Assembly (NCBI GenBank): GCA_964475955.1
Contig: CAYYZY010000019.1
Span: forward strand, 22-64,021
DNA length: 64,000 bases
From: an uncultured Planctomycetaceae bacterium
Lineage (GTDB): Bacteria > Planctomycetota > Planctomycetia > Pirellulales > Thermoguttaceae
Reading direction: 5' to 3'
The position numbers and the translations under genes were made by a program. The notes beneath the pieces are model-generated. The model searched no databases and was not told the origin of the DNA. It saw only the letters and a list, made by a program, of their open reading frames with translations. Shown here piece by piece: positions 1-64,000 of this stretch (positions within the stretch are counted from its first letter, which is position 1; every line of letters starts with the position of its first letter).

Positions 1-1416
1 GTAGACGCGCTGCAGGGCTTCTTCCTCATCGCGGTAGAGGCCCGCGCCGATGCCGGCGAGGATGGCGGCGCCTAGGGGGGTGGCTTCTTCGACGGCGGGG
101 ACTTCGACGGGGCGGCCCACCACGTCGGCCTTGTTCTGCATCCAGAACTCGTTGCGCACGGCGCCGCCCACGGCGACGAACCGCTCGAGCGTGGTGCCCA
201 GGCCCGACTCCATGGCGGTGACGATGTCGCGGAACTGGTAGTCGAGCCCTTCGAGGATCGCGCGGAGCAGGTCGCCGTGGGTGGCCAGGTTGCCCAGCCC
301 GACGAAGGCCCCGCGGCTTTGCGGGTCGACCACCGGGCAGCTCGCCCCCGACATGTGGGGCAGGAACATCACGCCCCGCGCGCCCGGCGGCGAGGCGGCC
401 GCTGCGGCCATCAGGCGGTCCCAGTCGGAGCCGCCCTCCCGTTCGGCCCGCTGCGCCGCCTCGAAGCCGAACTGGCCTCGAAACCACTCCAGCATTTCGC
501 CGGCCACGTTGGAGCCCCAGGTGGCGTACTTATTCCGAGCGACGTGGGCCTGGACCGTCACGCCCATCTTTTGAAGCTCGGGCGTGAGCACCGGCTCGTC
601 GGTGACGATCTGCACGATCTCCCACGTGCCGGTCACGTCGAGCACCACCCCGGGGCGGAACGACCCCACGGGCAGGGCGCCGCAGAGGTGGTCGTGCCCG
701 CCGAGCACGACGGGCGTCCCTTCACCCAGCCCGGTCGCCCGGCTGGCGGCCGCGGTCACTTCGCCCAGCACGGTGCTGGCCGGCTGCGGGTCGCACAAGA
801 GGCGCCGGTCGATGCCCGAGGCGGCCAGCATCTCCTCCGACCAGTCGCGTGTGCGCTGATCGAACAACAGCGTGCACGAGGCCATGCTGTAGTCGGTCGC
901 CCGGCGCCCCGAGAGCATGAAGTTCACGAAGTCCTCGATCAACAGCCACTTGTCGGTTCGGGCGAGGACCTCCGGCTCGTTCTCGGCGACCCAGAGGATC
1001 CTCAGCGCGCTGTTGATCGGCCAGAGGGGGTTGCCGCCGATGGAGAAGACCTTTTCGGCCCCGATGTGCTCCTGCCACCACGCCAACTGCGGGCCGGTGC
1101 GCGGGTCGAGCCAACTGATGAAGGGGTAAAGCCACTGCCCGTCGCCGTCGACCGGCACGCCGTCCATGCCCATGCCGGTCACGGCCACGGCCTTCACCTC
1201 GCCCGGATCGCCGAGCGAGGAGACCGCGTCGCGGATCGCCGCCGCGGTGCCGCCCCAGATTTGCTCGGGGTCCCAGACGGTCCACTCCGGGTGGTCCGGA
1301 TTGGGATGGAACCGTTCGGTCGGCCGGCTGCCGCTGGCCACGGCCTGTCCGTCGCGATCGTAAATCACGGCCTTCAGGCTCGTGGAACCCAGGTCGACGC
1401 CCATCAAATAGTCCAT
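1..1416 (-). CDS. FGGY-family carbohydrate kinase (xylulokinase/fuculokinase-like); 3' end lies beyond the left window edge
   Basis: Not in the ORF track because the frame runs off the edge. Hand translation of the minus strand from ATG 1416-1414 (AGGAGG about 8 nt upstream) gives MDYLMGVDLGSTSLKAVIYD, GGHDHLCGAL, FLPHMSGASCP and GGAVRNEFWMQNKADVVGRPVEV..PLGAAILAGIGAG. These are FGGY N- and C-terminal signatures. The frame is open to nt 1. ORFs 277..1419(+) and 722..1486(-) are shadow frames. Confidence 0.85.
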   Translation of the reverse strand, partial: MDYLMGVDLGSTSLKAVIYDRDGQAVASGSRPTERFHPNPDHPEWTVWDPEQIWGGTAAAIRDAVSSLGDPGEVKAVAVTGMGMDGVPVDGDGQWLYPFISWLDPRTGPQLAWWQEHIGAEKVFSIGGNPLWPINSALRILWVAENEPEVLARTDKWLLIEDFVNFMLSGRRATDYSMASCTLLFDQRTRDWSEEMLAASGIDRRLLCDPQPASTVLGEVTAAASRATGLGEGTPVVLGGHDHLCGALPVGSFRPGVVLDVTGTWEIVQIVTDEPVLTPELQKMGVTVQAHVARNKYATWGSNVAGEMLEWFRGQFGFEAAQRAEREGGSDWDRLMAAAAASPPGARGVMFLPHMSGASCPVVDPQSRGAFVGLGNLATHGDLLRAILEGLDYQFRDIVTAMESGLGTTLERFVAVGGAVRNEFWMQNKADVVGRPVEVPAVEEATPLGAAILAGIGAGLYRDEEEALQRVY

Positions 1417-1432
1417 TGATTCCTCCTGTTTT

Positions 1433-1477
1433 GGAGTGGGGGAGTCGGGAGAGGGGAGTCAGGAGAAGGGAGCCGGG
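1433..1477. repeat. 7-bp periodic array (GGGAGNN-like) x6
   Basis: ggagtgg gggagtc gggagag gggagtc aggagaa gggagcc. On the minus (coding) strand it reads NNCTCCC repeats ending about 15 nt upstream of the kinase ATG. Confidence 0.8.
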
Positions 1478-1505
1478 AATAGCCAATCACACTTCGCACT
1501 CGAGT

Positions 1506-1540
1506 CTCCCCACTCCGTGCTCCCCACTCCCCTCTCCCTC
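1506..1540. repeat. 7-bp periodic array (CTCCCNN) x5, complementary to the 1433-1477 array
   Basis: ctcccca ctccgtg ctcccca ctcccct ctccctc. It abuts and overlaps the SDR stop codon (1539-1541). Confidence 0.8.
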
Positions 1541-2300
1541 ACCGCATCAGCAGGCCGCCGCTGACGTTCACGGTGGCCCCGGTCATGTAGGCCGCGCGCT
1601 CCGAGGCGAGGAACACGACCACGTCGGCCACTTCCGCCGGGTCGGCGATGCGCTTCAAGGGGATGCGGGCAAGGTACTTCGGTTCGTTGGCTGCCAGCGT
1701 TTCGGCGGTCATGTCGGTGCGAATCATGCCGGGGGCCACGACGTTGGCCGCAATCCCGTGCGGCGCCATTTCCCGGGCGAGCGAGACGGTGAAGGCGATC
1801 ACCCCGCCCTTGCTGGCGTCGTAGGGGGCGTGGCCGGTCGTCGACCCGAGGAAGGCGGCGGTCGACGAGAGGTTGACGATCCGCCCCCCGCGGCCCGCGT
1901 CGAGCAGCCGGCGGACCATCTCTCGGCACGCCAGGAACGTGCCGGCCAGGTTGACCTGGAGCGTGCGGTTCCACTCCTCCTCGGTCAGGTCCTCCACCTT
2001 GCAGGTTGGGCAAACGGCCGCGTTGTTCACGAGCACGTCGACGCGGGACAGCGCCTCCTCGGCCAGGCGGAACATGTGGCGGACGTCGTCCTCCCGGCCC
2101 ACGTCGCCCGGCACGGCCACCGCCTCGACGCCGCAGGTCCGCCGGATCTCATCCACGACCGCCTCGGCCTCGTCGCCGTGCTGCCGGTAGTTGACGGCCA
2201 CCCGCGCCCCCTCGGCGGCCAGCCCCAGGCAGATCGCCCTTCCCAACCCCCGCGACCCCCCGGTCACCAGGGCCGCCTTATCCTTCAGGTTCAAATCCAT
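1539..2300 (-). CDS. SDR-family oxidoreductase (FabG-like short-chain dehydrogenase)
   Basis: 253-aa ORF with the Rossmann motif VTGGSRGLGRAI, NNAA, and catalytic Y-x3-K (YDASK). C-terminus is PAEVADVVVFLASERAAYMTGATVNVSGG. Confidence 0.9.
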   Translation of the reverse strand: MDLNLKDKAALVTGGSRGLGRAICLGLAAEGARVAVNYRQHGDEAEAVVDEIRRTCGVEAVAVPGDVGREDDVRHMFRLAEEALSRVDVLVNNAAVCPTCKVEDLTEEEWNRTLQVNLAGTFLACREMVRRLLDAGRGGRIVNLSSTAAFLGSTTGHAPYDASKGGVIAFTVSLAREMAPHGIAANVVAPGMIRTDMTAETLAANEPKYLARIPLKRIADPAEVADVVVFLASERAAYMTGATVNVSGGLLMR

Positions 2301-2316
2301 CCTCGTCCTCGCACTC

Positions 2317-2504
2317 GTAGGTTATGCTTCAGCATATCGAATGCACTCCTCCAGTAGTGTGTAGGTTATGCTTCAGCATATCGAATGCACTATCAAACCA
2401 TCCAGAAGCACATGCCACGACGACCGCGGCGAGGGGTTTTCGGTCCGTTGTGCTGAAGCATAACCTACCCTGTTAGAGATCCGTTATGCTGAAGCATAAC
2501 CTAC
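2317..2504. repeat. Cluster of four GTAG-headed REP-like hairpin units (2 forward, 2 inverted), AT-rich
   Basis: gtaggttatgcttcagcatatcgaatgcact occurs at 2317-2347 and 2361-2391. Its reverse complement core (ccgtt[g/a]tgctgaagcataacctac) occurs at 2445-2468 and 2481-2504. Each unit is GTAGG plus the palindrome TATGC-TTCA-GCATA. Confidence 0.85.
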
Positions 2505-2562
2505 AATCTTCAAGTCGATCCTCGTCTTCTCAGACGATGACACGCAGGCTGACGGGATACCA

Positions 2563-5343
2563 TCACGGGGCCGGGTTCAGAAGGAGGCTGACGGGCGCGA
2601 AGTGCGTCAGTTCCACGTCGAGCGCCCCGTCGCGAACCGGGACCGGCTCGCCCCGCGGCCGGCCGCGGAGATCGCACGGCTGGGCCTGCGAAACGTCCAT
2701 CCCCCCGGGAAGCCGCACGCGGCACGGCCCGTCGTCGCCCGACTGCTCCCAGAGGCGCAGCAGGATGCCGTCGCCGTCCGGGTTGGGGCCGAACGCGGTC
2801 ACGAGCACGCCCTTGCGCGAGAGGTCGATTCCGGATTGTGTCGCTGGCAGCGTGCCGGCGGGGCCGTCGAAGTACGCGGCCAGGCAAGGCGACCGCGCCT
2901 CCCACGACGGCGTGATCAGGTCGGCCTCGATCCCCTCGCCTTCGACCGCCCAGATGCGTACCCGCAACTGCCACGAGCCCTCGGTCCACTGCTGGAAGTT
3001 GGTGCCCCAGACGTTGTTGAAGAGACCCACGAACACCACGGGCTCGCGCTGGCCGAACTCCTTCGTATGCTGGTACAGGCCCGGCCGCCCGATGCTCACC
3101 AGCGGCGAGTCGAGCGGAGACAGCCCCACGCCTCGGCCGTCCGGGCCGGTGATCGTCATGCCGGTCGAAAGGCAGAAGACGTCGAAGTTCGACCCGCGCC
3201 GCGCGTCCTTCGCTGGGTCGATCACCGAGCCGAGCCGCCCCAGGCGGAACGTGGGGTCGTCGACGTTGAACGGCAGGCAGAGCCAACCGGCTTCGGGCCA
3301 TGGGTCGGGCTGCTTGTCGAACAGGGTGAAATCGAGGTCCACGTACGGCCGGTTGGGGTCGAGTTGCACCGCGAGATCAACTCCAAAGGGGACGTCCTCG
3401 CCGCGCTCGGCGCGAACCCGCCCCGTTGTCGACGTGAATGCGGCCGGCGCGAACTGGTTCGGCGAGGCAGCGGAGTAGGGGGCCTTGTCGGCAGGCGGGA
3501 GGTTGCCGCGGGCGAAGTGCGGGGCCCACCCGGGAATGTACTTCAGGTAGCTGTCGAAGTACGACTTGATGTTGTCGGCGTCGAATCGCTCGTAGAGGCA
3601 CTGCCCGAAGCCGTACCGGGACGACGCGTCGACCAGCTCCCGGCCTGACCGCTTGTCGACCAACGAGGTCACCACCCCGCGTTTCGGATCGAGACACACG
3701 CGGAAGTAGCGGTTCTCGATCGTCGCGCCATCCACCCCGGCGCGTTTCCGGTCGCCGGGCCCGGCGTCGGCTGGGACGTACGTCCGCCATCCCATCGCCG
3801 GCAGGTTCCGGGCAACGAAGCAGAGCCGGGTCTGCTTCGTCCGCACCGTCTCCGCCATGCCGGCTCCCGCGACGGTCGTTGTCTTGACGGACTGTTGCAC
3901 GTCGACGGGGATCGTCTCGCCCGTGCTTGCGTCCTTCAGGGCGTGGACCTCCCGAGCGGGCAGTTCGACGGACACCACTCCGTCGCGCCGCCAGGGGAGC
4001 GGATTGAACACGACGACCCGCGGGCCGTCGACGTTCACGGCCCGCGCCAACGTGTCGACCTGCTTCTCCAACGCCGGCACGATAGCCTCTTCCGCCTCGC
4101 AGATGTACGCCCCATGCTCGCCCCACGACTGCTCCAGCCGGGCGCAGTGCCCCTTCTCGCGCAGCTTCGCCCACTCGTCGCCGTAGTGATAGCCGAACGG
4201 GCTCATCGAGTAGCCCCACGTATGCTCGCCGTACATCAGGCTGCCCTCGTATGCCTCGGCGACGGCCCTGTCGACGGCCGGTGCTTCGACCCCCCAGGTG
4301 CGAAGCAGCGTGTTCAGCGCCTCGGTAGCCCCGATCTGCGGGCGGACGTTCCTGGCGAGCGCGGTCTCCTGGGGCATCGACATGATCCCGTGGATCCACG
4401 TATCGGGCATGTCGGCCCGGACGACCGGCAGGTCGGGCTTCTCGGCGAGGATCGCGTCGGCGAAGTCGGAGAGGCGGCCCATGCGGATCTTGGCGCCGGG
4501 CAGCTCGCGCTCGCCCTGGGCCAGGAGTTTTTGCACCTGGTCGGGCGGCGGCGGGCCGTGGTTGTCGCCCGTGTGGATCAGGGCGAGCCAGGTCTTGTAC
4601 GGCCAGTCGTCGGGCGGCTTCAGCCCGCTGCCGTAGCCGCTCGCCTCGTACATCGTGAGTACGCGCGAGCCGTCGGGCCCTTCCCACCAGAAGAGCCGGG
4701 GCACTTCGGGCGAGCCGCTGGCCGAGTTGCAGCCGAGGTGCAGGAAGTCGACGCCCGCGTGCGCGAGCACCGTGGGCACGATCCACATGTGCGACGGCAC
4801 GTCGGTCATCTTCGCGTCGCGTGCCGACGGCATCCCGAAACGCCGCGAAAGCCGCGAGGAGAACCCCATGCCGCGCACGAAGTCCTCCAGATCGAGCGAT
4901 TCGGTGTGCGTGGTGGCCGGCAGGGCGTGCCATACCAGGCGCCCCTCGCGGATCGCCCGCTCGATCCGCTCGCGCCGCTCGGGCGTTTGGCGGGGCCCGA
5001 GGATCTGGGCCATGGGCCAGCCGGGGACCGTCCACACGAAGCGATGCTCCGGGGGCAGCTCGCGCGTCGCGTCGCAGACGGCCAGCGCCTTATCGATCAT
5101 CGACGTGCGGTAGCGCTCGACCACCTCGCTGGCCAGCGCCGTGTAGCCGACGTCGAAGTGCGTCTTGAAGACGACGACCACCTGCTCCAGCGCCGGCTTG
5201 CCGGGCCGTTCCGGCGCGGCCGACTCCGCGGCGCGCAGGCGGAGGCCGAGCGCGGTCGAAAGGACGAGAAACAAGAGGATCGACGAACGAACCGGGATCG
5301 TGCGCGGCACGGCTGCGTCCTCCTTATTCAGCGCGAAGTTCAT
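2563..5343 (-). CDS. Secreted glycoside hydrolase, GH38-like (alpha-mannosidase-type N-terminal domain)
   Basis: 926-aa ORF with an N-terminal signal-like segment (SSILLFLVLSTALGL). VVVVFKTHFDVGYT resembles the GH38 H-x-H-x-D-x-G-W metal-site motif (first His replaced). Size and multi-domain length fit GH38. Family call is by motif only. Confidence 0.55.
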   Translation of the reverse strand: MNFALNKEDAAVPRTIPVRSSILLFLVLSTALGLRLRAAESAAPERPGKPALEQVVVVFKTHFDVGYTALASEVVERYRTSMIDKALAVCDATRELPPEHRFVWTVPGWPMAQILGPRQTPERRERIERAIREGRLVWHALPATTHTESLDLEDFVRGMGFSSRLSRRFGMPSARDAKMTDVPSHMWIVPTVLAHAGVDFLHLGCNSASGSPEVPRLFWWEGPDGSRVLTMYEASGYGSGLKPPDDWPYKTWLALIHTGDNHGPPPPDQVQKLLAQGERELPGAKIRMGRLSDFADAILAEKPDLPVVRADMPDTWIHGIMSMPQETALARNVRPQIGATEALNTLLRTWGVEAPAVDRAVAEAYEGSLMYGEHTWGYSMSPFGYHYGDEWAKLREKGHCARLEQSWGEHGAYICEAEEAIVPALEKQVDTLARAVNVDGPRVVVFNPLPWRRDGVVSVELPAREVHALKDASTGETIPVDVQQSVKTTTVAGAGMAETVRTKQTRLCFVARNLPAMGWRTYVPADAGPGDRKRAGVDGATIENRYFRVCLDPKRGVVTSLVDKRSGRELVDASSRYGFGQCLYERFDADNIKSYFDSYLKYIPGWAPHFARGNLPPADKAPYSAASPNQFAPAAFTSTTGRVRAERGEDVPFGVDLAVQLDPNRPYVDLDFTLFDKQPDPWPEAGWLCLPFNVDDPTFRLGRLGSVIDPAKDARRGSNFDVFCLSTGMTITGPDGRGVGLSPLDSPLVSIGRPGLYQHTKEFGQREPVVFVGLFNNVWGTNFQQWTEGSWQLRVRIWAVEGEGIEADLITPSWEARSPCLAAYFDGPAGTLPATQSGIDLSRKGVLVTAFGPNPDGDGILLRLWEQSGDDGPCRVRLPGGMDVSQAQPCDLRGRPRGEPVPVRDGALDVELTHFAPVSLLLNPAP

Positions 5344-5347
5344 TCGC

Positions 5348-5377
5348 GTGGGCCTCGCTGCGCTCGACCCACCCTAC
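5348..5377. repeat. REP-like hairpin, GTAGGGTGGGTCGAG family
   Basis: The minus strand reads GTAGGGTGGGTCGAGCGCAGCGAGGCCCAC (GTAG head plus GTGGG..CCCAC stem). It ends 4 nt before the GH38-like ATG. Confidence 0.6.
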
Positions 5378-5416
5378 ACGGCTGGGAAAACACCGATACG
5401 TACTACGCGGCATGGG

Positions 5417-6772
5417 TCAGGCTTCGAGGTACTTCTTGGGAAAGCTCCACGGATCGCGGTACTCGGGCACGGCGAGGCGCGCGGCCTGGGGGTCGCCGAC
5501 GATCTGCTCGGTGGCCGGGTCGAAACGTATCGAGCGGCCGACCTTGAGCGAGAGGTTTGCCAGCGTGCAGGCGAGATCGATCTTCACGTGGTACGCCACG
5601 TTGCAGCTCGGCTGGCGACGGCTCTTGATCGAGTCGAGCCATTCCCGCTCGTGCCCCGGCGACGGCGGAATCGACGGCTCCGGCGGCTCGACGCCCTTCA
5701 GCGCGTCGCCCTCGGGCACGATGTTGTGCACGCGGTAGTCGGAAACGAGCGTCCCGTTTAGCCCGTGGAAGTAAATGCCCAGATGATGCCGGCCGCCCTT
5801 CTCGCGCTGGAAGTTGAAGCCGTAGGTGTCGACGGCCGACGACATCCAGGTCATCGTCAGGCCGGGGTACTGCCAGTGGGCCTCCTGCGTGTCGGGCGCG
5901 TCGCCTGTGCCGCGGGTGACGAACCGCCCGCCGAAACAAGTGGTCGTCTCGGGGAATCCCAGCCCCAGGGCCCAGTAGGGCAGGTCGCAGATGTGCGGGG
6001 CCATACCGGGGATCATGCCGCCGCTGTAGTCCATGAACTGGGCCGTGTAGGCGGCGCTTCGGGCGAGGAGTTCGTTGTACCGGCGCTTGGGGCCGGGGCC
6101 GAGCCAGAGATTCCAGTCGAGGCCCTCGGGCGGCGCGGAGTCGGGCACCTGGCCGTAGCCCTCTTCGGTGCGGCGGTAGTTGAGGTAGGTTCGCACCACG
6201 CCGATCTCGCCCAGGTTCCCCGAGCGGACGTACTCCACCACGCGGCGGTAGTTGTCGCCTGCGTGGATCTGCGTGCCCACCTGCGTGACGACCCCGTGCT
6301 TCTCGGCCGCCCGCGCAAGGGCCAGGCCTTCGGCCGGGTAAATGGTCATCGGCTTCTGGACGTAGAGGTCCTTCTTGGCCTCGCAGGCGTGGATCGCCTG
6401 GAGGCAGTGCCAGTGCGGGGGCGTGGCGACGATCACGCCGTCGACGTCGTCCTGTTCGAGCATTTCGCGGTAGTCGTGGTACGGCTTGGCCGTCGGCTTG
6501 TACTGCTCGACGAGCCGGTCGCGCTTCGACTTCCACACGTCGCAGATGCCGGTGACCGCCACGTCGTCGTGCTCGGCGCAATGCTTCAGGTTGGCCGTGC
6601 CCATCAGCCCGGCCCCGATCAGGCCGACGCCGATGCGCTCACTGGGCGCGGGCTTGCCGTCGAGACCGAGGGCGCCGGCCGGGACCACGTGCGGCGCGGC
6701 AATTCCGGCGGCGCCGGCCGCGGCACCGCGTTCCAGGAAACCGCGGCGGGAGAGCTTCTGAGAATCGGACAT
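5417..6772 (-). CDS. Gfo/Idh/MocA-family oxidoreductase with twin-arginine (Tat) signal
   Basis: ORF 5417..6832. I prefer the internal ATG at 6772 (AGGAG upstream), giving MSDSQKLSRRGFLERGAAAGAAG (Tat motif). The NAD fold is IGVGLIGAGLMG and the core is VIVATPPHWHCLQAIHACEAKKDLYVQKPMT. Confidence 0.9.
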   Translation of the reverse strand: MSDSQKLSRRGFLERGAAAGAAGIAAPHVVPAGALGLDGKPAPSERIGVGLIGAGLMGTANLKHCAEHDDVAVTGICDVWKSKRDRLVEQYKPTAKPYHDYREMLEQDDVDGVIVATPPHWHCLQAIHACEAKKDLYVQKPMTIYPAEGLALARAAEKHGVVTQVGTQIHAGDNYRRVVEYVRSGNLGEIGVVRTYLNYRRTEEGYGQVPDSAPPEGLDWNLWLGPGPKRRYNELLARSAAYTAQFMDYSGGMIPGMAPHICDLPYWALGLGFPETTTCFGGRFVTRGTGDAPDTQEAHWQYPGLTMTWMSSAVDTYGFNFQREKGGRHHLGIYFHGLNGTLVSDYRVHNIVPEGDALKGVEPPEPSIPPSPGHEREWLDSIKSRRQPSCNVAYHVKIDLACTLANLSLKVGRSIRFDPATEQIVGDPQAARLAVPEYRDPWSFPKKYLEA

Positions 6773-6857
6773 GGAAACGGACTCCTGCGTGTAAGGAAGT
6801 GCTGGCTCATCCTGTGCGACCGGCTGACACAATCTGTAGCGAACGCCCTCCGCGCCG

Positions 6858-8213
6858 TTACGCCTCCAAATACTGTTTTGGGAACTTCCACGGGGCCCGG
6901 TACTCGGGCACGGCGAGCCGGGCGGCTTCCTCGTCGCCGACGATGCTCTTGGTCGCCGGGCCGAAGCGGATCGAGCGGCCCAGCTCGAGCGACAGGTTGG
7001 CCAGCACCAGCGGCACGTCGATCTTCGTGTGGTAGAACACGCTGCAACTCGGCTGCTTGCGGCTTCTGAGGCAGTCGAGCCACTCCCGCTCGTGGCCCGG
7101 CGACGGCGGGATCGACTTCTCGGGCGGCTCCTTGCCTTCCATCTGCTTCCCTTCCGGCACGATCTCGTGCATGCCGTAGTTGCAGTACATCGTGCCGTGG
7201 ACGCCGTGGAAGTAGATGCCCAGTCGCCGCCTGGGCACCGGCTCGCCGTGCAGGTCGAACCCGTAGCTGTTGGCCAGCATGCCCATCCAGGTCATGGTTA
7301 TCTGGGGGTACTGCCAGAGGATTTCTTGGACGTCGGGCGCGTCGCCGTCGTCGTCGATCACGAACCGGCCGCCCGAGCAACTGATGTTCGTCGGGTAGTC
7401 CAGCTCCAGGGCCCAGACGGGCAGGTCGACGATGTGCGGGGCCATGCCTGGGAGCCACCCGCCGCTGTAGTCCATGAACGAGCAGTGGTTGTAGCTGCTG
7501 GCGGTCAGGATGGGGTTGTAAGGGCGCATCGGCCCGGGGCCGATCCACATCTCCCAGTCGAAGCCCTGGGGGACGGGCGTCGGGGGGGCTTTGCCCACGC
7601 CGTCGCGGCCCTGGTTCATGACGTTGAACGTGCGGACCACGCTGATGTGCCCCAGGTTGCCCGAGCGCACGTACTCGACCACCCGGCGGTAGTTCTCGCC
7701 CGCGTGGATCTGCGTGCCGATCTGGCTGATGCGGTCGTGCTTCCTGACGGCGTTCATTACGGCCAGGCTCTCGCCGAGGTGGAGCGTCATCGGCTTCTGG
7801 AGGTAGAGGTCCTTGCCGGCCTCGCAGGCCTCGATCGCCTGGAGGCAGTGCCAGTGCGGGGGTGTGGCGACGATCACGGCGTCGACGTCGTCGGCCGCGA
7901 GCAGCTCGCGGTAGTCGCGATACGGCTTGGGCTTGCCCTCGTACTGCTTTACGGTGGCGTCGAGCCGGGCCTGCTGCACGTCGCACAGGGCGGCCACGGC
8001 AACGTCGTCGTGCTTGGCGCAGTTGCGCAGGTTCCCGCGCCCCATCCCGCCGCAGCCGATCAGGCCGACGTGGATCTTGTCGTTGGCCCCCGGGGCGCCG
8101 CCCTTCCCCAAAGCGCCGGCGGGAACGAAGTAGGGCGCCGACAGGCCCACCGCGCCGGCGGTCGCCGTGTTGCCCAGGAAGTGGCGTCGTGAGAGTCTCT
8201 CATCATGGGACAT
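6858..8213 (-). CDS. Gfo/Idh/MocA-family oxidoreductase with Tat signal (tandem paralog of 5417..6772)
   Basis: 451 aa. MSHDERLSRRHFLGNTATAGAVG, VGLIGCGGMG, VIVATPPHWHCLQAIEACEAGKDLYLQKPMT. Collinear with, and visibly similar to, the preceding gene along its whole length. Confidence 0.9.
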   Translation of the reverse strand: MSHDERLSRRHFLGNTATAGAVGLSAPYFVPAGALGKGGAPGANDKIHVGLIGCGGMGRGNLRNCAKHDDVAVAALCDVQQARLDATVKQYEGKPKPYRDYRELLAADDVDAVIVATPPHWHCLQAIEACEAGKDLYLQKPMTLHLGESLAVMNAVRKHDRISQIGTQIHAGENYRRVVEYVRSGNLGHISVVRTFNVMNQGRDGVGKAPPTPVPQGFDWEMWIGPGPMRPYNPILTASSYNHCSFMDYSGGWLPGMAPHIVDLPVWALELDYPTNISCSGGRFVIDDDGDAPDVQEILWQYPQITMTWMGMLANSYGFDLHGEPVPRRRLGIYFHGVHGTMYCNYGMHEIVPEGKQMEGKEPPEKSIPPSPGHEREWLDCLRSRKQPSCSVFYHTKIDVPLVLANLSLELGRSIRFGPATKSIVGDEEAARLAVPEYRAPWKFPKQYLEA

Positions 8214-8255
8214 GATGGCCTCCTCGGTATTCAGGATGGTGTGCTACGGGCGGGA

Positions 8256-9551
8256 TCATGGGTTGGCGATGGTCACCTCCGGCGGCGACGCGTAGCTCGA
8301 CCAAACGTCGGACAACTCGGCCTCGTCGGGGCCGCCCGGGTGGATCCAAAGGCGGTGATTCAGAACCAGCGGCTGGCCTCTGGGCAGCTTCACCTCGCGC
8401 GCGGCCGGATAGGCGGGCATCACGCAGTTGCAGCCCGGGTACTCGTGCAGCGGGTTCGGGTAGTCGAGGTTGGAAACGTGCTCCAGCAGGGCCACGCCCG
8501 AGGTGCCCTCTCCGCCGGGGAAAACGCCCGAGTAGTCGATCCAGGCGCGCCGCGGCTTCGCGTCCTCGGGGTCGAGATGGAGCGTGATCCGGCGTTCTTC
8601 GCACGGCGCGGCCCGAAGCGAGAACCCGCCGTAGCCGCGCTTGGGGCGCCCGCCGATGGCCACCTCGTCGACCAGGGCCGTAAGCTGCACCCGAACGTCC
8701 ACGAACCGCGCCCCCTCGGTCTGCCGGAACGCCCGGATGAGGACCTTCTCGCGCACGATCGGCGTCTCCTGCTTGCCGAACTTCCATACGTTGTCGGCCT
8801 CGATCGCGGCGAAGACCGGCCCGCTCTCGATCCGCGGCAGCCCCGCCGGGCGCGCCCACACGCCGGCCACCGCCCAGATGTCGGCCACCTGGTCCTTCCA
8901 CCGGGTGACGGGCCACGACCACCACACGCCGCGGTGGTGCGGGTGGTCTTTGGGGTAATCGGCGGTCAGGGCCTCGCCGTTCGGACCGAACAGCGGATGG
9001 ATGTAATCGCCCCGTTCGTAGCTCTCGCCGGGCGCGAAGTGCGGGTGCGTGCCCTCGGGGACCGGAACGTTGCCGTGGTTGTATCGCAGGACGGGCATCC
9101 TGGCCTCGTGGGCCGGTTGTTTCTGCCGGGCGCCCAGCTCGAACACGCCGACGGCCTCGCGGCGACCGTCGCGCTCGATTTGCCAGACCGACGGCGACTT
9201 CGCCGGAACGCGCGTGAGCCGAAACCGCCGCTCGCCGTCCGCGCCGGGCGGCATGATCCACCACAGCGTGCCCCGCTTCGAGCCCGGCTCGCTCGCCTCG
9301 AACTGGGCCGGAATCGTCACCGTGTTGGACTTCGGGACCTGGCCGTCCGGGTCGATCTCCGACAGGCACCAGTTGCCGGTCGAGACGCCCTCGCCCAGCA
9401 GCTTCGCCATGTCCACCGAGGCCGAAACCGGGGCCGCGACGCGCCCGGCCGACCCGCCGGGGTCGGACACGGTGAGGACGACGTCGCGGGCAAGGCCCAC
9501 GGGCGCGCCCGGGAGAAGACTCAAAGCGGAGAGCAGGACCAACCGACGCAT
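8256..9551 (-). CDS. DUF6807 / PmoA-family domain protein, secreted
   Basis: ORF 8256..9686. The likely start is ATG 9551 (MRRLVLLSALSLLPGAP signal). The motif DHPHHRGVWWSWP matches the conserved HPHHRG block I associate with PmoA/DUF6807 proteins, which commonly sit next to Gfo/Idh/MocA genes. Confidence 0.6.
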   Translation of the reverse strand: MRRLVLLSALSLLPGAPVGLARDVVLTVSDPGGSAGRVAAPVSASVDMAKLLGEGVSTGNWCLSEIDPDGQVPKSNTVTIPAQFEASEPGSKRGTLWWIMPPGADGERRFRLTRVPAKSPSVWQIERDGRREAVGVFELGARQKQPAHEARMPVLRYNHGNVPVPEGTHPHFAPGESYERGDYIHPLFGPNGEALTADYPKDHPHHRGVWWSWPVTRWKDQVADIWAVAGVWARPAGLPRIESGPVFAAIEADNVWKFGKQETPIVREKVLIRAFRQTEGARFVDVRVQLTALVDEVAIGGRPKRGYGGFSLRAAPCEERRITLHLDPEDAKPRRAWIDYSGVFPGGEGTSGVALLEHVSNLDYPNPLHEYPGCNCVMPAYPAAREVKLPRGQPLVLNHRLWIHPGGPDEAELSDVWSSYASPPEVTIANP

Positions 9552-9743
9552 CGTTCGCACCTCGCTGGCTTCGGGGAGTGTCGGGGCGGGAAGGCGCAAC
9601 GGCGCAAATTGTCCCCGATCGGCCGCCGCGTGTAAAGCGCCGCGCCAACCTGGGGCTTCGTGTGCCGTCCGCCTGCGTTTCCACACTCTGCGTGCGCGGT
9701 GTGCGTCACGGCACGGGATGTGCCTGCGACGGAAACCGCCAAG

Positions 9744-10748
9744 TCATTTCTTGGCCGGCCTTGCCGTTCGGGCCCAAGACCGCGCCCGGGCGATCGTCCA
9801 CGCGAGGGCTACGGCGGCCGCGCCCCATGCCAGGCCGGAAAGCACGCCGCCCAGCACCGCGCCGCGGCGCGCGGCGAACGTCTGCGCGCCCCCGGGCATG
9901 TGGCCGGCCAGTCGCTGGACCGCGAAGCTGAGCGGATACCCGTTCCGCGGAACGCCCGACCCCGGCGCATACCGCACCCAGTCGAGTTGCAGCCAAAGGT
10001 ACCCGGCCAGCAGGTCGACGAAATACCCCACAACGAACGCCAGGAAGAACACCTGCACGGGCCGCCACCGGCCGGCGCCGCTGAGGCCCAACGCGATGCC
10101 GGGGCCCATCACGAGGACGGCCAGGGCGGCGCCGACGTCCAACAGCGTGTCCCACGAGTACTTGCCGTACACGTAACGGTGCGTCCCCAGGATCACGGCC
10201 ACCAGCGTCACCAGCACGAACAGGCCGGCCAGCGAGAACTGCGGGCGCAAGCGGCGGCGACCGCCGGCTTCGGCGGCGTCTTTCAGCCGGTCTTTGCCCA
10301 GGCGCTCTCCGAGGAGATCCAGCAGGCGGTCGAAATCTCCCGCGCGGGGGAGCATCGACGACCGGACGACGTACCGACGCTCGGCCGACGCGATCTCGAC
10401 CAGCCGGGAGTCCCAAGACTTGCTCGTGCGGATCGAAGCGATCTCGTCGAGCGGCACGGTCGCGCGCGACGCCGACCAGCGACTGCGCGGAAGCGAGATC
10501 GCCGACCCGCCGACCTCAACCGCGCGCCGCCGGAGCCACCGGTCGAACGTCGTCCAGAATGCAAGGCCGAGGAAGAAGACGCCGAGCCCGATCAGCGGAA
10601 CGCCCGCGACCGGTCCCGCAAGCGGCGGCGCATCGGGGTAGCCGAATCGCACCTGATACGCGCCGGCACCGAAGCCGATCGCCGCCAGCGCAACCAGCGC
10701 GACAACCGACCTCCACGGCTCGCAGTACTCGAAACGCGTACTCCGCAC
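9744..10748 (-). CDS. Hypothetical multi-pass membrane protein
   Basis: ORF 9744..10871. The first ~40 codons are read through repeat elements, so the true start is probably an internal GTG (about 10748) preceded by GGGAG repeats. Several hydrophobic segments are present (VVALVALAAIGFGAG, PLIGLGVFFLGLAFW, LAGLFVLVTLVAVILG, and others). Confidence 0.55.
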   Translation of the reverse strand: MRSTRFEYCEPWRSVVALVALAAIGFGAGAYQVRFGYPDAPPLAGPVAGVPLIGLGVFFLGLAFWTTFDRWLRRRAVEVGGSAISLPRSRWSASRATVPLDEIASIRTSKSWDSRLVEIASAERRYVVRSSMLPRAGDFDRLLDLLGERLGKDRLKDAAEAGGRRRLRPQFSLAGLFVLVTLVAVILGTHRYVYGKYSWDTLLDVGAALAVLVMGPGIALGLSGAGRWRPVQVFFLAFVVGYFVDLLAGYLWLQLDWVRYAPGSGVPRNGYPLSFAVQRLAGHMPGGAQTFAARRGAVLGGVLSGLAWGAAAVALAWTIARARSWARTARPAKK

Positions 10749-10796
10749 TCCCCACGCCCTACTCTCCACTCCCGACTCCCTTCTCCCCACTCCCAA
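10741..10796. repeat. 7-bp periodic array (CTCCCNN) x8
   Basis: ctccgca ctcccca cgcccta ctctcca ctcccga ctccctt ctcccca ctcccaa, directly abutting the 108-nt hairpin element. Confidence 0.85.
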
Positions 10797-10904
10797 ACGT
10801 GGGGCACGTTTCCAACGTGCCCACAACCCAATGGCACGTTGGAAACGTGCCCCACAACATGCGCGCACCACGCGCGCATCATCGCGGTCAAAGACTCTAC
10901 TACA
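10797..10904 (+). repeat. 108-nt three-hairpin repeat element, copy A
   Basis: Hairpins: GGCACGTT-TCC-AACGTGCC (10803-10821), its inverse GGCACGTT-GGA-AACGTGCC (10833-10851), and ATGCGCGC-ACCAC-GCGCGCAT (10858-10878). Near-identical inverted copy at 15937-16044 and a partial copy at 63958-64000. Confidence 0.9.
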
Positions 10905-11544
10905 ATTCCTTGATCCGAATATCCTTGTACCACGCTTCGGTCGGCGGGCCGCCGTGGATCTGGAGGCCGATGAGGCCCTTCTGGGGGATCTTGGGATCGG
11001 GCTCGGTGTAGTCGACCGTCTGGTGGCCGTTGATCCAGAGCTGGATGCGGCGTCCCTGGCAGCGGATCACGTAGTCGTTCCAACGGTCGGGCTCGACGAC
11101 CTTGGATCGCTCTTCCTTGGGCGGACCGGCCAGCACCTTGCGGCGCCGCGACTCGTCGTAGAGGCAGCCCCACCAGCCCTCGCCCAGGTCGGCCTGGTAG
11201 CCGATCATCTCGTTCGGATGGGCCGAATCTCTCGGCGCCCGCCGGCTGCGAATCTGCACGCCCGCGTTGGCCCCCTTGCCCCGCAGCTTGAACTTGAGCC
11301 GCAGCTCGAAGTCGGCGTACACGCGCCGGGTGCAGAGGAACTCGTTTTGCGGCACGCGCTTTTCGAGGCTGCCGCCGACGATCGCGCCGTCTTCGATGCG
11401 AAACACGTCGAGGTTGCCCTGCCAGCCGTCGAACGTCTTGCCGTCGAAGAGGGCGGTGAAGCTCTCTTCGTCGGCCGGCTTGTCAGCCGCAGCGAGGGAA
11501 CCGGTCAGCAGAACAGTGCACAGCACGAGGGGCATTCTTCTCAT
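10900..11544 (-). CDS. DUF1080 (3-keto-disaccharide hydrolase-like) domain protein, secreted
   Basis: 214 aa with a signal peptide (MRRMPLVLCTVLLTGSLAA). FTALFDGKTFDGWQG, then ADFELRLKFKL..GANAGVQIRS, and C-terminus GLIGLQIHGG..AWYKDIRIKEL, the typical DUF1080 pattern. Confidence 0.85.
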   Translation of the reverse strand: MRRMPLVLCTVLLTGSLAAADKPADEESFTALFDGKTFDGWQGNLDVFRIEDGAIVGGSLEKRVPQNEFLCTRRVYADFELRLKFKLRGKGANAGVQIRSRRAPRDSAHPNEMIGYQADLGEGWWGCLYDESRRRKVLAGPPKEERSKVVEPDRWNDYVIRCQGRRIQLWINGHQTVDYTEPDPKIPQKGLIGLQIHGGPPTEAWYKDIRIKEL

Positions 11545-11614
11545 GGCAGACTCCTTGCAGCGGTCAAAGGGTGTCCCAGCAGCGTGAGCAAATCTCGGGG
11601 CCGAGGAGGCCCTG

Positions 11615-11824
11615 TTATGGTTTGAACCCCCAGCCCCCGTCTTTCCAGAACTCGGCGAAACCGTGCCGGACGATGCGGTAACGCCGGGCCACGGCGCGGA
11701 CGTATGGCAGCTTGTCGAACAGCGACGCGATCAGCACGTAGGGCGTCGAGACGATCAAGCCGGCCGGGAGCACGATCAGCCAGTGGAGCGCCCAAAACGC
11801 GACGTCCAGGAACAGTTGGTGCAT
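11615..11824 (-). CDS. Hypothetical small membrane protein
   Basis: ORF 11615..11926; the likely start is ATG 11824 (MHQLFLDVAFWALHWLIVLPAGLIVSTPYVLIASLF). No recognisable family. Confidence 0.4.
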   Translation of the reverse strand: MHQLFLDVAFWALHWLIVLPAGLIVSTPYVLIASLFDKLPYVRAVARRYRIVRHGFAEFWKDGGWGFKP

Positions 11825-11980
11825 CACGGGCCTCTGTACTCGGGTGGCGTGCGAGGCGCAGCGACTGGCCCCTCCGCCTAGCCCGGCGCGGGGTCTCCGG
11901 TACTCTGGGTCCAGAATAGCGTGCATGCGCCCCTGCCGGCAACTCCTTTTGCGGAAGAAGGGCGGGCACGCCTGGCCGCT

Positions 11981-12670
11981 TCAAGTTGCGGCCCGGTCCA
12001 GTCCTTCCAGTGCTGTCAGCCAGTTGTGAAAGTGCGGGCATGCTTCTCGGATGACTTGCAGGCCGATTTCGCCTGCCAGGAGCGGGCCATCGACATTCGC
12101 CGCGTAGTCGGGAAAGAGCTTCTGGATCCGGGCCTTCGGATGGGTGTCCTGCCCGTCGTCGATTCTCTCCGGGTTTTCGTAGTGGCGGCAGACTTCGGCC
12201 AACTCTCTCGCGGCCCTGGCGCGGTTCTCGAACAGCCGTTCGAACGTGCTGGGCTGGGCTAAGAGCAGCGCCTCGAACTCGTGGAGCTGGAGATACGGGA
12301 GGAAGCGGTCGTCGGCGATCTCCTCGGCCAGGCCGGCCTCAAGAGCCTGCACGCGCCGGTAAGGGTCGCTTTGCCCCATCGCCCGGTCGTAGCCGGGAAA
12401 ATCGTTCGGCAGTCCGTACAGATCGACCATCATGGTGAAGCGCACGTCCTCTCCGCGGTCTTCCCTCAGCCATCGGGTCATATCGGCGAGGGCGTGCACA
12501 AACGTGCGGAGCAAGCCTCCTCGCGGAACCCGGCCCCTACGTCGCGAAACAGGGCCCGTCAGCCGCGGCCTTCCCAGCATCACGCCGTACCGCGCGAGAT
12601 GTGGCGTGAGAATTTGCGAGGCGAAGGCTTGTTCCGTTTGCCCCTCAACCGTCATGTGGAGCCGCATCAT
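11981..12670 (-). CDS. DUF4276-family protein (Toprim-like partner of ABC-type ATPases)
   Basis: The start ATG 12670-12668 overlaps the upstream ATPase TGA (ATGA). MMRLHMTVEGQTEQAFASQIL (EG-x-x-E block), FTMMVDLYGL, LQLHEFEALLLAQP and ACPHFHNWLTAL match my recollection of DUF4276. The longer listed ORF (to 13066) is an out-of-context extension. Confidence 0.7.
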   Translation of the reverse strand: MMRLHMTVEGQTEQAFASQILTPHLARYGVMLGRPRLTGPVSRRRGRVPRGGLLRTFVHALADMTRWLREDRGEDVRFTMMVDLYGLPNDFPGYDRAMGQSDPYRRVQALEAGLAEEIADDRFLPYLQLHEFEALLLAQPSTFERLFENRARAARELAEVCRHYENPERIDDGQDTHPKARIQKLFPDYAANVDGPLLAGEIGLQVIREACPHFHNWLTALEGLDRAAT

Positions 12671-13782
12671 CAGGCGGGCCCTCCCCCCAGGACGTTTTTC
12701 TCCCACAGTTCCCGGATGCTGTACTCCGCCAGCCACTCCTCCAGGCTTTCGCGCGTCTGCCGCGTGAAGGTTGAGCCGTCTTCGTCTCGCTCGACGACCA
12801 CGATGTCTTCCGGCTCGAATGCGTCCAAGAGGCCCGCCGACTGCGTGGCGACGATGACTTGGCAGTGGTGCGAGGCCTTTCGCATCAGGGCCCCGAGGAC
12901 GTTCTTGGCGAACGGGTGCAACCCCAGCTCCGGCTCGTCGATCACAATGACGTTGGGCAGGTCCTCCGTCGGCTGCGATAGAAGCGAGATCAACGCCATC
13001 GCCCGGAGGGTGCCGTCGGAGAGCTGATGCGGCCCGAAAACCAGATCCGAGGATTTCTCGCGCCAATTCAGGATGATGTCCTTGCCACTGGGACCGCTCG
13101 GCTCCAAGTCGAAATCAGCGAAGAAAGGGGCAATCTGTCGAATGGTCCCCACAATGCGCTGGTACGCTGTGGGCTCGTCGCGGTTCTTGAGCCTGTATAG
13201 GATGGCTGCGAGATTCCCCGCGTCGGGCCTCAGCCAGCGGTCCTCCCCCACGTAGCAGTACTGACGGATGCGGGCCGTCTCGGAAGTATCGTGAAACTGG
13301 TACACGCGGCAGTTGTTCAGCAGATGTCGAAACACACGCGCGACCGGGTCACCTCCCTCCGCCGCCTCAGTCACTCGTGTTTCCGTGTGACCCGCGCCCA
13401 ACTGCACGCGCTGCGGATCGCCCTGCCAGTCAGCACGCAAAAACTCCAGCCGCTCCTCTGCGAAGACAAGGGTGTCGCCCGCGGCGTGGAAAAGCCGCAT
13501 ACGGTATGTGTCCTGCCCATTGTCCACCTCGAAAACCAGGCGAGCTTCCATCTGGGGCGTCACTTTCGGCCCGTAGTGGAGCATGGAGCTCGCGCGCCCC
13601 GTGCCCGCAACAAACTGCTGCAAGCGCCCCCCCATCATCTCGTTGACCATCTTGAAGAACGATACCAGGTTGCTCTTGCCTGCGCCGTTCGCCCCGATCA
13701 TCACGTTCAGCCGCCGTATTTCAAGATCGACGGACTTGATCGACTTGAAACCTCGTAGCTGGATGTGGCTCAACCTTGACAT
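12670..13782 (-). CDS. ABC-type / AAA_21-like ATPase (SMC/RecF-like N-terminus)
   Basis: Likely start ATG 13782 (MSRLSHIQLRGFKSIKSVDLEI). Walker A is GANGAGKSN, the signature-like block is QLSDGTLRAM, and Walker B is NVIVIDEPELGLHP. VIVATQS sits at the H-loop position. Confidence 0.85.
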   Translation of the reverse strand: MSRLSHIQLRGFKSIKSVDLEIRRLNVMIGANGAGKSNLVSFFKMVNEMMGGRLQQFVAGTGRASSMLHYGPKVTPQMEARLVFEVDNGQDTYRMRLFHAAGDTLVFAEERLEFLRADWQGDPQRVQLGAGHTETRVTEAAEGGDPVARVFRHLLNNCRVYQFHDTSETARIRQYCYVGEDRWLRPDAGNLAAILYRLKNRDEPTAYQRIVGTIRQIAPFFADFDLEPSGPSGKDIILNWREKSSDLVFGPHQLSDGTLRAMALISLLSQPTEDLPNVIVIDEPELGLHPFAKNVLGALMRKASHHCQVIVATQSAGLLDAFEPEDIVVVERDEDGSTFTRQTRESLEEWLAEYSIRELWEKNVLGGGPA

Positions 13783-14033
13783 GTTCCGGCCCTCGGGCAG
13801 GCAACGCAGAGCGGCGCCGCACAGATTGGTGTGGTGTTGCCGTCCGCTGTGACAAGAAGTGAAGTATGGAACCGCCACGGTGCTTTAGCATAGCGTCTCG
13901 GCGGCGACCCTGGTAGGCGGAGCTCACCGGCCCTCGCTCCGCCAGCAGCGGGGATGGGGGCCCCTGGAATTCCGCCGCGGCCTCACCTAAAATCTTGGTC
14001 TTTGCCATGTCCTAAGCGAAAGGGATTACGACC

Positions 14034-15866
14034 ATGCGATCCGATACCGTCAAGAAGGGTGATGCCCGAGCCCCCCATCGAAGCCTGCTCCGCGCCTGCG
14101 GCGTGGGGGAGGACGACTTCGACAAGCCCTTCATCGCCATCTGCAACAGCTACACCGACATCGTGCCCGGCCACGTCCACCTCGATAAGGTGGGCCAGTT
14201 CGTCAAGGAGTGCGTGCGCGAGGCGGGCGGGATGCCGTTCGTGTTCAACACGATCGGCGTCGACGACGGCATCGCCATGGGCCACACCGGCATGAAGTTT
14301 TCGCTCCCCAGCCGCGAGCTCATCGCCGACTGCGTGGAGACGGTGATCCAGGCCCACTGCTTCGACGGCATGATCTGCATCCCCAACTGCGACAAGATCA
14401 TCCCCGGCATGCTCATGGCCACCGTCCGATGCAACGTCCCCACGGTGTTCGTCAGCGGCGGGCCCATGGAGGCCGGCAAGACGCCCGACGGGCGGAACGT
14501 CGACCTGATCGACGTCTTCAAGGCGGCCGCCGCCAAGCAGACCGGCAAGGCCACCGCCGACGAACTCCTGGCCGTGGAAAGGATCGGCTGCCCCACGTGC
14601 GGCTCCTGCTCCGGTTTGTTCACGGCCAACAGCATGAACTGCCTCTGCGAGGCCCTCGGACTGGCGCTTCCGATGAACGGCACGCTGCTGGCCACCAGCG
14701 CCGAGCGCAAGCGGCTCTTCCGCCGGGCCGCCCAGCGGATCGTGGAAATGGTCCTCCAGTTCGAGAAGGTCGGCGCGGGACACGGGCTCCTGCCGCGGGA
14801 GATCGTCACGCCGGACTCGGTCGACAACGCCATGGTGCTCGACATGGCCATGGGCGGAAGCACTAACACGGTGCTCCACATGCTGGCCGTGGCCCACGAG
14901 GCGGGCGTGGCCTACGACATGAAGCGGATCGCCGAGCTCAGCGGCCAAACGCCCAACGTCTGCAAGGTCGCCCCCAGCAGCCGGTACCACGTGGAAGACG
15001 TCCACAACTCGGGCGGCATCCACGGCATCCTGGGGAGCGTCGACCGCGGCCGGCCCGGCCTGCTCAACCTCGACTGCCCCACCGTCTCCGGCAAGCCCCT
15101 GGGCGAAAACATCGCCGAGTACGACGTGCGCGCCGAAACCGTCGCCGAGGAGACGCTCCAACTGGCCGCCGTCACCGCCCGGGGCGTGCGAAACAACCAG
15201 GGGATGAGCGTCGAGTCGACCGTCCGCTCCGTGCGCGAGCTCTCCAGCGACCAGCTCGGCTTCGACCCGTACGACTGCATCCGCGAGGTGGAAAACGCCT
15301 ACAGCCCGGAGGGCGGGCTGGCCGTGCTCTACGGCAACCTCGCGCCGGAGGGGTCGATCGTCAAGACGGCCGGCGTGCTGCCCGCTATGCTCCGGCACGC
15401 CGGCCCGGCCGTGATCTTCGAATCGGAGACCGACGCGTACGAGGGGATCGTCGGCGGCCGGGTCAAGGAGGGCGACGTGGTCGTGATCCGCCGCGAGGGC
15501 CCCCGAGGCGGACCCGGCATGCAGGAGATGCTCGCCCCCACCAGCGCCATCCAGGGCATCGGGCTCGACGACTCGGTCGCCCTGATCACCGACGGCCGCT
15601 TCTCCGGCGGCACGGCCGGCGCCTGCATCGGCCACGTCAGCCCCGAGGCGGCCGCCGGCGGCCCCATCGGCCTGTTGGAGCCGGGCGACGTGGTCGAGAT
15701 CGACGTCCCGGCCGGCAAGCTCGCCGTGCGCCTCACCGACGAAGATCTCCAGGAGCGCAAAGCCCGCTGGACCCCGCCCGAGCCCCGCTTCCAAGGCAAC
15801 TACCTCGCCAAATACGCCTCCATGGCCACCGATGCCGCCCACGGCGCGGTGCTGAAGTGGGATTAG
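14034..15866 (+). CDS. ilvD: Dihydroxy-acid dehydratase
   Basis: 610 aa. KPFIAICNSYTDIVPGHVHL, GVDDGIAMGHTGMKFSLPSRELIAD, CDKIIPGMLMA, FVSGGPMEAGK, and C-terminal ITDGRFSGGT. Confidence 0.95.
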   Translation: MRSDTVKKGDARAPHRSLLRACGVGEDDFDKPFIAICNSYTDIVPGHVHLDKVGQFVKECVREAGGMPFVFNTIGVDDGIAMGHTGMKFSLPSRELIADCVETVIQAHCFDGMICIPNCDKIIPGMLMATVRCNVPTVFVSGGPMEAGKTPDGRNVDLIDVFKAAAAKQTGKATADELLAVERIGCPTCGSCSGLFTANSMNCLCEALGLALPMNGTLLATSAERKRLFRRAAQRIVEMVLQFEKVGAGHGLLPREIVTPDSVDNAMVLDMAMGGSTNTVLHMLAVAHEAGVAYDMKRIAELSGQTPNVCKVAPSSRYHVEDVHNSGGIHGILGSVDRGRPGLLNLDCPTVSGKPLGENIAEYDVRAETVAEETLQLAAVTARGVRNNQGMSVESTVRSVRELSSDQLGFDPYDCIREVENAYSPEGGLAVLYGNLAPEGSIVKTAGVLPAMLRHAGPAVIFESETDAYEGIVGGRVKEGDVVVIRREGPRGGPGMQEMLAPTSAIQGIGLDDSVALITDGRFSGGTAGACIGHVSPEAAAGGPIGLLEPGDVVEIDVPAGKLAVRLTDEDLQERKARWTPPEPRFQGNYLAKYASMATDAAHGAVLKWD

Positions 15867-15936
15867 CCGCCCGCGGGCTCCCCCCACCGTCGTAGGGTGC
15901 CTGGTCTGCGTAGGTTGGGTGGAGGGTCATGAGTGC

Positions 15937-16044
15937 TGTAGTAGAGTCTCTGACCGTGATGATGCGCGCGGGGTGCGCGCATGTTGTGGGGCACGTTTCC
16001 AACGTGCCATTGGGTTGTGGGCACGTTGGAAACGTGCCCCACGT
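15937..16044 (-). repeat. 108-nt three-hairpin repeat element, copy B (inverted relative to copy A)
   Basis: tgtagtagagtctctgaccgtgatgatgcgcgcggggtgcgcgcatgttgtggggcacgtttccaacgtgccattgggttgtgggcacgttggaaacgtgccccacgt is the reverse complement of copy A with a few substitutions, mostly in loops or spacers. Confidence 0.9.
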
Positions 16045-16382
16045 CGGGTCGAGGGTCACGACACCCAGGCGGGCGAAGACTGGCAAGAACTGGGAAAGCG
16101 CCTTCGAGATTCCATCTGGGGTGAGCTTTCCCTTCCCAGCGAACACATCCCTTGTTTGAAAAGGGCCCAGGGCTGGTGTCTTTTCGGAATTGCCCCACAT
16201 GGGGTAAGGCGATAGACTGCCGGTAGATCGGCATGTCGAATTGAGCACGTTCTGTTGGCTCACCTTGGCTGGCTTTGCCTGCTTTGCTCGCCTTGCTTAT
16301 CTATCCAGTCCGCTTTGCGAGGCGACGCGCGTTGCCACCTGCGGACCTCGGCAAGTCCCCCTCAAAAATGGTGGTGTGGCCC

Positions 16383-16850
16383 ATGCGAATTGCGGAAAAC
16401 ACGGTCGTTGGCTTCGATTACACGCTCACCGACGACGCCGGCCAGGTGCTCGACTCGTCGGAAGGCCGAGGGCCCCTGTGGTACCTGCACGGCAGTGGCG
16501 GGATCATTCCCGGGCTGGAGCGGGAGCTGGCCGGCAAGGAGGCGGGCGATCAGCTTCAGGTCGCGCTGGCCCCGGAGGACGCGTACGGAGAGCGGAACGA
16601 GGCCCTCCGCCAAGAAGTCCCACGGGAGCAGTTCGCCGGCATCGAAGATCTTCAGGTCGGCATGCAGTTCCGCGTCGACTCGAATGCCGGCCCCGTCGTG
16701 ATCACGGTGGTCGACATCGCGGATGACGTCGTCACGGTCGACGGCAACCACCCACTCGCGGGGGTGAACCTCAATTTCGATCTGACGATCCGAGAGGTCC
16801 GCCAGGCCACCGAAGAGGAACTCACCCACGGCCACGCCCACGAGGCTTAG
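16383..16850 (+). CDS. slyD: FKBP-type peptidyl-prolyl cis-trans isomerase, SlyD-like
   Basis: ORF 16275..16850; likely start ATG 16383 (MRIAENTVVGFDYTLTDDAGQVLDSS). VDGNHPLAGVNLNFDLTIREVRQATEEEL is the SlyD C-terminal FKBP block, followed by a short His-rich tail (HGHAHEA). Confidence 0.85.
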   Translation: MRIAENTVVGFDYTLTDDAGQVLDSSEGRGPLWYLHGSGGIIPGLERELAGKEAGDQLQVALAPEDAYGERNEALRQEVPREQFAGIEDLQVGMQFRVDSNAGPVVITVVDIADDVVTVDGNHPLAGVNLNFDLTIREVRQATEEELTHGHAHEA

Positions 16851-17347
16851 GGGCATTCAAGTTAATTAGCGGGCAGGGAGGCACAGGCCGGGTGACGGCC
16901 GCGGGGCACTTTCCTCGCGTGCCAGGCGCGGGAGGGCCGCGCGCGGGCCGTCGTCTTCTCCATCTCCGCGGCTTCACTGAGGATCGCGCAGGCAGTGCGT
17001 GTCGTCGTTCGAGCCGCGAATGGCGACGATTGCGCCAGGCGCTCTTGCGCTCTTCCCAAGCCGCTGCGAAATCGTGCGCGGCCCGCTTCTTCGAAGCACG
17101 TTGGGGCGGATCGGCTGACGAAAAGGGCTGACCACCGACGCGGGCGAGCTGGCCGCCAATGTGCGTGCGTCGCGTGACTCGACCCGCGCCACGCTCGCTC
17201 CTATCATCTCGTTCTGGGTGGCCGCGGCATTGCGCGCCAGATCGGGCAGGTTGCGCGGTGGAGGGACTCTCCATCCGTCGCACCGCTGTCCTTCCGGCAG
17301 ATTCCTGGGAGAGATGAGAGATCCCGTCGAGCGGTGACTATTCTCCG

Positions 17348-17899
17348 GTGAGCGACAGGACACACAACTGCGGCCGCCCCCTCGGGCCGGAGCTTCTGGC
17401 CGCGCTGGTCGAACGGCACGCGGCCGCGCTGGAGCTGTACGCCTGCCAGTGGTGCGCCTGCCCGGAAGACTGCGTGCAGGAAGCGCTGATCGAATTGGCC
17501 GCGTGCGAGCGGCGCCCGGAGAACCCGGTCGCCTGGCTGTACCGGGCGGTCCGCTGCCGGGCGATCAACGCGAGCCGGGCGCAGCGGCGGCGGCGTCGGC
17601 ACGAGGCCCGCGCGGCGGCCGATCGGCCGGTGGTCCTGGTCGCGCCCGCCGGCGAAACGCTCGACGCGAAGCAGGTCGCCGCGGCCGTCGAGTCGCTCCC
17701 CGGCGAGGAGCGGGAAGTCGTCGTGGCCCGGCTCTGGGGCCAGTTGAGTTTTCGCGAGATCGGCGACGTGACGGGCACCTCGGAGAGCACGGCCCATCGG
17801 CATTACCGGTCTGCCCTGGTGCGATTGCGGGAGAAGATGAGTCCATCATGCACGAATCCGAACAAGAACGCGAGCTTGCGGCCTGGGCGGCCCGATTGA
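17348..17899 (+). CDS. ECF-type RNA polymerase sigma factor (sigma-70 family)
   Basis: GTG start. Region 2-like block is NPVAWLYRAVRCRAINASR. Region 4 HTH is LSFREIGDVTGTSESTAHRHYRSALVRLRE. Confidence 0.8.
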   Translation: MSDRTHNCGRPLGPELLAALVERHAAALELYACQWCACPEDCVQEALIELAACERRPENPVAWLYRAVRCRAINASRAQRRRRRHEARAAADRPVVLVAPAGETLDAKQVAAAVESLPGEEREVVVARLWGQLSFREIGDVTGTSESTAHRHYRSALVRLREKMSPSCTNPNKNASLRPGRPD

Positions 17900-18516
17900 G
17901 CGCCTTTCGCCCGGGAGCGAGCCGGCTGGATCGCGATCGGGTGATGTTCCTGGCGGGCCGGGCTTCGGTCGGGCGCGAGGCGGCGTCGCCGGCGCGCCGA
18001 GCGGTCGGCTGGGGGTGGCCTGCGGTCCTGGCCTCGATGACGGCCATTGCCGGCTGCCTGGCGGTGGCGCTAGTGGTCGAGCATCTTCGCAACACCCCCT
18101 CGCCGGGCGGTTCGGGGTTGGCCGTGCAAGAAAGGCCCGACGTCGGCGAGCCGGATCGCGATCGGGCACGCGCGGGCCCCGAGGAGGATCCGGCCGATGG
18201 CGACGACCGCGAAACGCCGCCCGTCGAGCCGCGTCGCGTGTTCTGGCCCGCCGCAACCGAAACGGGGACGTGGACGGCGCGGCCGCCGCGGCGGGACGCC
18301 CCCGAGCGGTCCCTCGCGCAGTTGGCTGGCCGCCGCTTCGAAGCGCGCGAAAAAAGAGAGGGTCCGCCGGGTTCCTTCGGGCCGCCTGCGGAGCCCGACG
18401 CGCCGCCGGCGCCGCGCTCCTACGTCGAGCGTCGCCGCATGTTGCTGGAAGAACTGGAGTGTATGTACGAAACCTCGGCCGAACCGTCGATTCGGCGTCA
18501 GCCAACCGGAGTATGA
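17848..18516 (+). CDS. Putative anti-sigma factor / single-pass membrane protein
   Basis: ATG 17848 (MHESEQERELAAWAARL) lies within ORF 17449..18516 and overlaps the sigma gene 3' end. One TM segment (WGWPAVLASMTAIAGCLAVALVV) and a Pro/Arg-rich C-terminal part. The call rests on position next to the ECF sigma. Confidence 0.55.
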   Translation: MHESEQERELAAWAARLSAFRPGASRLDRDRVMFLAGRASVGREAASPARRAVGWGWPAVLASMTAIAGCLAVALVVEHLRNTPSPGGSGLAVQERPDVGEPDRDRARAGPEEDPADGDDRETPPVEPRRVFWPAATETGTWTARPPRRDAPERSLAQLAGRRFEAREKREGPPGSFGPPAEPDAPPAPRSYVERRRMLLEELECMYETSAEPSIRRQPTGV

Positions 18517-18519
18517 CCG

Positions 18520-19959
18520 ATGAAGAGGAACGTGCGGACGTTCTTGTGGCTGCTGGCCGCAGTCGGCGTGATCGCTGCGGCGCGTTGGCCGGCCGGCCGA
18601 TTGCTGGGTGCCGAGAAGGAGCCGGTGCGGATCGTGCTGCCCCCGGCGCCCCCAACGCAGCCGTCGCTGAAATACCAACTCCTTCCGACGCTCTACGAGC
18701 GGCGGCCGGGCAACGCGAGCGTGTTCTACGGTCGGGTGAAGGCGGAGCAGACGGCGTTCTTCAACAGCGAGGAGATCTGGAAGAGCATCTACCGTGCTTT
18801 GGAGGCGCCGCTGGAGGAACTCCGCGACATGGAGCACATTCTCCGCAACCAGGATGGAGCCATCTTCCGGAACCTGGAGCGGGGCGGCCAGTGCGAAGAC
18901 GCCGACTGGCAGTATCCGGCCGAGGAGGAGCGATTCAACACCCTCCTCCCCGACGCCCAAGAGCAACGGCAGTTCGCCCGGCTGCTGGTGGCCGACGCAC
19001 GTGGTCGAATCGCGCGCGGCGACCATGAGGGGGCGTTGCGCTCGCTCAGGGTGGGCTACGCCATGGCGCACCACACGGCCGATGCTCCGTTCATCGTGAT
19101 GGGGCTGATCGGCGTGGCCATCGGCGACATGATGTCGGAATGCGTGTTGGAATTGATCCAGCAGCCCGGGGCGCCGAATCTCTACTGGTCCCTCACCTAT
19201 CTGCCCCAGCCATTCCTCGACACCCGGCCCATGTACGAAGGCGAGATGCTCGCCATGCGGTATGCGTTTCCCCAATTGCACAGTGCCGACTTCTCCTTCT
19301 CGGACCCCGAGTACTGGCGCCGACAGCTCGAGGAAATAGGCCAACTACACGCCGAGTACTCGAGCGACTATCGCGGGAAGGCGCCGGAGGAACAAGCGCG
19401 TTTCCGTAGAGAGATCCTCTTGCGCATCTTGCGGGGCTACCCGCTGGCCAAGCGAGCGCTCGTGGAACAGGGGATGACGCGGGAAGAGGTGGAAGCGATG
19501 GCCGTGGGGCAGGTCATTCTCCTGCACGCCGCCCGGCAATCCGACGAGTTCCGCGACGAGTTTCTCAAGTGCATCTCGCTGCCTCACTGGGAGGCGATAC
19601 CCCACATGCGCGAGATGGAAGAGCGTCTGTCGCGGGGCCGCCGTCGATGGGAAGAGGCGATTCCCTTGAACGAGTCGTATTTTCCCGCCCTCCCGGCGGC
19701 GGAGACGGCGTTTGCACGCCTCGATCGCCGGTTCGCTCTGCTGCGGGTGTTCGAGGCGCTGCGGCTCTACGGCGCCGAGCACGAAGGCCGACTGCCCGAG
19801 CGGCTGGACGACTTGAGCGTGCCGGTCCCCATCGACGCGGTCACCGGCGCGCCGTTCACGTATCGAGTCGAGGGGGGCGTGGCCCACGTGGAGGGATCGC
19901 CGCTACCGGGCAGGCCGTGCCGGTATGAGGTCCGTCTGGCTTCCGAAGACACGCGGTAA
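18520..19959 (+). CDS. Hypothetical secreted protein (helical-repeat-like)
   Basis: 479 aa starting 4 nt after the previous gene. Signal-like N-terminus is MKRNVRTFLWLLAAVGVIAAA. Codon composition looks normal and no family was recognised. Confidence 0.7.
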   Translation: MKRNVRTFLWLLAAVGVIAAARWPAGRLLGAEKEPVRIVLPPAPPTQPSLKYQLLPTLYERRPGNASVFYGRVKAEQTAFFNSEEIWKSIYRALEAPLEELRDMEHILRNQDGAIFRNLERGGQCEDADWQYPAEEERFNTLLPDAQEQRQFARLLVADARGRIARGDHEGALRSLRVGYAMAHHTADAPFIVMGLIGVAIGDMMSECVLELIQQPGAPNLYWSLTYLPQPFLDTRPMYEGEMLAMRYAFPQLHSADFSFSDPEYWRRQLEEIGQLHAEYSSDYRGKAPEEQARFRREILLRILRGYPLAKRALVEQGMTREEVEAMAVGQVILLHAARQSDEFRDEFLKCISLPHWEAIPHMREMEERLSRGRRRWEEAIPLNESYFPALPAAETAFARLDRRFALLRVFEALRLYGAEHEGRLPERLDDLSVPVPIDAVTGAPFTYRVEGGVAHVEGSPLPGRPCRYEVRLASEDTR

Positions 19960-19970
19960 GGAGAAGCGCT

Positions 19971-21506
19971 ATGCGTACGATTTTGCCTTTGCTGCTGGCC
20001 AGCGTGGTCGTTGGGCTCGCGGCGACCGCCGGAGAGCCACCGAGTCGCACGCCTGCCGAAGAGGTCGCTCCCTTCGTCAGCGAATTGACGCGTGCGGTGG
20101 TCTACGTCGACCTGGCACGGGCCGAGGTCGACCGGCTGATCGACCTGGCCGTGCCCATCGTCCCCCAGGCGACCTACTACGCGACGACCCTGCGGGCGGA
20201 ACTGGAGCAGTGCCGGGCGGCACTTCGGGCGGCCGGTGTCGATCGGCTCTACGTGGTCGTCGGCCTGGCCAACCTGCCGCAGCAGCCGTGGTTCGTGGTG
20301 GCCCCCTGCCTGGACGACCTGGATACGGAAGCACTGAGCGAACAACTGCCGGCCGGCTTGCCCAAGCGGCTGGTCGGTTCGCGCCGTCTTACCATGGAGC
20401 GGCTGGGCCGGGGGCTCACGGGGAGCGTGCTCTTCGTCGGGCTGGAGGAGACGTTGGACCGGCTGAAGCACGAGCGGCCTCAGCCGCGGCCCGAGTTGGC
20501 GGCGGCGTTTGCGGCGTCGGGCGACGGGCCGATCCGCGCCGTGTTCCTGCCGACCGACGACGATCGCCGCGTCGTCGAAGAGCTCGTGCCGCGCTTGCCC
20601 GATTGGCTCGGCGGCGGCCCCAGCACGGTGCTCACCCGAGGGCTCCGTTGGGCGGGCGCGCGCGTCGATCTGGAGCCGGAGCCTTCGGTGCGGTTGAGGG
20701 TCGAATCGGCCGGTACGGAAGCGGCGGCGGCCTTGCACGATCAGTGCGGCGAAGTCCTCGCGGACTTGGATCGACCGAAGCCGCTTCTGCCCGAAGTCGC
20801 CGACGGCGGCCTCACGCTCACGCTGGACGGGCCCGGCGGTGGGTTGAAGGCGATTCAGGACGTGATCTCCGCCCCGCTCGCGCGCCGCTTCGTCGACCAG
20901 AGGGCGAAGGAGCAGTTGCACGATTTGGCGCTGGCGATGCACAACTGGCACGACACCCACAAGCGTTTTCTTACCCAGGCCAACTACGACGCCGCCGGCC
21001 GGCCGCTGTTGAGCTGGCGCGTTCACCTTCTGCCGTATCTGGGAAAAACAGACCTGTACGAGCAGTTCCACCTCGACGAGACCTGGGACAGCGAGCACAA
21101 CCGGAAGATGATCGAGGAAATGCCCATGGTCTACGCGATGCCCGGCTCGAAGGTGGCCCCGCTCGGACGCACCTGCTACGTGCGGCCAGTCGGCGAATCG
21201 ACGTCCTGCCCGGGCAGCCAGGCGATCAGCTTCCGCGACGTCACCGACGGCAGCAGCAACACGGTGCTGATCGTCGAAGTCGACGACGAGCACGCCGTCC
21301 CCTGGACCAAGCCCGAGGACCTCCCGTTCGACCCCAAGAACCCGGCCCGAGGTCTCGGCGGCCACGTCGAGGGCACGGCACGAACCGCCTTCTGCGACGG
21401 CGCCACGTACGTGCTCGAGAACCTGCTCACCGACCCCGATCGGCTGAACCAGCTCAAGGCCATCTTCACCCGCAACGGCGGCGAGTTGGTTCGAAGGGTG
21501 GACTGA
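19971..21506 (+). CDS. DUF1559-domain protein lacking the usual prepilin-type N-terminus
   Basis: 511 aa. The C-terminal third carries the DUF1559 hallmark LSWRVHLLPYLGKTDLYEQFHLDETWDSEHNRKM and ...ISFRDVTDGSSNTVLIVEV. The N-terminus is a Sec-type signal (MRTILPLLLASVVVGLAA) plus a ~330-aa unrelated domain. Confidence 0.75.
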   Translation: MRTILPLLLASVVVGLAATAGEPPSRTPAEEVAPFVSELTRAVVYVDLARAEVDRLIDLAVPIVPQATYYATTLRAELEQCRAALRAAGVDRLYVVVGLANLPQQPWFVVAPCLDDLDTEALSEQLPAGLPKRLVGSRRLTMERLGRGLTGSVLFVGLEETLDRLKHERPQPRPELAAAFAASGDGPIRAVFLPTDDDRRVVEELVPRLPDWLGGGPSTVLTRGLRWAGARVDLEPEPSVRLRVESAGTEAAAALHDQCGEVLADLDRPKPLLPEVADGGLTLTLDGPGGGLKAIQDVISAPLARRFVDQRAKEQLHDLALAMHNWHDTHKRFLTQANYDAAGRPLLSWRVHLLPYLGKTDLYEQFHLDETWDSEHNRKMIEEMPMVYAMPGSKVAPLGRTCYVRPVGESTSCPGSQAISFRDVTDGSSNTVLIVEVDDEHAVPWTKPEDLPFDPKNPARGLGGHVEGTARTAFCDGATYVLENLLTDPDRLNQLKAIFTRNGGELVRRVD

Positions 21507-21775
21507 AGGCGACGGCGCTTCGGGCGGTTCTCGCGGCGCGTCGTGACGGCGTCGACCGGCCGTTCACACCAACCCGAAGCGCGAGCGAGGAGCAACGCCA
21601 CTCTCACACCCACCCCCGCAACAGACCGTTACGCATGGGTCTCGTCGACCTCGACCCACTCACGAGGTCGCACGGTTGGGCCGCACGAACGCCGTGTTGA
21701 CTTCCGGCCTACGCGAGGTTACTGGTGGGGTACGGTGGAAATGGCAAGCCGAAGCTCTGGCGAGGAGGGATCGCG

Positions 21776-23083
21776 ATGAGAATGCGTCGAGCGGAGTGGG
21801 TTGGCCGGGCGGTTGTTGGCCTGGCGGTGCTGGTCTTGGCGTCGCAGGCTTCGGCGGCCGAAGCGAGGCCGAACATCGTGCTGATCCTGGCCGACGATCT
21901 GGGCTGCGAGACGCTCGGCTGCTACGGCGGCAGCTCCTACCGCACGCCGAACGTCGACCGGCTGGCCGCCACCGGAATGCGGCTCCGCCACGGATACAGC
22001 ATGCCGGTCTGCCATCCGACGCGGACCACGATCCTCACCGGCCGGTACCCCTTCCAAATGGGCACGCCCGGCTGGGGCAAGTTTCCCAAGAAGTACGAGA
22101 AACGGACCTTCGCCCACGTGATGCGGCGGGTCGGCTACGCCACGGCCATCGCCGGCAAGTGGCAGTTGATCCTTTTGGGCCGCAACCCGCAGCACCCGCA
22201 CCAGTTGGGCTTCGACGAGTACAGCCTCTTCGGCTGGCACGAAGGAGCCCGGTATTACGCCCCCTACATCTGGCAGAACGGCGAGCGCCGCGAGGGGCTG
22301 GAGGACCGCTACGGGCCCGACGTCTACACGGAGTTCCTCATCGACTTCATGACCCGAAACCGCGAGCGGTCGTTCGTGGCCTACTACTCGATGGCGCTGT
22401 GCCACGACGTGACCGACGACCTCGACGCGCCCGTCCCGTTCGGCCCCCACGGCCGGTACGACTCGTACAAGGAGATGGTCGAGGCGATGGACGTTCGCGT
22501 GGGGCGGATCGTCGACGCGGTCGACCGGCTGGGGCTCCGCGAGAAGACGCTGATCCTGTTCACCGGCGACAACGGCACGCCGCGAAGCTACATCGCCACG
22601 GCCGTCGACGGGAAGCTGGTGCGCGAGCCGATCGTCTCCAAACGGAACGGCGAGGAGGTCCGCGGCGGCAAGGGGAGCCTGACCGACGCCGGCACGCGCG
22701 TCCCCCTGATCGCCAACTGGAAAGGGACCACGCCGGCCGGGGCGGTGGTCGACGACCTGGTCGACTTCAGCGATCTCTTGCCCACCTTCGCCGAGCTGGG
22801 CGGAGCTCGGCTGCCGGAGGACGTCGAGCTCGTCGGCCAAAGCTTTGCCCCGCGGCTGCGCGGCGAGGAGGTCCCGGGCCGGCCGTGGGTCTACGCCGGC
22901 CTGCGGGGGAAGTACTGGGTCCGAACCCAGTGCTGGAAGCTCTACGGCGACGACCGGCTGTTCGACATCGAGAACGACCCCGCCGAGAAGCACCCCATTC
23001 CCAAAGCCGATGCTCCGCCCGAGGCCGCCGCCGCCCGACGCGAGCTCCGGGCCGTGCTCGACGATCTGCGGCCGGGCAAGTGA
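21776..23083 (+). CDS. Sulfatase (arylsulfatase A family)
   Basis: ORF 21725..23083; likely ATG 21776 (GAGGAGGG upstream). PNIVLILADDLGCETLGCYG, with the formylglycine motif CHPTRTTILTGRYP (C-x-P-x-R). Confidence 0.9.
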   Translation: MRMRRAEWVGRAVVGLAVLVLASQASAAEARPNIVLILADDLGCETLGCYGGSSYRTPNVDRLAATGMRLRHGYSMPVCHPTRTTILTGRYPFQMGTPGWGKFPKKYEKRTFAHVMRRVGYATAIAGKWQLILLGRNPQHPHQLGFDEYSLFGWHEGARYYAPYIWQNGERREGLEDRYGPDVYTEFLIDFMTRNRERSFVAYYSMALCHDVTDDLDAPVPFGPHGRYDSYKEMVEAMDVRVGRIVDAVDRLGLREKTLILFTGDNGTPRSYIATAVDGKLVREPIVSKRNGEEVRGGKGSLTDAGTRVPLIANWKGTTPAGAVVDDLVDFSDLLPTFAELGGARLPEDVELVGQSFAPRLRGEEVPGRPWVYAGLRGKYWVRTQCWKLYGDDRLFDIENDPAEKHPIPKADAPPEAAAARRELRAVLDDLRPGK

Positions 23084-23181
23084 CGCTCGTTCCCTTTTCG
23101 CCCCGCTTGGATAGATGCAGGGTGGGTCGAGGTACGAGCCCCCCGCGCTCAACGTCGCCGCAAGATTGGGAGGGACGACCG

Positions 23182-25149
23182 ATGAACGACCGCTTGTTTC
23201 CGTCGATTCTTGCGTTTCTGTTGCTGTGCCCGCCGGCCCCCGCGGCCTCCGCGGCCGACGCGCCCGTGATGCCGCTGCGGCTTCCGGCGGAAAGCCGTGC
23301 GGGCGTGGAGCCGGTGCAGGCGCGGATCTACGGGGCGGTCCAGCGCCAGGCCCACCATCTGCTCGCCCGCGTACACCCCTGGGGCAAGGACCCCAGCCTG
23401 CTGTTGGCGACTGAGAGCAAGAGCGGCGAACACTGGATTCGCCCCAATACGGGCCTGATCGAGGGGCTGGCCTTCCTCTACCGGTTCGGCCCGTACGACG
23501 AAGAAGTGGTCGGCCGTCCCCGCCGCGAGCTGCTCGACGACGTGATCCTGCCGATGATGCGCTACTGCGTGGTCACGCACCGAACGGGCCAGCGCGTGAC
23601 CGGCGACGGCAAGCCGTGGGGCGACGCCTGGCAGTCGGCCCATTGGGCCCATATGCTCGGCCACGCCGCCTGGTGGATCTGGGACGACCTGCCCGACGAC
23701 CTTCGCCGGGGCGTGCGGCGGCTGGTCGCCCATGAGGCCGATCGGATCGCCGCGGCAGAGCCTCCGCACCAGCTTCGGCGCGACACCAAAGCCGAGGAGA
23801 ACGCCTGGAACAGCCAGATCCTCTCGGTCGCCGTGCTCATCCTGCCGGAGGACCCGCGCCGGCCGACCTGGGAGCGGGCGTTTCAGAAATGGGCCCTTTC
23901 GGCGCTATTGCGTCCGGCCGACGCGACCTCGCAGAAGGTGGTCGACGGTCGGCCCGTCGCCGAGCAATTCACCGGCGCGAACGTGTTCGACGACTACACG
24001 ATGGAGAACCACGGCTTCGTCCATCCCGATTACATGACCACGTTCAGCCTCTCGCTGGGCTGCGCGCTCCACTACACGCTGAGCGGCCGCCGCCCGCCCG
24101 AGGCGCTTTTGCACAATGTGCGGGGCATCTACGAGAACTTGAAGTGGTTCGCCCTGCCCGACGGCGGGTTCTTCTACCCCAACGGGCAGGACTGGGAGCT
24201 GTTCCGCAACCCCGTGTGGTACTACAAGCACGTGCTGATGGCCGTCTACGCCCACGACCCCGACGCCTGGGCCCTGGCCGGCGATACGCTCGACACGCTC
24301 GAGAAGATGCAGGCGCGGCACGCCTCGGGCAACGTGTACGGGTCCGACGAGTTCTTCTTCCCCTCGGCCCCCACCGACCTGTTCCGCTACCTGGGCCACG
24401 CCTGGCTCGTCCTCCAGGCGGCCGAACCGTTCCCCGACGCGCCGCGGCCGCGCCTCGGCGTCCGGCGCCTCGACTCGGCCAAGGTCGTTTTGCACCGTAC
24501 GCCCAAGGCGGTCCATTCCTTGAGCTGGGGGGCGAAGGTGATGGCCCTTTGCGCGCCGCTGCGGCCCGACCGGATCGTCGCGCCGCACCAGGCCAGCGGG
24601 ATCGGCCACGTGTGCGTCGAGGGCCGCAAGAAGCCGCTCCCGGTCCGCCTTGGCGAGGTTCGCGTAAACACGGCCGACGACGCGTTCGCCGCCGACCTCG
24701 CGGTCGACCATGGCGAGAACCTGGTCCGCGCGGAGCTGCGGATCGCATCCGACGCGCACGGCACGTTCACCCTCCGCGAGAAGCTCGTGGCCGCGGCCGA
24801 CGTGACCACGACCGAGATCGCCACCGGCCTGATCGGCGTGCTCAACAACCCGAACTGGGTCTACGAGCGCGGCCGCCGCGAGATCGCGTTGGACGGCCGT
24901 CGCGAAGTCGTCCCCGCCTTGAGCGGGCGCGCGCTCGCCCGAAGCGGCGTGCGGCGGCTGGAGATCGACGGCGTGCTCCGCCTCGAAAGCGACCGCCCGT
25001 TGGAGGTCCGCTACGTGGGAGCTAAGGCCCCTATCCGCGGCCGGGCCACCGACGAGCTGTATCTGAACTACCTCGGCGGTCGCCGGAGCTGGCGCGCAGG
25101 CGAGGTGATCTCCCAGTTCGAGGTCCGCGTGGAGTGCGCGGGGGAGTGA
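23182..25149 (+). CDS. Hypothetical secreted protein, possibly polysaccharide lyase/hydrolase-like
   Basis: ATG 23182 (GGGAGGGA upstream) within ORF 21676..25149, giving MNDRLFPSILAFLLLCPPAPAASAA signal and 655 aa. The upstream part of the listed ORF overlaps the sulfatase out of frame. Function is inferred only weakly, from the sulfatase neighbour. Confidence 0.6.
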   Translation: MNDRLFPSILAFLLLCPPAPAASAADAPVMPLRLPAESRAGVEPVQARIYGAVQRQAHHLLARVHPWGKDPSLLLATESKSGEHWIRPNTGLIEGLAFLYRFGPYDEEVVGRPRRELLDDVILPMMRYCVVTHRTGQRVTGDGKPWGDAWQSAHWAHMLGHAAWWIWDDLPDDLRRGVRRLVAHEADRIAAAEPPHQLRRDTKAEENAWNSQILSVAVLILPEDPRRPTWERAFQKWALSALLRPADATSQKVVDGRPVAEQFTGANVFDDYTMENHGFVHPDYMTTFSLSLGCALHYTLSGRRPPEALLHNVRGIYENLKWFALPDGGFFYPNGQDWELFRNPVWYYKHVLMAVYAHDPDAWALAGDTLDTLEKMQARHASGNVYGSDEFFFPSAPTDLFRYLGHAWLVLQAAEPFPDAPRPRLGVRRLDSAKVVLHRTPKAVHSLSWGAKVMALCAPLRPDRIVAPHQASGIGHVCVEGRKKPLPVRLGEVRVNTADDAFAADLAVDHGENLVRAELRIASDAHGTFTLREKLVAAADVTTTEIATGLIGVLNNPNWVYERGRREIALDGRREVVPALSGRALARSGVRRLEIDGVLRLESDRPLEVRYVGAKAPIRGRATDELYLNYLGGRRSWRAGEVISQFEVRVECAGE

Positions 25150-25519
25150 GGAACGGCCCGGCGGTCGCCTCGGCACCTTGCACGTCGGCTCTCGGGCCCC
25201 TGGGACGGGAGGGACGGCGGAACGGATTGAGCGGATCTTCGTTGCTTCCCGGCTACTGCTAAGCGGGGATCGCTTCGCGTCCGGGGACGAATCCCGATCG
25301 TTTTGGAAAGATTTGCTCCCGGCGGGCGGGGAATTCGAGGCCCCCCGGCCGGCTTGCAGCGGACCGTCGCGTGGACTACGATAGGGCGTATCGAGAGCTT
25401 TCCGGCAAGAGGCGCTCGGCGCGAGCCCCTCGCGCGGTTGAAGCGGCCGTCCCCGGCCGACGCATCTTGCCCACAGCGAGCCCACCCCCGAACACTCGAC
25501 CCCCCTCGGAGACCAAACC

Positions 25520-26827
25520 ATGCAGAACCAGTCGAATCTCAGTCGGCGCGATTTTCTCGGGATTTCCGGCGCGGGCGCCCTGGCCCTTTCCTGCGGCGTG
25601 TGGAGCGAGGCGGCCGAGTCGCCCTCCAACTCGCCCAACGAGAAGTTGAACATCGGCTGCGTGGGCACGGCGAATCGGGCGGCGGGCGACATCAACGGGG
25701 TGAAGGGCGAGAACATCGTCGCCCTGTGCGACGTCGACAAGAACTACCTCGACCGGGCACAAAAGCAGTTCCCCGAAGCCCGAACCTACGCCGACTACCG
25801 CGAGATGATCGACAAGGAGAAGGGCAAGCTCGACGCCGTCGTGGTGGCCACGGCCGACCACAATCACGCCCCGGCCGTGATGCGGGCGATCCGGGCCGGG
25901 ATGCACGTCTACTGCGAGAAGCCGCTCACGCACACGGTCGAAGAGGTGTCCCTGGTCGCCGAGGCGGCCAAGAAGCACGGCGTGGCCACCCAAATGGGAA
26001 CGCAGATCCACGCCACGGAGAACTACCGGCGCGTGGTCGAGGTCATCCAGGCCGGCGCGATCGGCGACGTGACCGAAGTGCACGTTTGGGTGGGTAAGGC
26101 GTGGGGAGGGGGCGATCGCCCTGAAGGCGAGCAGGAGCCGCCCGAAAACCTCAATTGGGACCTCTGGCTCGGCCCGGCCCCGTGGCGCCCCTACTGGCCC
26201 GGCAAGTATCACCCGGGACAATGGCGCCGCTGGTGGGACTTCGGGCAAGGCACGCTCGGCGACATGGCCTGCCACTACGTGGACCTCCCATTCTGGGCCC
26301 TCAAGCTCCGCCACCCGGTCACCTGCGAGGCGGAAGGCCCCGAGGTCCACCCGGAAACCTGCCCGCTCGGCCTGATCGTCCGCTACCAGTTCCCCGAGCG
26401 CGAGAGTCTTCCCCCGGTGAAGCTCACCTGGTACGACGGGAACCTCATCCCCCGCGAGGTAGCCGGCGAGCGCGTGCCGGGCTCCGGCGTGATGTTCATC
26501 GGCAGCGAGGGGAAGATGTACGCCAACTACACGAACTACAAGCTCTTCCCCGCCGAGAAGTTCGCCGGTTTCGAGCCGCCGGCGCCCAGCATTCCCCGCT
26601 CCATCGGCCACCACGCCGAATGGATCAAGGCCTGCAAGGACGGCTCCCCCACCACCTGCAACTTCGACTACTCCGGCGCGCTGACCGAGGCGGTGCTGCT
26701 GGGGAACGTCGCCTTCCGCACCGGCCGGAAGCTCGAGTGGGACGCCCAAAGCCTCAAGGCCACCAACTGCCCCGAGGCCGACAAGTACATCCGCAAAGAG
26801 TACCGCGAAGGCTGGGAGATCGTGTAA
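25520..26827 (+). CDS. Gfo/Idh/MocA-family oxidoreductase with Tat signal (third copy)
   Basis: MQNQSNLSRRDFLGISGAGALAL, IGCVGTANRAAGD, VVVATADHNHAPAVMRAIRAGMHVYCEKPLT. Confidence 0.9.
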   Translation: MQNQSNLSRRDFLGISGAGALALSCGVWSEAAESPSNSPNEKLNIGCVGTANRAAGDINGVKGENIVALCDVDKNYLDRAQKQFPEARTYADYREMIDKEKGKLDAVVVATADHNHAPAVMRAIRAGMHVYCEKPLTHTVEEVSLVAEAAKKHGVATQMGTQIHATENYRRVVEVIQAGAIGDVTEVHVWVGKAWGGGDRPEGEQEPPENLNWDLWLGPAPWRPYWPGKYHPGQWRRWWDFGQGTLGDMACHYVDLPFWALKLRHPVTCEAEGPEVHPETCPLGLIVRYQFPERESLPPVKLTWYDGNLIPREVAGERVPGSGVMFIGSEGKMYANYTNYKLFPAEKFAGFEPPAPSIPRSIGHHAEWIKACKDGSPTTCNFDYSGALTEAVLLGNVAFRTGRKLEWDAQSLKATNCPEADKYIRKEYREGWEIV

Positions 26828-26958
26828 CGGCCGCTGGGGCCTTTCCACTAAACACCGTTCCCACGCTTTCAGGCTGTGAAAGAACCGTCGGGGGTGGTTC
26901 TTCGGCCGTTTCGGGCGGTGACGGTTTTTGACACGCTCTTCGCGTGGGGACGCGAGGG

Positions 26959-27118
26959 TCGGACGCTTCGCGTCCGAAAAGCCCAACGGCCTCTCGGGGA
27001 ACGGATTCCGCCGATGTCGGGAAGGCAAGCATCGCATATTCCGTTACGACGCGAAGCGTCGTAACGATGGACAGCCTGGAAGCGTCGCGACGACGGATTG
27101 GAGCGTCGTAGCGATGGA
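26959..27118. repeat. Hairpins and degenerate ~22-bp tandem repeats (GCGTCG core) in an intergenic region
   Basis: TCGGACGC-TTC-GCGTCCGA at 26959-26977. CGTTACGACGC-GAA-GCGTCGTAACG at 27042-27066. Then gaagcgtcgtaacgatgg / gaagcgtcgcgacgacgg / gagcgtcgtagcgatgg. Confidence 0.75.
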
Positions 27119-27199
27119 ATGTGCCCGACAGATCCTTCGCAACTCAGACTCCCCTTCGCGCCTTGGCGAGAGCCATTCCCGTCCCTCCTCCTCCCGTCT

Positions 27200-27886
27200 C
27201 TACCCCTTCGACTCCAACTCCTTAATACGGATGCTGCGGAACTCGACGCGCGAGCGGTGCCCGATGAAGCCGAGGAAGCCCGATTTGCGGAAACGGCCCG
27301 GGTGGTCGTAGCCGTCCATTGGCTGGTCGATCTTCGAGAGGTCGGCGTCGACGATCACGGTGCCGTTGAGCGTAACGCGGATATGGGGCCCCCGGCAGAG
27401 GATCTCTTCGCAGTTCCATTCGCCGACCGGCTTCAGGTGGCCCGGCTTGGCCGGCACGAGCCCGTAAACCGAGCCGTGATACTGGTAAGGCTTCAGCTTG
27501 GCGTACTTGGGAGCCGTATCGTCGAGCACCTGGATCTCCATGCCCGCGCGCGAAGGACGCCCGTCCATCGGCGAACGGATAGCGATGCCGTTGTTCCCGC
27601 CGGGCTCCAGCTTGAACTCGAAGCGGAGGATGAAGTCGCCGTATTCCTTCTTGGTGAACAGCCGGCCGCCGCTCTCCTTCTTACTGGCCAGGACGCCGCC
27701 GTCGGCCACGTAGCCGTCGAGGGCGCCCTGCCAGCCCTCGAGCGTCTGCCCGTCGAAGAGGGGGACGAAGCCTTCCCGGGCCTCTTCCGGGCGGAGCCCT
27801 GTGGCGGGGCGGGGCGGATGGTTGTCTTGAGCGCATAGCACCGGTGCGTGCACCAGCAGCACCGCAGCGAGCGAAGTCCATCGCAT
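27200..27886 (-). CDS. DUF1080 (3-keto-disaccharide hydrolase-like) domain protein, secreted (second copy)
   Basis: ORF 27200..28015; likely ATG 27886 (MRWTSLAAVLLVHAPVLCA). FVPLFDGQTLEGWQG, GDFILRFEFKLEPGGNNGIAIRS, GFLGFIGHRSRVEFRSIRIKEL. Confidence 0.85.
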   Translation of the reverse strand: MRWTSLAAVLLVHAPVLCAQDNHPPRPATGLRPEEAREGFVPLFDGQTLEGWQGALDGYVADGGVLASKKESGGRLFTKKEYGDFILRFEFKLEPGGNNGIAIRSPMDGRPSRAGMEIQVLDDTAPKYAKLKPYQYHGSVYGLVPAKPGHLKPVGEWNCEEILCRGPHIRVTLNGTVIVDADLSKIDQPMDGYDHPGRFRKSGFLGFIGHRSRVEFRSIRIKELESKG

Positions 27887-28208
27887 GGGCAAACCTCGTT
27901 CTTCTTCTGGGGGCTCTTCCGTCCTCGACGCATCGTTCGTCACCGCCTCGCGCCGTCTCGGGCCGGCGCCGTTTACCAGGATAGTCGGACGCGACCGCGC
28001 TGCAAGGCGCACCATGCGACGGGCGTGGGCTCGTTGCGGCGTGATTCATCGGGGCGTCCGTGTGGCGGGGGCGCCCGTCGTCCTTGTCGCTCCTTGTCGG
28101 ACCGCATGAATGCGGTCACTGCGAACCGGTCGACGGGAGCCCAGTCCCTTGCCACGGCGCCCACCGGCGTGTTATACAAGGGAGCCCCAAGATGAGGAGA
28201 GCGGCCGG

Positions 28209-30764
28209 ATGAGGCCATCGAGGATTTGTGCGATGCGGATGGCGGCCGGCCTGTTGGCCGCCTGGCTTCTGGGCACCGTTGTTGCGTCGGCGAGCGAGAC
28301 GCCGGAGGAAAAAGCCCGCCCTACGGGAAGCGTGGCCGCGCGGGCGGGGATTCGCCGTCTGCGCCCGGAGACCTGGGGCCTGGTAGGCGTGAATGTAACC
28401 AACCCGGGCGACGAGCCGGCCGAGGTCGTCGCCGTGACGCACTTCGGAAGCGACGATAGCCTCCAGTATGCCCGACGGCTCTGGGTGCCCGGCGGGGCGA
28501 AGCGCTACAGCTGGTGTCCCGTACGACTACCGCGCCTTCCGCGCCCCGAAGGCGGGACACGGGAGGTGATCGGCAAGACCCAACTCCACTGGCTGCTGTA
28601 CGATCGGACCGGCGGGAAAGACGTTCCGATTCGCGATCCCAACGAGCAGGTCCTCGAATGGACGCTGCTGCCGGTCATCCACACGAAGTCGGTCACGGCC
28701 GTCGTTCGCGAGACACCACGGGGCGAATCGAGTGAGGCGGCGGCCGACGACGTGCTGCTTCCGGTGATCTCGGCCGCGCGCGTGAGCGTCGCCCACTCGC
28801 CGGCCGTCGCCGACCTGTTCGAGACCTTTCTCCCGCCGAATGTCGAGGCGCTGGATGGCTTGGACCAACTGGTCCTGGCAAGCGATCGGCTCGCCTCAGA
28901 CGCGGCGGCCCTGGCGGCCGTGCGACGCTGGCTGCTGGGCGGCGGCCGCCTCTGGATCATGCTCGACCGCGTCGACCCGGCCGTGGCCAGGCTTCTCTTG
29001 GGCCAGGGGTTTCGGTGCTGCGTGGTCGACCGGGTGGGGCTGACGCGCGTGCGCATCGACGACCCGGCCGGCGCCGCCCCCCCCGACGACGCGCCGCGCG
29101 AGTTCGACGAGCCGGTGGATCTGGTCCGCGTGCTGGCTCCCGAGGCGGAGCCGGCCTACACGGTGAACGGCTGGCCGGCCGCCTTCTGGCACGATGTCGG
29201 CGACGGCGAGGTGCTCTTCACCACGCTGGGCGCCGAGGCGTGGATCCAACCGGCCGGCGGCCCGCCGGGGCGCCCCCGCCGTGCCTCCGACGACGGCCCT
29301 TGGGTCGCCACGCCCCCCTTGGAGTCGCTCAGCCAGAGGTTGCACCAGGCACCGCCAACCCCGTTGCTCCAGCCGCGGCAGTTCGAGCCGTACCTGGCCG
29401 AGCAGATCGGCTATCGGATCGTCAGCCGCGGGTTCGTGGTGAAGGTGCTGGGGGCGTTCTGCCTGGTCTTGCTGGGCGCGGGACTCTGGTTGGCGCGCAC
29501 GCGGCGCCCGGAACGCCTGGGCTGGGTCGGGCCGCTGGCGGCCGCGGCGGCCGCGCTGGCGCTGGTCCTTGCCGGCCTGATGACGCGCCGCGGCGTGCCG
29601 CCGACCGTCGCGGCGGCCCAACTGGCGCAGGTCGACCCGCCCTCGGAATCCGTGCGCGCGACCGGGCTTATGGCGATGTACCACCGGCGGACTTCGTCGG
29701 AGCCCCTGGGCGCCGAACGGGGGGGCATGTTTTGGCCCGACATGACGGGCCTGTCGAGCACGACCCGGCGCCTCCTGTGGACCGACCTCGACGCCTGGCA
29801 CTGGGAGCGCCTCCCCTTGCCGCCCGGCGTGCGAACGGCCCCCTTAACTTTCACCCAACGGCTCAGCCAACCGGTCGAGACCCGGGCGACCTTCGGCCCT
29901 GAAGGGCTGACGGGCACGCTCGACATGGGGCCGTTCGAGGCGCCGGCCGACGTGCTGATCGCGGCGCCTTGCCGCCTCCGCATGGCCCTGGCGCCCGACG
30001 AGCAGGGGGCGTTCCGGGCGGGCGTCGACGACGTGCTGGCCCCGGGCCAGTTCATCGCGGCCGGCGTGCTCACCGACGAGCAGCGGCGGCGGCAGGCGAT
30101 CTACGCGGAGTTGCTCGGCCGGCCATCGGAACGCTTGTTCCCCGAACGGCCCTTGCTTCTGGCGTGGACGCGCCCGCTCGAAATGCGATTCACCTTCCAC
30201 GCCGAGGCGCAGCGGGCCGGCTCGGCGCTGGTCGCCGTGCCGCTGGAGATCGAGCCGACGCCGCCCGGCACGCGCGTCGTCATTCCGTCGCCTTTCCTCG
30301 ATTACCGCTCGGTGGACCGCCCGTTCGGCAAACTCTCGGCGGCCTACGGCAACGGCCTGCGAGAGTGGATCGAGATGCGCGTGCCGTCGACGGTCTGTTT
30401 GCGTTTCCAGGTCCCGCCGGAAGTGTTACCGATTCGGCTGGATCGCGCGCGCCTGACGGTCCGCATCCACGCGCCGTCGCGCGAAGTCGAAGCGTTGGGC
30501 TTCGCAGGTCCCTTGGACGGGGCCGACCCGCGACCCGTGAACGTCAAAAGCTGGGACGCGCCGATCGGCACGCTGCGCGTCGAGATCACCGACGCCGCCC
30601 TGCTCCAACTGGACGACGGCGGCGGTCTCCTGCTGGCCGTCGACGTGGGGGCCGATCCGTCGGCCGGCGCGGACGCCGACCTCGTCGCGGCCCCCGGAGC
30701 CGAGTGGAAAGTCCAATCGGTCGAACTGGAAGTCGGTGGAGAGACCCTTGAGCCGGACGCGTAG
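28209..30764 (+). CDS. Hypothetical large membrane-associated protein (first gene of an ABC-transporter operon)
   Basis: ORF 28110..30764; likely ATG 28209 (GAGGAG upstream) or 28233. Signal-like MRMAAGLLAAWLLGTVVASA. Two central TM segments (VVKVLGAFCLVLLGAGLWLA; LGWVGPLAAAAAALALVLAGL). No family recognised. Confidence 0.65.
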   Translation: MRPSRICAMRMAAGLLAAWLLGTVVASASETPEEKARPTGSVAARAGIRRLRPETWGLVGVNVTNPGDEPAEVVAVTHFGSDDSLQYARRLWVPGGAKRYSWCPVRLPRLPRPEGGTREVIGKTQLHWLLYDRTGGKDVPIRDPNEQVLEWTLLPVIHTKSVTAVVRETPRGESSEAAADDVLLPVISAARVSVAHSPAVADLFETFLPPNVEALDGLDQLVLASDRLASDAAALAAVRRWLLGGGRLWIMLDRVDPAVARLLLGQGFRCCVVDRVGLTRVRIDDPAGAAPPDDAPREFDEPVDLVRVLAPEAEPAYTVNGWPAAFWHDVGDGEVLFTTLGAEAWIQPAGGPPGRPRRASDDGPWVATPPLESLSQRLHQAPPTPLLQPRQFEPYLAEQIGYRIVSRGFVVKVLGAFCLVLLGAGLWLARTRRPERLGWVGPLAAAAAALALVLAGLMTRRGVPPTVAAAQLAQVDPPSESVRATGLMAMYHRRTSSEPLGAERGGMFWPDMTGLSSTTRRLLWTDLDAWHWERLPLPPGVRTAPLTFTQRLSQPVETRATFGPEGLTGTLDMGPFEAPADVLIAAPCRLRMALAPDEQGAFRAGVDDVLAPGQFIAAGVLTDEQRRRQAIYAELLGRPSERLFPERPLLLAWTRPLEMRFTFHAEAQRAGSALVAVPLEIEPTPPGTRVVIPSPFLDYRSVDRPFGKLSAAYGNGLREWIEMRVPSTVCLRFQVPPEVLPIRLDRARLTVRIHAPSREVEALGFAGPLDGADPRPVNVKSWDAPIGTLRVEITDAALLQLDDGGGLLLAVDVGADPSAGADADLVAAPGAEWKVQSVELEVGGETLEPDA

Positions 30765-30776
30765 TCGGAGACCGCA

Positions 30777-31742
30777 ATGAGCCAAGATGAGCCGGTTCTC
30801 GTAACCGATGGGTTGACCAAGAAATACGGCCGGCTGATCGCGCTGGACGGCCTGAGCATCGCGCTGGACCGGGGACAGATTCTCGGGTTCATCGGCCCCA
30901 ACGGGGCAGGCAAGACGACGACGATCAAGATCCTGGTCGGCCTGGCTCGGCCCACCAGCGGTTCGGCGCGCGTGGCGGGCGCCGACTGCGTGCGCGACGC
31001 GCGCAGGATCAAGCGCCTCGTCGGCTACATGCCCGACACGTTCGGCTCCTACGACAACATGCGGGTGCGGGAGTACCTCGATTTCTTCGGGGCCGCCTTC
31101 CGGATTCCTCGACCGCGGCGCGTCCGGCGAATCGAGGAAGTGCTGGAGATGACCGGCTCGGCCTACATGCAGGATCGCTACGTCGAGAGCCTCAGCTTCG
31201 GCATGAAGCAGCGGATCGGCATCGCCCGAACGCTGCTCCACGACCCGCAGGTCCTCTTCCTCGACGAGCCGGCCAGCGGCCTGGACCCCGGGGCGCGGAT
31301 CGAAATGCGCGAGACCCTGTTGCGCCTCGCCGAGGCGGGCAAGACGCTCGTGGTCACCAGCCACATCCTGCCGGAGCTGGCCAGGATCTGCGACCGGGTG
31401 GCGATCATCACGCAGGGGAAGCTGCGAGCGTTCGGGCCGTTGGACGAGATCACGCGCACCGTGAGCCAACGGCGGACGATCGAGGTGCAGTTGCCCGCGG
31501 CCGACCAGATCGAAAGCACCGTGGCCGAGTTGCGGCGCGCGCTGCCCGAGGGGCTGGAACCCACCGGCTCGGCCGCCGAGGCGATCGTCCGGTTCCCGTT
31601 TGAGGGGACGGAGGACGAGTTGGGCGGCCTGCTGGGCCGGCTCGTCGGGGCGGGGATCCGCGTCACCCAGTTCCGCGAGCTGGGGGCCGACCTGGAAGAC
31701 GCGTTCCTGTCGATCACGAAGAACGGAGACGACGAGCGTTGA
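30777..31742 (+). CDS. ABC transporter ATP-binding protein (ABC-2/CcmA-like)
   Basis: Walker A is GPNGAGKTTTIKIL, the signature is LSFGMKQRIGIARTL, and Walker B is VLFLDEPASGLDP. Confidence 0.9.
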   Translation: MSQDEPVLVTDGLTKKYGRLIALDGLSIALDRGQILGFIGPNGAGKTTTIKILVGLARPTSGSARVAGADCVRDARRIKRLVGYMPDTFGSYDNMRVREYLDFFGAAFRIPRPRRVRRIEEVLEMTGSAYMQDRYVESLSFGMKQRIGIARTLLHDPQVLFLDEPASGLDPGARIEMRETLLRLAEAGKTLVVTSHILPELARICDRVAIITQGKLRAFGPLDEITRTVSQRRTIEVQLPAADQIESTVAELRRALPEGLEPTGSAAEAIVRFPFEGTEDELGGLLGRLVGAGIRVTQFRELGADLEDAFLSITKNGDDER

Positions 31743-33397
31743 ACAACCCCATCGTCCAACGCGAGCTGACGTCGCTTCTGCGCACGCGCAAGGCGCTCGC
31801 GCTTCAGGTCGGCCTGGCCGCGGCGCTGAGCCTGCTGGTGGTGCTCCGGTGGCCCAGCGACGCGAGGATGGAGCTTTCCGGCGTGCGGTCGCGCGAGGTT
31901 TTCTGCCTGTTCGGGTACGGCATCCTGACGTTGCTCATTCTGCTGTCGCCGGCGTTCCCCGCCACGAGCCTGGTCCGCGAGAGAAACCGGGGCACGTTGG
32001 CCCTGTTGCTGAACTCGCCCATGCGGCCCTGGTCGATCTATTTCGGCAAGCTGGCGGGCGTACTGGGGTTTGCCCTCCTGCTGGTCGTGATGAGCCTTCC
32101 GGCGGCGGCGGCCTGTTACGCGATGGGCGGCGTGTCGTTGGTCGGCGACCTGGGGGCGCTCTACGTGCTGCTCGTGCTGGTGGCGTTCCAGTACGTGAGC
32201 CTGGGCTTGTTGGTGAGCAGCCTGGCCAACTCGACCGACGCCGCCCTGCGCATCACCTACGGCTTGGTGCTGCTGTTGGCCGTGGTGTCGATGGGGCCCC
32301 ACCTGTTCCTGCACGGAACCGGCGGCCGCTACGCCGAGCTGGCCGAATGGCTGCGGTGCCTGTCGCCCATCGCCGCCGTGATGGAACTGCTCGGCCACGG
32401 CGACGTCGGCTCGCAGGGGCTGATCTCCGCCTCGGGCGTGGCCGTGCGCTACGTGCTTCTATCCCTGGTGACCACCGCCCTGTTCATGATCCGCACCGTG
32501 GGCCGATTGAACCCCCGGCTCGTCGACCGCCCCCGCCCGCAGGGCGTCATCACCGACGAGCGCCCGCTCCTCCAGCGCCTGTTTCGGCGCATGGTGTTCG
32601 TCGTCGACCCGCAGCGCCGCAAGCCGGGGATCGGCCGTTGGACGAACCCGGTGATGGTCATGCAGTTCCGCTCGCGGCGGTTCGGCCGCCTGCACTGGAT
32701 CCTCCGCCTGGTGGCCGCCTGCGCCGTGGTCTCGCTGCTGCTGACCTACGCCGCGACGATGGGCACGCTCGACTGGGGCGTGGAGACGATCGGCGGCATC
32801 ATGGTCTTTTTGCAGGTGGCCCTGATCGTGCTGGTCACACCCAGCCTGGCCGTCGGGCTGATCAGCTCGGAGCGGGAGAGCGGCGGCTGGGACCTGCTCC
32901 GCATGACGCCCCTTTCGGTGGGGACGATCCTCCGCGGCAAACTGGCCAGCGTGTTGGCCACCCTGGTGCTGATCCTCTTCGCCACGCTGCCGGGCTATCT
33001 CGTCATGACGTGGATCCGCCCGGAAATGTGGGGCCAAATCTACCAACTGCTGGTCACGCTCGCCTGGATGGCGATCCTCGCATTGGCCGCCAGCGCGGCG
33101 GTGGGAAGCCTGTTCTCGCGGACCGCCCCGGCGACGACATCGGCCTACGTCCTCTTGGCCGCGTTGTGCGCCGGCACGATGCTCGTGTGGCTGGGTCGCG
33201 ACGCGCCGTTCGGCCACGTCACCGTCCAGTCGGTCCTGCTCGCCAATCCGCTGGCCGCCGCCCTCTCGGTCATCGAAACGCCCGGCTTCACCCAGTACAA
33301 CCTCGTCCCCGGCAACTGGTGGTTTTGCGGTTATGCCTCGGGCTTCTGCCTGATGGTCCTTGTCTTTCAGACCTGGCGCCTGGCCCGTCCCCGGTGA
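31739..33397 (+). CDS. ABC-2 type transporter permease (double-length, many TM segments)
   Basis: The TTG start overlaps the ATPase stop (TTGA). 552 aa beginning MNNPIVQRELTSLLRTRKALA, with at least 10 hydrophobic segments. Confidence 0.8.
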   Translation: MNNPIVQRELTSLLRTRKALALQVGLAAALSLLVVLRWPSDARMELSGVRSREVFCLFGYGILTLLILLSPAFPATSLVRERNRGTLALLLNSPMRPWSIYFGKLAGVLGFALLLVVMSLPAAAACYAMGGVSLVGDLGALYVLLVLVAFQYVSLGLLVSSLANSTDAALRITYGLVLLLAVVSMGPHLFLHGTGGRYAELAEWLRCLSPIAAVMELLGHGDVGSQGLISASGVAVRYVLLSLVTTALFMIRTVGRLNPRLVDRPRPQGVITDERPLLQRLFRRMVFVVDPQRRKPGIGRWTNPVMVMQFRSRRFGRLHWILRLVAACAVVSLLLTYAATMGTLDWGVETIGGIMVFLQVALIVLVTPSLAVGLISSERESGGWDLLRMTPLSVGTILRGKLASVLATLVLILFATLPGYLVMTWIRPEMWGQIYQLLVTLAWMAILALAASAAVGSLFSRTAPATTSAYVLLAALCAGTMLVWLGRDAPFGHVTVQSVLLANPLAAALSVIETPGFTQYNLVPGNWWFCGYASGFCLMVLVFQTWRLARPR

Positions 33398-33454
33398 GAT
33401 GCATGAACTGGTCCGTCTTCGTTACTGCGACACGACCGATCGCCGCCCACGCCC

Positions 33455-33518
33455 GTAGGGTGAGTCGCGTCCCTAGGGTGGGTCGCGTCCGTAGGGTGGG
33501 TCGAGGCACGAGACCCAC
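33455..33518. repeat. Tandem GTAGGGTGGGTCG REP-like units ending in a hairpin
   Basis: gtagggtgagtcgcgtcc / ctagggtgggtcgcgtcc / gtagggtgggtcgaggcacgagacccac. The last unit is GTAG plus the stem GTGGGTC-N9-GACCCAC. Confidence 0.75.
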
Positions 33519-33576
33519 GCGCCGCTCGCCCCGCCCGTTGCTTTTGCCGTTCCGGCGTGCGCTCACGCTGCCCGTC

Positions 33577-35289
33577 ATGCTCGTCTTCCTGACGATGGCC
33601 GTCGACGCGGCCGAAGTGGCGGAGGTCGACTCGGCCCGACATCAAGACCCCAAGCTCGATCTGGCGCCTGAGGTTACGGTCTACTCGCCGCGGCTTGAGC
33701 CGCTTTGGCTCGAAGCGCTGCGCGGGCCGGAGGTCGAGCTGCGGCGCCAGGCCGCCCAGACCATCGCCATGGCGCACCGCGAAGGCATGCCCGGCCTGGC
33801 CGACACGGCGGCCCCGCTCGTCGAGGCGATGGCGGCGCCCGACCAACACCCGGTCGTCGTGCTCGCCGCCGCGCAGGCGCTGGTGGCCATCGACGCGCGC
33901 CACGCGGCCCCGCAGTTGCACGCGCAGGCGAAGCGCGTGGGCGGAGAGTTGGCCGAGGTGGTCGAGCCGGCGTTGGCCGCCTGGGATTATCGGCCGATCC
34001 GCGACGTGTGGCTCGCGCGACTGCCGGACCCCGAAACGCGCCCTCGCGCGCTGCTCCTGGCGATCCGCGGGCTGCGTACCGTCGGGGAGCGCAAGGCGGA
34101 GCCGCACTTGCGGGAGATGGTCCTATCGGTCCAGGCGCCGTCCGACTTCCGCCTCGAGGCGGCCGTGGCGCTCGCCTCGATCGCGAAGGAAGGGCTGGAA
34201 GACGAAGCCCGAACGCTGGTCGCCCGCGAGCCGACGGCGACGTTGGTCGACCGCCTGGTGGCCGCGTCGCTCTTACGGGAGCACGAGGGCGAGGCGGCCC
34301 GGGAATTGATGCTCGAGCTGGCCGTCGACGCCGAGCCGGCCGTGGCCGCCATCGCGCTGGGGAGCCTGTTGGAGATCGACCCGCTGCTGGTGGTTCCGAT
34401 CGCCGAGCGCACGGTCGAGAGCGACGACGCGAACGTCCGCCGCCTCGGCGCCCGATCGCTGGTCGCCTGGCGGACCCCCGAAGCGGTCGCGCTTCTGGGC
34501 CCCATGCTCGACGACCCCCACCCCGACGTGCGCGGCTACGTGCGCCGCTCGCTGGTCGAGCTGGCGTCCGACGCCGACCTGGCCGAGCCGGTGATCGCCG
34601 AAGCGGTCGCCATGCTGGCGACCGACCGATGGCGCGGGCTGGAGCAAGCGTCGCTGGCGCTGGTCGCGTTGGATCACAAGCCGGCGGCCGGGCGGCTCGT
34701 GGAGCTCCTGGAGTTCGAGCGGCCGGAGGTGTTCGTTACGGCCGCGTGGGCGCTGCGCCGCCTGGCCGTACCCGATACGTTGGACGCCATGCTCGACAAG
34801 GCCCGCCGCCAGACGAAGCTGGCCGAAGGGGGCGGTGCGTTGCTGATCGACGTCGATCGGCAGGTCGCCCAACTGTTCGAAGCGTTCGGGCAGATGCGGC
34901 ACGCGGAAGCGGAGCCGCTGATGCTCGAGTACGTGCCCAAGCAGGTGCCGTTCGGGTTGGAGTCGCGGACCGCGGCCATCTGGGGGCTGGGACACCTGCA
35001 CGCCGGCGAGCCGGAGCCGGACCTTGTGGAGCGGTTCGTCGGGCGGCTCTCCGACACGAGCCCGATGTTCCCCGAAGCGCCGGAAGTCCGCACGATGGCG
35101 GCGATCAGCCTCGGGCGGATGCGCGCCGAAGACGCGCTGCCGACTTTGCGCAGGTTCGCGCAGGGCGACTTCCCCGAGGTCCAGCGTGCGTGCGCCTGGG
35201 CCCTCCACGAGATCACCGGCGAGCCGATGCCCAAGCTCGAAACGATCGAAATCCAGCGGAGGAACTGGTTCCTGGATCCGATCGACTGA
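33577..35289 (+). CDS. HEAT/PBS-lyase-like repeat protein
   Basis: C-terminal part of ORF 31600..35289. The start is uncertain: ATG 33577 (MLVFLTMAVDAAEV) or ATG 33403, which would read through the REP units. Repeated helical units, e.g. DANVRRLGARSLVAWRTPEAVALLGPMLDDPHPDVRGYVRRSLVEL. Confidence 0.7.
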   Translation: MLVFLTMAVDAAEVAEVDSARHQDPKLDLAPEVTVYSPRLEPLWLEALRGPEVELRRQAAQTIAMAHREGMPGLADTAAPLVEAMAAPDQHPVVVLAAAQALVAIDARHAAPQLHAQAKRVGGELAEVVEPALAAWDYRPIRDVWLARLPDPETRPRALLLAIRGLRTVGERKAEPHLREMVLSVQAPSDFRLEAAVALASIAKEGLEDEARTLVAREPTATLVDRLVAASLLREHEGEAARELMLELAVDAEPAVAAIALGSLLEIDPLLVVPIAERTVESDDANVRRLGARSLVAWRTPEAVALLGPMLDDPHPDVRGYVRRSLVELASDADLAEPVIAEAVAMLATDRWRGLEQASLALVALDHKPAAGRLVELLEFERPEVFVTAAWALRRLAVPDTLDAMLDKARRQTKLAEGGGALLIDVDRQVAQLFEAFGQMRHAEAEPLMLEYVPKQVPFGLESRTAAIWGLGHLHAGEPEPDLVERFVGRLSDTSPMFPEAPEVRTMAAISLGRMRAEDALPTLRRFAQGDFPEVQRACAWALHEITGEPMPKLETIEIQRRNWFLDPID

Positions 35290-35324
35290 GGACGGGCGCC
35301 AGGGCCAACCGTCGCCCCGCGGCC

Positions 35325-35347
35325 GTGGGGCACGTTTCCAACGTGCC
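35325..35347. repeat. Solo copy of the GGCACGTT-TCC-AACGTGCC hairpin (half of the 108-nt element), possible terminator
   Basis: gtggggcacgtttccaacgtgcc, identical to one arm of the 108-nt element, about 36 nt downstream of the HEAT gene stop. No U-tract follows. Confidence 0.6.
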
Positions 35348-35419
35348 TGGCCCGATGGAACTGTGCCCAGCGCCTTGTCTGCCCGATTCCGGCGGGGTGG
35401 CCTTGGGCAGCGCGCTGCG

Positions 35420-36049
35420 TCACAGATCCCCCAGCCCGCCAACGCCGACCTCGGCGAGGTGGTCGACCTCGTTGAGCGCGATCACCTGCCCGCGGCCGTG
35501 GTCGCCGAAGCGGACCGTGGTGATGGAGCCGTTGTGGAGCGATCCGAGCGGCTGTCCTTTGGGCAAGCCGGCCATCGCCTCCAGCGTGACGGTCATCAGC
35601 CGGCCGTGGCTGACGACCGCCGCCCGCCCATGCCCGGCTCCGCGGATCGCTTCCAACGCCGCGCAGCCCCGCCGGGCCAGCGCGCGGCGCGATTCACCGC
35701 CGGAGATGGTGAAGTCGGGGTCGCCGGAGGTCCATCGGGCGAGTTCTTCGGGGTAGCGTTCGGCCAGTTCGGTCCGGAGCTTGTCCTGGAAGATGCCGGC
35801 GTCGACCTCGCGGAGTCGCGGATCAGTGCGGATCTCCAGCCCGAGCCGGGCGGCGACGACCTCGGCGGTCTGCATCGCCCGGCGCAGGGGGCTGCTGTAG
35901 AGGGCCTCGATTCCCCGGTCGGCGAGCGCCCGGGCGGTCGCTTCGCTTTGGCGCCGCCCGAAGTCCGAAAGCGGCACGTCGGACTGCCCTTGCACGCGCC
36001 CTTCGGCGTTGTAGAGGCTCTGGCCGTGTCGAACGCAGTAGAGCAGCAT
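35420..36049 (-). CDS. Histidine phosphatase family protein (phosphoglycerate mutase-like)
   Basis: ORF 35420..36109; likely ATG 36049, giving MLLYCVRHGQSLYNAEGRVQGQSDVPLSDFGRRQ (RHG catalytic motif). Also SSPLRRAMQTAE and VVSHG. Confidence 0.85.
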   Translation of the reverse strand: MLLYCVRHGQSLYNAEGRVQGQSDVPLSDFGRRQSEATARALADRGIEALYSSPLRRAMQTAEVVAARLGLEIRTDPRLREVDAGIFQDKLRTELAERYPEELARWTSGDPDFTISGGESRRALARRGCAALEAIRGAGHGRAAVVSHGRLMTVTLEAMAGLPKGQPLGSLHNGSITTVRFGDHGRGQVIALNEVDHLAEVGVGGLGDL

Positions 36050-36159
36050 GCGCCGGCTCGCGGAGGGAGAGGAAGAAGAGAAGTCAATACTTAGCCCCGA
36101 GTGAATCACCCGGGGCTAAGTGAGGTCAACCAGATGCAGTCAACACGGTTCACGTGACG

Positions 36160-37758
36160 TCAACCGAGAAAATCCCACTCGATCGGGATCCTCTTGATCG
36201 CGTAGCCGATCTCGCGGTGGTAGTCGCCGTAGACGGTCATCCAGTGGAAGCCGGGCATCCGCTCGGCCACCAGCAGGTCGTCCGGCTTGTAGCGGACGTC
36301 GATCTGCGACCGGCAGATCGGCAGGAACGGGTGGTCGATGATCTCGGCCATCAGGCCCATCCACCGCTCCTCCTTGAAGTCGGCCACCACGTTGGTCACC
36401 ACCTGGCCGTCGTGCATCTCCACCTTGGGCGTGGCCCCGTAGTCCGACTCGAAGTGGGTGACGATCCGGGCGGGCTCGAGCGTCTTCCCGTCCATCCGGC
36501 GCGGGCCCGTGCAGTGGGCCAGCGTGATCACCCCGTCGTGCGGATAGGTCGGGTCGTTCAAAAACGGCGGCTTGCCGGAGATGTTCGACATCAGGATGCC
36601 GGAGGGGATGACCACGAAGTCCGACTCGCAGAAGGCCGTGAAGCCGTCGTCGTTCAGCGTGCTCAGCGGCAGGCAGGCCGTGGTCTCCGAGATGGGCATG
36701 ATCGTGCCCATGCACGAGTTGATCGTGATCGCCCGGCACCCGGCCTTGGCCATCAGCTTGCGGAAGACCTGCTCCAGCAGGAAGCACCGGTCGACGAAGC
36801 CCCGGTCGGTTTCCAGCGTGGTGCCGGGGAGCTTGAGATACTCGTCGGCCCGCTTGCGCGCCAGCGCGACGGTCGCCTTGTCTTCACGGGCCGCCTGGAT
36901 CAGGGTGGTCAGGTCCGCCTGGTCCGGGTTCTGGGGATCGGGCTTGTAGGGGATGGTCTGGATGTCGAACTTCCACTTCTCGCGGACCAACTCGGCGATC
37001 ACGTCCCGCGGCTGGGCCCAACCGCCGGGACCGCCCACGGCCAGGATCTTGGTCCCGATCGTGTTGTGCAGCCCGCAGAGCGAACGCAATCGCCAGAGGA
37101 TTTCGTCCTGGCTGTCGACGACCACGTCGCTGTCGTCGATCCCCTCCACCTGGAGCTCGTCGGTGTGCTGGCGCAGGAATCGGGGGCTGATGATCTCGTA
37201 GTAGAGGTACAAGGGGCCCGACTTGTGGCGGACGAAGAAGATGGTGTCCTTCTTCAGCGCGGCGATCGCGTTGAGGTTCCCGTTGCAGGCGTAGACCAAG
37301 AGCACGTCGGCCGCCTTGACGTCGGCGTTCTCGGCCAGCCCGCCCTCGTTGTCGAGCGCTTCCAGGGGCAGGAACTTCACGGGGAAGTCGGCCCCCTTCT
37401 GGAGCTTCTTGAGTTCGCCGTTGATGCGGGCGATCTCTCCGTCGACGTCTTGTTGGGTCTGGATGCCGCCCCAGGACCGCCAGCTCGTCTGCGGCCTGCG
37501 TTTGGGTATCCGGTAGAGGAACAGCGGCTTGACCACTAATGGGCGACGCGGCGACGCGGTCGGCACCTCCGGCTCCTCGGCCGCAAGCGACGACCAGGTA
37601 AGGCCCGTCAGGGCAATGCCGCCCAACGCGGCGCCCCCCATACCGCCGAGGAAGCCTCGCCGGGACAGTCCGGCCTCGTCGGCCGGCGGCGCCGGGCAGC
37701 AGGTGTGGGGCCGGGGGTGGCGGTTGCCGAGCGGATGATCGTGTTCGTCGCGACACAT
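36160..37758 (-). CDS. Hypothetical Tat-signal protein
   Basis: 532 aa, ATG 37758 with GAGGAG upstream. The Tat motif is LSRRGFLGGMGGAALGG. Good coding texture but no confident family; a vague resemblance to sugar-isomerase-like folds is not supportable by eye. Confidence 0.65.
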   Translation of the reverse strand: MCRDEHDHPLGNRHPRPHTCCPAPPADEAGLSRRGFLGGMGGAALGGIALTGLTWSSLAAEEPEVPTASPRRPLVVKPLFLYRIPKRRPQTSWRSWGGIQTQQDVDGEIARINGELKKLQKGADFPVKFLPLEALDNEGGLAENADVKAADVLLVYACNGNLNAIAALKKDTIFFVRHKSGPLYLYYEIISPRFLRQHTDELQVEGIDDSDVVVDSQDEILWRLRSLCGLHNTIGTKILAVGGPGGWAQPRDVIAELVREKWKFDIQTIPYKPDPQNPDQADLTTLIQAAREDKATVALARKRADEYLKLPGTTLETDRGFVDRCFLLEQVFRKLMAKAGCRAITINSCMGTIMPISETTACLPLSTLNDDGFTAFCESDFVVIPSGILMSNISGKPPFLNDPTYPHDGVITLAHCTGPRRMDGKTLEPARIVTHFESDYGATPKVEMHDGQVVTNVVADFKEERWMGLMAEIIDHPFLPICRSQIDVRYKPDDLLVAERMPGFHWMTVYGDYHREIGYAIKRIPIEWDFLG

Positions 37759-38080
37759 GGCAGGGACTCCTCGCTTGGAACTGGCTACTGCGAAGAAGAC
37801 GAACCGTCACCATACCCGCTCCCCGCGGTCGACGCAAGAATCCCGCCGCACCGGCCGGAGGGTCCGGCGCGGCCCGTACCCGGCGAGGCGTCTTCCCTGG
37901 TGACACAACGGGTGGCTCCGGCCGGTGGCCGGGGTCGAGCGCAGCGAGCCCCCAGTCGGCCATACCTGCGGCTCGGCCAGAGCAGCGACAACGGCGTTGG
38001 ATAGCGGACCGGAAACCGGTCGGCCCCTCTGGTTTGGCACTGGTAGAGCTTGGCCGATTCCACGGCGTGATGGGGCGTCG

Positions 38081-38162
38081 CACGAACCCGAAACACGAAC
38101 CCGAAACACGAACCCGAAGCGCAAGCGAGGGAGTCGAGTGCGCTGCTCGCCGGCGCTTCGGG
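38081..38162. repeat. 13-bp tandem repeat x3 (cacgaacccgaaa) fused to a long imperfect hairpin
   Basis: cacgaacccgaaa occurs at 38081, 38094 and 38107. The stem is CCCGAAGCGC (38113-38122) paired with GCGCTTCGGG (38153-38162). The motif aacccgaagcgc[a/g]agcgagg recurs at 21571-21590. Confidence 0.8.
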
Positions 38163-38313
38163 CTTGTGTCGACACGGCCAACCTGTACCCCTACCGCGGG
38201 TTTTCCCGCGTTGACACTCCCCTCGCCGTAAGGGAAAATTGTGAGTTGGCACCCCATGGGCGCGACCTGCCCCAAACGCGGACCCGCCCGACTTCAGCAC
38301 AAAGGAGTTCTTC

Positions 38314-39282
38314 GTGACGGCCCCTTGGATCACTTACCGGCCCCAGTTGAAAGTCCTCGATTGTACGGTTCGCGACGGCGGGCTGATCAACGACTCCCAC
38401 TTCGAGGACGGGTTCGTCAAGGCGGTGTACGACGCCTGCGTCGAGTCGGGCATCGACTACATGGAGATCGGGTACAAGAACTCCAAGCGGCTGTTTCCGA
38501 CCGACAAGTACGGCCCCTGGCGGCATTGCGACGAGGAGGATATCCGGCGGATCGTCGGCGACAACGACACGCCGCTGAAACTGGCCGTGATGTGCGACGC
38601 GGGCAAGTCCGACTGGAAGACCGAGGTGCTCCCCAAGTCGGAAAGCGTGATCGACCTGATCCGCGTCGCCTTCTACGCCCACCAGGTCGCCGAGGCCGTG
38701 GAAATGATCCACGACGCCAAGGAGAAGGGCTACGAGGTGTCGGCCAATTACATGGCCGTCTCGACCAACACCGAGCTGGAAATCGACCAGGTCCTCGACC
38801 TCGTCGCCGAAACGCCGGCCAGCGTGATCGTGGTCGTCGACAGCTTCGGCGCCCTCTACACCGAACAGGTCGAAATGCTGGTCAAAAAGTACCACCAATT
38901 CGGCGGCCCCTCGGGCAAGGAGGTCGGGATCCACGCCCACAACAACCAGCAATTGGGCTTCGCCAACACGATCGAGTCGATCATTCACGGCGCGAATCGG
39001 ATAGACGCCTCCATGGCCGGCTTGGGACGCGGCGCCGGAAACTGCCCCATGGAGCTGTTGATCGGCTTCCTCCGGAACCCCAAATTCAAGATCCGCCCCA
39101 TCTACCAGGTGCTGGAGGCCCATCTCCAGCCGCTGCGCGAGAAGATGGAGTGGGGCCCCTACGTGCAGTACAACATCACCGGCCAGCTCAACCAGCACCC
39201 GCGCACCGCCATCGAGGCCCGCTCCGGCGACGGGCGCGACCGCTACGTCGACTTCTACGACAAACAGGTGCTCGACGTGTGA
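38314..39282 (+). CDS. HMGL-like / DRE-TIM aldolase (pyruvate carboxyltransferase-domain protein)
   Basis: GTG start. VLDCTVRDGG, then IHAHNNQQLGFANTIESIIHGANRIDASMAGLGRGAGNCPMELL, the typical metal-binding H-x-H and GN..E blocks of this family. Confidence 0.75.
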   Translation: MTAPWITYRPQLKVLDCTVRDGGLINDSHFEDGFVKAVYDACVESGIDYMEIGYKNSKRLFPTDKYGPWRHCDEEDIRRIVGDNDTPLKLAVMCDAGKSDWKTEVLPKSESVIDLIRVAFYAHQVAEAVEMIHDAKEKGYEVSANYMAVSTNTELEIDQVLDLVAETPASVIVVVDSFGALYTEQVEMLVKKYHQFGGPSGKEVGIHAHNNQQLGFANTIESIIHGANRIDASMAGLGRGAGNCPMELLIGFLRNPKFKIRPIYQVLEAHLQPLREKMEWGPYVQYNITGQLNQHPRTAIEARSGDGRDRYVDFYDKQVLDV

Positions 39283-39390
39283 AACACGGAAGACGCCCCG
39301 AGTGTCGTTGTTGGCTCTCAGCGAACAAGCGCCTTGTCGCGAAGCGAAAAGCGACCATTGGCCCGTTCGTCGACGCGCTGAACCGGCCTG

Positions 39391-39447
39391 CCCGCAACCC
39401 GCAACCCGACTCCCGACTCCTGACTCCCCGCTCCCAACTCCCCCGCC
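39391..39447. repeat. 7-bp periodic C-rich array x8 ending at the priA start codon
   Basis: cccgcaa cccgcaa cccgact cccgact cctgact ccccgct cccaact cccccgc, then c-ATG (39448). Confidence 0.85.
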
Positions 39448-41733
39448 ATGTCCGACCGGCAGCAAAGCCTGTTCGACAAGGAACCCGAGCCCTGGGAGCT
39501 CGCCGACCAGGCGGAACGGCGCGTGGCCACCCTGGTCTTCGTCGGCGGACCGCCCGGCCGCTTCGACTACACCGTACCCAACACGCTGGTCGACCAGGTC
39601 GAGCCGGGCCGGCGCGTGCGCGCGCCGCTGGGGAAGTCGAATCGGATCGTCACCGGATACTGCGTCGAGGTGAGTACGAAGCCGGCGGGCCCGAGGCCGC
39701 TCAAGCCGCTCCGGGGAGTCGTCGATCGGCGCAGCCTGCTGACCGCCCCCATGCTCCGGCTGACCCGGTGGATCGCCGACCACTACCTGTGCGAGTGGGG
39801 CCAGGTTCTCGAAGCGGTGATTCCGGCGGGGGTGCGCGCCCAGGCCGGCACGCGCAAGGTCACGCTGCTGAGCGTCGCGCCCGAGGTCGCCGACCGGCTG
39901 CACGCACTTCAACTGCCCAAGAAGCAGGCCCAGGTGATGCGGGCGCTGTCCGAGGCCGACGGGCCGATCACCCCGACCGAGCTGGCCCGGGCCGCCAAGT
40001 GTACGGTGGCCCCGATCAAGGCGCTGCGCGAGAAGGGGATGATCGCGGCCCGCTCGGCGCGCGTCGCGGGCGAGGCTCCGGCGGAGCCCGCCGTGAAGCA
40101 GGAGGCCTACCTGACGCTCAATCGGGAGCAACAGGCGGCGTTGGGGACGATCGTCGACGCCCTGAACTCGCAACGCCACCAGACGATCCTCATCCACGGC
40201 GTGACCGGAAGCGGCAAGACCGAGGTCTACATCCAGGCGATTCGCGAGGTGGTCGGCTTCGGTCGCCAGGCGGTCGTGCTGGTGCCGGAGATCAGTCTGA
40301 CGCCGCAGACCGTCGAACGCTTCCGCTCGCGGTTTCCCCGGGTCGCCGTGCTCCACAGCCACCTCACCGATGTCGACCGACACCGCCAATGGCAGCGGAT
40401 CGCCGACGGCCAAGTGCAGGTGATCGTCGGGGCCCGAAGCGCCGTGTTCGCCCCCGCAACCGACCTGGGCCTGATCATCCTCGACGAAGAGCACGAGACC
40501 TCCTTCAAACAGGAGACGGCCCCCCGCTACCACGCCCGCGACGTCGCCCTCGCCCGCGCGCGCATGGAAGGCGTTCCGCTGGTGCTCGGATCGGCCACGC
40601 CGTCGCTGGAGAGCTGGCACCGGGCCCGGTCGGGCGAGTACAAGCTGGTGCGCATGCCGCGCCGGGTGTTGGGGCGTCCGCTGCCGGCCGTGGGCACGCT
40701 CGATCTGCGGAGCGATTCCACGTCGCGCGGTTTCCGCGGGGCCGTGAGCCGGCAACTGCACGTGGCCATCCGCGAAGCGCTCGCCGACGGCGGCCAGGTG
40801 ATCCTGCTCTTGAACCGGCGGGGGTTTTCGACGCACATCCAGTGCCCGGCCTGCGGCGAGGTCGTACGCTGCCCGGAATGCGAGATCGCCCTGACGCACC
40901 ATCGCACCGAAGAGATCGCGCTGTGCCACTACTGCGACCACCAGGTGCCCGCGCCCAAGAAATGCCCCAAGTGCAGCTTCAACGGGATCCGCTACGGCGG
41001 GCTGGGTACGCAGCGGCTCGAGGCCGAGGTGCGGCGGCGGTTTCCCGACGTCCGCTCCCTCCGCATGGATACCGACACGATGCAGGGCCGCGGCGCCCAC
41101 GAGCGCGCGTTGGCCGCATTCCGCGCCGGCGAGGTGCGCATCCTGCTGGGCACCCAGATGATCGCCAAGGGGCTCGACTTCCCGAACGTGACGCTCGTCG
41201 GCGTGATCAACGCCGACACGGCGCTGCACCTGCCCGACTTCCGCGCCGCCGAGCGCACGTTTCAGCTCGTCACCCAAGTGGCCGGTCGGACCGGGCGCGG
41301 GGAAAAGGGGGGCCGCGTGCTGGTGCAGACGTTCAACCCCGAGCATCCGGCCATTCGGGCGGCCGTGCGGCACGACTACGACGCGTTCGCACGGGACGAA
41401 GTGCCCTTCCGCAAGACGCTCTCCTATCCGCCGTTCTCGCGCATGATCCGCCTCGTAGTGCGCGGGCCCGACGAGAAGGCCACCGCCGGGTTCGCCGGCC
41501 ACGTGCGGGAGCTTCTCACCCGCGCACTCGATCGCCACGAGGCCGCGGCGCGCGTGCTCGGCCCGGCGCCCTGCCCGTTCAGCAAGCTGCGGGGCAAGTA
41601 CCGATTCCAGATCCAGGTGCAAGGCCCCGACGGCGACAGGCTCCGCGCCAGCGTGCGCGAGGCGACCGCGGGCCTGAAACGCCCGGACGACGTGCAGTGG
41701 ATCGTCGACGTCGACCCGCTCGACATGTTGTAG
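39448..41733 (+). CDS. priA: Primosomal protein N' (replication restart helicase PriA)
   Basis: 761 aa. Walker A is HGVTGSGKTEVY and the DEAH-like motif is ILDEEHETSFKQ. The Cys-rich zinc region is IQCPACGEVVRCPECEIALTHH..CHYCDHQ..KCPKCS. Also TQMIAKGLDFPNVTLVGV. Confidence 0.95.
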   Translation: MSDRQQSLFDKEPEPWELADQAERRVATLVFVGGPPGRFDYTVPNTLVDQVEPGRRVRAPLGKSNRIVTGYCVEVSTKPAGPRPLKPLRGVVDRRSLLTAPMLRLTRWIADHYLCEWGQVLEAVIPAGVRAQAGTRKVTLLSVAPEVADRLHALQLPKKQAQVMRALSEADGPITPTELARAAKCTVAPIKALREKGMIAARSARVAGEAPAEPAVKQEAYLTLNREQQAALGTIVDALNSQRHQTILIHGVTGSGKTEVYIQAIREVVGFGRQAVVLVPEISLTPQTVERFRSRFPRVAVLHSHLTDVDRHRQWQRIADGQVQVIVGARSAVFAPATDLGLIILDEEHETSFKQETAPRYHARDVALARARMEGVPLVLGSATPSLESWHRARSGEYKLVRMPRRVLGRPLPAVGTLDLRSDSTSRGFRGAVSRQLHVAIREALADGGQVILLLNRRGFSTHIQCPACGEVVRCPECEIALTHHRTEEIALCHYCDHQVPAPKKCPKCSFNGIRYGGLGTQRLEAEVRRRFPDVRSLRMDTDTMQGRGAHERALAAFRAGEVRILLGTQMIAKGLDFPNVTLVGVINADTALHLPDFRAAERTFQLVTQVAGRTGRGEKGGRVLVQTFNPEHPAIRAAVRHDYDAFARDEVPFRKTLSYPPFSRMIRLVVRGPDEKATAGFAGHVRELLTRALDRHEAAARVLGPAPCPFSKLRGKYRFQIQVQGPDGDRLRASVREATAGLKRPDDVQWIVDVDPLDML

Positions 41734-41847
41734 TGCCGCGAAACGGCGTCGGGACTCTCTTCCCCGGCCCCGCGTCTGGTGACCCCGCCCGACGACTGCT
41801 ATACTGACGCCTCGTCGACATTCACGCCGTCTGATTGAGGATCCAAC

Positions 41848-43065
41848 ATGAACCCGCCCCGCCCCGTGCTCGCCGTCCTCCTCGCCCTGCTGCTCTTGCC
41901 CGGCTGCAACCCGGCGCCCGACACCGACGCCCCGCCGCCATCGGTCGGCCCGCAGGCCCCGCCCGACGAAGCCCCAGCCGCTCCCGAGGAGGAAACGCCC
42001 CCGGCCGAAGGAAAGACGGTGGAAGGCGAACCGGCGTCTTCCGAAGCGCCGGCCACGGAGCCCGCGGCGACTGAAGCGGACGACGCGGAAGCGGTCGAGG
42101 CCGTCGAGGCCCTGGGAGCGAAGCTCCAGCGCGACGACGAAGGCTTCGTCGTCGAAGTCGACTTCCGCGGCTCGGAGGTCGACGACGACGCGCTGGCTCA
42201 CCTGGCTGGGCTCCGGCGCGTGCGCTCCGTGCTGCTGGCCGAGACGGGCGTGACCGACGCGGGGCTCGCCCACCTCGGAAAGCTCTCCACGCTTCGCAAC
42301 GTCGACCTGCGCGACTGCGCCGTCTCGAACGCGGGCCTGGCGCACCTGACGGGGCTCGCCGACTTGAAGGCGCTGCGTCTTTCGGGCAACAACGGGAAGA
42401 CGACCGTCGACGACGAAGGGCTCACCCACGTGGCCGCCCTGAAGAACCTCAAGCTCCTCGCCCTCGATTTCCTCTGGGTCAGCGAGGTGGGCCTGGCCAA
42501 GCTCGAGGGGTTCGACAAGCTCGAAGAGTTGTACCTGGCGCGCACGCTGGTGGGCGACGAGGCGCTGGCCGAGCTGGCCCGGTTCCCGAAGCTGAAGAAG
42601 CTCCGCGTCTCGCAGACGCAGGTGACCAGCGACGGCCTGGCCCATCTGGCCAAACTGCCGCAGCTCGAGGAGATCGACCTGAGCGAGTGCAGCCAGGTGG
42701 CCGACGCAGGGCTTGCGCACCTGGCGGGGATGACGCAACTCAAAAGGCTCAACCTGTGGCGCGTGCCGGTCACCGACGAGGGCGTCGCCCACCTGGCCGG
42801 CCTCACGAACATGCGGTGGCTCAATCTCGACAACACCCAGTTGACCGACGCGGGCCTCGAACACCTCCACGGGATGACCCAGCTCGAGTTCCTGCACCTC
42901 GGGTCGACCGGCGTGACCGACGCCGGCATGAAGCACCTGGAGCACCTGACGTCGCTCGAGGACCTAAAGGTCACGCGCACCGCCGTGACCGCGGCGGGCG
43001 TCGCCGAGCTCCAGAAGAAGCTGCCCGACACGGAGATCCAACTCAAGTACATCGCCGGGCAGTAG
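41848..43065 (+). CDS. Leucine-rich repeat (RNI-like) lipoprotein
   Basis: Lipobox-like LALLLLPGCNP and an acidic/Pro-rich linker. Then about 11 regular ~24-aa LRRs (L..L..L..L.L..T.VTDAGLAHLAGL). Confidence 0.85.
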   Translation: MNPPRPVLAVLLALLLLPGCNPAPDTDAPPPSVGPQAPPDEAPAAPEEETPPAEGKTVEGEPASSEAPATEPAATEADDAEAVEAVEALGAKLQRDDEGFVVEVDFRGSEVDDDALAHLAGLRRVRSVLLAETGVTDAGLAHLGKLSTLRNVDLRDCAVSNAGLAHLTGLADLKALRLSGNNGKTTVDDEGLTHVAALKNLKLLALDFLWVSEVGLAKLEGFDKLEELYLARTLVGDEALAELARFPKLKKLRVSQTQVTSDGLAHLAKLPQLEEIDLSECSQVADAGLAHLAGMTQLKRLNLWRVPVTDEGVAHLAGLTNMRWLNLDNTQLTDAGLEHLHGMTQLEFLHLGSTGVTDAGMKHLEHLTSLEDLKVTRTAVTAAGVAELQKKLPDTEIQLKYIAGQ

Positions 43066-43155
43066 CACACCACATGCCGTGTGCCGCGCCGGCCAACACC
43101 CCTGCTGACCGCGGCCCGCCTTTTCGGTTCCCGCATCCGATGGTGGCCGCCCGTC

Positions 43156-44097
43156 TCATGGGTCGAGCGTTCGCGGACGCGAGAAGTCGAAGTACGCGCC
43201 GAGGTCGTGGAACATCTCGCCGAACGCGTCGGCAAAAAGCAGCACAGAAAAAGCGGTTCCAAACAGCCCAAGGCCGCTGAGGCTCACGGTCCAGGCCGCC
43301 CAGCGTCGGCGGTCGCCGCGTGCACTCATCGGTATCCGCGAGGAACTCAGCCGGGCCAAGAGCCACGTTGAGTATATCAAGAGCGGTGGGAAGCAGAGGA
43401 TTCCGACCACCGAGGCCTGCCACGCTCGCAGCGCGAGCGACTCGCCCATGCGGCGCGGTCGGTCGAACGACTCCTCCGCCGGATCGTCGAGCGGTTGCGT
43501 TTGCCGCGCGGGCGCCTCGCGCGGAGCCTCGTCTCGGCGAGTCGCCGGGATCCTCCGCCACCAGGCAACGCTACACGCAGCGATCGCCCACGCCGCCATC
43601 ATGGAGAATAGGTCGCCCGTCGCAACCAACGCCACCATGGTGAGGAGTACGCCGATCGCGATCAAGTCGCTCCCGGCCGTGTCCTCGACCGCGCGGCGCG
43701 CCTCAGGTGCGGTTTGCTGGGCGTCAGGCGCAGGCGGAGCACCATCCCGCGAGGTGCCGCAGTTCCAGCAGATCTCCCAAGACGCGTCGACAGGCTGGCT
43801 GCACGTGCCGCACGTCCATGACGGCCGGTCGTCTCTTGCCGGGCAAGAAGCACGGTCGAGGATCTTGCGCGACCGCTCTGCATCGCAATGCAACACGTGC
43901 ACGGTGACCCCGCCCACTGCGTCGCGGTAGTGCCATGCCCAGAGGACCAGCGTCGCACTGCCCAGCGATGCCGAAACGCCTCGGCCGCCAATCGGGCCCG
44001 GGCGAGGTCCGCCTCCCACACGTTCAGGTGCGAAGCGACTTGGACCAGCCGGTTCGACATGATGCCACTCCCTGCGCGCCCGCGGGCGGCAGGTCAT
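43156..44097 (-). CDS. Membrane protein with zinc-ribbon and DUF2007-like N-terminal domain; apparent frameshift near 43978-43983
   Basis: Frame B from ATG 44097 (ATGA overlap with the tkt stop) gives ...LVLWAWHYRDAVGGVTVHVLHCDAERSRKIL, WTCGTCSQPVDASWEICWNCG and 4 TM segments. The first half of the DUF2007-like domain (MSNRLVQVASHLNVWEADLARARLAAE) is in another frame starting at ATG 44060. Confidence 0.5.
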   Translation of the reverse strand: MTCRPRARREWHHVEPAGPSRFAPERVGGGPRPGPIGGRGVSASLGSATLVLWAWHYRDAVGGVTVHVLHCDAERSRKILDRASCPARDDRPSWTCGTCSQPVDASWEICWNCGTSRDGAPPAPDAQQTAPEARRAVEDTAGSDLIAIGVLLTMVALVATGDLFSMMAAWAIAACSVAWWRRIPATRRDEAPREAPARQTQPLDDPAEESFDRPRRMGESLALRAWQASVVGILCFPPLLIYSTWLLARLSSSRIPMSARGDRRRWAAWTVSLSGLGLFGTAFSVLLFADAFGEMFHDLGAYFDFSRPRTLDP

Positions 44098-46157
44098 CGG
44101 TCGCCCAGAGCCGCCTTGGCTTGGGCGACGACGTTGTCCGCGGTAATCCCGAAATGCTCGTACAGGTGCTTGAACGGGGCCGAGGCCCCGAAGCCCTGCA
44201 TGCCCACGAACCGACCGCAGCGGCCGATGTACTTCTCCCATCCCAAAGCGACGCCCGCCTCGACCGCCACGCGCGCCGTCACCTCGGGCGGGAGGACCGA
44301 GTCGCGGTAGTCGGCCGGCTGGGCGTCGAAAAGCTCCCAGCAGGGCATGCTCACCACGCGCGCCCGGATGCCCTCCGCAGCGAGCCGCCGGTGGGCCTCC
44401 ACGCAAAGCGACGTCTCGCTGCCCGTGCCGATCAGGATCACCTCGGGCTTGCCGTCGGCGGCGTCGGCCAGCACGTACCCGCCCCGCTGCAATCCGGAAG
44501 CGGGGGCGTAGACGGTGCGGTCGAGCGTCGGCAGGTTCTGCCGGGTAAGCACTAGGGCGGCGGGTCGGTCGGTCATCGGCAGGACGGCCCGGTAGGCCTC
44601 GGCCACCTCGTTCGCGTCGCCGGGCCGAATCACGGCCAGGTTGGGAATCGCCCTCAGGGCGGCCAACTGCTCGACGGGCTGATGCGTGGGGCCGTCTTCC
44701 CCCACGCCGATCGAATCGTGCGTGAAGATGTAGAGGACGGGGAGGCCCATCATCGCGCTAAGTCGCATCGACGGGCGCAGGTAGTCGGCGAACACGAAGA
44801 ACGTGCCGGCGTAGGGCCTCAGCCCGGAGAGGGCCATGCCGTTGGAGACGGCGGCCATGGCGTGCTCGCGGATGCCGTAGTGGAGGTTGCGCCCCGAGGG
44901 GTTGTCGGCGCCGAAGCTGCCGGCGTCGTCGAAGGTCAAGAGCGTCTTGTTCGAAGGGGCCAAATCGGCCGAGCCGCCCAACAGCCACGGGACCCGCGCG
45001 GCCACTTGGTTGAGCACCTTGCCCGACGAAGCCCGGCTGGCCACGCCCTTCTCGTCGGCCTCGAACGGGGCGATCTCCGCGTCCCATGCCTCGGGCAGCT
45101 CGCCGCGCCGGATGAGGTCGATCTCGGCGGCCTCGTTCGGGTACTTCGCCCGATAGTCGGCCAGCTTCGCCTCCCACGCCTCGCGGGCCCGGCGCCCGCG
45201 CGTGCCGATGCCCTCCTCGAAGTGCTCGACGACGCCGTCGGGCACGCGGAAGTGCTCGTCCTCCGGCCAGCCGTACGCCTTTTTGGCCAGGCGGACCTCC
45301 TCTTCGCCGAGCGGCGCGCCGTGGGCGCCGGCCGTGTCCTGCGCGTTCGGGGCCCCCCAGGCGATGTGGCTGCGGCAGATGATCAGCGTGGGCCGATCGG
45401 CCACCTCGCGGAAGGCCTTGAGGGAAGCCCGCAGCGCGTCCAGATCGTTGGCGTCGTCCACCCGGAGCACGTTCCAGCCGTAACCGGCGAAGCGCGTGGC
45501 CACGTCCTCGCTGAAGGCGAGCGAGGTTTCGCCCTCGATGGTGATCCTGTTGTCGTCGTAGACCCAACAGAGGTTCGCAAGCTTCAAGTGCCCGGTGATC
45601 GAGGCCGCTTCGCCGCCGACCCCCTCCATCAGGTCGCCGTCGCTGCACAGGGCGTAGACGTCGAAACCGAAAAGATCGAAACCCGGCCGATCGTACCGGG
45701 CGGCCAGCCAACGCGAGGCGATGGCCATGCCGACGCTGTTGCCAATCCCCTGCCCTAGGGGGCCGGTCGTCGTCTCCACGCCGCTCGTGTGGCGAAACTC
45801 GGGGTGCCCGGGGCAGCGGCTGTGAAGCTGGCGAAATTGGCGAATTTGCTCAAGCGAGATGGCCGGTTCATCCGTGGGCTGGCCATCGCCGTCCAACTGT
45901 TTCACGCCCGTCAGGTGCAGCATCGCGTAGAGCAACATCGAGGCATGCCCACAGCTCAGCACGAACCGGTCCCTGGCCGCCCAGTCGGGTCGGGCCGGGT
46001 CGTAGCGCAACTGCTCGTTGAACAGCACGTACGCCAGCGGCGCCAGGGCCATGGGCGTGCCCGGATGCCCGCTCTTGGCCGCCTGGACGGCGTCCATCGA
46101 GAGGGTGCGGATCGTGTTGATGACGAGGGATTCAGTGGTGTTCGTGGAGACGGACAT
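44094..46157 (-). CDS. tkt: Transketolase
   Basis: ATG 46157 within ORF 44094..47057, giving MSVSTNTTESLVINTIRTLSMDAVQAAKSGHPGTPMALAP. Also SCGHASMLLY, GEDGPTHQPVEQLAALRAIPNL, and 687 aa. Confidence 0.95.
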   Translation of the reverse strand: MSVSTNTTESLVINTIRTLSMDAVQAAKSGHPGTPMALAPLAYVLFNEQLRYDPARPDWAARDRFVLSCGHASMLLYAMLHLTGVKQLDGDGQPTDEPAISLEQIRQFRQLHSRCPGHPEFRHTSGVETTTGPLGQGIGNSVGMAIASRWLAARYDRPGFDLFGFDVYALCSDGDLMEGVGGEAASITGHLKLANLCWVYDDNRITIEGETSLAFSEDVATRFAGYGWNVLRVDDANDLDALRASLKAFREVADRPTLIICRSHIAWGAPNAQDTAGAHGAPLGEEEVRLAKKAYGWPEDEHFRVPDGVVEHFEEGIGTRGRRAREAWEAKLADYRAKYPNEAAEIDLIRRGELPEAWDAEIAPFEADEKGVASRASSGKVLNQVAARVPWLLGGSADLAPSNKTLLTFDDAGSFGADNPSGRNLHYGIREHAMAAVSNGMALSGLRPYAGTFFVFADYLRPSMRLSAMMGLPVLYIFTHDSIGVGEDGPTHQPVEQLAALRAIPNLAVIRPGDANEVAEAYRAVLPMTDRPAALVLTRQNLPTLDRTVYAPASGLQRGGYVLADAADGKPEVILIGTGSETSLCVEAHRRLAAEGIRARVVSMPCWELFDAQPADYRDSVLPPEVTARVAVEAGVALGWEKYIGRCGRFVGMQGFGASAPFKHLYEHFGITADNVVAQAKAALGDR

Positions 46158-46415
46158 GCTTGCGTGGAGCCTTCGTTGGATGGCGCACCTTAGAGGGGCA
46201 TGGCAAACCTCGCAAGAGCCACGCCCATGCGAATTACGGAGCCTGAAGTTTAGGGGGGAATGGTCGATGTCGCAAGGGACCGGGGGGTGTCGAAAGGGAG
46301 GAGGGGGGCTCGCCAAGGCGCCAAGGCGCGAAGCGGACGAGAGGACTGAATTGCCGGTTGTCGATCCCCCTTTACGATGGGGCGGATGGTGGCCGGAATG
46401 GATGGAGTTACCGCG

Positions 46416-46559
46416 ATGAAGAAACACGACTTGTTGGCGATGCTGGAACGACTCCCCGACGAGTTCGAGCCGGAGCGATTGATCGACGCGCTCTATCTGC
46501 GCGCGAAGATCGCGCGCGCGGAGGAAGCGATTGCCCGCGGCGACGTCCCCGCGCTGTAG
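46416..46559 (+). CDS. Small hypothetical protein, C-terminally truncated by a REP-like insertion (paralog of 61945..62178)
   Basis: MKKHDLLAMLERLPDEFEPERLIDALYLRAKIARAEEAIARGDVPAL. The stop codon TAG (46557-46559) lies inside the GTAG head of the REP doublet. Confidence 0.4.
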   Translation: MKKHDLLAMLERLPDEFEPERLIDALYLRAKIARAEEAIARGDVPAL

Positions 46560-46624
46560 GGAACGGCCTCTGTGCCGTTCCGCAATCCTCGCAACGGCGG
46601 AACGCCGCGGAGGGCGTTCCCTAC
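46556..46624. repeat. REPIN-like inverted doublet of GTAG-headed hairpins
   Basis: GTAG-GGAACGGC-ctctgt-GCCGTTCC (46556-46581), a 17-nt spacer, then GGAACGCC-gcggag-GGCGTTCC-CTAC (46599-24). Confidence 0.85.
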
Positions 46625-46654
46625 AGCTGGTGTTCGCCAACAGCGCACGGCCAC

Positions 46655-47920
46655 TCAGCGCCCCTCCAAATACCCCCGAATCGCCTTCGCCAAGTCTTCC
46701 CCGAGGGCCCGGGCGCTTTCGGCCGTGACGGGCGTGCCGGCGACGTTGGCGTAGGGGATTTCGATGGCCGTGCCGACCTCGACGCCCGAGAGCGAGGCGC
46801 TCCAGCGGGAGCACATTCGCGGCTCCTCGAGCGTGTTCCACTTCTGGCCCCAGGGGAGGTTGTGCTTGGGGTCGTGGACCAGGGGGCCGGTTTGGACCTC
46901 TTGGAGGATGCGGGAGAACCGCTGCTGGCGCTGCCACGTTTCCGGGGACGGGTTGCCGACGAAGAAGATCCGCTCGTTGCTGCTGGTGCCGTCGCCGCCG
47001 CCGCGGAGGTAAGGGCAGTGCATGTCGATGGCCACACGGAGCCGGCCCTGCGACCACCCGGGAACGAACTCCTTGAGCGCCCGCACGGAAGGGTACATCG
47101 GCTCGCCGAGGTAGTCGCGGTTGTGGTCGTGGGGCTTACGGTTTTTGCCCTGGTCGCCGTCCTCGACGCCGTCTTTGTCCATGAAGGGGACGACGAGCAG
47201 CTCGACGTGCTCGCGGAGCCAGCGCCCGTCGGGCTCCTCGGCCAACACGGCCTCCATCAACCCTTCGAGCGCCCAACTGGCCATCATCTCGCAGGCGTGG
47301 TGCCGGGCGGTGAGCAGCACGCGGTGGTCGGGCTCGCCGTCGAGCCTGCCCAGGCGGAGGCGATTCGTGTTCCGTCCCTTCTTCGTCGTGGCGTGGTGTT
47401 CGACCACGAGGTGCCGATCGCCCTCGTGGCGCGCGAGGAACTCGCGGAGATCGGCTTCCAGGTACGGAATTGCGAGGCAGAAGCGGACTTCCCGGGCGTC
47501 GGCCGGAAACGCGTAGGTGAACGACGCCCCCTCCATGCTCTCCGCCCCGAGCCAGCTCCACGTTTCCCCCCCATCGAGGCTCACGGCCGGTCCGCGCACG
47601 CCGAGCGGGTTGCCCTGCGTGAAATGGAAAACGAGCGTGCGGCCCGCGGCACCGCGGACGCGGAAAGCCCAGTAGAACCAGAAGCCGGGCGTATCGCGCT
47701 GGTCCTGGTGCAGGTAGACGTCGTCGCCCTCGATCCGCTCCAACACGATGTTCCCACCGGGGAAGTCGGCGTCGATCGCGGGGGGCGCCTCGTCCGCCTT
47801 GAGGCCGACCTGCTCGCCGGCGTGAAGCGTGGCGAGCCCGGCCGTCGTCGGTGCCGCGGCCACGGCCAAACAAAGAGCGAGGAAGACATGGTAGGGTAGC
47901 GGGGGATGGGTCATGAGCAT
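46655..47920 (-). CDS. M14-family zinc carboxypeptidase-like protein, secreted
   Basis: ATG 47920/47914 within ORF 46655..48229, giving MLMTHPPLPYHVFLALCLAVAAAP signal. LTARHHACEMMASWALEG (H-x-x-E zinc motif region) and VAIDMHC. Confidence 0.6.
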   Translation of the reverse strand: MLMTHPPLPYHVFLALCLAVAAAPTTAGLATLHAGEQVGLKADEAPPAIDADFPGGNIVLERIEGDDVYLHQDQRDTPGFWFYWAFRVRGAAGRTLVFHFTQGNPLGVRGPAVSLDGGETWSWLGAESMEGASFTYAFPADAREVRFCLAIPYLEADLREFLARHEGDRHLVVEHHATTKKGRNTNRLRLGRLDGEPDHRVLLTARHHACEMMASWALEGLMEAVLAEEPDGRWLREHVELLVVPFMDKDGVEDGDQGKNRKPHDHNRDYLGEPMYPSVRALKEFVPGWSQGRLRVAIDMHCPYLRGGGDGTSSNERIFFVGNPSPETWQRQQRFSRILQEVQTGPLVHDPKHNLPWGQKWNTLEEPRMCSRWSASLSGVEVGTAIEIPYANVAGTPVTAESARALGEDLAKAIRGYLEGR

Positions 47921-47999
47921 TTCTCGGTCGCAAGATCGTTTGAGGCCAAAATCACCTGCCGACGAATCGCGCATTCTGATGTAGACCGTGCTTTCAAGA

Positions 48000-50552
48000 C
48001 TATTCGCCGCCGCCTTCCGGGGGGGCGTCGTATCGCCTCTCTCCCTCGACGATCGCCTCGCGCATCGAGGCCTCCCTCTCCAGCCGGGCCCGGTACTTGG
48101 CCTCCTGCTCGATCTCGACCGGGCCGACGAGCTGGAAGTCGGGCATGTCGGCCCGGGGGCGCTGGGCCAGTATCGCGCGGCCCGACTCGATGATCGCCAG
48201 GGCTTCCCGGTACTTGGGGCCGCTCTCATCGGGCAGGTGGGCCAGGCAGGGGCTGAACTGCGGCCGCGTGAAGTTGACCTGGCCGGAGTGCTTGCGGTCG
48301 TTGAGGTTCAGGCCGACCAGTTTGCTGAGACGCCCGAGCTGCTTCGGGGCAAGGGGCGAGCGGCCGTAGAGGTGGTCGCGGTAGGCGCTCGCGTAGTCGG
48401 GGTAGTAGGGGGCGTTGACGTCGATCCAGGTGACGATCCGGTCGAAGGCCTCGGCGTCGAGGTCGACCTGCTCGTCGATCTCCTCGTCGCCGTGCCCCTC
48501 GAGCAGCACCTCGACCAGCGGGCTGGCGTGCGATCCCCAGCTCCTGGGCTGGAGCACCTGGTAGGGCCCGGCGCCGGGCACGCGCACGTAGCCCTTCGAT
48601 CGCAGCTCCTGGTACGAGGTGTTGAACACGAGCCCCAGGTCGCCGGCCAGGTTGAGCTTCTCTCCGCCTTCGGTTTCGTAGTCGTGGCACGCGACGCAGT
48701 GCTCGTCGAACACCGGCTGGACTTCGGTCAGGTAGTTGAACTTGCGGGGCGGACCGTGCCAGGGCTCGAGCTTGCTCGGCGCGCCGAGCACGGCCAGGCG
48801 CTTCCCGCTCGGGGGGATGCTCGCCCGACGGCTCTCGTGGCAGCCGACGCAGCCGGTCGTCTCGCCGGGACGGACGATCGTTCCGCTTCGCATCGACTGG
48901 ATCATCATGCCGCGCTGGTCGAGGAGCTGGAAGTAGACGAAGGTGTCGGCCGGCACGGCCAGGTAGGCGCTGCCGTCGGGTTCGACCGGCACGGTGCCCA
49001 GGATGCGCTTGTTGTTGAAGTCGTTCCAGGCCATGCCGGGTGCCTGCTGGCCGGTGCCGCCGTCCCAGGCCGGGCGGGTCCAGGTCCGTTTTTCGGGCGA
49101 CTCGACCACGCGCAGATACTTGACCGCGCCTCGCTCGACCCGCTCCATGCCGGTGCCCACGTAGACGTCGGCCAGGTAGAAGTAGCCCTCGGCCCGGGCC
49201 AGATCGATGCGCGGGGGTACGGCCGGGGGCCTGGGCCGCGGGGCCAGCGGGAGGGGGTCGAAGCAGCCGGGCGCCTCGGCGTGGACGAGGAGCACGTTGC
49301 CGAACACGTCGAGGAGCCAGAGGCCCATCTGCTCCCCCTTGCCCGTCATCCCCGAGCAGAGGAAGTGCTTGTCGGAGAGCGGGTACGGGTCTTCGTACTT
49401 GGGGCGGACCTTCTTGAACGTGTCGTAGTTGCCCACGCCCACGAGGTCGATGGCCTCGGGCGGCCACGTGCGCACGACGGGCGGCTTGAGGTCGATGCCG
49501 CGGCGCCGGTCGAGGATGGCGATCGCGCCCCAGGGGCGGTCGTGGCAGGAGCCGAACGTGGCGACGGCCCGGTCGGTGCCGGGGATGACGCGCGTGTCGA
49601 GCACGCCGCCGGGCGAGTTCGTGTTGTTGCCCCAATAGACGGCGTGGTTGGTCCCGTCGGGGTTGACGCTCCAGACGCCCTGGGCGTCGCCGAAGTTGCG
49701 GTCGACGTACTCCCAGCGGTCGTAGAGCACGCGGCCGTCGGGCGTTACGGTGGGGTGTCCTTCGTGGAGCGTGCTGTGCCCGACCTGCTGGAGGTTCGAC
49801 CCGTCGGCGTTCATCACGAACAGGTTGCCCATGATGTGCCGGTTGCACATGCAGTATTTCGGCTCGCGCGTGGAGACGAACATGATCCGCCCGTCGGGGA
49901 GCCAGATGGGGTCGATATCGGAGATGCCCGAGCCGAACGTCAACTGGCGAAGCCCCGTGCCGTCGGCCTTAAGCTCGCAGACGTGGTAATCGTCGTCCCG
50001 ATTGCGGCGCACGCTGGCGAGGATTCGGGCGCCGTCGAAGCGGACGTCCGGATCGCGAACGATTCCCTCGGGAAGCTCCAGCAGCGTTTTCACTTCGCCG
50101 CCGCGGGCGAGGTTGAGGGTCTTCAGGCACGCGCCGCCCTGGAAGCTGCCGGTGTTGATCTCGCCGGTCTGGAACATCGTGGCCGTGTTGTGATGGTCGC
50201 TCTTGTACTGCGGCCGGACGACGAAGAGGATCGGCTGCCCGGTGAGAAGCGGATTGGCCAAAAGGGCCTCTCGGCGGAGTGTTTCCAGCCTGGCGAGGAG
50301 TGCCTCGGACGGCTGGGCGGCGTCCCGGGCTGCACGCTCCAACTCTCCCAGCCGATCGAGATACCGGCCGCCTTGGGGATAGCGGTCGCCGAAGGTTTCC
50401 GTCAGATCGACGATCGCCGCGCGCAGCGCCGCGGCGCCCGGCAGGCCGGCCGCGCCCAGCCGGTTCGCGCCGGCGGCGACGACCAGCGCGGCAAGTCCCA
50501 AGATCAACCCCGCGCGAAACCAACGACCGATCCCCAGCGCGCTCAATCTCAT
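48000..50552 (-). CDS. TolB/PD40-like beta-propeller protein with two CXXCH motifs (PSCyt-like cytochrome-c segment)
   Basis: 850 aa with a signal/TM N-terminus. Repeated DG..i.F/DG..LY propeller-like strands. CVGCHESR, and VQPVFDEHCVACHDYETEGGEKLNLAGD (planctomycete cytochrome-c-like). Confidence 0.6.
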   Translation of the reverse strand: MRLSALGIGRWFRAGLILGLAALVVAAGANRLGAAGLPGAAALRAAIVDLTETFGDRYPQGGRYLDRLGELERAARDAAQPSEALLARLETLRREALLANPLLTGQPILFVVRPQYKSDHHNTATMFQTGEINTGSFQGGACLKTLNLARGGEVKTLLELPEGIVRDPDVRFDGARILASVRRNRDDDYHVCELKADGTGLRQLTFGSGISDIDPIWLPDGRIMFVSTREPKYCMCNRHIMGNLFVMNADGSNLQQVGHSTLHEGHPTVTPDGRVLYDRWEYVDRNFGDAQGVWSVNPDGTNHAVYWGNNTNSPGGVLDTRVIPGTDRAVATFGSCHDRPWGAIAILDRRRGIDLKPPVVRTWPPEAIDLVGVGNYDTFKKVRPKYEDPYPLSDKHFLCSGMTGKGEQMGLWLLDVFGNVLLVHAEAPGCFDPLPLAPRPRPPAVPPRIDLARAEGYFYLADVYVGTGMERVERGAVKYLRVVESPEKRTWTRPAWDGGTGQQAPGMAWNDFNNKRILGTVPVEPDGSAYLAVPADTFVYFQLLDQRGMMIQSMRSGTIVRPGETTGCVGCHESRRASIPPSGKRLAVLGAPSKLEPWHGPPRKFNYLTEVQPVFDEHCVACHDYETEGGEKLNLAGDLGLVFNTSYQELRSKGYVRVPGAGPYQVLQPRSWGSHASPLVEVLLEGHGDEEIDEQVDLDAEAFDRIVTWIDVNAPYYPDYASAYRDHLYGRSPLAPKQLGRLSKLVGLNLNDRKHSGQVNFTRPQFSPCLAHLPDESGPKYREALAIIESGRAILAQRPRADMPDFQLVGPVEIEQEAKYRARLEREASMREAIVEGERRYDAPPEGGGE

Positions 50553-50672
50553 GGCGGTTCCTCGCGTTCCCCCTGTGTGGCAGGTTTCGCAATGGCCCGA
50601 CCGGCGGCCCGGGCGCGGCGTCCATTATATCCCAGATCGTCGCGGATTGCTGGGAGCCGCTGGGCCGTGGGG

Positions 50673-51461
50673 TCAATGCCACGTGACCGTCACCGGCTCG
50701 CCGACTTGAGCGTCGAGCGACCGGGCCGCGCTTGCGCCGACGATTGCCAACTCGAGCCGGCCGGTGGAGCCGACCAACGCGATGAGGGCGCCGGGCCGCC
50801 GGTCGCCGTACGTGGTCGAGACGCCGTCGATTTCCCGGCCCGCGCATTGGATGCGGATGCGCCGCCCCGCGGGCACCTTGGCGAGCATGACGGCGGAGAC
50901 GTTGGTGACGACGTTGCCGAACGAGTCGACGTCGAGCACCTGGCCGGCGATTTGCCCGGGCGTGGCGACCGGCTCCGGCCAGTCGAGCATCACGAGGCTT
51001 TCCACCGCCGGGCCGAGCTTCGCCGGATCGAGTCCCCGGCTGAGATGGCCGGCGACCGGCGCCATGACGTCGCGTCCGTGAAAGGTCGCCGAGACCGGCT
51101 CGAGCCAGTATTGCGGCTCGGTCAGTCGCCGGAGCCGTGCAGGAGGCGTGCGACGCGCGAGTCGCGAAAGCAGGCCGTTATCGGGGGCAACGTAACGGTG
51201 CCCGTCGATCTCGGCGTAGAGAATCGCCCGATCCGTGCCCACTCCCGGATCGACCACGGCGACGTGAATCGCATCCTCGGGCGGGAAGCGAGGGGCGACG
51301 TCGTCGAGCACGAGGGCGGCGTGGCGCACGTCCTGCGGGCGCACGCTGTGGGTGATATCAACCAGCGTGGCGGCCGGGTTGATCGAAAGGATCACCCCCT
51401 TCATAGCCGCCACGTACGGGCTGCCGGTGCCGAAGTCGGTCGTGAGGGTGATGATGGTCAC
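50673..51461 (-). CDS. SAM hydrolase / SAM-dependent halogenase family protein (DUF62)
   Basis: The GTG start overlaps the gatB stop (GTGA). MTIITLTTDFGTGSPYVAAMKGVILSINP..LVDITH is the family N-terminal signature. Confidence 0.85.
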   Translation of the reverse strand: MTIITLTTDFGTGSPYVAAMKGVILSINPAATLVDITHSVRPQDVRHAALVLDDVAPRFPPEDAIHVAVVDPGVGTDRAILYAEIDGHRYVAPDNGLLSRLARRTPPARLRRLTEPQYWLEPVSATFHGRDVMAPVAGHLSRGLDPAKLGPAVESLVMLDWPEPVATPGQIAGQVLDVDSFGNVVTNVSAVMLAKVPAGRRIRIQCAGREIDGVSTTYGDRRPGALIALVGSTGRLELAIVGASAARSLDAQVGEPVTVTWH

Positions 51462-52996
51462 ATCTTCTCAATCAGCTCCAGGCAAATCTCCCGCACGCGG
51501 CCCGGGTTGACGTTGGGGTTCTTCTTCTTCGCCTGGCCGATCAGCGCCCCGGCGGCCTTCAGCTTGCCGGCCTTCACTTCGGCTACGACCTTGGGGTTGG
51601 CCTCGAGCAGTTCCCGGCAGAGCGACTCCAGTTCCGACTCGTCGACCTCGGCGATCCCCAGCGCTTCCATCGCCTGATCCACCGAGCTGTGCGACCGGAT
51701 CATCTCGGCCAGCACTTCGCGGCCCCGGGTGGTGGGCATCTTGCCGGCGAGCACTTGGCGGATCAGCCGGGCCAGCTCGTCGGCCGGCACGGCGAACCGG
51801 TCGATGCCGATTTGCGCTTCGTTGAGCGCCTGGAAGACCGACTGCTGCATCCAGTTCGAGGCCGCCTTGCCCTCGCCGCAGGCCCGGGCCACGCGCTCGT
51901 AGTAGTCGACCAGCGCGCGGCCCTGGTTGACGAGCACGTCGCTGTCGTAGGGCGGGATTCCGTAGACCTCCTCGAGCCGCGACCGCAACCGGGCGGGCAG
52001 CTCGCCCAGCGAACGGCGGACCCGGTCGATCCCTTCGCCGGCGGTGGTGACCGGCAGCAGGTCGGGCTCGGGAAAGTAGCGGTAGTCGCTCGATTCCTCC
52101 TTCGACCGCTGCGCCCGGGTGATCTGGGCGGCTTCGTCCCACCCGCGGGTCTGCTTGGGGGCCTCGCCCAGCCGCCGGCCCGACTCCCGCCACACCTCGT
52201 ACTGCCGCTCGGCTTCGTAGGCCAACGCCCGCTCCACCGACCGGAAGCTGTTCATGTTCTTCACTTCGACGATGGGCGTGGGGACCGTGCCCTGGGGCGT
52301 GTCGACGTGGAGGTTGACGTTGGCGTCGACGCGCAGGCTGCCCTCCTGCATGTTGCAGTCGGAAACGCCCAGGTAGTTCAAAAGCAGCTTCAGTTCCGTC
52401 AGGTAGGCCTTGGCCTCGGCGGGGGATCGCATGTCGGGGTGGCTGACGATCTCCATCAGCGGCGTGCCGGTGCGGTTCAGGTCGATGCGGCTGTCGGCCT
52501 TGCCGGCCTGCTCGTCGTGCATGCTCTTGCCGGCGTCTTCCTCCAGGTGCACCCGGATGATGCCGATGTCCTTCGGCTCGACCTCCCCCTTGGCGTCGCT
52601 GATGGGCAGGTGGCCTTCCGAGCCGAGCGGCAGATCGAACTGGCTGATCTGATAGCCCTTGGGAAGGTCCGGGTAGTAGTAGTTCTTCCGGTCCCACTTG
52701 GTGAACTTGGCGATGGTGCAGTTCAGCGCCAGGGCCGCCTTCACGGCCAGTTCGTACGCCCTGCGGTTCATCACGGGCAGCACGCCGGGCATGCCGATGC
52801 ACACGGGGCATGTCTGCGTGTTGGGCGGCGCGCCGAACGCGGTCGAGCACCCGCAAAACAGCTTGCTCTCGGTGAGCAATTGGACGTGGACTTCCAGGCC
52901 GATGATGATTTGGTAGGGTTGAGTCACGGTAGGGATCACAGGCTCAAGTTGGTTGATTCGATGTCGCGGCGAAGTGACGCGAGCGGGCTTCGCCAC
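51458..52996 (-). CDS. gatB: Asp/Glu-tRNA amidotransferase subunit B
   Basis: YQIIIGLEVHVQL, CPVCIGMPGVLP, NRKNYYYPDLPKGYQISQ, and the C-terminal YqeY-like GKLKAAGALIGQ. The start is uncertain (GTG 52996, or an internal GTG at about 52939/52927). Confidence 0.93.
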   Translation of the reverse strand: MAKPARVTSPRHRINQLEPVIPTVTQPYQIIIGLEVHVQLLTESKLFCGCSTAFGAPPNTQTCPVCIGMPGVLPVMNRRAYELAVKAALALNCTIAKFTKWDRKNYYYPDLPKGYQISQFDLPLGSEGHLPISDAKGEVEPKDIGIIRVHLEEDAGKSMHDEQAGKADSRIDLNRTGTPLMEIVSHPDMRSPAEAKAYLTELKLLLNYLGVSDCNMQEGSLRVDANVNLHVDTPQGTVPTPIVEVKNMNSFRSVERALAYEAERQYEVWRESGRRLGEAPKQTRGWDEAAQITRAQRSKEESSDYRYFPEPDLLPVTTAGEGIDRVRRSLGELPARLRSRLEEVYGIPPYDSDVLVNQGRALVDYYERVARACGEGKAASNWMQQSVFQALNEAQIGIDRFAVPADELARLIRQVLAGKMPTTRGREVLAEMIRSHSSVDQAMEALGIAEVDESELESLCRELLEANPKVVAEVKAGKLKAAGALIGQAKKKNPNVNPGRVREICLELIEKM

Positions 52997-53014
52997 GCTG
53001 AAGCGGCCCCACTC

Positions 53015-53362
53015 TCACAATGCCAAGGTGCAGCGCAGAGCATCATCGACCAGGTGCATGTCGGAGCAGCGCCCGATTACCCGGTCGATCTCGGTCTCCA
53101 GAACCGTAGCCAGGTTGTCCGCCATCACGACGGAATCGGTGCGCAATCCCATTTCCCTCCCTTCCGGGGATGCCCGGGTTACTTCCACGCGGCTCGGATG
53201 CCCGGCGCGTCGCAGATTGCTGGTAATCATCGCAACAATGGTCTGCGACAGTCCCGTCATCAACTCGTCCGCCTGAACTACCAGCGCCGGCCGCCGCTTG
53301 GCGGTGACCAGGTTAGAGTCCGGGAACAGGACGAGCACCACGTCACCGCGACGGAGGTTCAT
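53015..53362 (-). CDS. PemK/MazF-family toxin (mRNA interferase)
   Basis: ATG 53362 within ORF 53015..53467. MNLRRGDVVLVLFPDSNLVTAKRRPALVVQAD...SVVMADNLATV. Confidence 0.8.
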   Translation of the reverse strand: MNLRRGDVVLVLFPDSNLVTAKRRPALVVQADELMTGLSQTIVAMITSNLRRAGHPSRVEVTRASPEGREMGLRTDSVVMADNLATVLETEIDRVIGRCSDMHLVDDALRCTLAL

Positions 53363-53582
53363 CGTAGACGTCCATTTCCGGGCGCTGCCAGTCCTCGGCA
53401 AACGACGCGAGTCGTCGGCGCAGATCGCTGGCTTGTTCTGGGTCGATACCGCGCTGGGCGAGGTCAACCGATCCGTCCTCTGTGAGGAACATCACGAGGA
53501 CCGGCCCTTCGGCTCCTTCCGGTGCCGGCTCAAGCAATTCGATCTTGCCGTCGCGGTAGACGCCTTGGACAGACTTTCGCAT
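53343..53582 (-). CDS. Putative antitoxin (DUF104/AF2212-like small protein)
   Basis: ATG 53582: MRKSVQGVYRDGKIELLEPAPEGAEGPVLVMFL... It overlaps the MazF start by 20 nt. Confidence 0.6.
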   Translation of the reverse strand: MRKSVQGVYRDGKIELLEPAPEGAEGPVLVMFLTEDGSVDLAQRGIDPEQASDLRRRLASFAEDWQRPEMDVYDEPPSR

Positions 53583-53584
53583 GG

Positions 53585-53770
53585 CTAGGAATCCCTGCAA
53601 CCTGGCGGTCTTCGAGCCGCCTCCGCCGCGCGCACTCTGTACTCGTACTTCGCAACGCGGACGATCTCCACGGCATCACCAGGCTTCAGGCCGTGTGAAC
53701 GGAAGAAATCCTTCACCGCGCGGTGAGAAGTGCGAAACGTCTTGTGGCGGCCGGATATGTCCGTCGCCAA
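53585..53770 (-). CDS. Hypothetical small protein, possibly AbrB/SpoVT-like
   Basis: 61-aa ORF ending 2 nt before the antitoxin start. HRAVKDFFRSHGLKPGDAVEIVRVAKYEYRV loosely resembles the AbrB/MazE swapped-hairpin motif. Weak. Confidence 0.25.
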   Translation of the reverse strand: MATDISGRHKTFRTSHRAVKDFFRSHGLKPGDAVEIVRVAKYEYRVRAAEAARRPPGCRDS

Positions 53771-53993
53771 CGATACTCCGCGCTGCCATAACTAGACCCT
53801 TTCCAGCCGACCCCCGCGGAATCGCCGTCCAAAAGAGGACAGGCTCCTCACGCGGGCACTTCCCCCCGCGTGCGGTCGTTTGGTACTCGGAGGCAGTCCC
53901 CTTCTTGACTCGGCTTACAGTCTGAGGTTCGGTCCTCGGGACATAACGTCGCGGCGAGCTCGGCCGGCAGGTTCTCGTCCAGCTTGATCCGCA

Positions 53994-54230
53994 TCAGATA
54001 CTCGGCAGCCCGGCATAAGGCATGTCGTCCACCGCAGCCGCCGCCGCGAATGCGATGGCAGCCCGCACGTGCTCGGCCGAAAGGGTCGGAAAGCCCCGCA
54101 GGACGTCTTCCTCCGAGTCCCCATCCGCCAGACTGGCCAAGACCGTGCGCAGCGGGACGCGTGTCCCTCGAAACACGGGATCACCGCCACAGATTCGGCG
54201 GTCGCGAACAATCAGTTCGGTTGGTTCCAT
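53994..54230 (-). CDS. DUF433-domain protein (orphan antitoxin-like)
   Basis: ATG 54230: MEPTELIVRDRRICGGDPVFRGTRVPLRTVLASLADGDSEEDVLRGFPTLSAEHVRAAIAFA. Confidence 0.75.
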   Translation of the reverse strand: MEPTELIVRDRRICGGDPVFRGTRVPLRTVLASLADGDSEEDVLRGFPTLSAEHVRAAIAFAAAAAVDDMPYAGLPSI

Positions 54231-54360
54231 CGGATTCCTACCGTTCAAAACACACGGAAGCCGAGTTCGCTCCACGCTCGGGCGGGATGGTCGCCATTGG
54301 ACTCTCGACCTTGCAGGAGAATCACGGATTCGGTGGTGTTCAGAGGAGCCAACCCGAGTG

Positions 54361-54732
54361 TTATCCGAAGATGGGCAGCCTCCGAACGCGGACTCGGTAC
54401 GGTTCGAGCACGACGACAGCCCCTGCCCCCAGTTGCTCGCCAACCTCAGGTAAGTTCGCCACCAACAGACGCGCCTGCTCTTCCGGGCGCCGCGGGGTAC
54501 TGCCACGAAAGAGGACGACCGAAGGCTTCGTTTCCTTCCGCAACGCCAGCAAGGTGCCGAAATCGGTGTCGGCCGATACGACCGCCCGGCCCTCAGAGGC
54601 ACACCATGCGAATACCTCTGCGTCTTCGGCCGCCTGGAGGCCGACATCGCGAACGTGCACGGCGTCGTAGCCGGCTTCGCGAAGGCGCTCGGCGACCAAG
54701 GGAGACAGGGCGTTATCGACCAGGAACTTCAT
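54361..54732 (-). CDS. DUF5615-family PIN-like (Mut7-C-like) putative toxin
   Basis: [43 protein letters not shown]...[13 protein letters not shown]. Confidence 0.75.
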
Positions 54733-54734
54733 GG

Positions 54735-54956
54735 CTACGACACCAGCGGTAGCTCGCGTTCTCGCACCGCTTCTGCGGCAAACCGAAGCGCCTCCCGGAC
54801 GTCGTCCGCGTCAAGGTCAGGATACGCCTTGAGGATCTCGTCGCTGCTCATGCCGTCCGCAACCATCCCCACCACTGTGGCGACAGGGATGCGCAGACCT
54901 CGGATACAGGGGACCCCCCCCATTTGCTTCGAGTTGATCGTAATTCGTTCGAACAT
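54735..54956 (-). CDS. DUF433-domain protein (putative antitoxin of the DUF5615 partner)
   Basis: [52 protein letters not shown]. It ends 2 nt before the DUF5615 start. Confidence 0.8.
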
Positions 54957-54960
54957 GGTT

Positions 54961-55470
54961 TCATTCCGTCAACACCAGTTGCTTCGGCCGGGCTAATCTC
55001 GCGCGCCGGGACACACGCTGCTCATATGGCAGAACAGAACAAAGCGAGAACATGTCCATCATCCGCTCCCCGCCGTGCTCGGGATTGCCGATCAGCCTTT
55101 GGCCCACCGGATCGAGCACGAAGTCGAGCAACTCCAAGGGGACCTGGCCGATCAGCACCGGGCAGTCGTCCGGCACGGCGGCGACCTCGATGATGCAATC
55201 CCGCTCCTGGACGGTCAGCCGCGCGGCGTCGTAGATGCCGATCTCGACCGTCCCCGCGGTGGTCCGGGCACGGCGCCGCCTCAGCCCCAACTGCTCCACG
55301 AGCTTGCGCGGCACGGACAACAGGGTCGCTCCCGTGTCGACCAGCGCGTCGGGGACGTCGATCGTGCGCACGTCGCCTTCCGCACGTTCCCCCTTGCGCG
55401 CCTCGTCGAGATCGTAGAGATTCTCGATCCTCGCCGGAACGGTCACTCTGCCCATTCTGACGATCTCCAT
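54961..55470 (-). CDS. Retropepsin-like (clan AA) aspartic protease
   Basis: 169 aa with the active-site block ALVDTGATLLSVP and downstream VLIGQVPLELLDFVLDPVGQRL. It ends 4 nt before the DUF433 start. Confidence 0.7.
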   Translation of the reverse strand: MEIVRMGRVTVPARIENLYDLDEARKGERAEGDVRTIDVPDALVDTGATLLSVPRKLVEQLGLRRRRARTTAGTVEIGIYDAARLTVQERDCIIEVAAVPDDCPVLIGQVPLELLDFVLDPVGQRLIGNPEHGGERMMDMFSLCSVLPYEQRVSRRARLARPKQLVLTE

Positions 55471-55578
55471 GGTTTCAACCCCCGACGTTTCGGCCAGAAA
55501 CGAGCTCGGCCAGCAACCGACGAATCCTTCCTTCCCATTCTATCGCGTCGTCGAGCGCCGGTCCACGCAGGGCGGCAT

Positions 55579-57120
55579 TCACTCGACCGCCGCCCTGCGC
55601 GTGTGCCAATCCGTCGCCTCCTGGAACATGTGCGCCGCACGGAGCAGTCGCTCCTCTTCAAACGGGGGCGCCTGGAGGTGCAGCCCAATGGGAAGCCCCT
55701 CGGAGCTGAAGCCGCACGGGATCGAGATGCCGGCGATGCCCGCCAGGTTCGTGCTCACCGTGTAGAGGTCGAACAGGTACATGGAGAGGGGGTCGTCGAC
55801 CTTCTCGCCGATCCGGTAGGCGGGCGCCGGGGCGACGGGGCCGGCAACGAGGTCGACCTCCTCGAACGCCCGATCGAAGTCCCGCCGAATCAGCCGGCGG
55901 ACCTTCAGCGCCTTGAGATAGTAGGCGTCGTAGTAGCCCGCGCTCAGGGCGTAGGTGCCCAGCATGATGCGGCGCTTCACCTCGGGACCAAAGCCCTCAG
56001 CACGCGTGCGGCGGAACATGTGCACGACCAGGCTGTCGAGATCGTCCAGCGCGGCCTGGCCGCCGGCCTGCTGGAGCCGCTTGCGCTCGGCCTCCAGTTC
56101 GGCGATCATCTGTTTCTCGTCGGTCCGGTATCCGTAGTGAACGCCGTCGTAGCGGGCCAGGTTGCTGGAGGCTTCGCTGGGCGCGATGATGTAGTAGGTC
56201 GCCACGGCGTATCGGCTGTGCGGCATGGAGATCTCGCGCACCGTCGCGCCCCGCGACTCGTATACGCCGATCGCCTCGCGCACCGCGGCCTCGACCTCCG
56301 CGTCGAGCCCCTGGCCGAAATGCTCGCGGACCAGCCCGATCCGCAGCCCCGCGAGCGGCTCGCGCACGCTTCGCGCGTAATGGGGCACGGGGCGATCGAC
56401 CGAAGTGGAGTCGTTCGGGTCGTATCCGGCCAGGACTTCCAGCAGCAGGGCGGCGTCTTCGGCGGTGCGGCCCAGCGGACCGACCTGGTCGAGGCTGCTG
56501 GCGAACGCCACCAGCCCGTAGCGGCTCACCCGGCCGTACGTCGGCTTCATGCCGGTCACGCCGCACAGCCCGGCCGGCTGACGGATCGACCCCCCGGTGT
56601 CGCTCCCCACGGCCAACGGGGCCATCGACGCGGCCACGCACGCGGCCGAGCCCCCGCTGGAGCCGCCGGGGATGCGGTCGAGGCCCCATGGGTTGCGGGT
56701 CACCTGAAAGGCCGAGTTCTCCGTGGAACCGCCCATGGCGAACTCGTCCATGTTCGTCTTGCCGATCAGCACGGCGTCGGCCGAGTGCAGCGCCGCGACG
56801 ACCGTGGCGTCGTAGGGGGGGCGGAAGTTCTCCAGCATGCGCGAGGCGCAGGTGGTCGGTTCGCCGCGCGTGGTGAGCACGTCCTTGACGGCCACCGGCA
56901 GCCCGCCGAGCGTTCCCAGCGGCTGGCCGCGCTTGCGCTTCCGGTCGATGTGGTCCGCCCGGCGAAGCGCCTCGTCGGCCTCGACGCGCAGAAACGCGCC
57001 GACCCGTCCGTCGTGCGATTCGATCCGGTCCAGGAAGGCCCGGGTCACTTCGACCGAGGTCGTCTCGCCCGAGTCGAGCAGCGACAACAACTCCGTAGCG
57101 GTCCGATCCACCAGCGCCAT
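55579..57120 (-). CDS. gatA: Glu-tRNA(Gln) amidotransferase subunit A
   Basis: 513 aa with the amidase signature [12 protein letters not shown]. Also [18 protein letters not shown] and [13 protein letters not shown]. Confidence 0.95.
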
Positions 57121-57334
57121 AGGTCCACCTCAACCACTGCCAGGAGCTCTCGGCCCGGGGCCGTCAGCCAGGAAACGGTCCGACGCCCTTCGCACGTGAG
57201 CACGCCCCTCGGAACGCGCTCCCCGCGGCCGCGGCACGCCTCGGAGGGCGTTCTCCACAGTTCGTGTCGGCAGTCGCGCAGGCCCACCTGGAGGGCGCGA
57301 CCGTTCCCTGGGGTTGTACGCTGGAGCGAGCGGC

Positions 57335-57628
57335 TCACAGTTCGCCCAGCACGGCGGGCACCCGATAGCACTCGTCGTCGCGATTCGGCGCGTTGGCCAG
57401 GGCCCGATCGCGGTCGAGGCTGGGGCGGACGCGGTCGTCGCGGAACACGTCGGCCAGATCGAAGGCGTGGGCCATCGGCTCCACTCCCTCGGTGTCGACC
57501 TCGGCCAACAGGTCCATGTACTGGAGGATCGCGTCCAGTTGGGTCGTCATCTTGTCGAGTTCTTCCTCCGACAAGCGCAGGCGCCCCAACAGCGAGACCT
57601 TCTCGACTTCCTCGCGGGAGATGGCCAT
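57335..57628 (-). CDS. gatC: Asp/Glu-tRNA amidotransferase subunit C
   Basis: ATG 57628 within ORF 57335..58171: MAISREEVEKVSLLGRLRLSEEELDKMTTQLDAILQYMDLLAEVDTEGVEPM; 97 aa. Confidence 0.9.
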   Translation of the reverse strand: MAISREEVEKVSLLGRLRLSEEELDKMTTQLDAILQYMDLLAEVDTEGVEPMAHAFDLADVFRDDRVRPSLDRDRALANAPNRDDECYRVPAVLGEL

Positions 57629-57632
57629 GGGC

Positions 57633-57950
57633 CTACTTCTTCTTCGACTTCTTCTTACGCCGCGGCGTCTCGGCGGCCGTCGCGTCGGCCCCCGGGGGGA
57701 GATTGAACGGAGCGCTGCGGACCCGCTTGTTGACGGCGCCGCTGCGGATGCACTGCGCGCACACCCGCATCGTCTTGTGCGCACCGTCGGCGCTCGTGAC
57801 CCGCACTCGCTGAAGGTTGGGCCGGAACTTCCGCCGGGTGATCCCGGTGACCTTCGTTCCCACGCCGCCCAAGTACTTGGCCTTTCCGCGATGCGACACC
57901 GAGTTGCCCATCGCCACGCCCTTGCCACACACTTCACAAACACGAGCCAT
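57633..57950 (-). CDS. rpmB: 50S ribosomal protein L28
   Basis: MARVCEVCGKGVAMGNSVSHRGKAKYLGGVGTKVTGITRRKFRPNLQRVRV, with a Lys-rich C-terminal tail. Confidence 0.9.
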   Translation of the reverse strand: MARVCEVCGKGVAMGNSVSHRGKAKYLGGVGTKVTGITRRKFRPNLQRVRVTSADGAHKTMRVCAQCIRSGAVNKRVRSAPFNLPPGADATAAETPRRKKKSKKK

Positions 57951-58455
57951 CCCAAAACTCCCTCAGCGCGCACCTTTCGCAAAAGACGAAACTGCCAATA
58001 TATCGACACCCGCCCGGGGTACGCAAGGGCGCCGCCGCCCAGATGGCGGTCCGGCCGACCGCTTTTCGCGACGGCCGCCCCTTCGTGCCCGGCAAGATTG
58101 CGGGAGCGCAATCCCTGCAAGCGGGTCGCCTTTGCCCACCGGGTGCGAAGGGACGAAAAGGTGGAACGCACGACGCAACTCGTTTCCCCGATTGCTCTTC
58201 GCGCCTAAGGCGGTGGTGAGCGCGAGGGGGAACGGAAGGCGCGGCATCCGGAATGGCATCTTGCCAAGCCGCACGGGAGTATCCCCGCCTTTCATCGCCT
58301 GCATGACCCCAGAGAGGGGGTGTCGCTCCCGCCTCCGCGGCGTTTCTCGCGGCTTCGGTCAAATCGCCTTGAAACGCGGGTTGAAAGCTGGCAAGATAGG
58401 CTGGGTACACAAGAACCACGCCCTCCGTGTTGGGCCACGCTTGAGGAGCTTCGCG

Positions 58456-59178
58456 ATGAAGACTCGTCGTCAGGCTGCGTTGCTGCTGGTGATTTGCACC
58501 GCCCTGCCGGGCGTGATCGGGGCCGCCCAGCCCGAGCCAAGCCCCACGGCCGACCAGCGAGCGGGGACCCCCACCCGGGGCGAGGCCTTCGTTTCGATGC
58601 TGACGCGGCACTCGGGCGCCCCGATCCTGGCAGTCCGGTACCCATGGAAGCGGCACGCTCGGCCATCGGTCGAGGTCCGCGTGCTCCATTCGAGTGAGCT
58701 GGGCGCCCCGTTGATCCGGCCGATGTTCTTCGTGCACAGCCTGATGAAGGGCAACGTGACGACGGCCGTCTACCGCTGCCAGGACAAGTCGGAAAACGTG
58801 CCTCAGTCGGCTGTCTTCTCCAAGGGCGAGTTCGACTTCGAGGTGTTCGGCGCGAGGAATTCGCTGGGCCGGCCCTCGGTCTGCGTGACCGCGCGAACCG
58901 CGAACGACCGCCCACGCGCTCCCGCGAAACCCACCCAGTCCCAGGAGGCCGACGAGTTGAGCGTGGCCCTGCCCGAGTCGCGCTTGCCGGCCCGGCTGCC
59001 GGAGACCCGGGCGGCCTTCCCACTGCTCGACGCCTGGGCGGTCGACGACCACACACTCTACCTGGAGCTTCCGGCCAAGTACTTCGCCCAGCCGTGCAAG
59101 CTCCGCATCTGGCTTCTGCGCCGAAGCCAAATCGTCTGGACCGCCACCCTCGACTGGCCCGGTTACCCGGACGCGTAG
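58456..59178 (+). CDS. Hypothetical secreted protein
   Basis: ATG 58456 within ORF 57817..59178, giving MKTRRQAALLLVICTALPGVIGAA signal. No family recognised. Confidence 0.55.
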   Translation: MKTRRQAALLLVICTALPGVIGAAQPEPSPTADQRAGTPTRGEAFVSMLTRHSGAPILAVRYPWKRHARPSVEVRVLHSSELGAPLIRPMFFVHSLMKGNVTTAVYRCQDKSENVPQSAVFSKGEFDFEVFGARNSLGRPSVCVTARTANDRPRAPAKPTQSQEADELSVALPESRLPARLPETRAAFPLLDAWAVDDHTLYLELPAKYFAQPCKLRIWLLRRSQIVWTATLDWPGYPDA

Positions 59179-59235
59179 GAAGACTCAGCCCGTCACGGCG
59201 CTTGGGCCGCTATAGAACGCGGCAAAACCTTCCCC

Positions 59236-60395
59236 TCAGCCCCCACCCGCCGGCACGCCCTCCAGCGAAAGGACCTCGAACGGGGCCAGCTCGAACGTGT
59301 AGGGCTCGCCGGCCGAGAGCGTGATCGGCCCCTTGGCGACTTCGTCCTTCCACGGGCTTCGGAGCACGTAACGCGGCGCCGCGCCGACGGGCAGCTCGAA
59401 GGCGGCGGCCGGATCGAGCGTGATGCGGGCCGGCTCGTCGTTCGGATTGCGCAAGACGAGGATCGCCTTGCGCTTCGACCACGCGGTCCAGCCGTAGACC
59501 TCGTCCTTGGCCGGGTCGTCGCCGATCCAGTGGGTGTCGACGAACACGTCGGCGTTTCGCCGGGACCATCTGGCCGCCTCGGCCAGCGCGTCCCACGTGC
59601 GGGGCGTCATCAGCTCGGGGGCGACGTAAAGCTCCTGGAGGTTCGTGCCCGTCGCGAAGAAGGTGCGAATCTCGGCGACGATCTCGTCGGGCTTGTAGTT
59701 GGGCGCCTCGTTCTTCGGGTCGTAGGGGTTGCCGAACAGCGGCAGGCGGTTGACGAACACGCCGTGGATCATCAGCGAGTTGATCGGATAGAGGGGCGCT
59801 CGCTGGACGACGCCGTGATAGACCTCGCGGTCGCGGTAGGTGATCCAACGCTGGCGCTCTGAGCCCTTCCCGGCCAGGTTCGTGTCGGAGCCCTGGCGCC
59901 AAATCGAGTCGGCCCGGAGGAGCCAGAACGGCGAGGGCCAGGAGCCGGTCGACGGGTTGACGAACACTTCGGGCTCGAGCCGGCGAAGCTCGTCGATCAG
60001 CCGCAGCAGGGCCTCGACGTCGCTGCCGTACGGCCCGGGGCCCGGCTGGTTGTTGCCGGCGCCGAACCCGTCGAATTTGAAGTAGTTGACGCCGAACCGG
60101 CGGACCATCCCGGTACACGCCTCGCGAATCCGCGCGTAGTAGCGCGGCCCGGCCAGCGCGAGACCCCGGGGATTGGTCTCGAACCCCTGGGCGCGCCCCG
60201 AGTCGATCCGCGCCCGCTTTGCCGGGTAACCGCCGCAGGGCGAGAACCAGATGCCCAACCTCGCCCCGTGCGATTCGGCCGCGCGCCGGGCCGACGTGAA
60301 TCCACGCGGATAGGGGCTTTCCCAAAAGGGAGCACAAGCCACGCGAGGATCAGCATCGCAGCCGGTCGTGAGGCCGGGAAGCGCGTGACGTTCAT
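59236..60395 (-). pseudogene. Alpha-galactosidase-like (GH27/36-type motifs) glycoside hydrolase remnant; start/signal peptide in a different frame
   Basis: Frame 1 (ORF 59236..60648) has HGARLGIWFSPCGGYP, VNYFKFDGFG, and a C-terminal beta-domain, but no plausible start downstream of the neighbouring gene. ATG 60395 (AAGGAG upstream) encodes the signal-like MNVTRFPASRPAAMLILAWLVLPF in another frame. Confidence 0.4.
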
Positions 60396-60464
60396 CGGAG
60401 GTCTCCTTGTCTTGGGGGCAATCAAGATTGGCCGGACGACGACGAGCGTCACACACCGTGTCGC

Positions 60465-61877
60465 CTACCCGAGGAACGTGGCACCACGGTCTTCGAGCGC
60501 TTGGTGGACTGCTTTGCCGTCGAGCTGGCCGGGCGAGACGTTCCGCCTGGCCGCCATGGCCGCGGCCAGCCCGGCCGCTTGGCCCATGGCCATGCAGGTG
60601 CCGGTGACCCGGTACGACGCGTGGGCGACGTGCGTGCCGGAAATACATCGGCCCGCAAACAGCAGCCCGCCCAACTCCTGTGGGACCAGGCAGCGATAGG
60701 GTATTTCAAAGGGTTTGGCGTGGACGCGCTTGGAGTGGGGGTCGTCGGGGTAGATCTCGTGGATGTCGCAGCCGAAGGTGCAGGAGGCCACGGCGTCGTC
60801 GAAGCGGCGGCCGGCGGCCACGTCGTCGGCGTCGAGCGTGAACCGGCCTTCGAGGTGACGCGACTCGCGCACGCCGATCGAGGGGGCCGTCTGCGACAGG
60901 CGCACGTTCTCCATGCCCGGTACCTTGCGCATGGCCTTGAGGAAGATCTCGTGCACCTGCCGGCGCGCCGCGACGGTCGCCCGGGTGACGTCGCGCGTAT
61001 TGGTGGCGTCGTACTTGTAGACGTGCGTCGCCTGGATCGCCGCGACGCCCGGCGCCGGGATCTGGATCATCCACGGCGTGCCGCGGGGCTTCTCGCCGTA
61101 GGGCAGCCGGACGGGGAGCTTGTGCTCTTCGATGGCCCGGTTGAGGGCCTGGAGCATGTGTTGCGCGCCGAGTTGGTCGGCCGGACGGCCCTGGAAGCTC
61201 TCGACGTCGCACACTTCGAACATCAGGGTCATCGGCTGCGAGAGGCCGTCGACCTGGCGGCCGAGCTGAAACGGCACTCCGGCCCGCGCGGCGATGTCGC
61301 CGTCGCCGCTGCAGTCGACGACGACCTTGGCCAGCACGGCTTCGCGCCCCGATTTGCCCTCCACGACCACGCCGCGCACGCTCCCGTCGGCCACGATCGG
61401 GTCGGTCGCCTGGACCTGATACCAGAAATCGACGTTCGCCTCCTGCAATACGCGCTCGAGGACGTATTTCATCAACTCGGGGTCGAACACGGGCATCGCC
61501 CGGTCGGCCCAGGCGCCTGCCTCTCGCAGGCGGTCGAGGAGCTTCTCGACGAGTCAGCCCTTGCGCGAGTCGAACAGGGGGTTGAGCAGGCCGGCGGTCC
61601 ACATGCCGCCCAGCATGCCGTGCCGCTCGACGACCAGCGTTTTCGCGCCTTCGGTGGCCGCGGCCAGCGCGGCGCCGACGCCGGTCGGCCCGCCGCCGAC
61701 GAGCACCACGTCGACGTGGGCCGCGACGGGCGTCGTGCGCGGGGCCTCCTGGATGGCCGTCCGATCCGCCGCAACGTTCATCCCGGCCGGGCCCGCCGCG
61801 CCAGAAGCCGCCGCGGCCCCGAGGCAGCCCGCGCCGACGACGCCGGTCGATGTCTTGAAGAACTCCCTTCGATCCAT
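60465..61877 (-). pseudogene. FAD-dependent oxidoreductase (FAD_oxidored-type) with Tat-like signal, interrupted by a single in-frame TGA at 61554-61556
   Basis: ORF 61554..61877 (MDRREFFKTSTGVVGAG.., DVVLVGGGPTGVGAALAAA, GGMWTAG) and ORF 60465..61496 are in the same frame. The 57 nt between the TGA and ATG 61496 read LVEKLLDRLREAGAWADRA without further stops. Confidence 0.7.
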
Positions 61878-61944
61878 GTTGCCTACTCCTTATTGTCCCG
61901 CGCCGCGGCGAGTGCCTCTGCCGAGGACTCCTCACTCAACTGCC

Positions 61945-62178
61945 TCAGCCCTCGCGCGGCGTGATGGCGCACGCTTGGGGCTTTGCCCTGCCAGGACTCC
62001 GCCACGAGTCGACCTTTCCCTTCATCTCGTCGTCGCTGATTGTCCGCCCCGCATCGGAGTTTTGCAGCCCTCGCTGCACCATGCGTGCGAAGGCCAGCTC
62101 TCGGAGAATCTCGTCGTAGGAACTGTCGTCGGGCTGCCGAGCGATGATCTCGGCCATGGTGTCTTTGCCGGAAGCCAT
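61945..62178 (-). CDS. Small hypothetical protein (full-length paralog of 46416..46559)
   Basis: ATG 62178 or 62157: (MASGKDT)MAEIIARQPDDSSYDEILRELAFARMVQRGLQNSDAGRTISDDEMKGKVDSW. Confidence 0.45.
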   Translation of the reverse strand: MASGKDTMAEIIARQPDDSSYDEILRELAFARMVQRGLQNSDAGRTISDDEMKGKVDSWRSPGRAKPQACAITPREG

Positions 62179-62448
62179 GCAGTGCTCCGTTTCGCGGTTG
62201 GATGGATTCGCCGGGCCGACCCGATCCCGCACAGTCCCCGGCCTGCGGGCAATGATCGCCCATTACGAAACTGATGGTATCGCGATCCCCGACGACAGTC
62301 AATCCGGTGCCGCCGCTGCGGAACAACCCGCCAAGCGATGGCTCATCAACTACTGTCGCAATCGTCGCTTTTCGCTTTGCGAAACGACGCTTGCTCGCGG
62401 AGCGAACAACGACACTGGCTGCTCGGACGGTCTCAAAGCCCTTTCGCC

Positions 62449-62640
62449 ATGCCCGGCACGACGATCCAACTCGCTACAGGCCGCGCGATTGTTGAGGGCG
62501 GAACGCTCCAGGAGAATCGGGGGCGGACGGCCGAGATGATCCGTAGGGCCGGGTCGCAGGGCGCGCAAATCGCCGTGCTGGCCGAGTGCATCGGACCCGG
62601 CAACCGTCGAGGAGACATGCTGATGCGCGGCGGGGAACTC
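62449..62640 (+). pseudogene. Possible N-terminal remnant of a carbon-nitrogen hydrolase (nitrilase superfamily)
   Basis: MPGTTIQLATGRAIVEGGTLQENRGRTAEMIRRAGSQGAQIAVLAECIGPG resembles the first ~50 aa of C-N hydrolases (..GAdlvvfPE). The similarity then stops, and the frame runs into the convergent CDF gene. Confidence 0.3.
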
Positions 62641-62680
62641 GTACGACGATTCCACCGCTCGTTGTCGCCGGACGCTGCCG

Positions 62681-63889
62681 TCACGGTGCGTTCCGGGCGA
62701 CTTCGGCGAGTGCTTCGGAAAGCGTGACGGCTTCGGTGCGGTGGATCGTCACCGCGGCGTCTCCGAGCACGTATATGGGGCCCTTCTCGGCGGGGCCGTC
62801 GCGAAACACGACGATGTCGGTCTTGCGCTCGACGAGCCACTCCGCAACGCGGATTCCTTTGGCCCGCTCGGCTTGCCGGTGCGGATTGGGCACGATCTGC
62901 GCCGGCTCAGTTCTTTTCTCGTCCGGATAGACCAGCGCGAAAGCGAAATAGCGAGCGCCGCCGAAGTGTTCGGCGAGCGTGCCGCGTTCGTCGGCCAAGG
63001 GGGCCGCGCAGCGGAGCCGGTCGCGCGACTCGGGATCGACGTGAATGAGTACACGTTCCACGTTCGGCACGGCTTGTCGAATGCGCCGTTCGACGCGGTG
63101 CGCCGCGCGGTCGGCCTTCTCCAAGTCGTTGCTGCGCAACACGGCGGTGATCTCCACGAAACGGAACCGGCCCGCGTTGCGTCCGGTGACGGCCTCGACG
63201 TCGACCACCAGCGGGTCGGCGAGCGCCGTCTCGCGGATGGTCTTCAAGGTCTCGGGTTCGAGGGAGGCGTCGAGCAGCACGCGCATCCCGTCGAACAGCA
63301 GGTCCCAGCCTGTCTTGGCCACCGGGATCACGATGACGACGGCGGCCAGCCGGTCCAGCGGAAGCTGGAAATACTCGCCCACCAGCGCGGCCAGCACGAC
63401 CCCGGTGGTCAAGAAGTGGACGTGGTATTCCTTGGCATCGGCAATGAGCGCCGGCGATTGCGCGGCGCGCCCGGCCCGCAGTTCCCAGTGACCGAAGACC
63501 GCCGGCAGCGCCATGGCCGCCGCCAACAGGCCGAACATCCACCAGGTCACCGTGATCTCGCGTTGAACGCCGAAGGCGGCGCTGCGGAGGATCTCGTAGA
63601 CGGTCAGGAAGATCAGCCCGGCCACCGCCACGCCGATCACGTTCTCCAGCTTGTAGAGGCCGTAGGGGAACCCTCGCGACTTGCGCGTCGCCAGCTTGAT
63701 TCCCACCAGCACGCCGATCGCCGAAACAAGATCGACCCCGTTGTGGACGACCTCCGTTCCCACGGCCAGGCTCCCCGAGGCCGAGGCCACGATCGCGTTG
63801 AGCCCAATCAGCACGACGTTGACGCCGATCGAACACCACGCCCAGCGATTCGCACTGGTGTTCACCGTCGACTCAGGGGGCGAGTCCAT
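62681..63889 (-). CDS. Cation diffusion facilitator (CDF) transporter fused to a C-terminal NifB/NifX-like (dinitrogenase FeMo-cofactor-binding fold) domain
   Basis: 402 aa. There are 5-6 TM segments and a cytoplasmic CDF domain (LDASLEPETLKTIRETALADPLVVDVEAVTGRNAG). This is followed by GTLAEHFGGARYFAFALV...GIRVAEWLVERKTDIVVF. Confidence 0.7.
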   Translation of the reverse strand: MDSPPESTVNTSANRWAWCSIGVNVVLIGLNAIVASASGSLAVGTEVVHNGVDLVSAIGVLVGIKLATRKSRGFPYGLYKLENVIGVAVAGLIFLTVYEILRSAAFGVQREITVTWWMFGLLAAAMALPAVFGHWELRAGRAAQSPALIADAKEYHVHFLTTGVVLAALVGEYFQLPLDRLAAVVIVIPVAKTGWDLLFDGMRVLLDASLEPETLKTIRETALADPLVVDVEAVTGRNAGRFRFVEITAVLRSNDLEKADRAAHRVERRIRQAVPNVERVLIHVDPESRDRLRCAAPLADERGTLAEHFGGARYFAFALVYPDEKRTEPAQIVPNPHRQAERAKGIRVAEWLVERKTDIVVFRDGPAEKGPIYVLGDAAVTIHRTEAVTLSEALAEVARNAP

Positions 63890-63957
63890 GGTTTCGATGA
63901 ATGACGGCCGTGTGGTTACAGATTGCGGTGCGGAAGGCGGGCCTTACGCGTTGCGTC

Positions 63958-64000
63958 AGAGTCTTTGACCGTGATGATGCGCGCGTGGTGCGCGCATGTT
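63958..64000 (-). repeat. 108-nt three-hairpin repeat element, copy C (truncated by the window end)
   Basis: agagtctttgaccgtgatgatgcgcgcgtggtgcgcgcatgtt matches the first 43 nt of copy B and the reverse complement of copy A. Confidence 0.85.

Follow-up and report, generated by a model that had tools for sequence, protein, structure and literature searches.

[quoted passage not shown] The family was discovered embedded in Hma (helicase, methylase, ATPase) loci; candidates also had to be present in >100 genomes, since a system that works independently should be common outside hma loci as well (bioRxiv 10.1101/2024.01.29.577857). In the one E. coli test of a HEC-01 representative, no protection was observed (Payne et al., bioRxiv 10.1101/2024.01.29.577857). 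A cold-seep study reported, with few details, that a HEC-01 representative was protective against one or more of T4, T5 and T7, and counted HEC-01 among the comparatively abundant candidate systems of environmental genomes. A wastewater study still classed it as an unvalidated candidate. In MADS, deletion of mad3 or mad4 weakens defense, full phage resistance depending on both; MADS3-4 has been grouped in the literature with the ABC ATPase and TOPRIM systems, and the assignment of DUF4276 to Toprim has been made independently in two papers. For PARIS, a pathway has been described in which trigger binding makes the ATPase scaffold release the nuclease, followed by tRNA cleavage.

We examined a two-gene locus of this type in a planctomycete contig; the window, hereafter, is the whole 64,000-nt stretch that was analyzed. 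The first-pass annotation had considered the pairing of an ABC ATPase with a DUF4276 protein to be uncharacterized. Judging from the profile matches described below, the pair is not new: it is a member of the catalogued PADLOC HEC-01 family, a barely tested candidate anti-phage system for which two tests have given a mixed outcome.

Layout of the locus and its two proteins

The following features were located, with residue numbers referring to the protein concerned.

11981..12670, minus strand: HEC-01B-type DUF4276 gene, 229 aa; predicted divergent Toprim-like putative nuclease
12125..12145, minus strand: THPKARI, conserved P-K/S-K-R block
12269..12286, minus strand: LHEFEA, H130 and E131 invariant in the close subfamily
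12392..12433, minus strand: MMVDLYG-LPNDFPG; MMVDLYG is residues 80-86, and D83 ends predicted strand 76-83
12629..12652, minus strand: TVEGQTEQ, residues 7-14; E9 ends predicted strand 1, E13 is four residues on
12668..12672, minus strand: TGATG junction; base 12670 is common to the ATPase stop and the DUF4276 start
12670..13782, minus strand: HEC-01A-type ABC ATPase gene, 370 aa; ATG at 13782, stop TGA at 12672-12670
12673..12711, minus strand: conserved ATPase C-terminal tail ELWEKNVLGGGPA, whose codons hold GGAGG before the DUF4276 gene
12913..12951, minus strand: Walker B and D-loop VIVIDEPELGLHP, residues 278-290
13003..13026, minus strand: ABC signature region QLSDGTLR, residues 253-260
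13204..13260, minus strand: conserved low-confidence segment YCYVGEDRWLRPDAGNLAA, residues 175-193
13669..13695, minus strand: Walker A GANGAGKSN, residues 30-38; coordinates verified
13783..14033, no strand assigned: divergent intergenic region between the ATPase gene and ilvD, 251 nt

All 84 loci examined have the ATPase immediately upstream of the DUF4276 gene and in the same orientation, and one 540-aa protein (P0222) is an ATPase–DUF4276 fusion. Whatever the phylum, the genes stand side by side without exception and are occasionally fused, and the neighborhood conservation that the first-pass annotation had proposed as a check was found. As read from the sequence, the junction couples the two genes translationally, as had been claimed; the ATGA overlap given for 12668-12672 was in fact TGATG with a single shared base. 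A GGAGG lies 9 nt upstream, at 12684-12680, inside codons of the ATPase tail. Among the 84 loci, ATGA was found in 36 and TGATG in 20, and the remainder had gaps of <=9 nt except for two loci. The tail consensus EKNV[LI]GG[GRQ]P was kept across these loci, and GGAG or GAGG occurred <=28 nt upstream of the DUF4276 start in 52 of them. The 251-nt intergenic region is presumed to hold the promoter of the pair. A promoter and terminator scan around the pair gave nothing above shuffles, and the sigma-70 scan found no match in 13783..14033, its sole match lying inside the ATPase gene; planctomycete promoters may not follow this consensus.

The pair is surrounded by genes for ilvD, DUF1080, GFO_IDH_MocA, FKBP and an ECF sigma factor. 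A PADLOC search of the 10 flanking proteins returned 0 matches, and no defense gene was found within 7 kb. The Rfam scan of the whole 64-kb window gave no match. No tRNA gene was found in the window, and integration at a tRNA-linked site thus does not apply. The 10 nearest ORFs include no transposase or mobility gene; for the remaining window, genes were summarized as family counts. The ORF at 11615-11926 belongs to a real small protein family (22 representatives, ~69 aa); it was rejected as a third module gene because it was absent from all other HEC-01 loci. A possible second defense ATPase, suggested by a mad3/AriA cross-match, was also rejected, since the sole mad3/mad8 cross-match in the window (30777-31739) is an ABC transporter, next to which lies an ABC-2 permease.

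The motifs on which the first-pass annotation based its SMC/RecF-like ABC ATPase (Walker A, QLSDGTLR and Walker B) were all present at verified coordinates. The profile searches that it had proposed gave matches to AAA_21, DUF4276 and both HEC-01 models. For the ATPase, Pfam returned AAA_21 at 1e-22 as well as AAA_15 and SMC_N, and PADLOC HEC-01A (PDLC04175) matched at 1.8e-137 and 456 bits, with residues 2-369 covering profile positions 4-362 of 363. An alignment of 27 homologues showed that G30 and N32-N38 of Walker A were invariant; in the homologue alignment the same was true of Q253, S255, D256, G257, T258 and R260 in the signature region and of D282, E283, P284, E285 and G287-P290 in the Walker B/D-loop. 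The best PDB sequence match was OLD 6p74 (4e-8). The AF2 model had a pLDDT of 81.6, and in a Foldseek search it matched PtuA, SMC, RecN and Rad50 heads at E-values of 1e-12 to 1e-14. The best E-values came from PtuA chains (~2e-14, TM ~0.5), retron effector chains also being found, and the highest TM among the top matches was that of the SMC head 4i99 (~0.6). According to these models, the encoded ABC ATPase is intact, and its fold resembles that of PtuA and SMC heads. Residues 171-189 and 363-370 were modeled with a pLDDT <50, yet R182, W183, L184, D187, N190 and A192 of segment 175-193 were invariant, and this segment is a candidate partner- or ligand-binding loop.

The 229-aa ORF with its EG-x-x-E and MMVDLYG blocks was confirmed as a DUF4276 protein by Pfam (2.6e-48, profile positions 1-192 of 192). 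It also matched PADLOC HEC-01B (PDLC04188) at 6.7e-69 and 230 bits, with residues 1-224 covering profile positions 12-226 of 230. No solved DUF4276 relative was found by sequence search. We therefore relied on an AF2 model (pLDDT 86.5, pTM 0.86), which was compared with 350,542 PDB chains using Foldseek. Its top two matches were the C-terminal region of X. campestris OLD, 6njv and 6njw, with E-values of 1.4e-4 and 3.5e-4 and a probability of 0.99, at a TM of only 0.33-0.39; the PARIS complex 8ux9 ranked 18th (E 0.13). The likeness to an ABC ATPase and Toprim architecture, proposed from the first, was thus borne out, with DUF4276 being Toprim-like and an OLD C-terminal region at the top of the fold search. 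The model shows the Toprim strand-helix order, with E9, the E-x3-E pair and D83 after the third predicted strand, and it supports the view that DUF4276 is a divergent Toprim.

This predicted fold has a strand at residues 2-8 and a helix at residues 11-26. E9 is the invariant glutamate after predicted strand 1, as Toprim requires, and E9, G10, Q11, T12 and E13 were invariant in the DUF4276 alignment, plasmid copies included. With respect to the Toprim strand-2 glycine, T38-G39 is invariant just after predicted strand 30-32, and residues 41-47 had low confidence. D83 stands at the place of the first Asp of the Toprim DxD motif and Y85 at that of the second. This departure from DxD is general, the second position being Y or F in every close and distant DUF4276 copy aligned, while D83 and D90 are invariant. 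E131 and E133 were kept in all wider copies examined, and LHEFEA holds candidate second-metal ligands; the lysine of THPKARI is a candidate catalytic lysine. The conserved putative catalytic set consists of E9, E13, D83, D90, E131, E133 and K179. For comparison, the metal ligands of BpOLD are E400, E404, D455, D457 and E508, and its second DxD Asp merely holds waters, single mutants being tolerated (PMC6755086).

Relatives of the pair and its residence at the ilvD site

The pair is patchily distributed across phyla, with an ATPase identity of 64-70% between planctomycetes and a Veillonellaceae metagenome-assembled genome (MAG). Thirteen relatives are plasmid borne. One of them lies beside VapBC on an 11-kb mobilizable plasmid of Acinetobacter, and an Aeromonas plasmid has the order WYL-SNF2-ATPase-DUF4276-methylase; both plasmid copies matched the same HEC-01 PADLOC sub-models as the window pair. 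Of 26 loci, a minority had type I RM, Septu PtuA, DarTG or ShosA at a distance of up to 6 kb, a count made with no matched background, from which no enrichment is claimed. At three other planctomycete loci with Pfam-annotated genes, the neighbors were mostly metabolic, and one of these loci had a DarT/Macro gene ~4 kb upstream. Thus, of the defense neighborhood suggested by the first-pass annotation, one part held, in that some relatives are beside or inside known defense systems, and the other did not, since the window copy is not in a defense island. No relative was found in IMG/VR by a pattern scan with the DUF4276 alignment or in 50,697 phage genomes by tblastn, and no fold match in BFVD reached E <= 0.001.

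The arrangement ilvD–pair–DUF1080 recurred in relatives with 87-90% and 77% ilvD identity. The site and orientation in genomes L005/L090 and L002 were the same as those of the window copy, and the syntenic copies formed one clade in 190 of 200 bootstraps. Other close relatives had an empty ilvD/DUF1080 site, as illustrated by the sister genomes L090 (occupied) and L093 (empty), which share 93.6% ilvD identity; in Thermogutta terrifontis, too, the pair was absent from the ilvD locus. When L093 was aligned with L090, no remnant or direct repeat was seen at the empty site, and the two aligned only ~30 nt past DUF1080 and ~24 nt before ilvD. The module has therefore been gained and lost among close relatives. 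The dN/dS was 0.10-0.19 for the pair (0.105 for the ATPase versus L090 and 0.19 for DUF4276), as low as that of ilvD, and purifying selection acts on both genes. The interval 10786-16055 is bracketed by a 119-nt inverted repeat, and we considered whether this repeat marks a composite transposon. The bracket takes in ilvD and DUF1080, yet these genes keep their synteny with the pair where the repeat is lacking; a third copy and a core copy occur elsewhere in the window, and the core is also found in a related MAG. For these reasons, the repeat was rejected as a mobile-element boundary.

The GC content was 61.8% for the ATPase gene and 63.9% for the DUF4276 gene, against 68.1% for the window. 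The 33 other ORFs averaged 68.1% (sd 2.2), which gives the two genes z-scores of -2.9 and -1.9, and the pair had the lowest GC among the 34 ORFs scored in the window. GC3 averaged 0.874 (sd 0.049), compared with 0.80 and 0.77 for the two genes, values as low as those of some other window ORFs, and the codon-usage log-likelihood z-scores were -1.3 and -1.5. The GC dip is thus real, modest and not unique, and the 57-58% estimated at first for the ATPase gene was too low. Across 54 loci, the GC of the HEC-01 pair tracked that of the host (r = 0.89), and it was lower than that of the flanks in 53, by a mean of 5.6 points, whatever the host GC. The GC3 deficit was also the same in L005/L090 and L002. 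The deficit is therefore intrinsic to the HEC-01 family and is not a tool for dating a transfer. Since the site is occupied in relatives, the copies are monophyletic and the deficit is family-wide, the lower GC is not a sign of recent acquisition, and such an origin beside ilvD, as deduced from it at first, is not supported. The pair next to ilvD is an old resident, not a recent import. Defense systems do not usually stay so long at a single site next to housekeeping genes, and this counts against a defense reading.

Proposed mechanism and rival explanations

The pair is probably a stand-alone chromosomal HEC-01 candidate defense module of a Thermoguttaceae-like planctomycete, in which the ATPase would restrain a Toprim nuclease. 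The proposed mechanism draws on PARIS, OLD, Gabija and Septu, PARIS being its template: the ATPase would dimerize on ATP, keep the nuclease inactive in a complex and act as the sensor of a phage-derived cue. Sensing would release or activate the DUF4276 Toprim nuclease, which would then cut nucleic acid with a divalent metal, either DNA or, as AriB does, tRNA/RNA, and this cleavage would stop phage replication or host growth. Entry of the module into the ilvD/DUF1080 site may predate the divergence of the lineages with 77% ilvD identity, or the module may have spread between them via homology of the flanks; it would later have been lost in several relatives.

An ATPase that restrains a Toprim toxin could also form a selfish addiction or abortive-infection-like module, persisting because its loss is costly and not for phage defense. 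Pfam annotates AAA_21 as 'putative AbiEii toxin, Type IV TA system', plasmid-borne relatives exist, including the Acinetobacter copy beside VapBC, and the window copy has long been retained without defense neighbors. However, the clean loss of the module in close relatives indicates that addiction is not strong, and the related MAD3 and MAD4 contribute to phage resistance; we regard a toxin module as unlikely. Toxin and defense roles are not mutually exclusive. A housekeeping function comparable to those of RecF/SMC-type ATPases or the Toprim RNase M5, such as repair of DNA or maturation of RNA, would agree with a position conserved down to 77% ilvD identity, a dN/dS as low as that of ilvD, the failure to find phage-borne relatives in IMG/VR or the 50,697 phage genomes, and the lack of defense seen by Payne et al. 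(bioRxiv 10.1101/2024.01.29.577857). It is nevertheless quite improbable for a pair that sister genomes lack at this very site, that is absent from the Thermogutta terrifontis locus, is scattered across phyla at 64-70% ATPase identity between planctomycetes and the Veillonellaceae MAG, and has relatives on plasmids and embedded in Hma-like and type I RM loci.

Insertion of a recently acquired low-GC island beside ilvD is very unlikely. The lowest GC of the 34 ORFs and the empty sites in relatives would fit it, but L005/L090 and L002 share the site, orientation, clade and GC3 deficit, the GC deficit extends to 53 of 54 loci, and neither a tRNA in the window nor a mobility gene among the 10 nearest ORFs was found. 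That the pair is a decaying, non-functional remnant is hardly credible: codon adaptation is weaker than that of the neighbors, yet both proteins match HEC-01A and HEC-01B over their full length, retain all invariant residues and have a dN/dS of 0.10-0.19. A further and rather doubtful reading is that the Thermoguttaceae pair has been long domesticated and kept at its one site by ilvD for a host-level role, either a broad defense of lasting use or RNA/DNA processing, with a distinct Toprim variant and with docking or sensing by the ATPase loop and tail. In that case the variant (E-x3-E, D-x-Y/F, D90, HExE and PK) may have a chemistry or target unlike that of OLD, possibly cutting RNA or tRNA with its metals coordinated differently, and the invariant but disordered loop 171-189 and the GGGP tail may be nuclease-docking or trigger-sensing elements.

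Taken as a candidate defense module, the locus leaves the picture of ABC ATPase and Toprim immunity unchanged and is a case of routine annotation, not discovery. The HEC-01 lineage here, with one site, purifying selection and repeated loss, provides natural plus/minus genome pairs for comparison, and a nuclease consistently without the second Toprim aspartate sets a concrete mutational and biochemical agenda.

Comparison with known systems

Both window proteins match HEC-01 over their full length, and the gene order and the ABC ATPase/TOPRIM (DUF4276) composition are alike. The window copy differs in being stand-alone, on a planctomycete chromosome, between housekeeping genes and outside any Hma locus, and the representative tested in E. 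coli without defense was another sequence. In MADS of Pseudomonas aeruginosa, an AAA_15/21 ABC ATPase (MAD3) likewise adjoins a DUF4276 protein (MAD4). However, the window ATPase scored 101 bits on the NCBIfam MAD3 model, whose cutoff is 420, and the pair has no mad1, mad2 or mad5-8 neighbors, whereas MAD3/4 act within an eight-gene system.

PARIS also consists of two genes, an ABC ATPase (AriA) and a Toprim effector (AriB). AriB is a DUF4435 protein, whereas the window effector is a DUF4276 protein that matched only DUF4276 and HEC-01B; AriA models matched the window ATPase partially (74.9 bits, residues 226-320), and this ATPase is smaller (370 aa versus ~55 kDa). OLD and Gabija GajA share the combination of ABC ATPase and Toprim nuclease. 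The OLD C-terminal region was the best structural match of the DUF4276 model, and the E-x3-E spacing of E9/E13 equals that of E400/E404 in BpOLD of B. pseudomallei (PMC6755086). In contrast to these single fused chains, the window pair is two ORFs with their own stop and start, Old and GajA profiles matched the ATPase part only, and DUF4276 has Tyr at the second Asp of DxD. No UvrD-like partner (GajB or the class 2 helicase) was found among the window flanking genes, unlike in Gabija and class 2 OLD.

Solved PtuA chains of Septu and retron I-A gave the best E-values for the ATPase model, but the PtuA partner is the HNH nuclease PtuB, whereas the window partner is Toprim-like, and the NCBIfam PtuA score was far below the cutoff. 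As for Menshen and AbiL, matches to NsnB (1.8e-16) and AbiLi (9.9e-20) were much weaker than those to HEC-01, and no NsnA/NsnC or RloB match was found in the window pair. Nevertheless, Menshen variants whose NsnC contains DUF4276 and AbiL with its RloB-type AbiLii combine an ABC ATPase with a Toprim effector, like the window pair.

The gene pair and its family

The pair was found on the minus strand between a DUF1080 gene and ilvD.

13782..12670, minus strand: ABC ATPase gene, 370 aa, upstream gene of the pair
12670..11981, minus strand: DUF4276 gene, 229 aa, downstream gene; protein start MMRLHMTVEGQTEQ

The ATPase carried a Walker A motif (GANGAGKSN, residues 30-38), an ABC signature (QLSDGTLR, residues 253-260) and a Walker B motif (VIVIDEPELGLHP, residues 278-290), as the first-pass annotation had read them, and it matched Pfam AAA_21 (1e-22), AAA_15 and SMC_N. 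Its 229-aa partner, previously described as DUF4276-like, matched Pfam DUF4276 over the entire profile (2.6e-48). The proposed coupling held, but not through the ATGA overlap given for it; the junction reads TGATG, with one base common to the stop and start codons. GGAGG lies 9 nt upstream of the DUF4276 start, within the final ATPase codons. The earlier observation was confirmed with two corrections, and its interpretation was partly supported.

A check against PADLOC models had been suggested, and both proteins matched PADLOC-DB v2 end to end, the ATPase to HEC-01A (PDLC04175, 1.8e-137) and the DUF4276 protein to HEC-01B (PDLC04188, 6.7e-69). Matches to the Old, GajA, AriA, AbiLi, NsnB and mad3 profiles were partial and far weaker than those to HEC-01; on NCBIfam MAD3, the ATPase reached 101 bits (cutoff, 420). 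The pair therefore almost certainly belongs to HEC-01 (Hma-embedded candidate 01). Payne et al. (bioRxiv 10.1101/2024.01.29.577857) defined this family as an ABC ATPase plus a TOPRIM protein embedded in Hma systems, found its OLD-like metal site to be conserved, and observed that HEC-01 did not protect E. coli from the phages of their panel. The pairing was thus already catalogued when it was called uncharacterised, a description that roughly holds for its mechanism. As a further copy of a known candidate family, the pair is of modest significance.

The suggested comparison of the DUF4276 structure with Toprim folds was made on a confident predicted model (pLDDT 86.5, pTM 0.86), with the order strand 2-8, helix 11-26, strand 30-32, helix 58-70 and strand 76-83. 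In the PDB, the model's two best matches came from the C-terminal part of Xanthomonas OLD, which holds the Toprim domain, with E-values of 1.4e-4 and 3.5e-4, a probability of 0.99 and a TM of just 0.33-0.39; the PARIS complex ranked 18. A solved sequence relative of DUF4276 was sought and none was found. Conserved residues were E9, E13, D83, D90, E131, E133, a P-K block and C211/H213. In all aligned copies, plasmid copies included, Tyr or Phe took the place of the second aspartate in the canonical DxD. Judged from the model and the alignment, the protein is a divergent Toprim. For the ATPase (model pLDDT 81.6), the best E-values were to the PtuA proteins of Septu and of retron I-A, and TM was higher to SMC, RecN and Rad50 heads than to PtuA. 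Two ATPase segments, residues 171-189 and the EKNVLGGGP tail at the C-terminus, were invariant but poorly modelled, which suggests that they may be interaction surfaces.

Linkage, breadth and genomic surroundings

At least 558 stretches encoding relatives turned up in a genome scan, and 80 were kept (Planctomycetota, Chloroflexota, Cyanobacteria, Chlorobi, Desulfobacterota, Bacteroidota and others). The expected conservation as neighbours was borne out, the ATPase gene lying directly upstream of the DUF4276 gene on the same strand in all 84 loci examined. The junction was ATGA in 36 and TGATG in 20; the rest had gaps of at most 9 nt, save two. The protein search with the ATPase gave at least about 8000 matches, and many were 64-70% identical across phyla, including one from a Veillonellaceae MAG, which implies wide horizontal spread. 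One homologue from this search, P0222 (540 aa, 65% identical to the window ATPase), combines AAA_21 and DUF4276 in a single chain; it appears to be a natural gene fusion, or possibly a gene-calling read-through.

None of the ten flanking proteins (GFO_IDH_MocA, DUF6807, DUF1080, ilvD, FKBP, an ECF sigma factor, a DUF1559 protein and three unknowns) had a PADLOC match, and the sole match of the remaining window to defence models was an ABC-transporter cross-hit. Two GFO_IDH_MocA oxidoreductase genes (5417-6832 and 6858-8213, both minus) are tandem paralogues, spaced by 1441 nt and with 72-81% nucleotide identity; there is also a more distant third copy (25520-26827, plus), inverted and about 19 kb away. 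Two toxin-like genes lie about 40 kb from the pair, and a small gene separates DUF4276 from DUF1080.

53018-53467 and 54364-54732, minus strand: toxin-like genes, PemK/MazF-like toxin (4e-16) and DUF5615/PIN_10 PIN-like protein (1.3e-26)
11615-11824, inside a longer ORF (11615-11926), minus strand: gene of about 69 aa, MHQLFLDVAFWALHWLIVLPAGLIVSTPYVLIASLF..., probably encoding a membrane protein

The small protein had 22 representatives at E <= 1e-3, mostly of about 69 aa, in a library of 1.84 billion proteins. The gene was found at this position in the window genome only and was rejected as a module member because it was missing from all other HEC-01 loci.

Elsewhere, the surroundings of the pair varied. 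Neighbours of three other planctomycete HEC-01 loci were mostly metabolic; at one of these loci, a DarT/Macro gene lay some 4 kb upstream. On Aeromonas media plasmid pMC64A (4117-10166), the pair is embedded in an Hma-like locus, a same-strand run of WYL, SNF2-related helicase, HEC-01 ATPase, DUF4276 and DNA methyltransferase genes, with IS elements on the flanks and then a DEAD/DEAH helicase. On an 11-kb Acinetobacter plasmid, the pair adjoins VapBC. Of 26 loci scanned within 6 kb, two had type I RM; we also found a type I specificity subunit, PtuA (1.9e-121), DarT/DarG and ShosA. HEC-01 is thus associated with defence genes in some genomes; these neighbour counts have no background control and are no measure of enrichment. 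Viral collections yielded no relatives.

Base composition and history of the ilvD site

The GC content of the ATPase gene, put at 57-58% in the first-pass annotation, was measured at 61.8%, with 63.9% for DUF4276 and 68.1% for the window. Compared with 33 other window ORFs, the ATPase gene had z-scores of -2.9 (GC) and -1.5 (GC3), and the DUF4276 gene of -1.9 and -2.2. The dip is real; its reading as a sign of recent transfer did not stand. Among 54 HEC-01 loci (the window and the relatives L002-L084; hosts of 38-68% GC), the pair was below its flanks in 53, by a mean of 5.6 points, and host and pair GC were correlated (r = 0.89, slope 0.85). Syntenic relatives also had the same GC3 deficit as the window. 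The dip is a constant offset, a family trait uninformative on recent transfer. Possible causes are amino-acid composition, a low level of expression or turnover biased towards AT.

Relatives of ilvD placed the host in or near Thermoguttaceae. The divergent arrangement of ilvD and ATPase-DUF4276-DUF1080 recurred in L005 and L090-92, whose ilvD is 87-90% identical to that of the window, and in L002-4, where the identity is 77%. The site was empty in L093/94 (87%), L095 (83%) and L096/97 (81%), where DUF1080 is directly divergent from ilvD across a gap of 254-396 nt. Occupied L090 and empty L093 were sisters (ilvD identity 93.6%; 200/200 bootstraps). NJ trees built from 45 taxa united the four syntenic copies of the pair in a single clade (bootstraps: ATPase 181/200, DUF4276 163/200, concatenated 190/200) whose topology agreed with ilvD. 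The simplest reading is one old insertion, followed by vertical descent and repeated loss of the pair; a possible alternative is exchange of the pair between relatives via the conserved flanks. An insertion scar was looked for at the empty site, and none was left. Relative to L090, dN/dS was 0.105 for the ATPase, 0.191 for DUF4276 and 0.186 for ilvD, and from these values both genes of the pair were judged functional.

In L096/L097, another HEC-01A-like AAA_15/21 ATPase (468 aa; PDLC04182, 7.5e-51; 7947-9353 and 4224-5630, respectively) lies immediately downstream of ilvD, opposite the empty ilvD/DUF1080 gap; the contig ends before any visible partner gene. Its position hints that the ilvD neighbourhood may repeatedly host HEC-01-like modules.

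An element of about 119 nt is also dispersed over intergenic parts of the window.

10786-10904; 15937-16055 (inverted); 63958-64000 (cut by the window end): copies of the element
35324-35347: separate copy of its core

The element has a perfect 23-bp hairpin and an 8-bp GC hairpin (MFE -64 to -74 kcal/mol). The block of 5 kb that spans DUF1080 to ilvD lies between two inverted copies that are 93% complementary, and the 24-nt palindromic core was also found in the related MAG of L093/L094. No Rfam family matched, and the element looks like a REP- or MITE-like lineage repeat.

Possible function and comparison with known systems

An intact ABC ATPase is co-translated with an intact Toprim-like protein. 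The two genes are linked in every case and sometimes form a fusion, they are under selection, and they have been both gained and lost among relatives. We consider an immune role somewhat more probable than not. By analogy with PARIS, OLD, Gabija and Septu, an ATP-dependent ATPase dimer would sequester and regulate the nuclease and might sense a phage cue; the DUF4276 nuclease, once released or activated, would then cut DNA or tRNA with a divalent metal. This specific scheme is tentative and, unlike the immune role as such, less probable than not.

A cold-seep study reported protection by one HEC-01 representative against one or more of the phages T4, T5 and T7, and a 2026 survey still classed the family as an unvalidated candidate. 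The Menshen study independently assigned DUF4276 to the Toprim superfamily and tied it to Mad4, and the PARIS paper counted MADS3-4 among ABC ATPase plus TOPRIM systems. In MADS, the methylation-associated system of Pseudomonas aeruginosa, deletion of mad3 and of mad4 lowered defence. E9 and E13 of the DUF4276 protein share the E-x3-E spacing of E400 and E404 in the B. pseudomallei OLD nuclease, and the single-chain architecture of P0222 resembles that of OLD.

Follow-up and report, generated by a model that had tools for sequence, protein, structure and literature searches.

In a 64,000-nucleotide stretch of DNA from an uncultured bacterium of the family Thermoguttaceae, phylum Planctomycetota (the whole stretch is called the window here), GatC, GatA, and GatB domains are encoded on one strand in the order C-A-B. 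The gatA-gatB interval spans about 2.6 kb (window 52928 to 55578, minus strand), and the start of a SAM hydroxide adenosyltransferase gene overlaps the gatB stop. A sequence-only reading of this DNA had proposed that toxin-antitoxin and protease modules are embedded in the gatC-gatA...gatB string, and profile hidden Markov models (HMMs) bore this out, with all modules co-oriented on the minus strand. Seven small genes had been counted there; instead, we find five intact genes and two remnants (Table 1). Among the families named, MazF, both DUF433 proteins, and DUF5615 were confirmed by HMMs, the retropepsin-like protease was borderline, and neither AbrB nor DUF104 was recovered. No island protein could be named from NCBIfam or PADLOC, the sole match being a sub-threshold one to clan AA. 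The G+C content is about 0.62 in the island versus 0.67 to 0.73 in the flanks. Rfam gave no matches over window 51000 to 58500, and none of the terminators predicted in the region goes beyond chance (6 versus 4.1 ± 1.9 expected).

Table 1. Genes, remnants, and spacers from rpmB to gatB, in window positions
Feature	Position	Strand	Model match or remark
rpmB (ribosomal protein L28)	57633-57950	-	Ribosomal_L28 PF00830 2.3e-19; 4 nt upstream of gatC
gatC	57335-57628	-	PF02686 4e-26
gatA	55579-57120	-	Amidase 2.3e-158
gatA-retropepsin spacer	55471-55578	-	108 nt
Retropepsin-like (clan AA) gene	54961-55470	-	conserved core 55049-55470
DUF433a, COG2442-type antitoxin-like partner of DUF5615	54735-54956	-	PF04255 6.2e-24
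DUF5615/PIN_10/Mut7-C-like putative toxin, 123 aa, intact	54361-54732	-	PF18480 1.3e-26; PF18478 1e-9
DUF433b, COG2442-type antitoxin-like, toxin partner lost	53994-54230	-	PF04255 2.2e-20
48-aa ORF, 5' stump of a DUF5615 (PIN-like) gene	53848-53994	-	
Stretch of about 190 nt without homolog in any relative	53771-53956	-	upstream 110 nt fall within the 48-aa stump ORF
61-aa ORF, 3' remnant of a 256- to 273-aa "unk273" family gene	53585-53770	-	
79-aa presumed antitoxin of MazF	53343-53582	-	overlaps MazF start
MazF/PemK-family putative toxin, 115 aa	53015-53362	-	PF02452 4e-16, 59.6 bits (cutoff 23.1)
MazF-gatB spacer	52928-53014	-	87 nt
gatB	51458-52927	-	GatB_N 1.5e-112; GatB_Yqey 2.9e-29

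The DUF433/DUF5615 pair of the sequence-only reading was recovered with both members intact and matched by their models. Its DUF433 gene (DUF433a) lies directly upstream of the DUF5615 gene, with a gap of 2 nt. At the DNA level the two are 89% and 86% identical, respectively, to those of the relative G002, and the pair is found at the gatA/gatB junction in G002, L050, and L079. The acidic residue D6 and a D-x-D-F motif of the DUF5615 protein are kept in 8 of the 8 homologs shown and would be catalytic. The second DUF433 gene (DUF433b) had been called an orphan. Its family assignment stood, but it is not a plain orphan, as a DUF5615 stump, the previously unlisted 48-aa ORF, adjoins it, with an ATG that overlaps the DUF433b stop (ATGA). 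In L044, whose DUF433b is 79% identical at the DNA level, an intact 120-aa DUF5615 partner ("MLIKLDENLPAVL..."; 6.5e-21) takes the same place. The stump shares only the first 37 nt with this partner, and a local DUF5615 HMM aligns its residues 1 to 17 only.

The 61-aa ORF, previously described as AbrB-like, had no HMM match in Pfam or NCBIfam. Its tblastn match corresponds to residues 220 to 263 of 273, and window 53615 to 53764 is 83% identical over 150 nt to the 3' end of a 273-aa gene of G001 and 73% identical to a 256-aa gene of G020; both genes are intact, and the ORF is a 3' remnant of this family. The L044 match ends at 53957 and the G001/G020 match begins at 53764 to 53766. The stretch at 53771 to 53956 is presumed to be a deletion scar between two truncated genes.

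The retropepsin-like protease held up in part. Its catalytic motifs, LVDTGAT (with the DTGA motif) and VLIG, are invariant in five homologs, and the Asp_protease_2 model was passed at 25.4 bits (cutoff 24.3), but gag-asp_proteas (27.7 versus 28.2) and TIGR03698 (34.1 versus 57.35) fell below their cutoffs, leaving the assignment borderline. The protein had no match among PDB sequences, and its AlphaFold model, from a shallow alignment, reached a pLDDT of 34.5. The ORF encodes 169 aa. The four full-length homologs end at 144 aa with ...MIDLF or MMDMF, and a truncated fifth (L055) ends at the same motif. Homology stops at 55049 in five loci, and the last 28 residues of the window ORF are absent from relatives and specific to this junction. 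By this comparison, the window gene has evidently lost its own stop codon.

The MazF toxin gene was confirmed by its family match, and its DNA is 84% identical to the copy at the same position in G001. The 79-aa ORF ends 20 nt inside MazF, which starts at 53362. Members of its family stand upstream of MazF in G001, L043, and L073, whereas G020, L058, and L066 have an orphan or a remnant. This arrangement agrees with the antitoxin role that had been assigned to the ORF, but the label DUF104-like was not supported. Neither alone nor as a five-sequence profile did the protein match anything in Pfam, NCBIfam, PADLOC, or PDB, the families MazE/AbrB, RHH, and AF2212/DUF104 included. It has a conserved C-terminal segment, "FAEDWQRPEMDVYD"; its AlphaFold model (pLDDT of 47.5, shallow alignment) was unusable. 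DUF433a/DUF5615 and the 79-aa protein/MazF are apparently two intact pairs, and the island toxins are presumably ordinary ribonucleases restrained by their antitoxins.

The MazF stop had been placed 18 nt from the gatB start, a distance that arises when the gatB ORF is extended to its maximum. With gatB starting at its conserved GTG at 52927, the spacer measures 87 nt. The start context GTG AGC/ACT GAA/CAA CCC TAC is seen in 7 of 14 aligned relatives, with an ATG start in 5 others, and the gatB-side DNA homology to relatives without MazEF starts at 52909 to 52939. From the antitoxin ATG through gatB, the DNA is collinear with G001 and L043. The spacer is 76.6% identical to that of G001 and, by this alignment, is inherited along with the MazEF module; it folds no better than shuffled sequences (z of +0.3). 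On the gatA side, one long BLAST alignment in G002 and L043 runs from the gatA end into the retropepsin-like gene and spans the 108-nt spacer, which when aligned alone had no match covering more than 60%. This spacer folds with a z of +0.75, and its promoter-like site (55565 to 55537) and weak hairpin (55520 to 55506) are both within chance.

We compared the junction across about 110 related Pirellulales loci. The gatA and gatB flanks of the interval lie on one contig in 24 of 40 relatives of the same order and in 61 of 80 further loci. In the 40 genomes, gatA and gatB are 11 nt to 2.6 kb apart or lie on different contigs. Among the 80 further loci, gaps are below 170 nt in 36, 170 to 500 nt in about 9, and at least 500 nt in about 14, and 19 loci lack a flanking gatA; the apparent gaps of L054 and L085 proved to be artifacts of truncated gatA alignments. 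The junction is either tight, with the gatA stop overlapping the gatB start (GTGA type), or occupied by 0.2 to 2.6 kb of small genes from about 15 families in shuffled combinations. The families include MazEF, HicAB, VapBC, DUF433/DUF5615, AbiEii-like and DUF6932 nucleotidyltransferases (NTases), PDDEXK_3, and retropepsin. The two questions of synteny raised by the sequence-only reading can thus be answered: gatA and gatB are contiguous in most other Pirellulales, and the content of the island differs between species of the same genus. The order is NTase-unk273-coil59-MazE-MazF in G001, retropepsin-HhH-GPD-like-DUF433-DUF5615 in G002, retropepsin-MazE-MazF in L043, MazE-MazF-retropepsin in L073, and HicB-HicA-NTase in G019, and L096 has a VapB-like ORF with a PIN-domain VapC. 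Remnants of unk273, DUF5615, DUF6932, MazE-like, and retropepsin genes are found at junctions. Inserted genes are co-oriented with gat in 67 of 69 cases (2 opposite), a count inflated by shared ancestry. An exact-protein look-up retrieved the same arrangement in only one 2-kb contig. Paralogs of the modules in the window's own genome are scattered, single or paired, with no second array, and the retropepsin paralogs there have no consistent neighbors.

Inserts are concentrated in one clade. In a gatB tree, the window falls in a clade of 36 rows (SH-aLRT of 96) with 17 large inserts, 3 contiguous junctions, and 7 splits, some of which may be assembly breaks, as most relatives are metagenome-assembled genomes (MAGs). 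Contiguous junctions account for 32 of the remaining 47 rows. Several members of the clade have a tight junction or have gatB relocated beside unrelated housekeeping genes.

At the genus level, DNA identity is 78 to 89% for the modules versus 84 to 88% for the flanks gatA and gatB (84 to 85% for gatA). Because the modules are as diverged as their flanks, their residence is old; the acquisition events themselves we only infer. The match fits old inheritance with differential loss, and homologous recombination between close relatives may also produce it. Recent insertion was not supported, given this equal divergence and the recurrence of the same families across the family-level clade. The sequence-only reading had named an ancient conserved arrangement in relatives as evidence that would speak against it. 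What we found lies partway: the modules are old and their families recur at the junction, but the content is not constant.

We consider it probable that the gatA/gatB junction in this Thermoguttaceae clade is a long-lived chromosomal hotspot and that the island is an old, decaying patchwork. Relatives show what would be the ancestral state, a gatA stop overlapping or abutting the gatB start, the layout expected for translational coupling. The junction would have opened near the base of the clade holding this genome and since then gained, shuffled, and lost small self-contained modules, mostly predicted toxin-antitoxin pairs of type II or single genes that are toxin-like or candidates for defense. 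The window island would be one snapshot of this process, with two pairs, a decayed DUF433b pair, a gene remnant, and a stop-less retropepsin-like gene. The ancestor of the genus probably bore a larger array, of which the three species examined would have kept different subsets after deletions. As gatB and the SAM hydroxide adenosyltransferase gene would still need transcription, only co-oriented inserts lacking a terminator, or inserts bringing their own promoter, would be tolerated. Such an orientation filter implies that the modules are probably read through from gatCA, and the near-absolute 67:2 bias is consistent with selection acting against inserts that are polar on the gene downstream.

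The same bias, together with short spacers lacking convincing terminators, could be taken as a sign of function: the modules would be kept since co-transcription with gatCA ties toxin and antitoxin dosage to tRNA amidation, or gatB would have come to depend on toxin-antitoxin-autoregulated promoters. The junction has stayed occupied across a family-level clade, and many of the resident families are of RNA- or tRNA-acting kinds. MazF, HicA, PIN, and AbiEii/MenT-like nucleotidyltransferases are kinds acting on RNA or tRNA. Against this, the site has no constant family, its modules have decayed where they stand (toxin stump, gene remnant, orphan antitoxins), and several clade members have a tight junction or a relocated gatB. 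Nor is GatCAB obviously limiting, since GlnRS (730 bits; cutoff, 426) and AsnRS (520 bits; cutoff, 343) are encoded in this genome, as in most of the family, and the label "essential" that the operon had been given is not supported. Across 16 other families, GlnRS presence showed no correlation with junction state. We regard functional coupling as unlikely. The coupling of toxin to gat expression suggested earlier finds no support in a content that is combinatorial in relatives, with two window modules decayed and no partner conserved, and stabilization of the locus by toxins is neither needed nor indicated. A more specific version, in which toxins acting on tRNA or translation (MazF, HicA, PIN-like, and AbiEii/MenT-like and DUF6932 nucleotidyltransferases) are selectively kept, gatCA read-through sets their dosage, and autoregulated promoters took over gatB expression, seems to us slightly less likely still; if true, it would link growth-arrest modules to the tRNA amidation pathway. 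Nothing indicates a role of the island toxins in Gln/Asn-tRNA amidation, and we found no report in the literature linking gatCAB to toxin-antitoxin insertions.

A recently acquired genomic islet or a chimeric MAG assembly would account for the G+C content of 0.62 against about 0.70 in the flanks and for a gene content typical of mobile DNA. We think this very improbable: independent assemblies (G001, G002, L043, and a Logan contig) show collinearity across the gatA-retropepsin and MazF-gatB junctions, identity is equal in modules and flanks, and no integrase, tRNA, direct repeats, or duplicated gatA 3' or gatB 5' ends were found in the inserts. A search for an insertion mechanism identified no recombinase, repeats, or target duplications. 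Equally improbable in our view is an integron-like array, in which the genes are cassettes that the integron integrase of this genome inserted at a secondary site. The genome does encode a genuine IntI on contig C62 (TIGR02249, 473.6 bits; cutoff, 265), followed by small PIN-type genes; the inserts at the junction are small, co-oriented, and toxin-antitoxin rich, and breaks in homology fall within a few nucleotides of start codons. But this is the sole IntI above the cutoff, it is on another contig than the island (C62, not C19), and there is no adjacent intI or attI. Five spacers searched for attC-like hairpins by folding and repeat search had none: they fold no better than shuffled sequences on either strand (z of -1.3 to +1.3) and share no repeats. 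The pairs are organized as overlapping two-gene operons. A screen of 32 kb of junction DNA for R''/R' attC-like patterns found nothing, but it also missed the control, the presumed C62 array, and is therefore uninformative.

If the junction is an old hotspot, a conserved, ancestrally coupled operon can open and then serve, over family-level time, as a nursery and a graveyard alike for genes of toxin-antitoxin and defense-candidate kinds. The annotation changes: two ORFs are remnants, the retropepsin ORF runs past the usual stop of its family, and the gatB start had been misplaced. The junction offers a fixed address from which to harvest uncharacterized small-gene families in Thermoguttaceae, with the 256- to 273-aa unk273, the DUF6932 and coiled-coil pair, the 80-aa "unk80," and the MazF partner as candidates. 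It also cautions against inferring function from operon membership; knowledge of GatCAB itself is unchanged by the island.

Both pairs resemble known systems. A DUF433 (COG2442)/PIN pair has been validated experimentally as a toxin-antitoxin system in Synechocystis (vapBC10; PMC3834315), and PIN-COG2442 systems had been predicted earlier (PMC2701414). As in the vapBC10 type, DUF433a directly precedes a PIN-like gene of about 120 aa, with matching sizes and conserved acidic residues. Unlike in those systems, the putative toxin belongs to the DUF5615/PIN_10/Mut7-C branch and not to the canonical PF01850 PIN family, and the second copy in the island (DUF433b) has lost its toxin. The MazF module is like MazEF/PemIK in that a 115-aa toxin of the PemK/MazF fold follows, and overlaps, a small ORF with which it is inherited as a unit; it differs in that the upstream protein matches no MazE, PemI, AbrB, or AF2212 (DUF104) model. 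With sedentary chromosomal integron arrays and CALINs, the island shares small co-oriented genes set in runs and rich in toxin-antitoxin pairs, and a host with an integron integrase, but it has no attC-like sites and no adjacent intI or attI, and its modules are overlapping two-gene operons. Bacterial chromosomes generally contain hotspots flanked by core genes (Oliveira et al. 2017, PMC5635113), and defense and toxin-antitoxin islets occur in such hotspots (PMC10121019). The gatA/gatB junction is similar in that two conserved core genes bound a fixed interval whose accessory genes vary by genome, with rapid turnover that leaves remnants, enrichment in toxin-antitoxin and defense-type genes, and no mobility gene inside. 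It differs in lying inside an ancestrally translationally coupled operon, in having inserts almost all co-oriented with that operon, in varying at the level of species and genera within an uncultured family and not of strains, and in a divergence that indicates old inheritance and loss instead of ongoing transfer.

Gene coordinates and HMM searches show that the rpmB-gatC-gatA...gatB string is, as the sequence-only reading had described, interrupted by small genes, with the whole set on the minus strand, and the searches confirmed the MazF, two DUF433, and DUF5615 genes that it had named. The gatA-gatB interval has a G+C content of ~62%, versus 67-73% in the flanks. The gatC-gatA spacer (57121-57334) is unusually long, at 214 nt; it holds only a 42-aa ORF, which looks spurious, and gave no match in Rfam.

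Features of the gat locus in the window
Feature	Coordinates	Strand	Remarks
rpmB	57633-57950	minus
gatC	57335-57628	minus
gatA	55579-57120	minus
gatA-gatB interval	52928-55578	minus	2.65 kb
Retropepsin-like gene	54961-55470	minus	borderline HMM
DUF433a	54735-54956	minus	HMM 6e-24
DUF5615/PIN_10/Mut7-C-like gene	54361-54732	minus	HMM 1e-26
DUF433b	53994-54230	minus	HMM 2e-20
48-aa ORF	53848-53994	minus	5' stump of DUF5615 toxin gene
61-aa ORF	53585-53770	minus	remnant of unk273-type gene
79-aa ORF		minus	directly upstream of MazF; putative antitoxin, by position only
MazF/PemK toxin gene	53015-53362	minus	HMM 4e-16
gatB	start GTG 52927	minus
SAM hydroxide adenosyltransferase gene		minus	downstream of gatB; start overlaps gatB stop

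The 79-aa ORF overlaps MazF by 20 nt, and the two travel together in relatives. It had been called DUF104-like, a name that is not confirmed, because neither the single sequence nor a profile matches anything in Pfam, NCBIfam, PADLOC, or PDB. The 18 nt reported between the MazF stop and gatB came from the longest ORF. The gatB start context GTG AGC GAA CCC TAC, found in 7 of 14 aligned relatives (5 others have an ATG start), corresponds to GTG 52927, which makes the MazF-gatB spacer 87 nt long. Homology to relatives lacking MazEF sets in at 52909-52939.

Two of the small ORFs are decayed genes. The supposedly AbrB-like 61-aa ORF has no family match. Over the stretch 53615-53764 it shares 83% identity with the 3' end of a 273-aa gene of the congeneric genome G001, and 73% with a 256-aa gene of G020; these alignments identify it as a gene remnant. 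The full-length proteins form a recurrent family, unk273 (L031:2364-3185 in G001 and L033:1899-2669 in G020), without a match in Pfam, NCBIfam, or PADLOC. The N-terminal part, which occurs alone at three loci (L058, L081, and L107), has an E...EFE.K...D pattern reminiscent by eye of PD-(D/E)XK nucleases, and the C-terminal, barrel-like GLKPGDxVEI segment is the part surviving in the window. The 48-aa ORF begins on the stop codon of DUF433b. At a relative's gatB locus, L044, a homologous DUF433 gene shares the same ATGA overlap with a downstream gene for a 120-aa DUF5615 protein (6.5e-21), which is intact there. The window has only the first 37 nt of that downstream gene; by this comparison the ORF is the 5' stump of DUF433b's toxin partner. 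The "orphan" does match DUF433 and has no intact toxin, but the stump of one remains at its stop. In L044, a tandem run of CCACTG(A/T)CCACTGTC-like repeats (~4850-4930) takes up the whole stretch that separates gatB from the last DUF433 gene ahead of it.

The retropepsin-like protease holds up in part: five homologues keep the DTGA and VLIG motifs unchanged and Asp_protease_2 is above cut-off, whereas gag-asp_proteas and TIGR03698 are below theirs. All four full-length homologues end after 144 aa, a fifth, truncated copy (L055) ends at the same motif, and DNA homology breaks off at 55049 in five independent loci; the ORF reaches 169 aa because its stop codon is gone. The family is multicopy: at DNA level, G029 has 8 matches, G012 has 4, and the congener G002 has 3 more copies, and the window's genome has three protein-level paralogues (contigs C5, C44, and C124). 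Family members have no consistent neighbors; an XRE-type HTH gene lies behind one paralogue.

We measured the gatA-gatB distance in 40 genomes of the order Pirellulales. It was 11-63 nt in ten, 180-800 nt in six, ~1.2 kb in three, and 2.0-2.6 kb in G020 and the congeners G001 and G002 (window, 2.65 kb); in the remaining genomes, the two genes lie on different contigs. Among 80 further loci, with counts corrected for two alignment artefacts, the gap was <170 nt in 36, 170-500 nt in ~9, and >=500 nt in ~14, while in 19 the flank contained no gatA. Tight junctions have the stop codon of gatA overlapping the start codon of gatB (GTGA); where gatB is truly apart, unrelated housekeeping genes lie upstream of it. 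In the gatB tree, the window falls in a clade of 36 rows (SH-aLRT support, 96). This clade has 17 large and 4 small inserts and 7 splits; its tight junctions number only 3, versus 32 among the remaining 47 rows.

The same small-gene families recur between gatA and gatB in differing combinations and orders, even in the two congeners.

Genes between gatA and gatB in relatives (G, genomes; L, gatB loci)
Source	Content
G001	AbiEii/NTP_transf_5-like NTase, unk273, coiled-coil 59 aa, MazE-like, MazF
G002	retropepsin, HhH-GPD-like 265 aa, DUF433, DUF5615
G020	orphan MazE-like, unk256, DUF6932, coiled-coil, small membrane protein
G019	HicB, HicA, NTase
G017	HicB/HicA, opposite strand
G005	DUF433, unk80, DUF433, DUF6932 remnant, coiled-coil
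L043	retropepsin, MazE-like, MazF
L073	small antitoxin-like ORF (AT70 family), MazE-like, MazF, retropepsin
L050	DUF433, DUF5615
L096, L107	upstream antitoxin-like ORF without HMM match, PIN-domain (VapC-type) gene
L094, G026	PDDEXK_3

DUF6932 nucleotidyltransferase-like genes (PF22014, 7.6e-23; PADLOC candidate PDC-M63A, 1.7e-7) occur at L033:2697-3304, L081:6116-6909, and L035 (G005). Their recurrent partner is a coiled-coil protein of 59-83 aa that ends in ...SLKKLINQLKEEI, and the two may form an undescribed two-gene module. In two lineages (L033:3381-3740 and L061:988-1248), the gene adjoining gatB upstream encodes a small predicted membrane protein with the motif LAGMWRGAK(L/V)GF and no family match.

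Shared modules are as diverged from the congeners as the flanks are: gatA is 84-85% and gatB 87-88% identical, compared with 89% for DUF433a, 86% for DUF5615, 84% for MazF, 78% for MazE-like, 79% for retropepsin, and 83% for the unk273 remnant. In the window's genome, G002, and L043, the end of gatA and the retropepsin gene fall within one BLAST alignment. The window's genome, G001, and L043 likewise share a collinear block that starts at the antitoxin ATG, takes in MazF, and continues into gatB. Neither divergence nor collinearity gives any indication of recent transfer. The simplest reading would be a larger array in the genus ancestor, from which each species retained a different subset; two deletion scars are visible in the window's genome.

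Searches for an insertion mechanism found no direct or inverted repeats in excess of chance, no spacer whose fold, on either strand, was better than that of shuffled sequence, no Rfam match, and no duplicated gatA or gatB ends in any insert. Module paralogues are scattered through the rest of the genome, without a second array. Contig C62, outside the window, does encode a genuine integron integrase (TIGR02249, 473.6 bits versus a cut-off of 265). The region concerned, C62:34491-38574, continues behind the integrase up to the contig end with ~3 kb of lower-G+C DNA holding small genes; two of these encode PIN-like toxins, and each of the two has a small partner gene downstream. Neither inspection by eye nor a simple screen recognized classical attC sites on C62; the screen found no match at the junctions either, which says little because the presumed array on C62 had escaped it as well.

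MazF, HicA, and PIN toxins are ribonucleases. A DUF433 (COG2442)/PIN pair was predicted to be a toxin-antitoxin system (PMC2701414) and later shown experimentally to be one in Synechocystis (PMC3834315). The proposed coupling of toxin expression to gat is not supported, and the junction content, being variable and decaying, speaks against a specific tie to tRNA amidation. Inserted genes are co-oriented with gat in 67 of 69 classified cases, a count inflated by shared ancestry, and no terminators were found above chance; together with the short spacers, this would fit read-through and selection against polar inserts. The gat operon had also been called essential. The window's genome encodes both GlnRS (C20:9825-11405) and AsnRS (split over C361:709-1854 and C244:10487-10747) alongside GatCAB. 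Of 25 sampled Thermoguttaceae genomes, 22 have GlnRS (in 21 it scores above the family cut-off), and AsnRS is present in 38 of 41 sampled genomes; with both enzymes encoded, as in most of the family, decoding does not obviously depend on GatCAB. In Deinococcus and Thermus, GatCAB serves tRNA-dependent asparagine synthesis, and by analogy it may be kept for that here.

We found no paper linking gatCAB to toxin-antitoxin insertions. The original observation is real, its annotation is now improved, and the island is an ordinary, if tidy, case of a genome feature of a kind already known. The gatA|gatB junction is a core-gene-flanked hotspot of the type described in PMC5635113, and the genes that occupy it are toxin-antitoxin and defence-candidate genes. 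Unlike the usual such hotspot, it sits inside an ancestrally coupled operon, its inserted genes are almost uniformly co-oriented with that operon, and it is old rather than actively exchanging.
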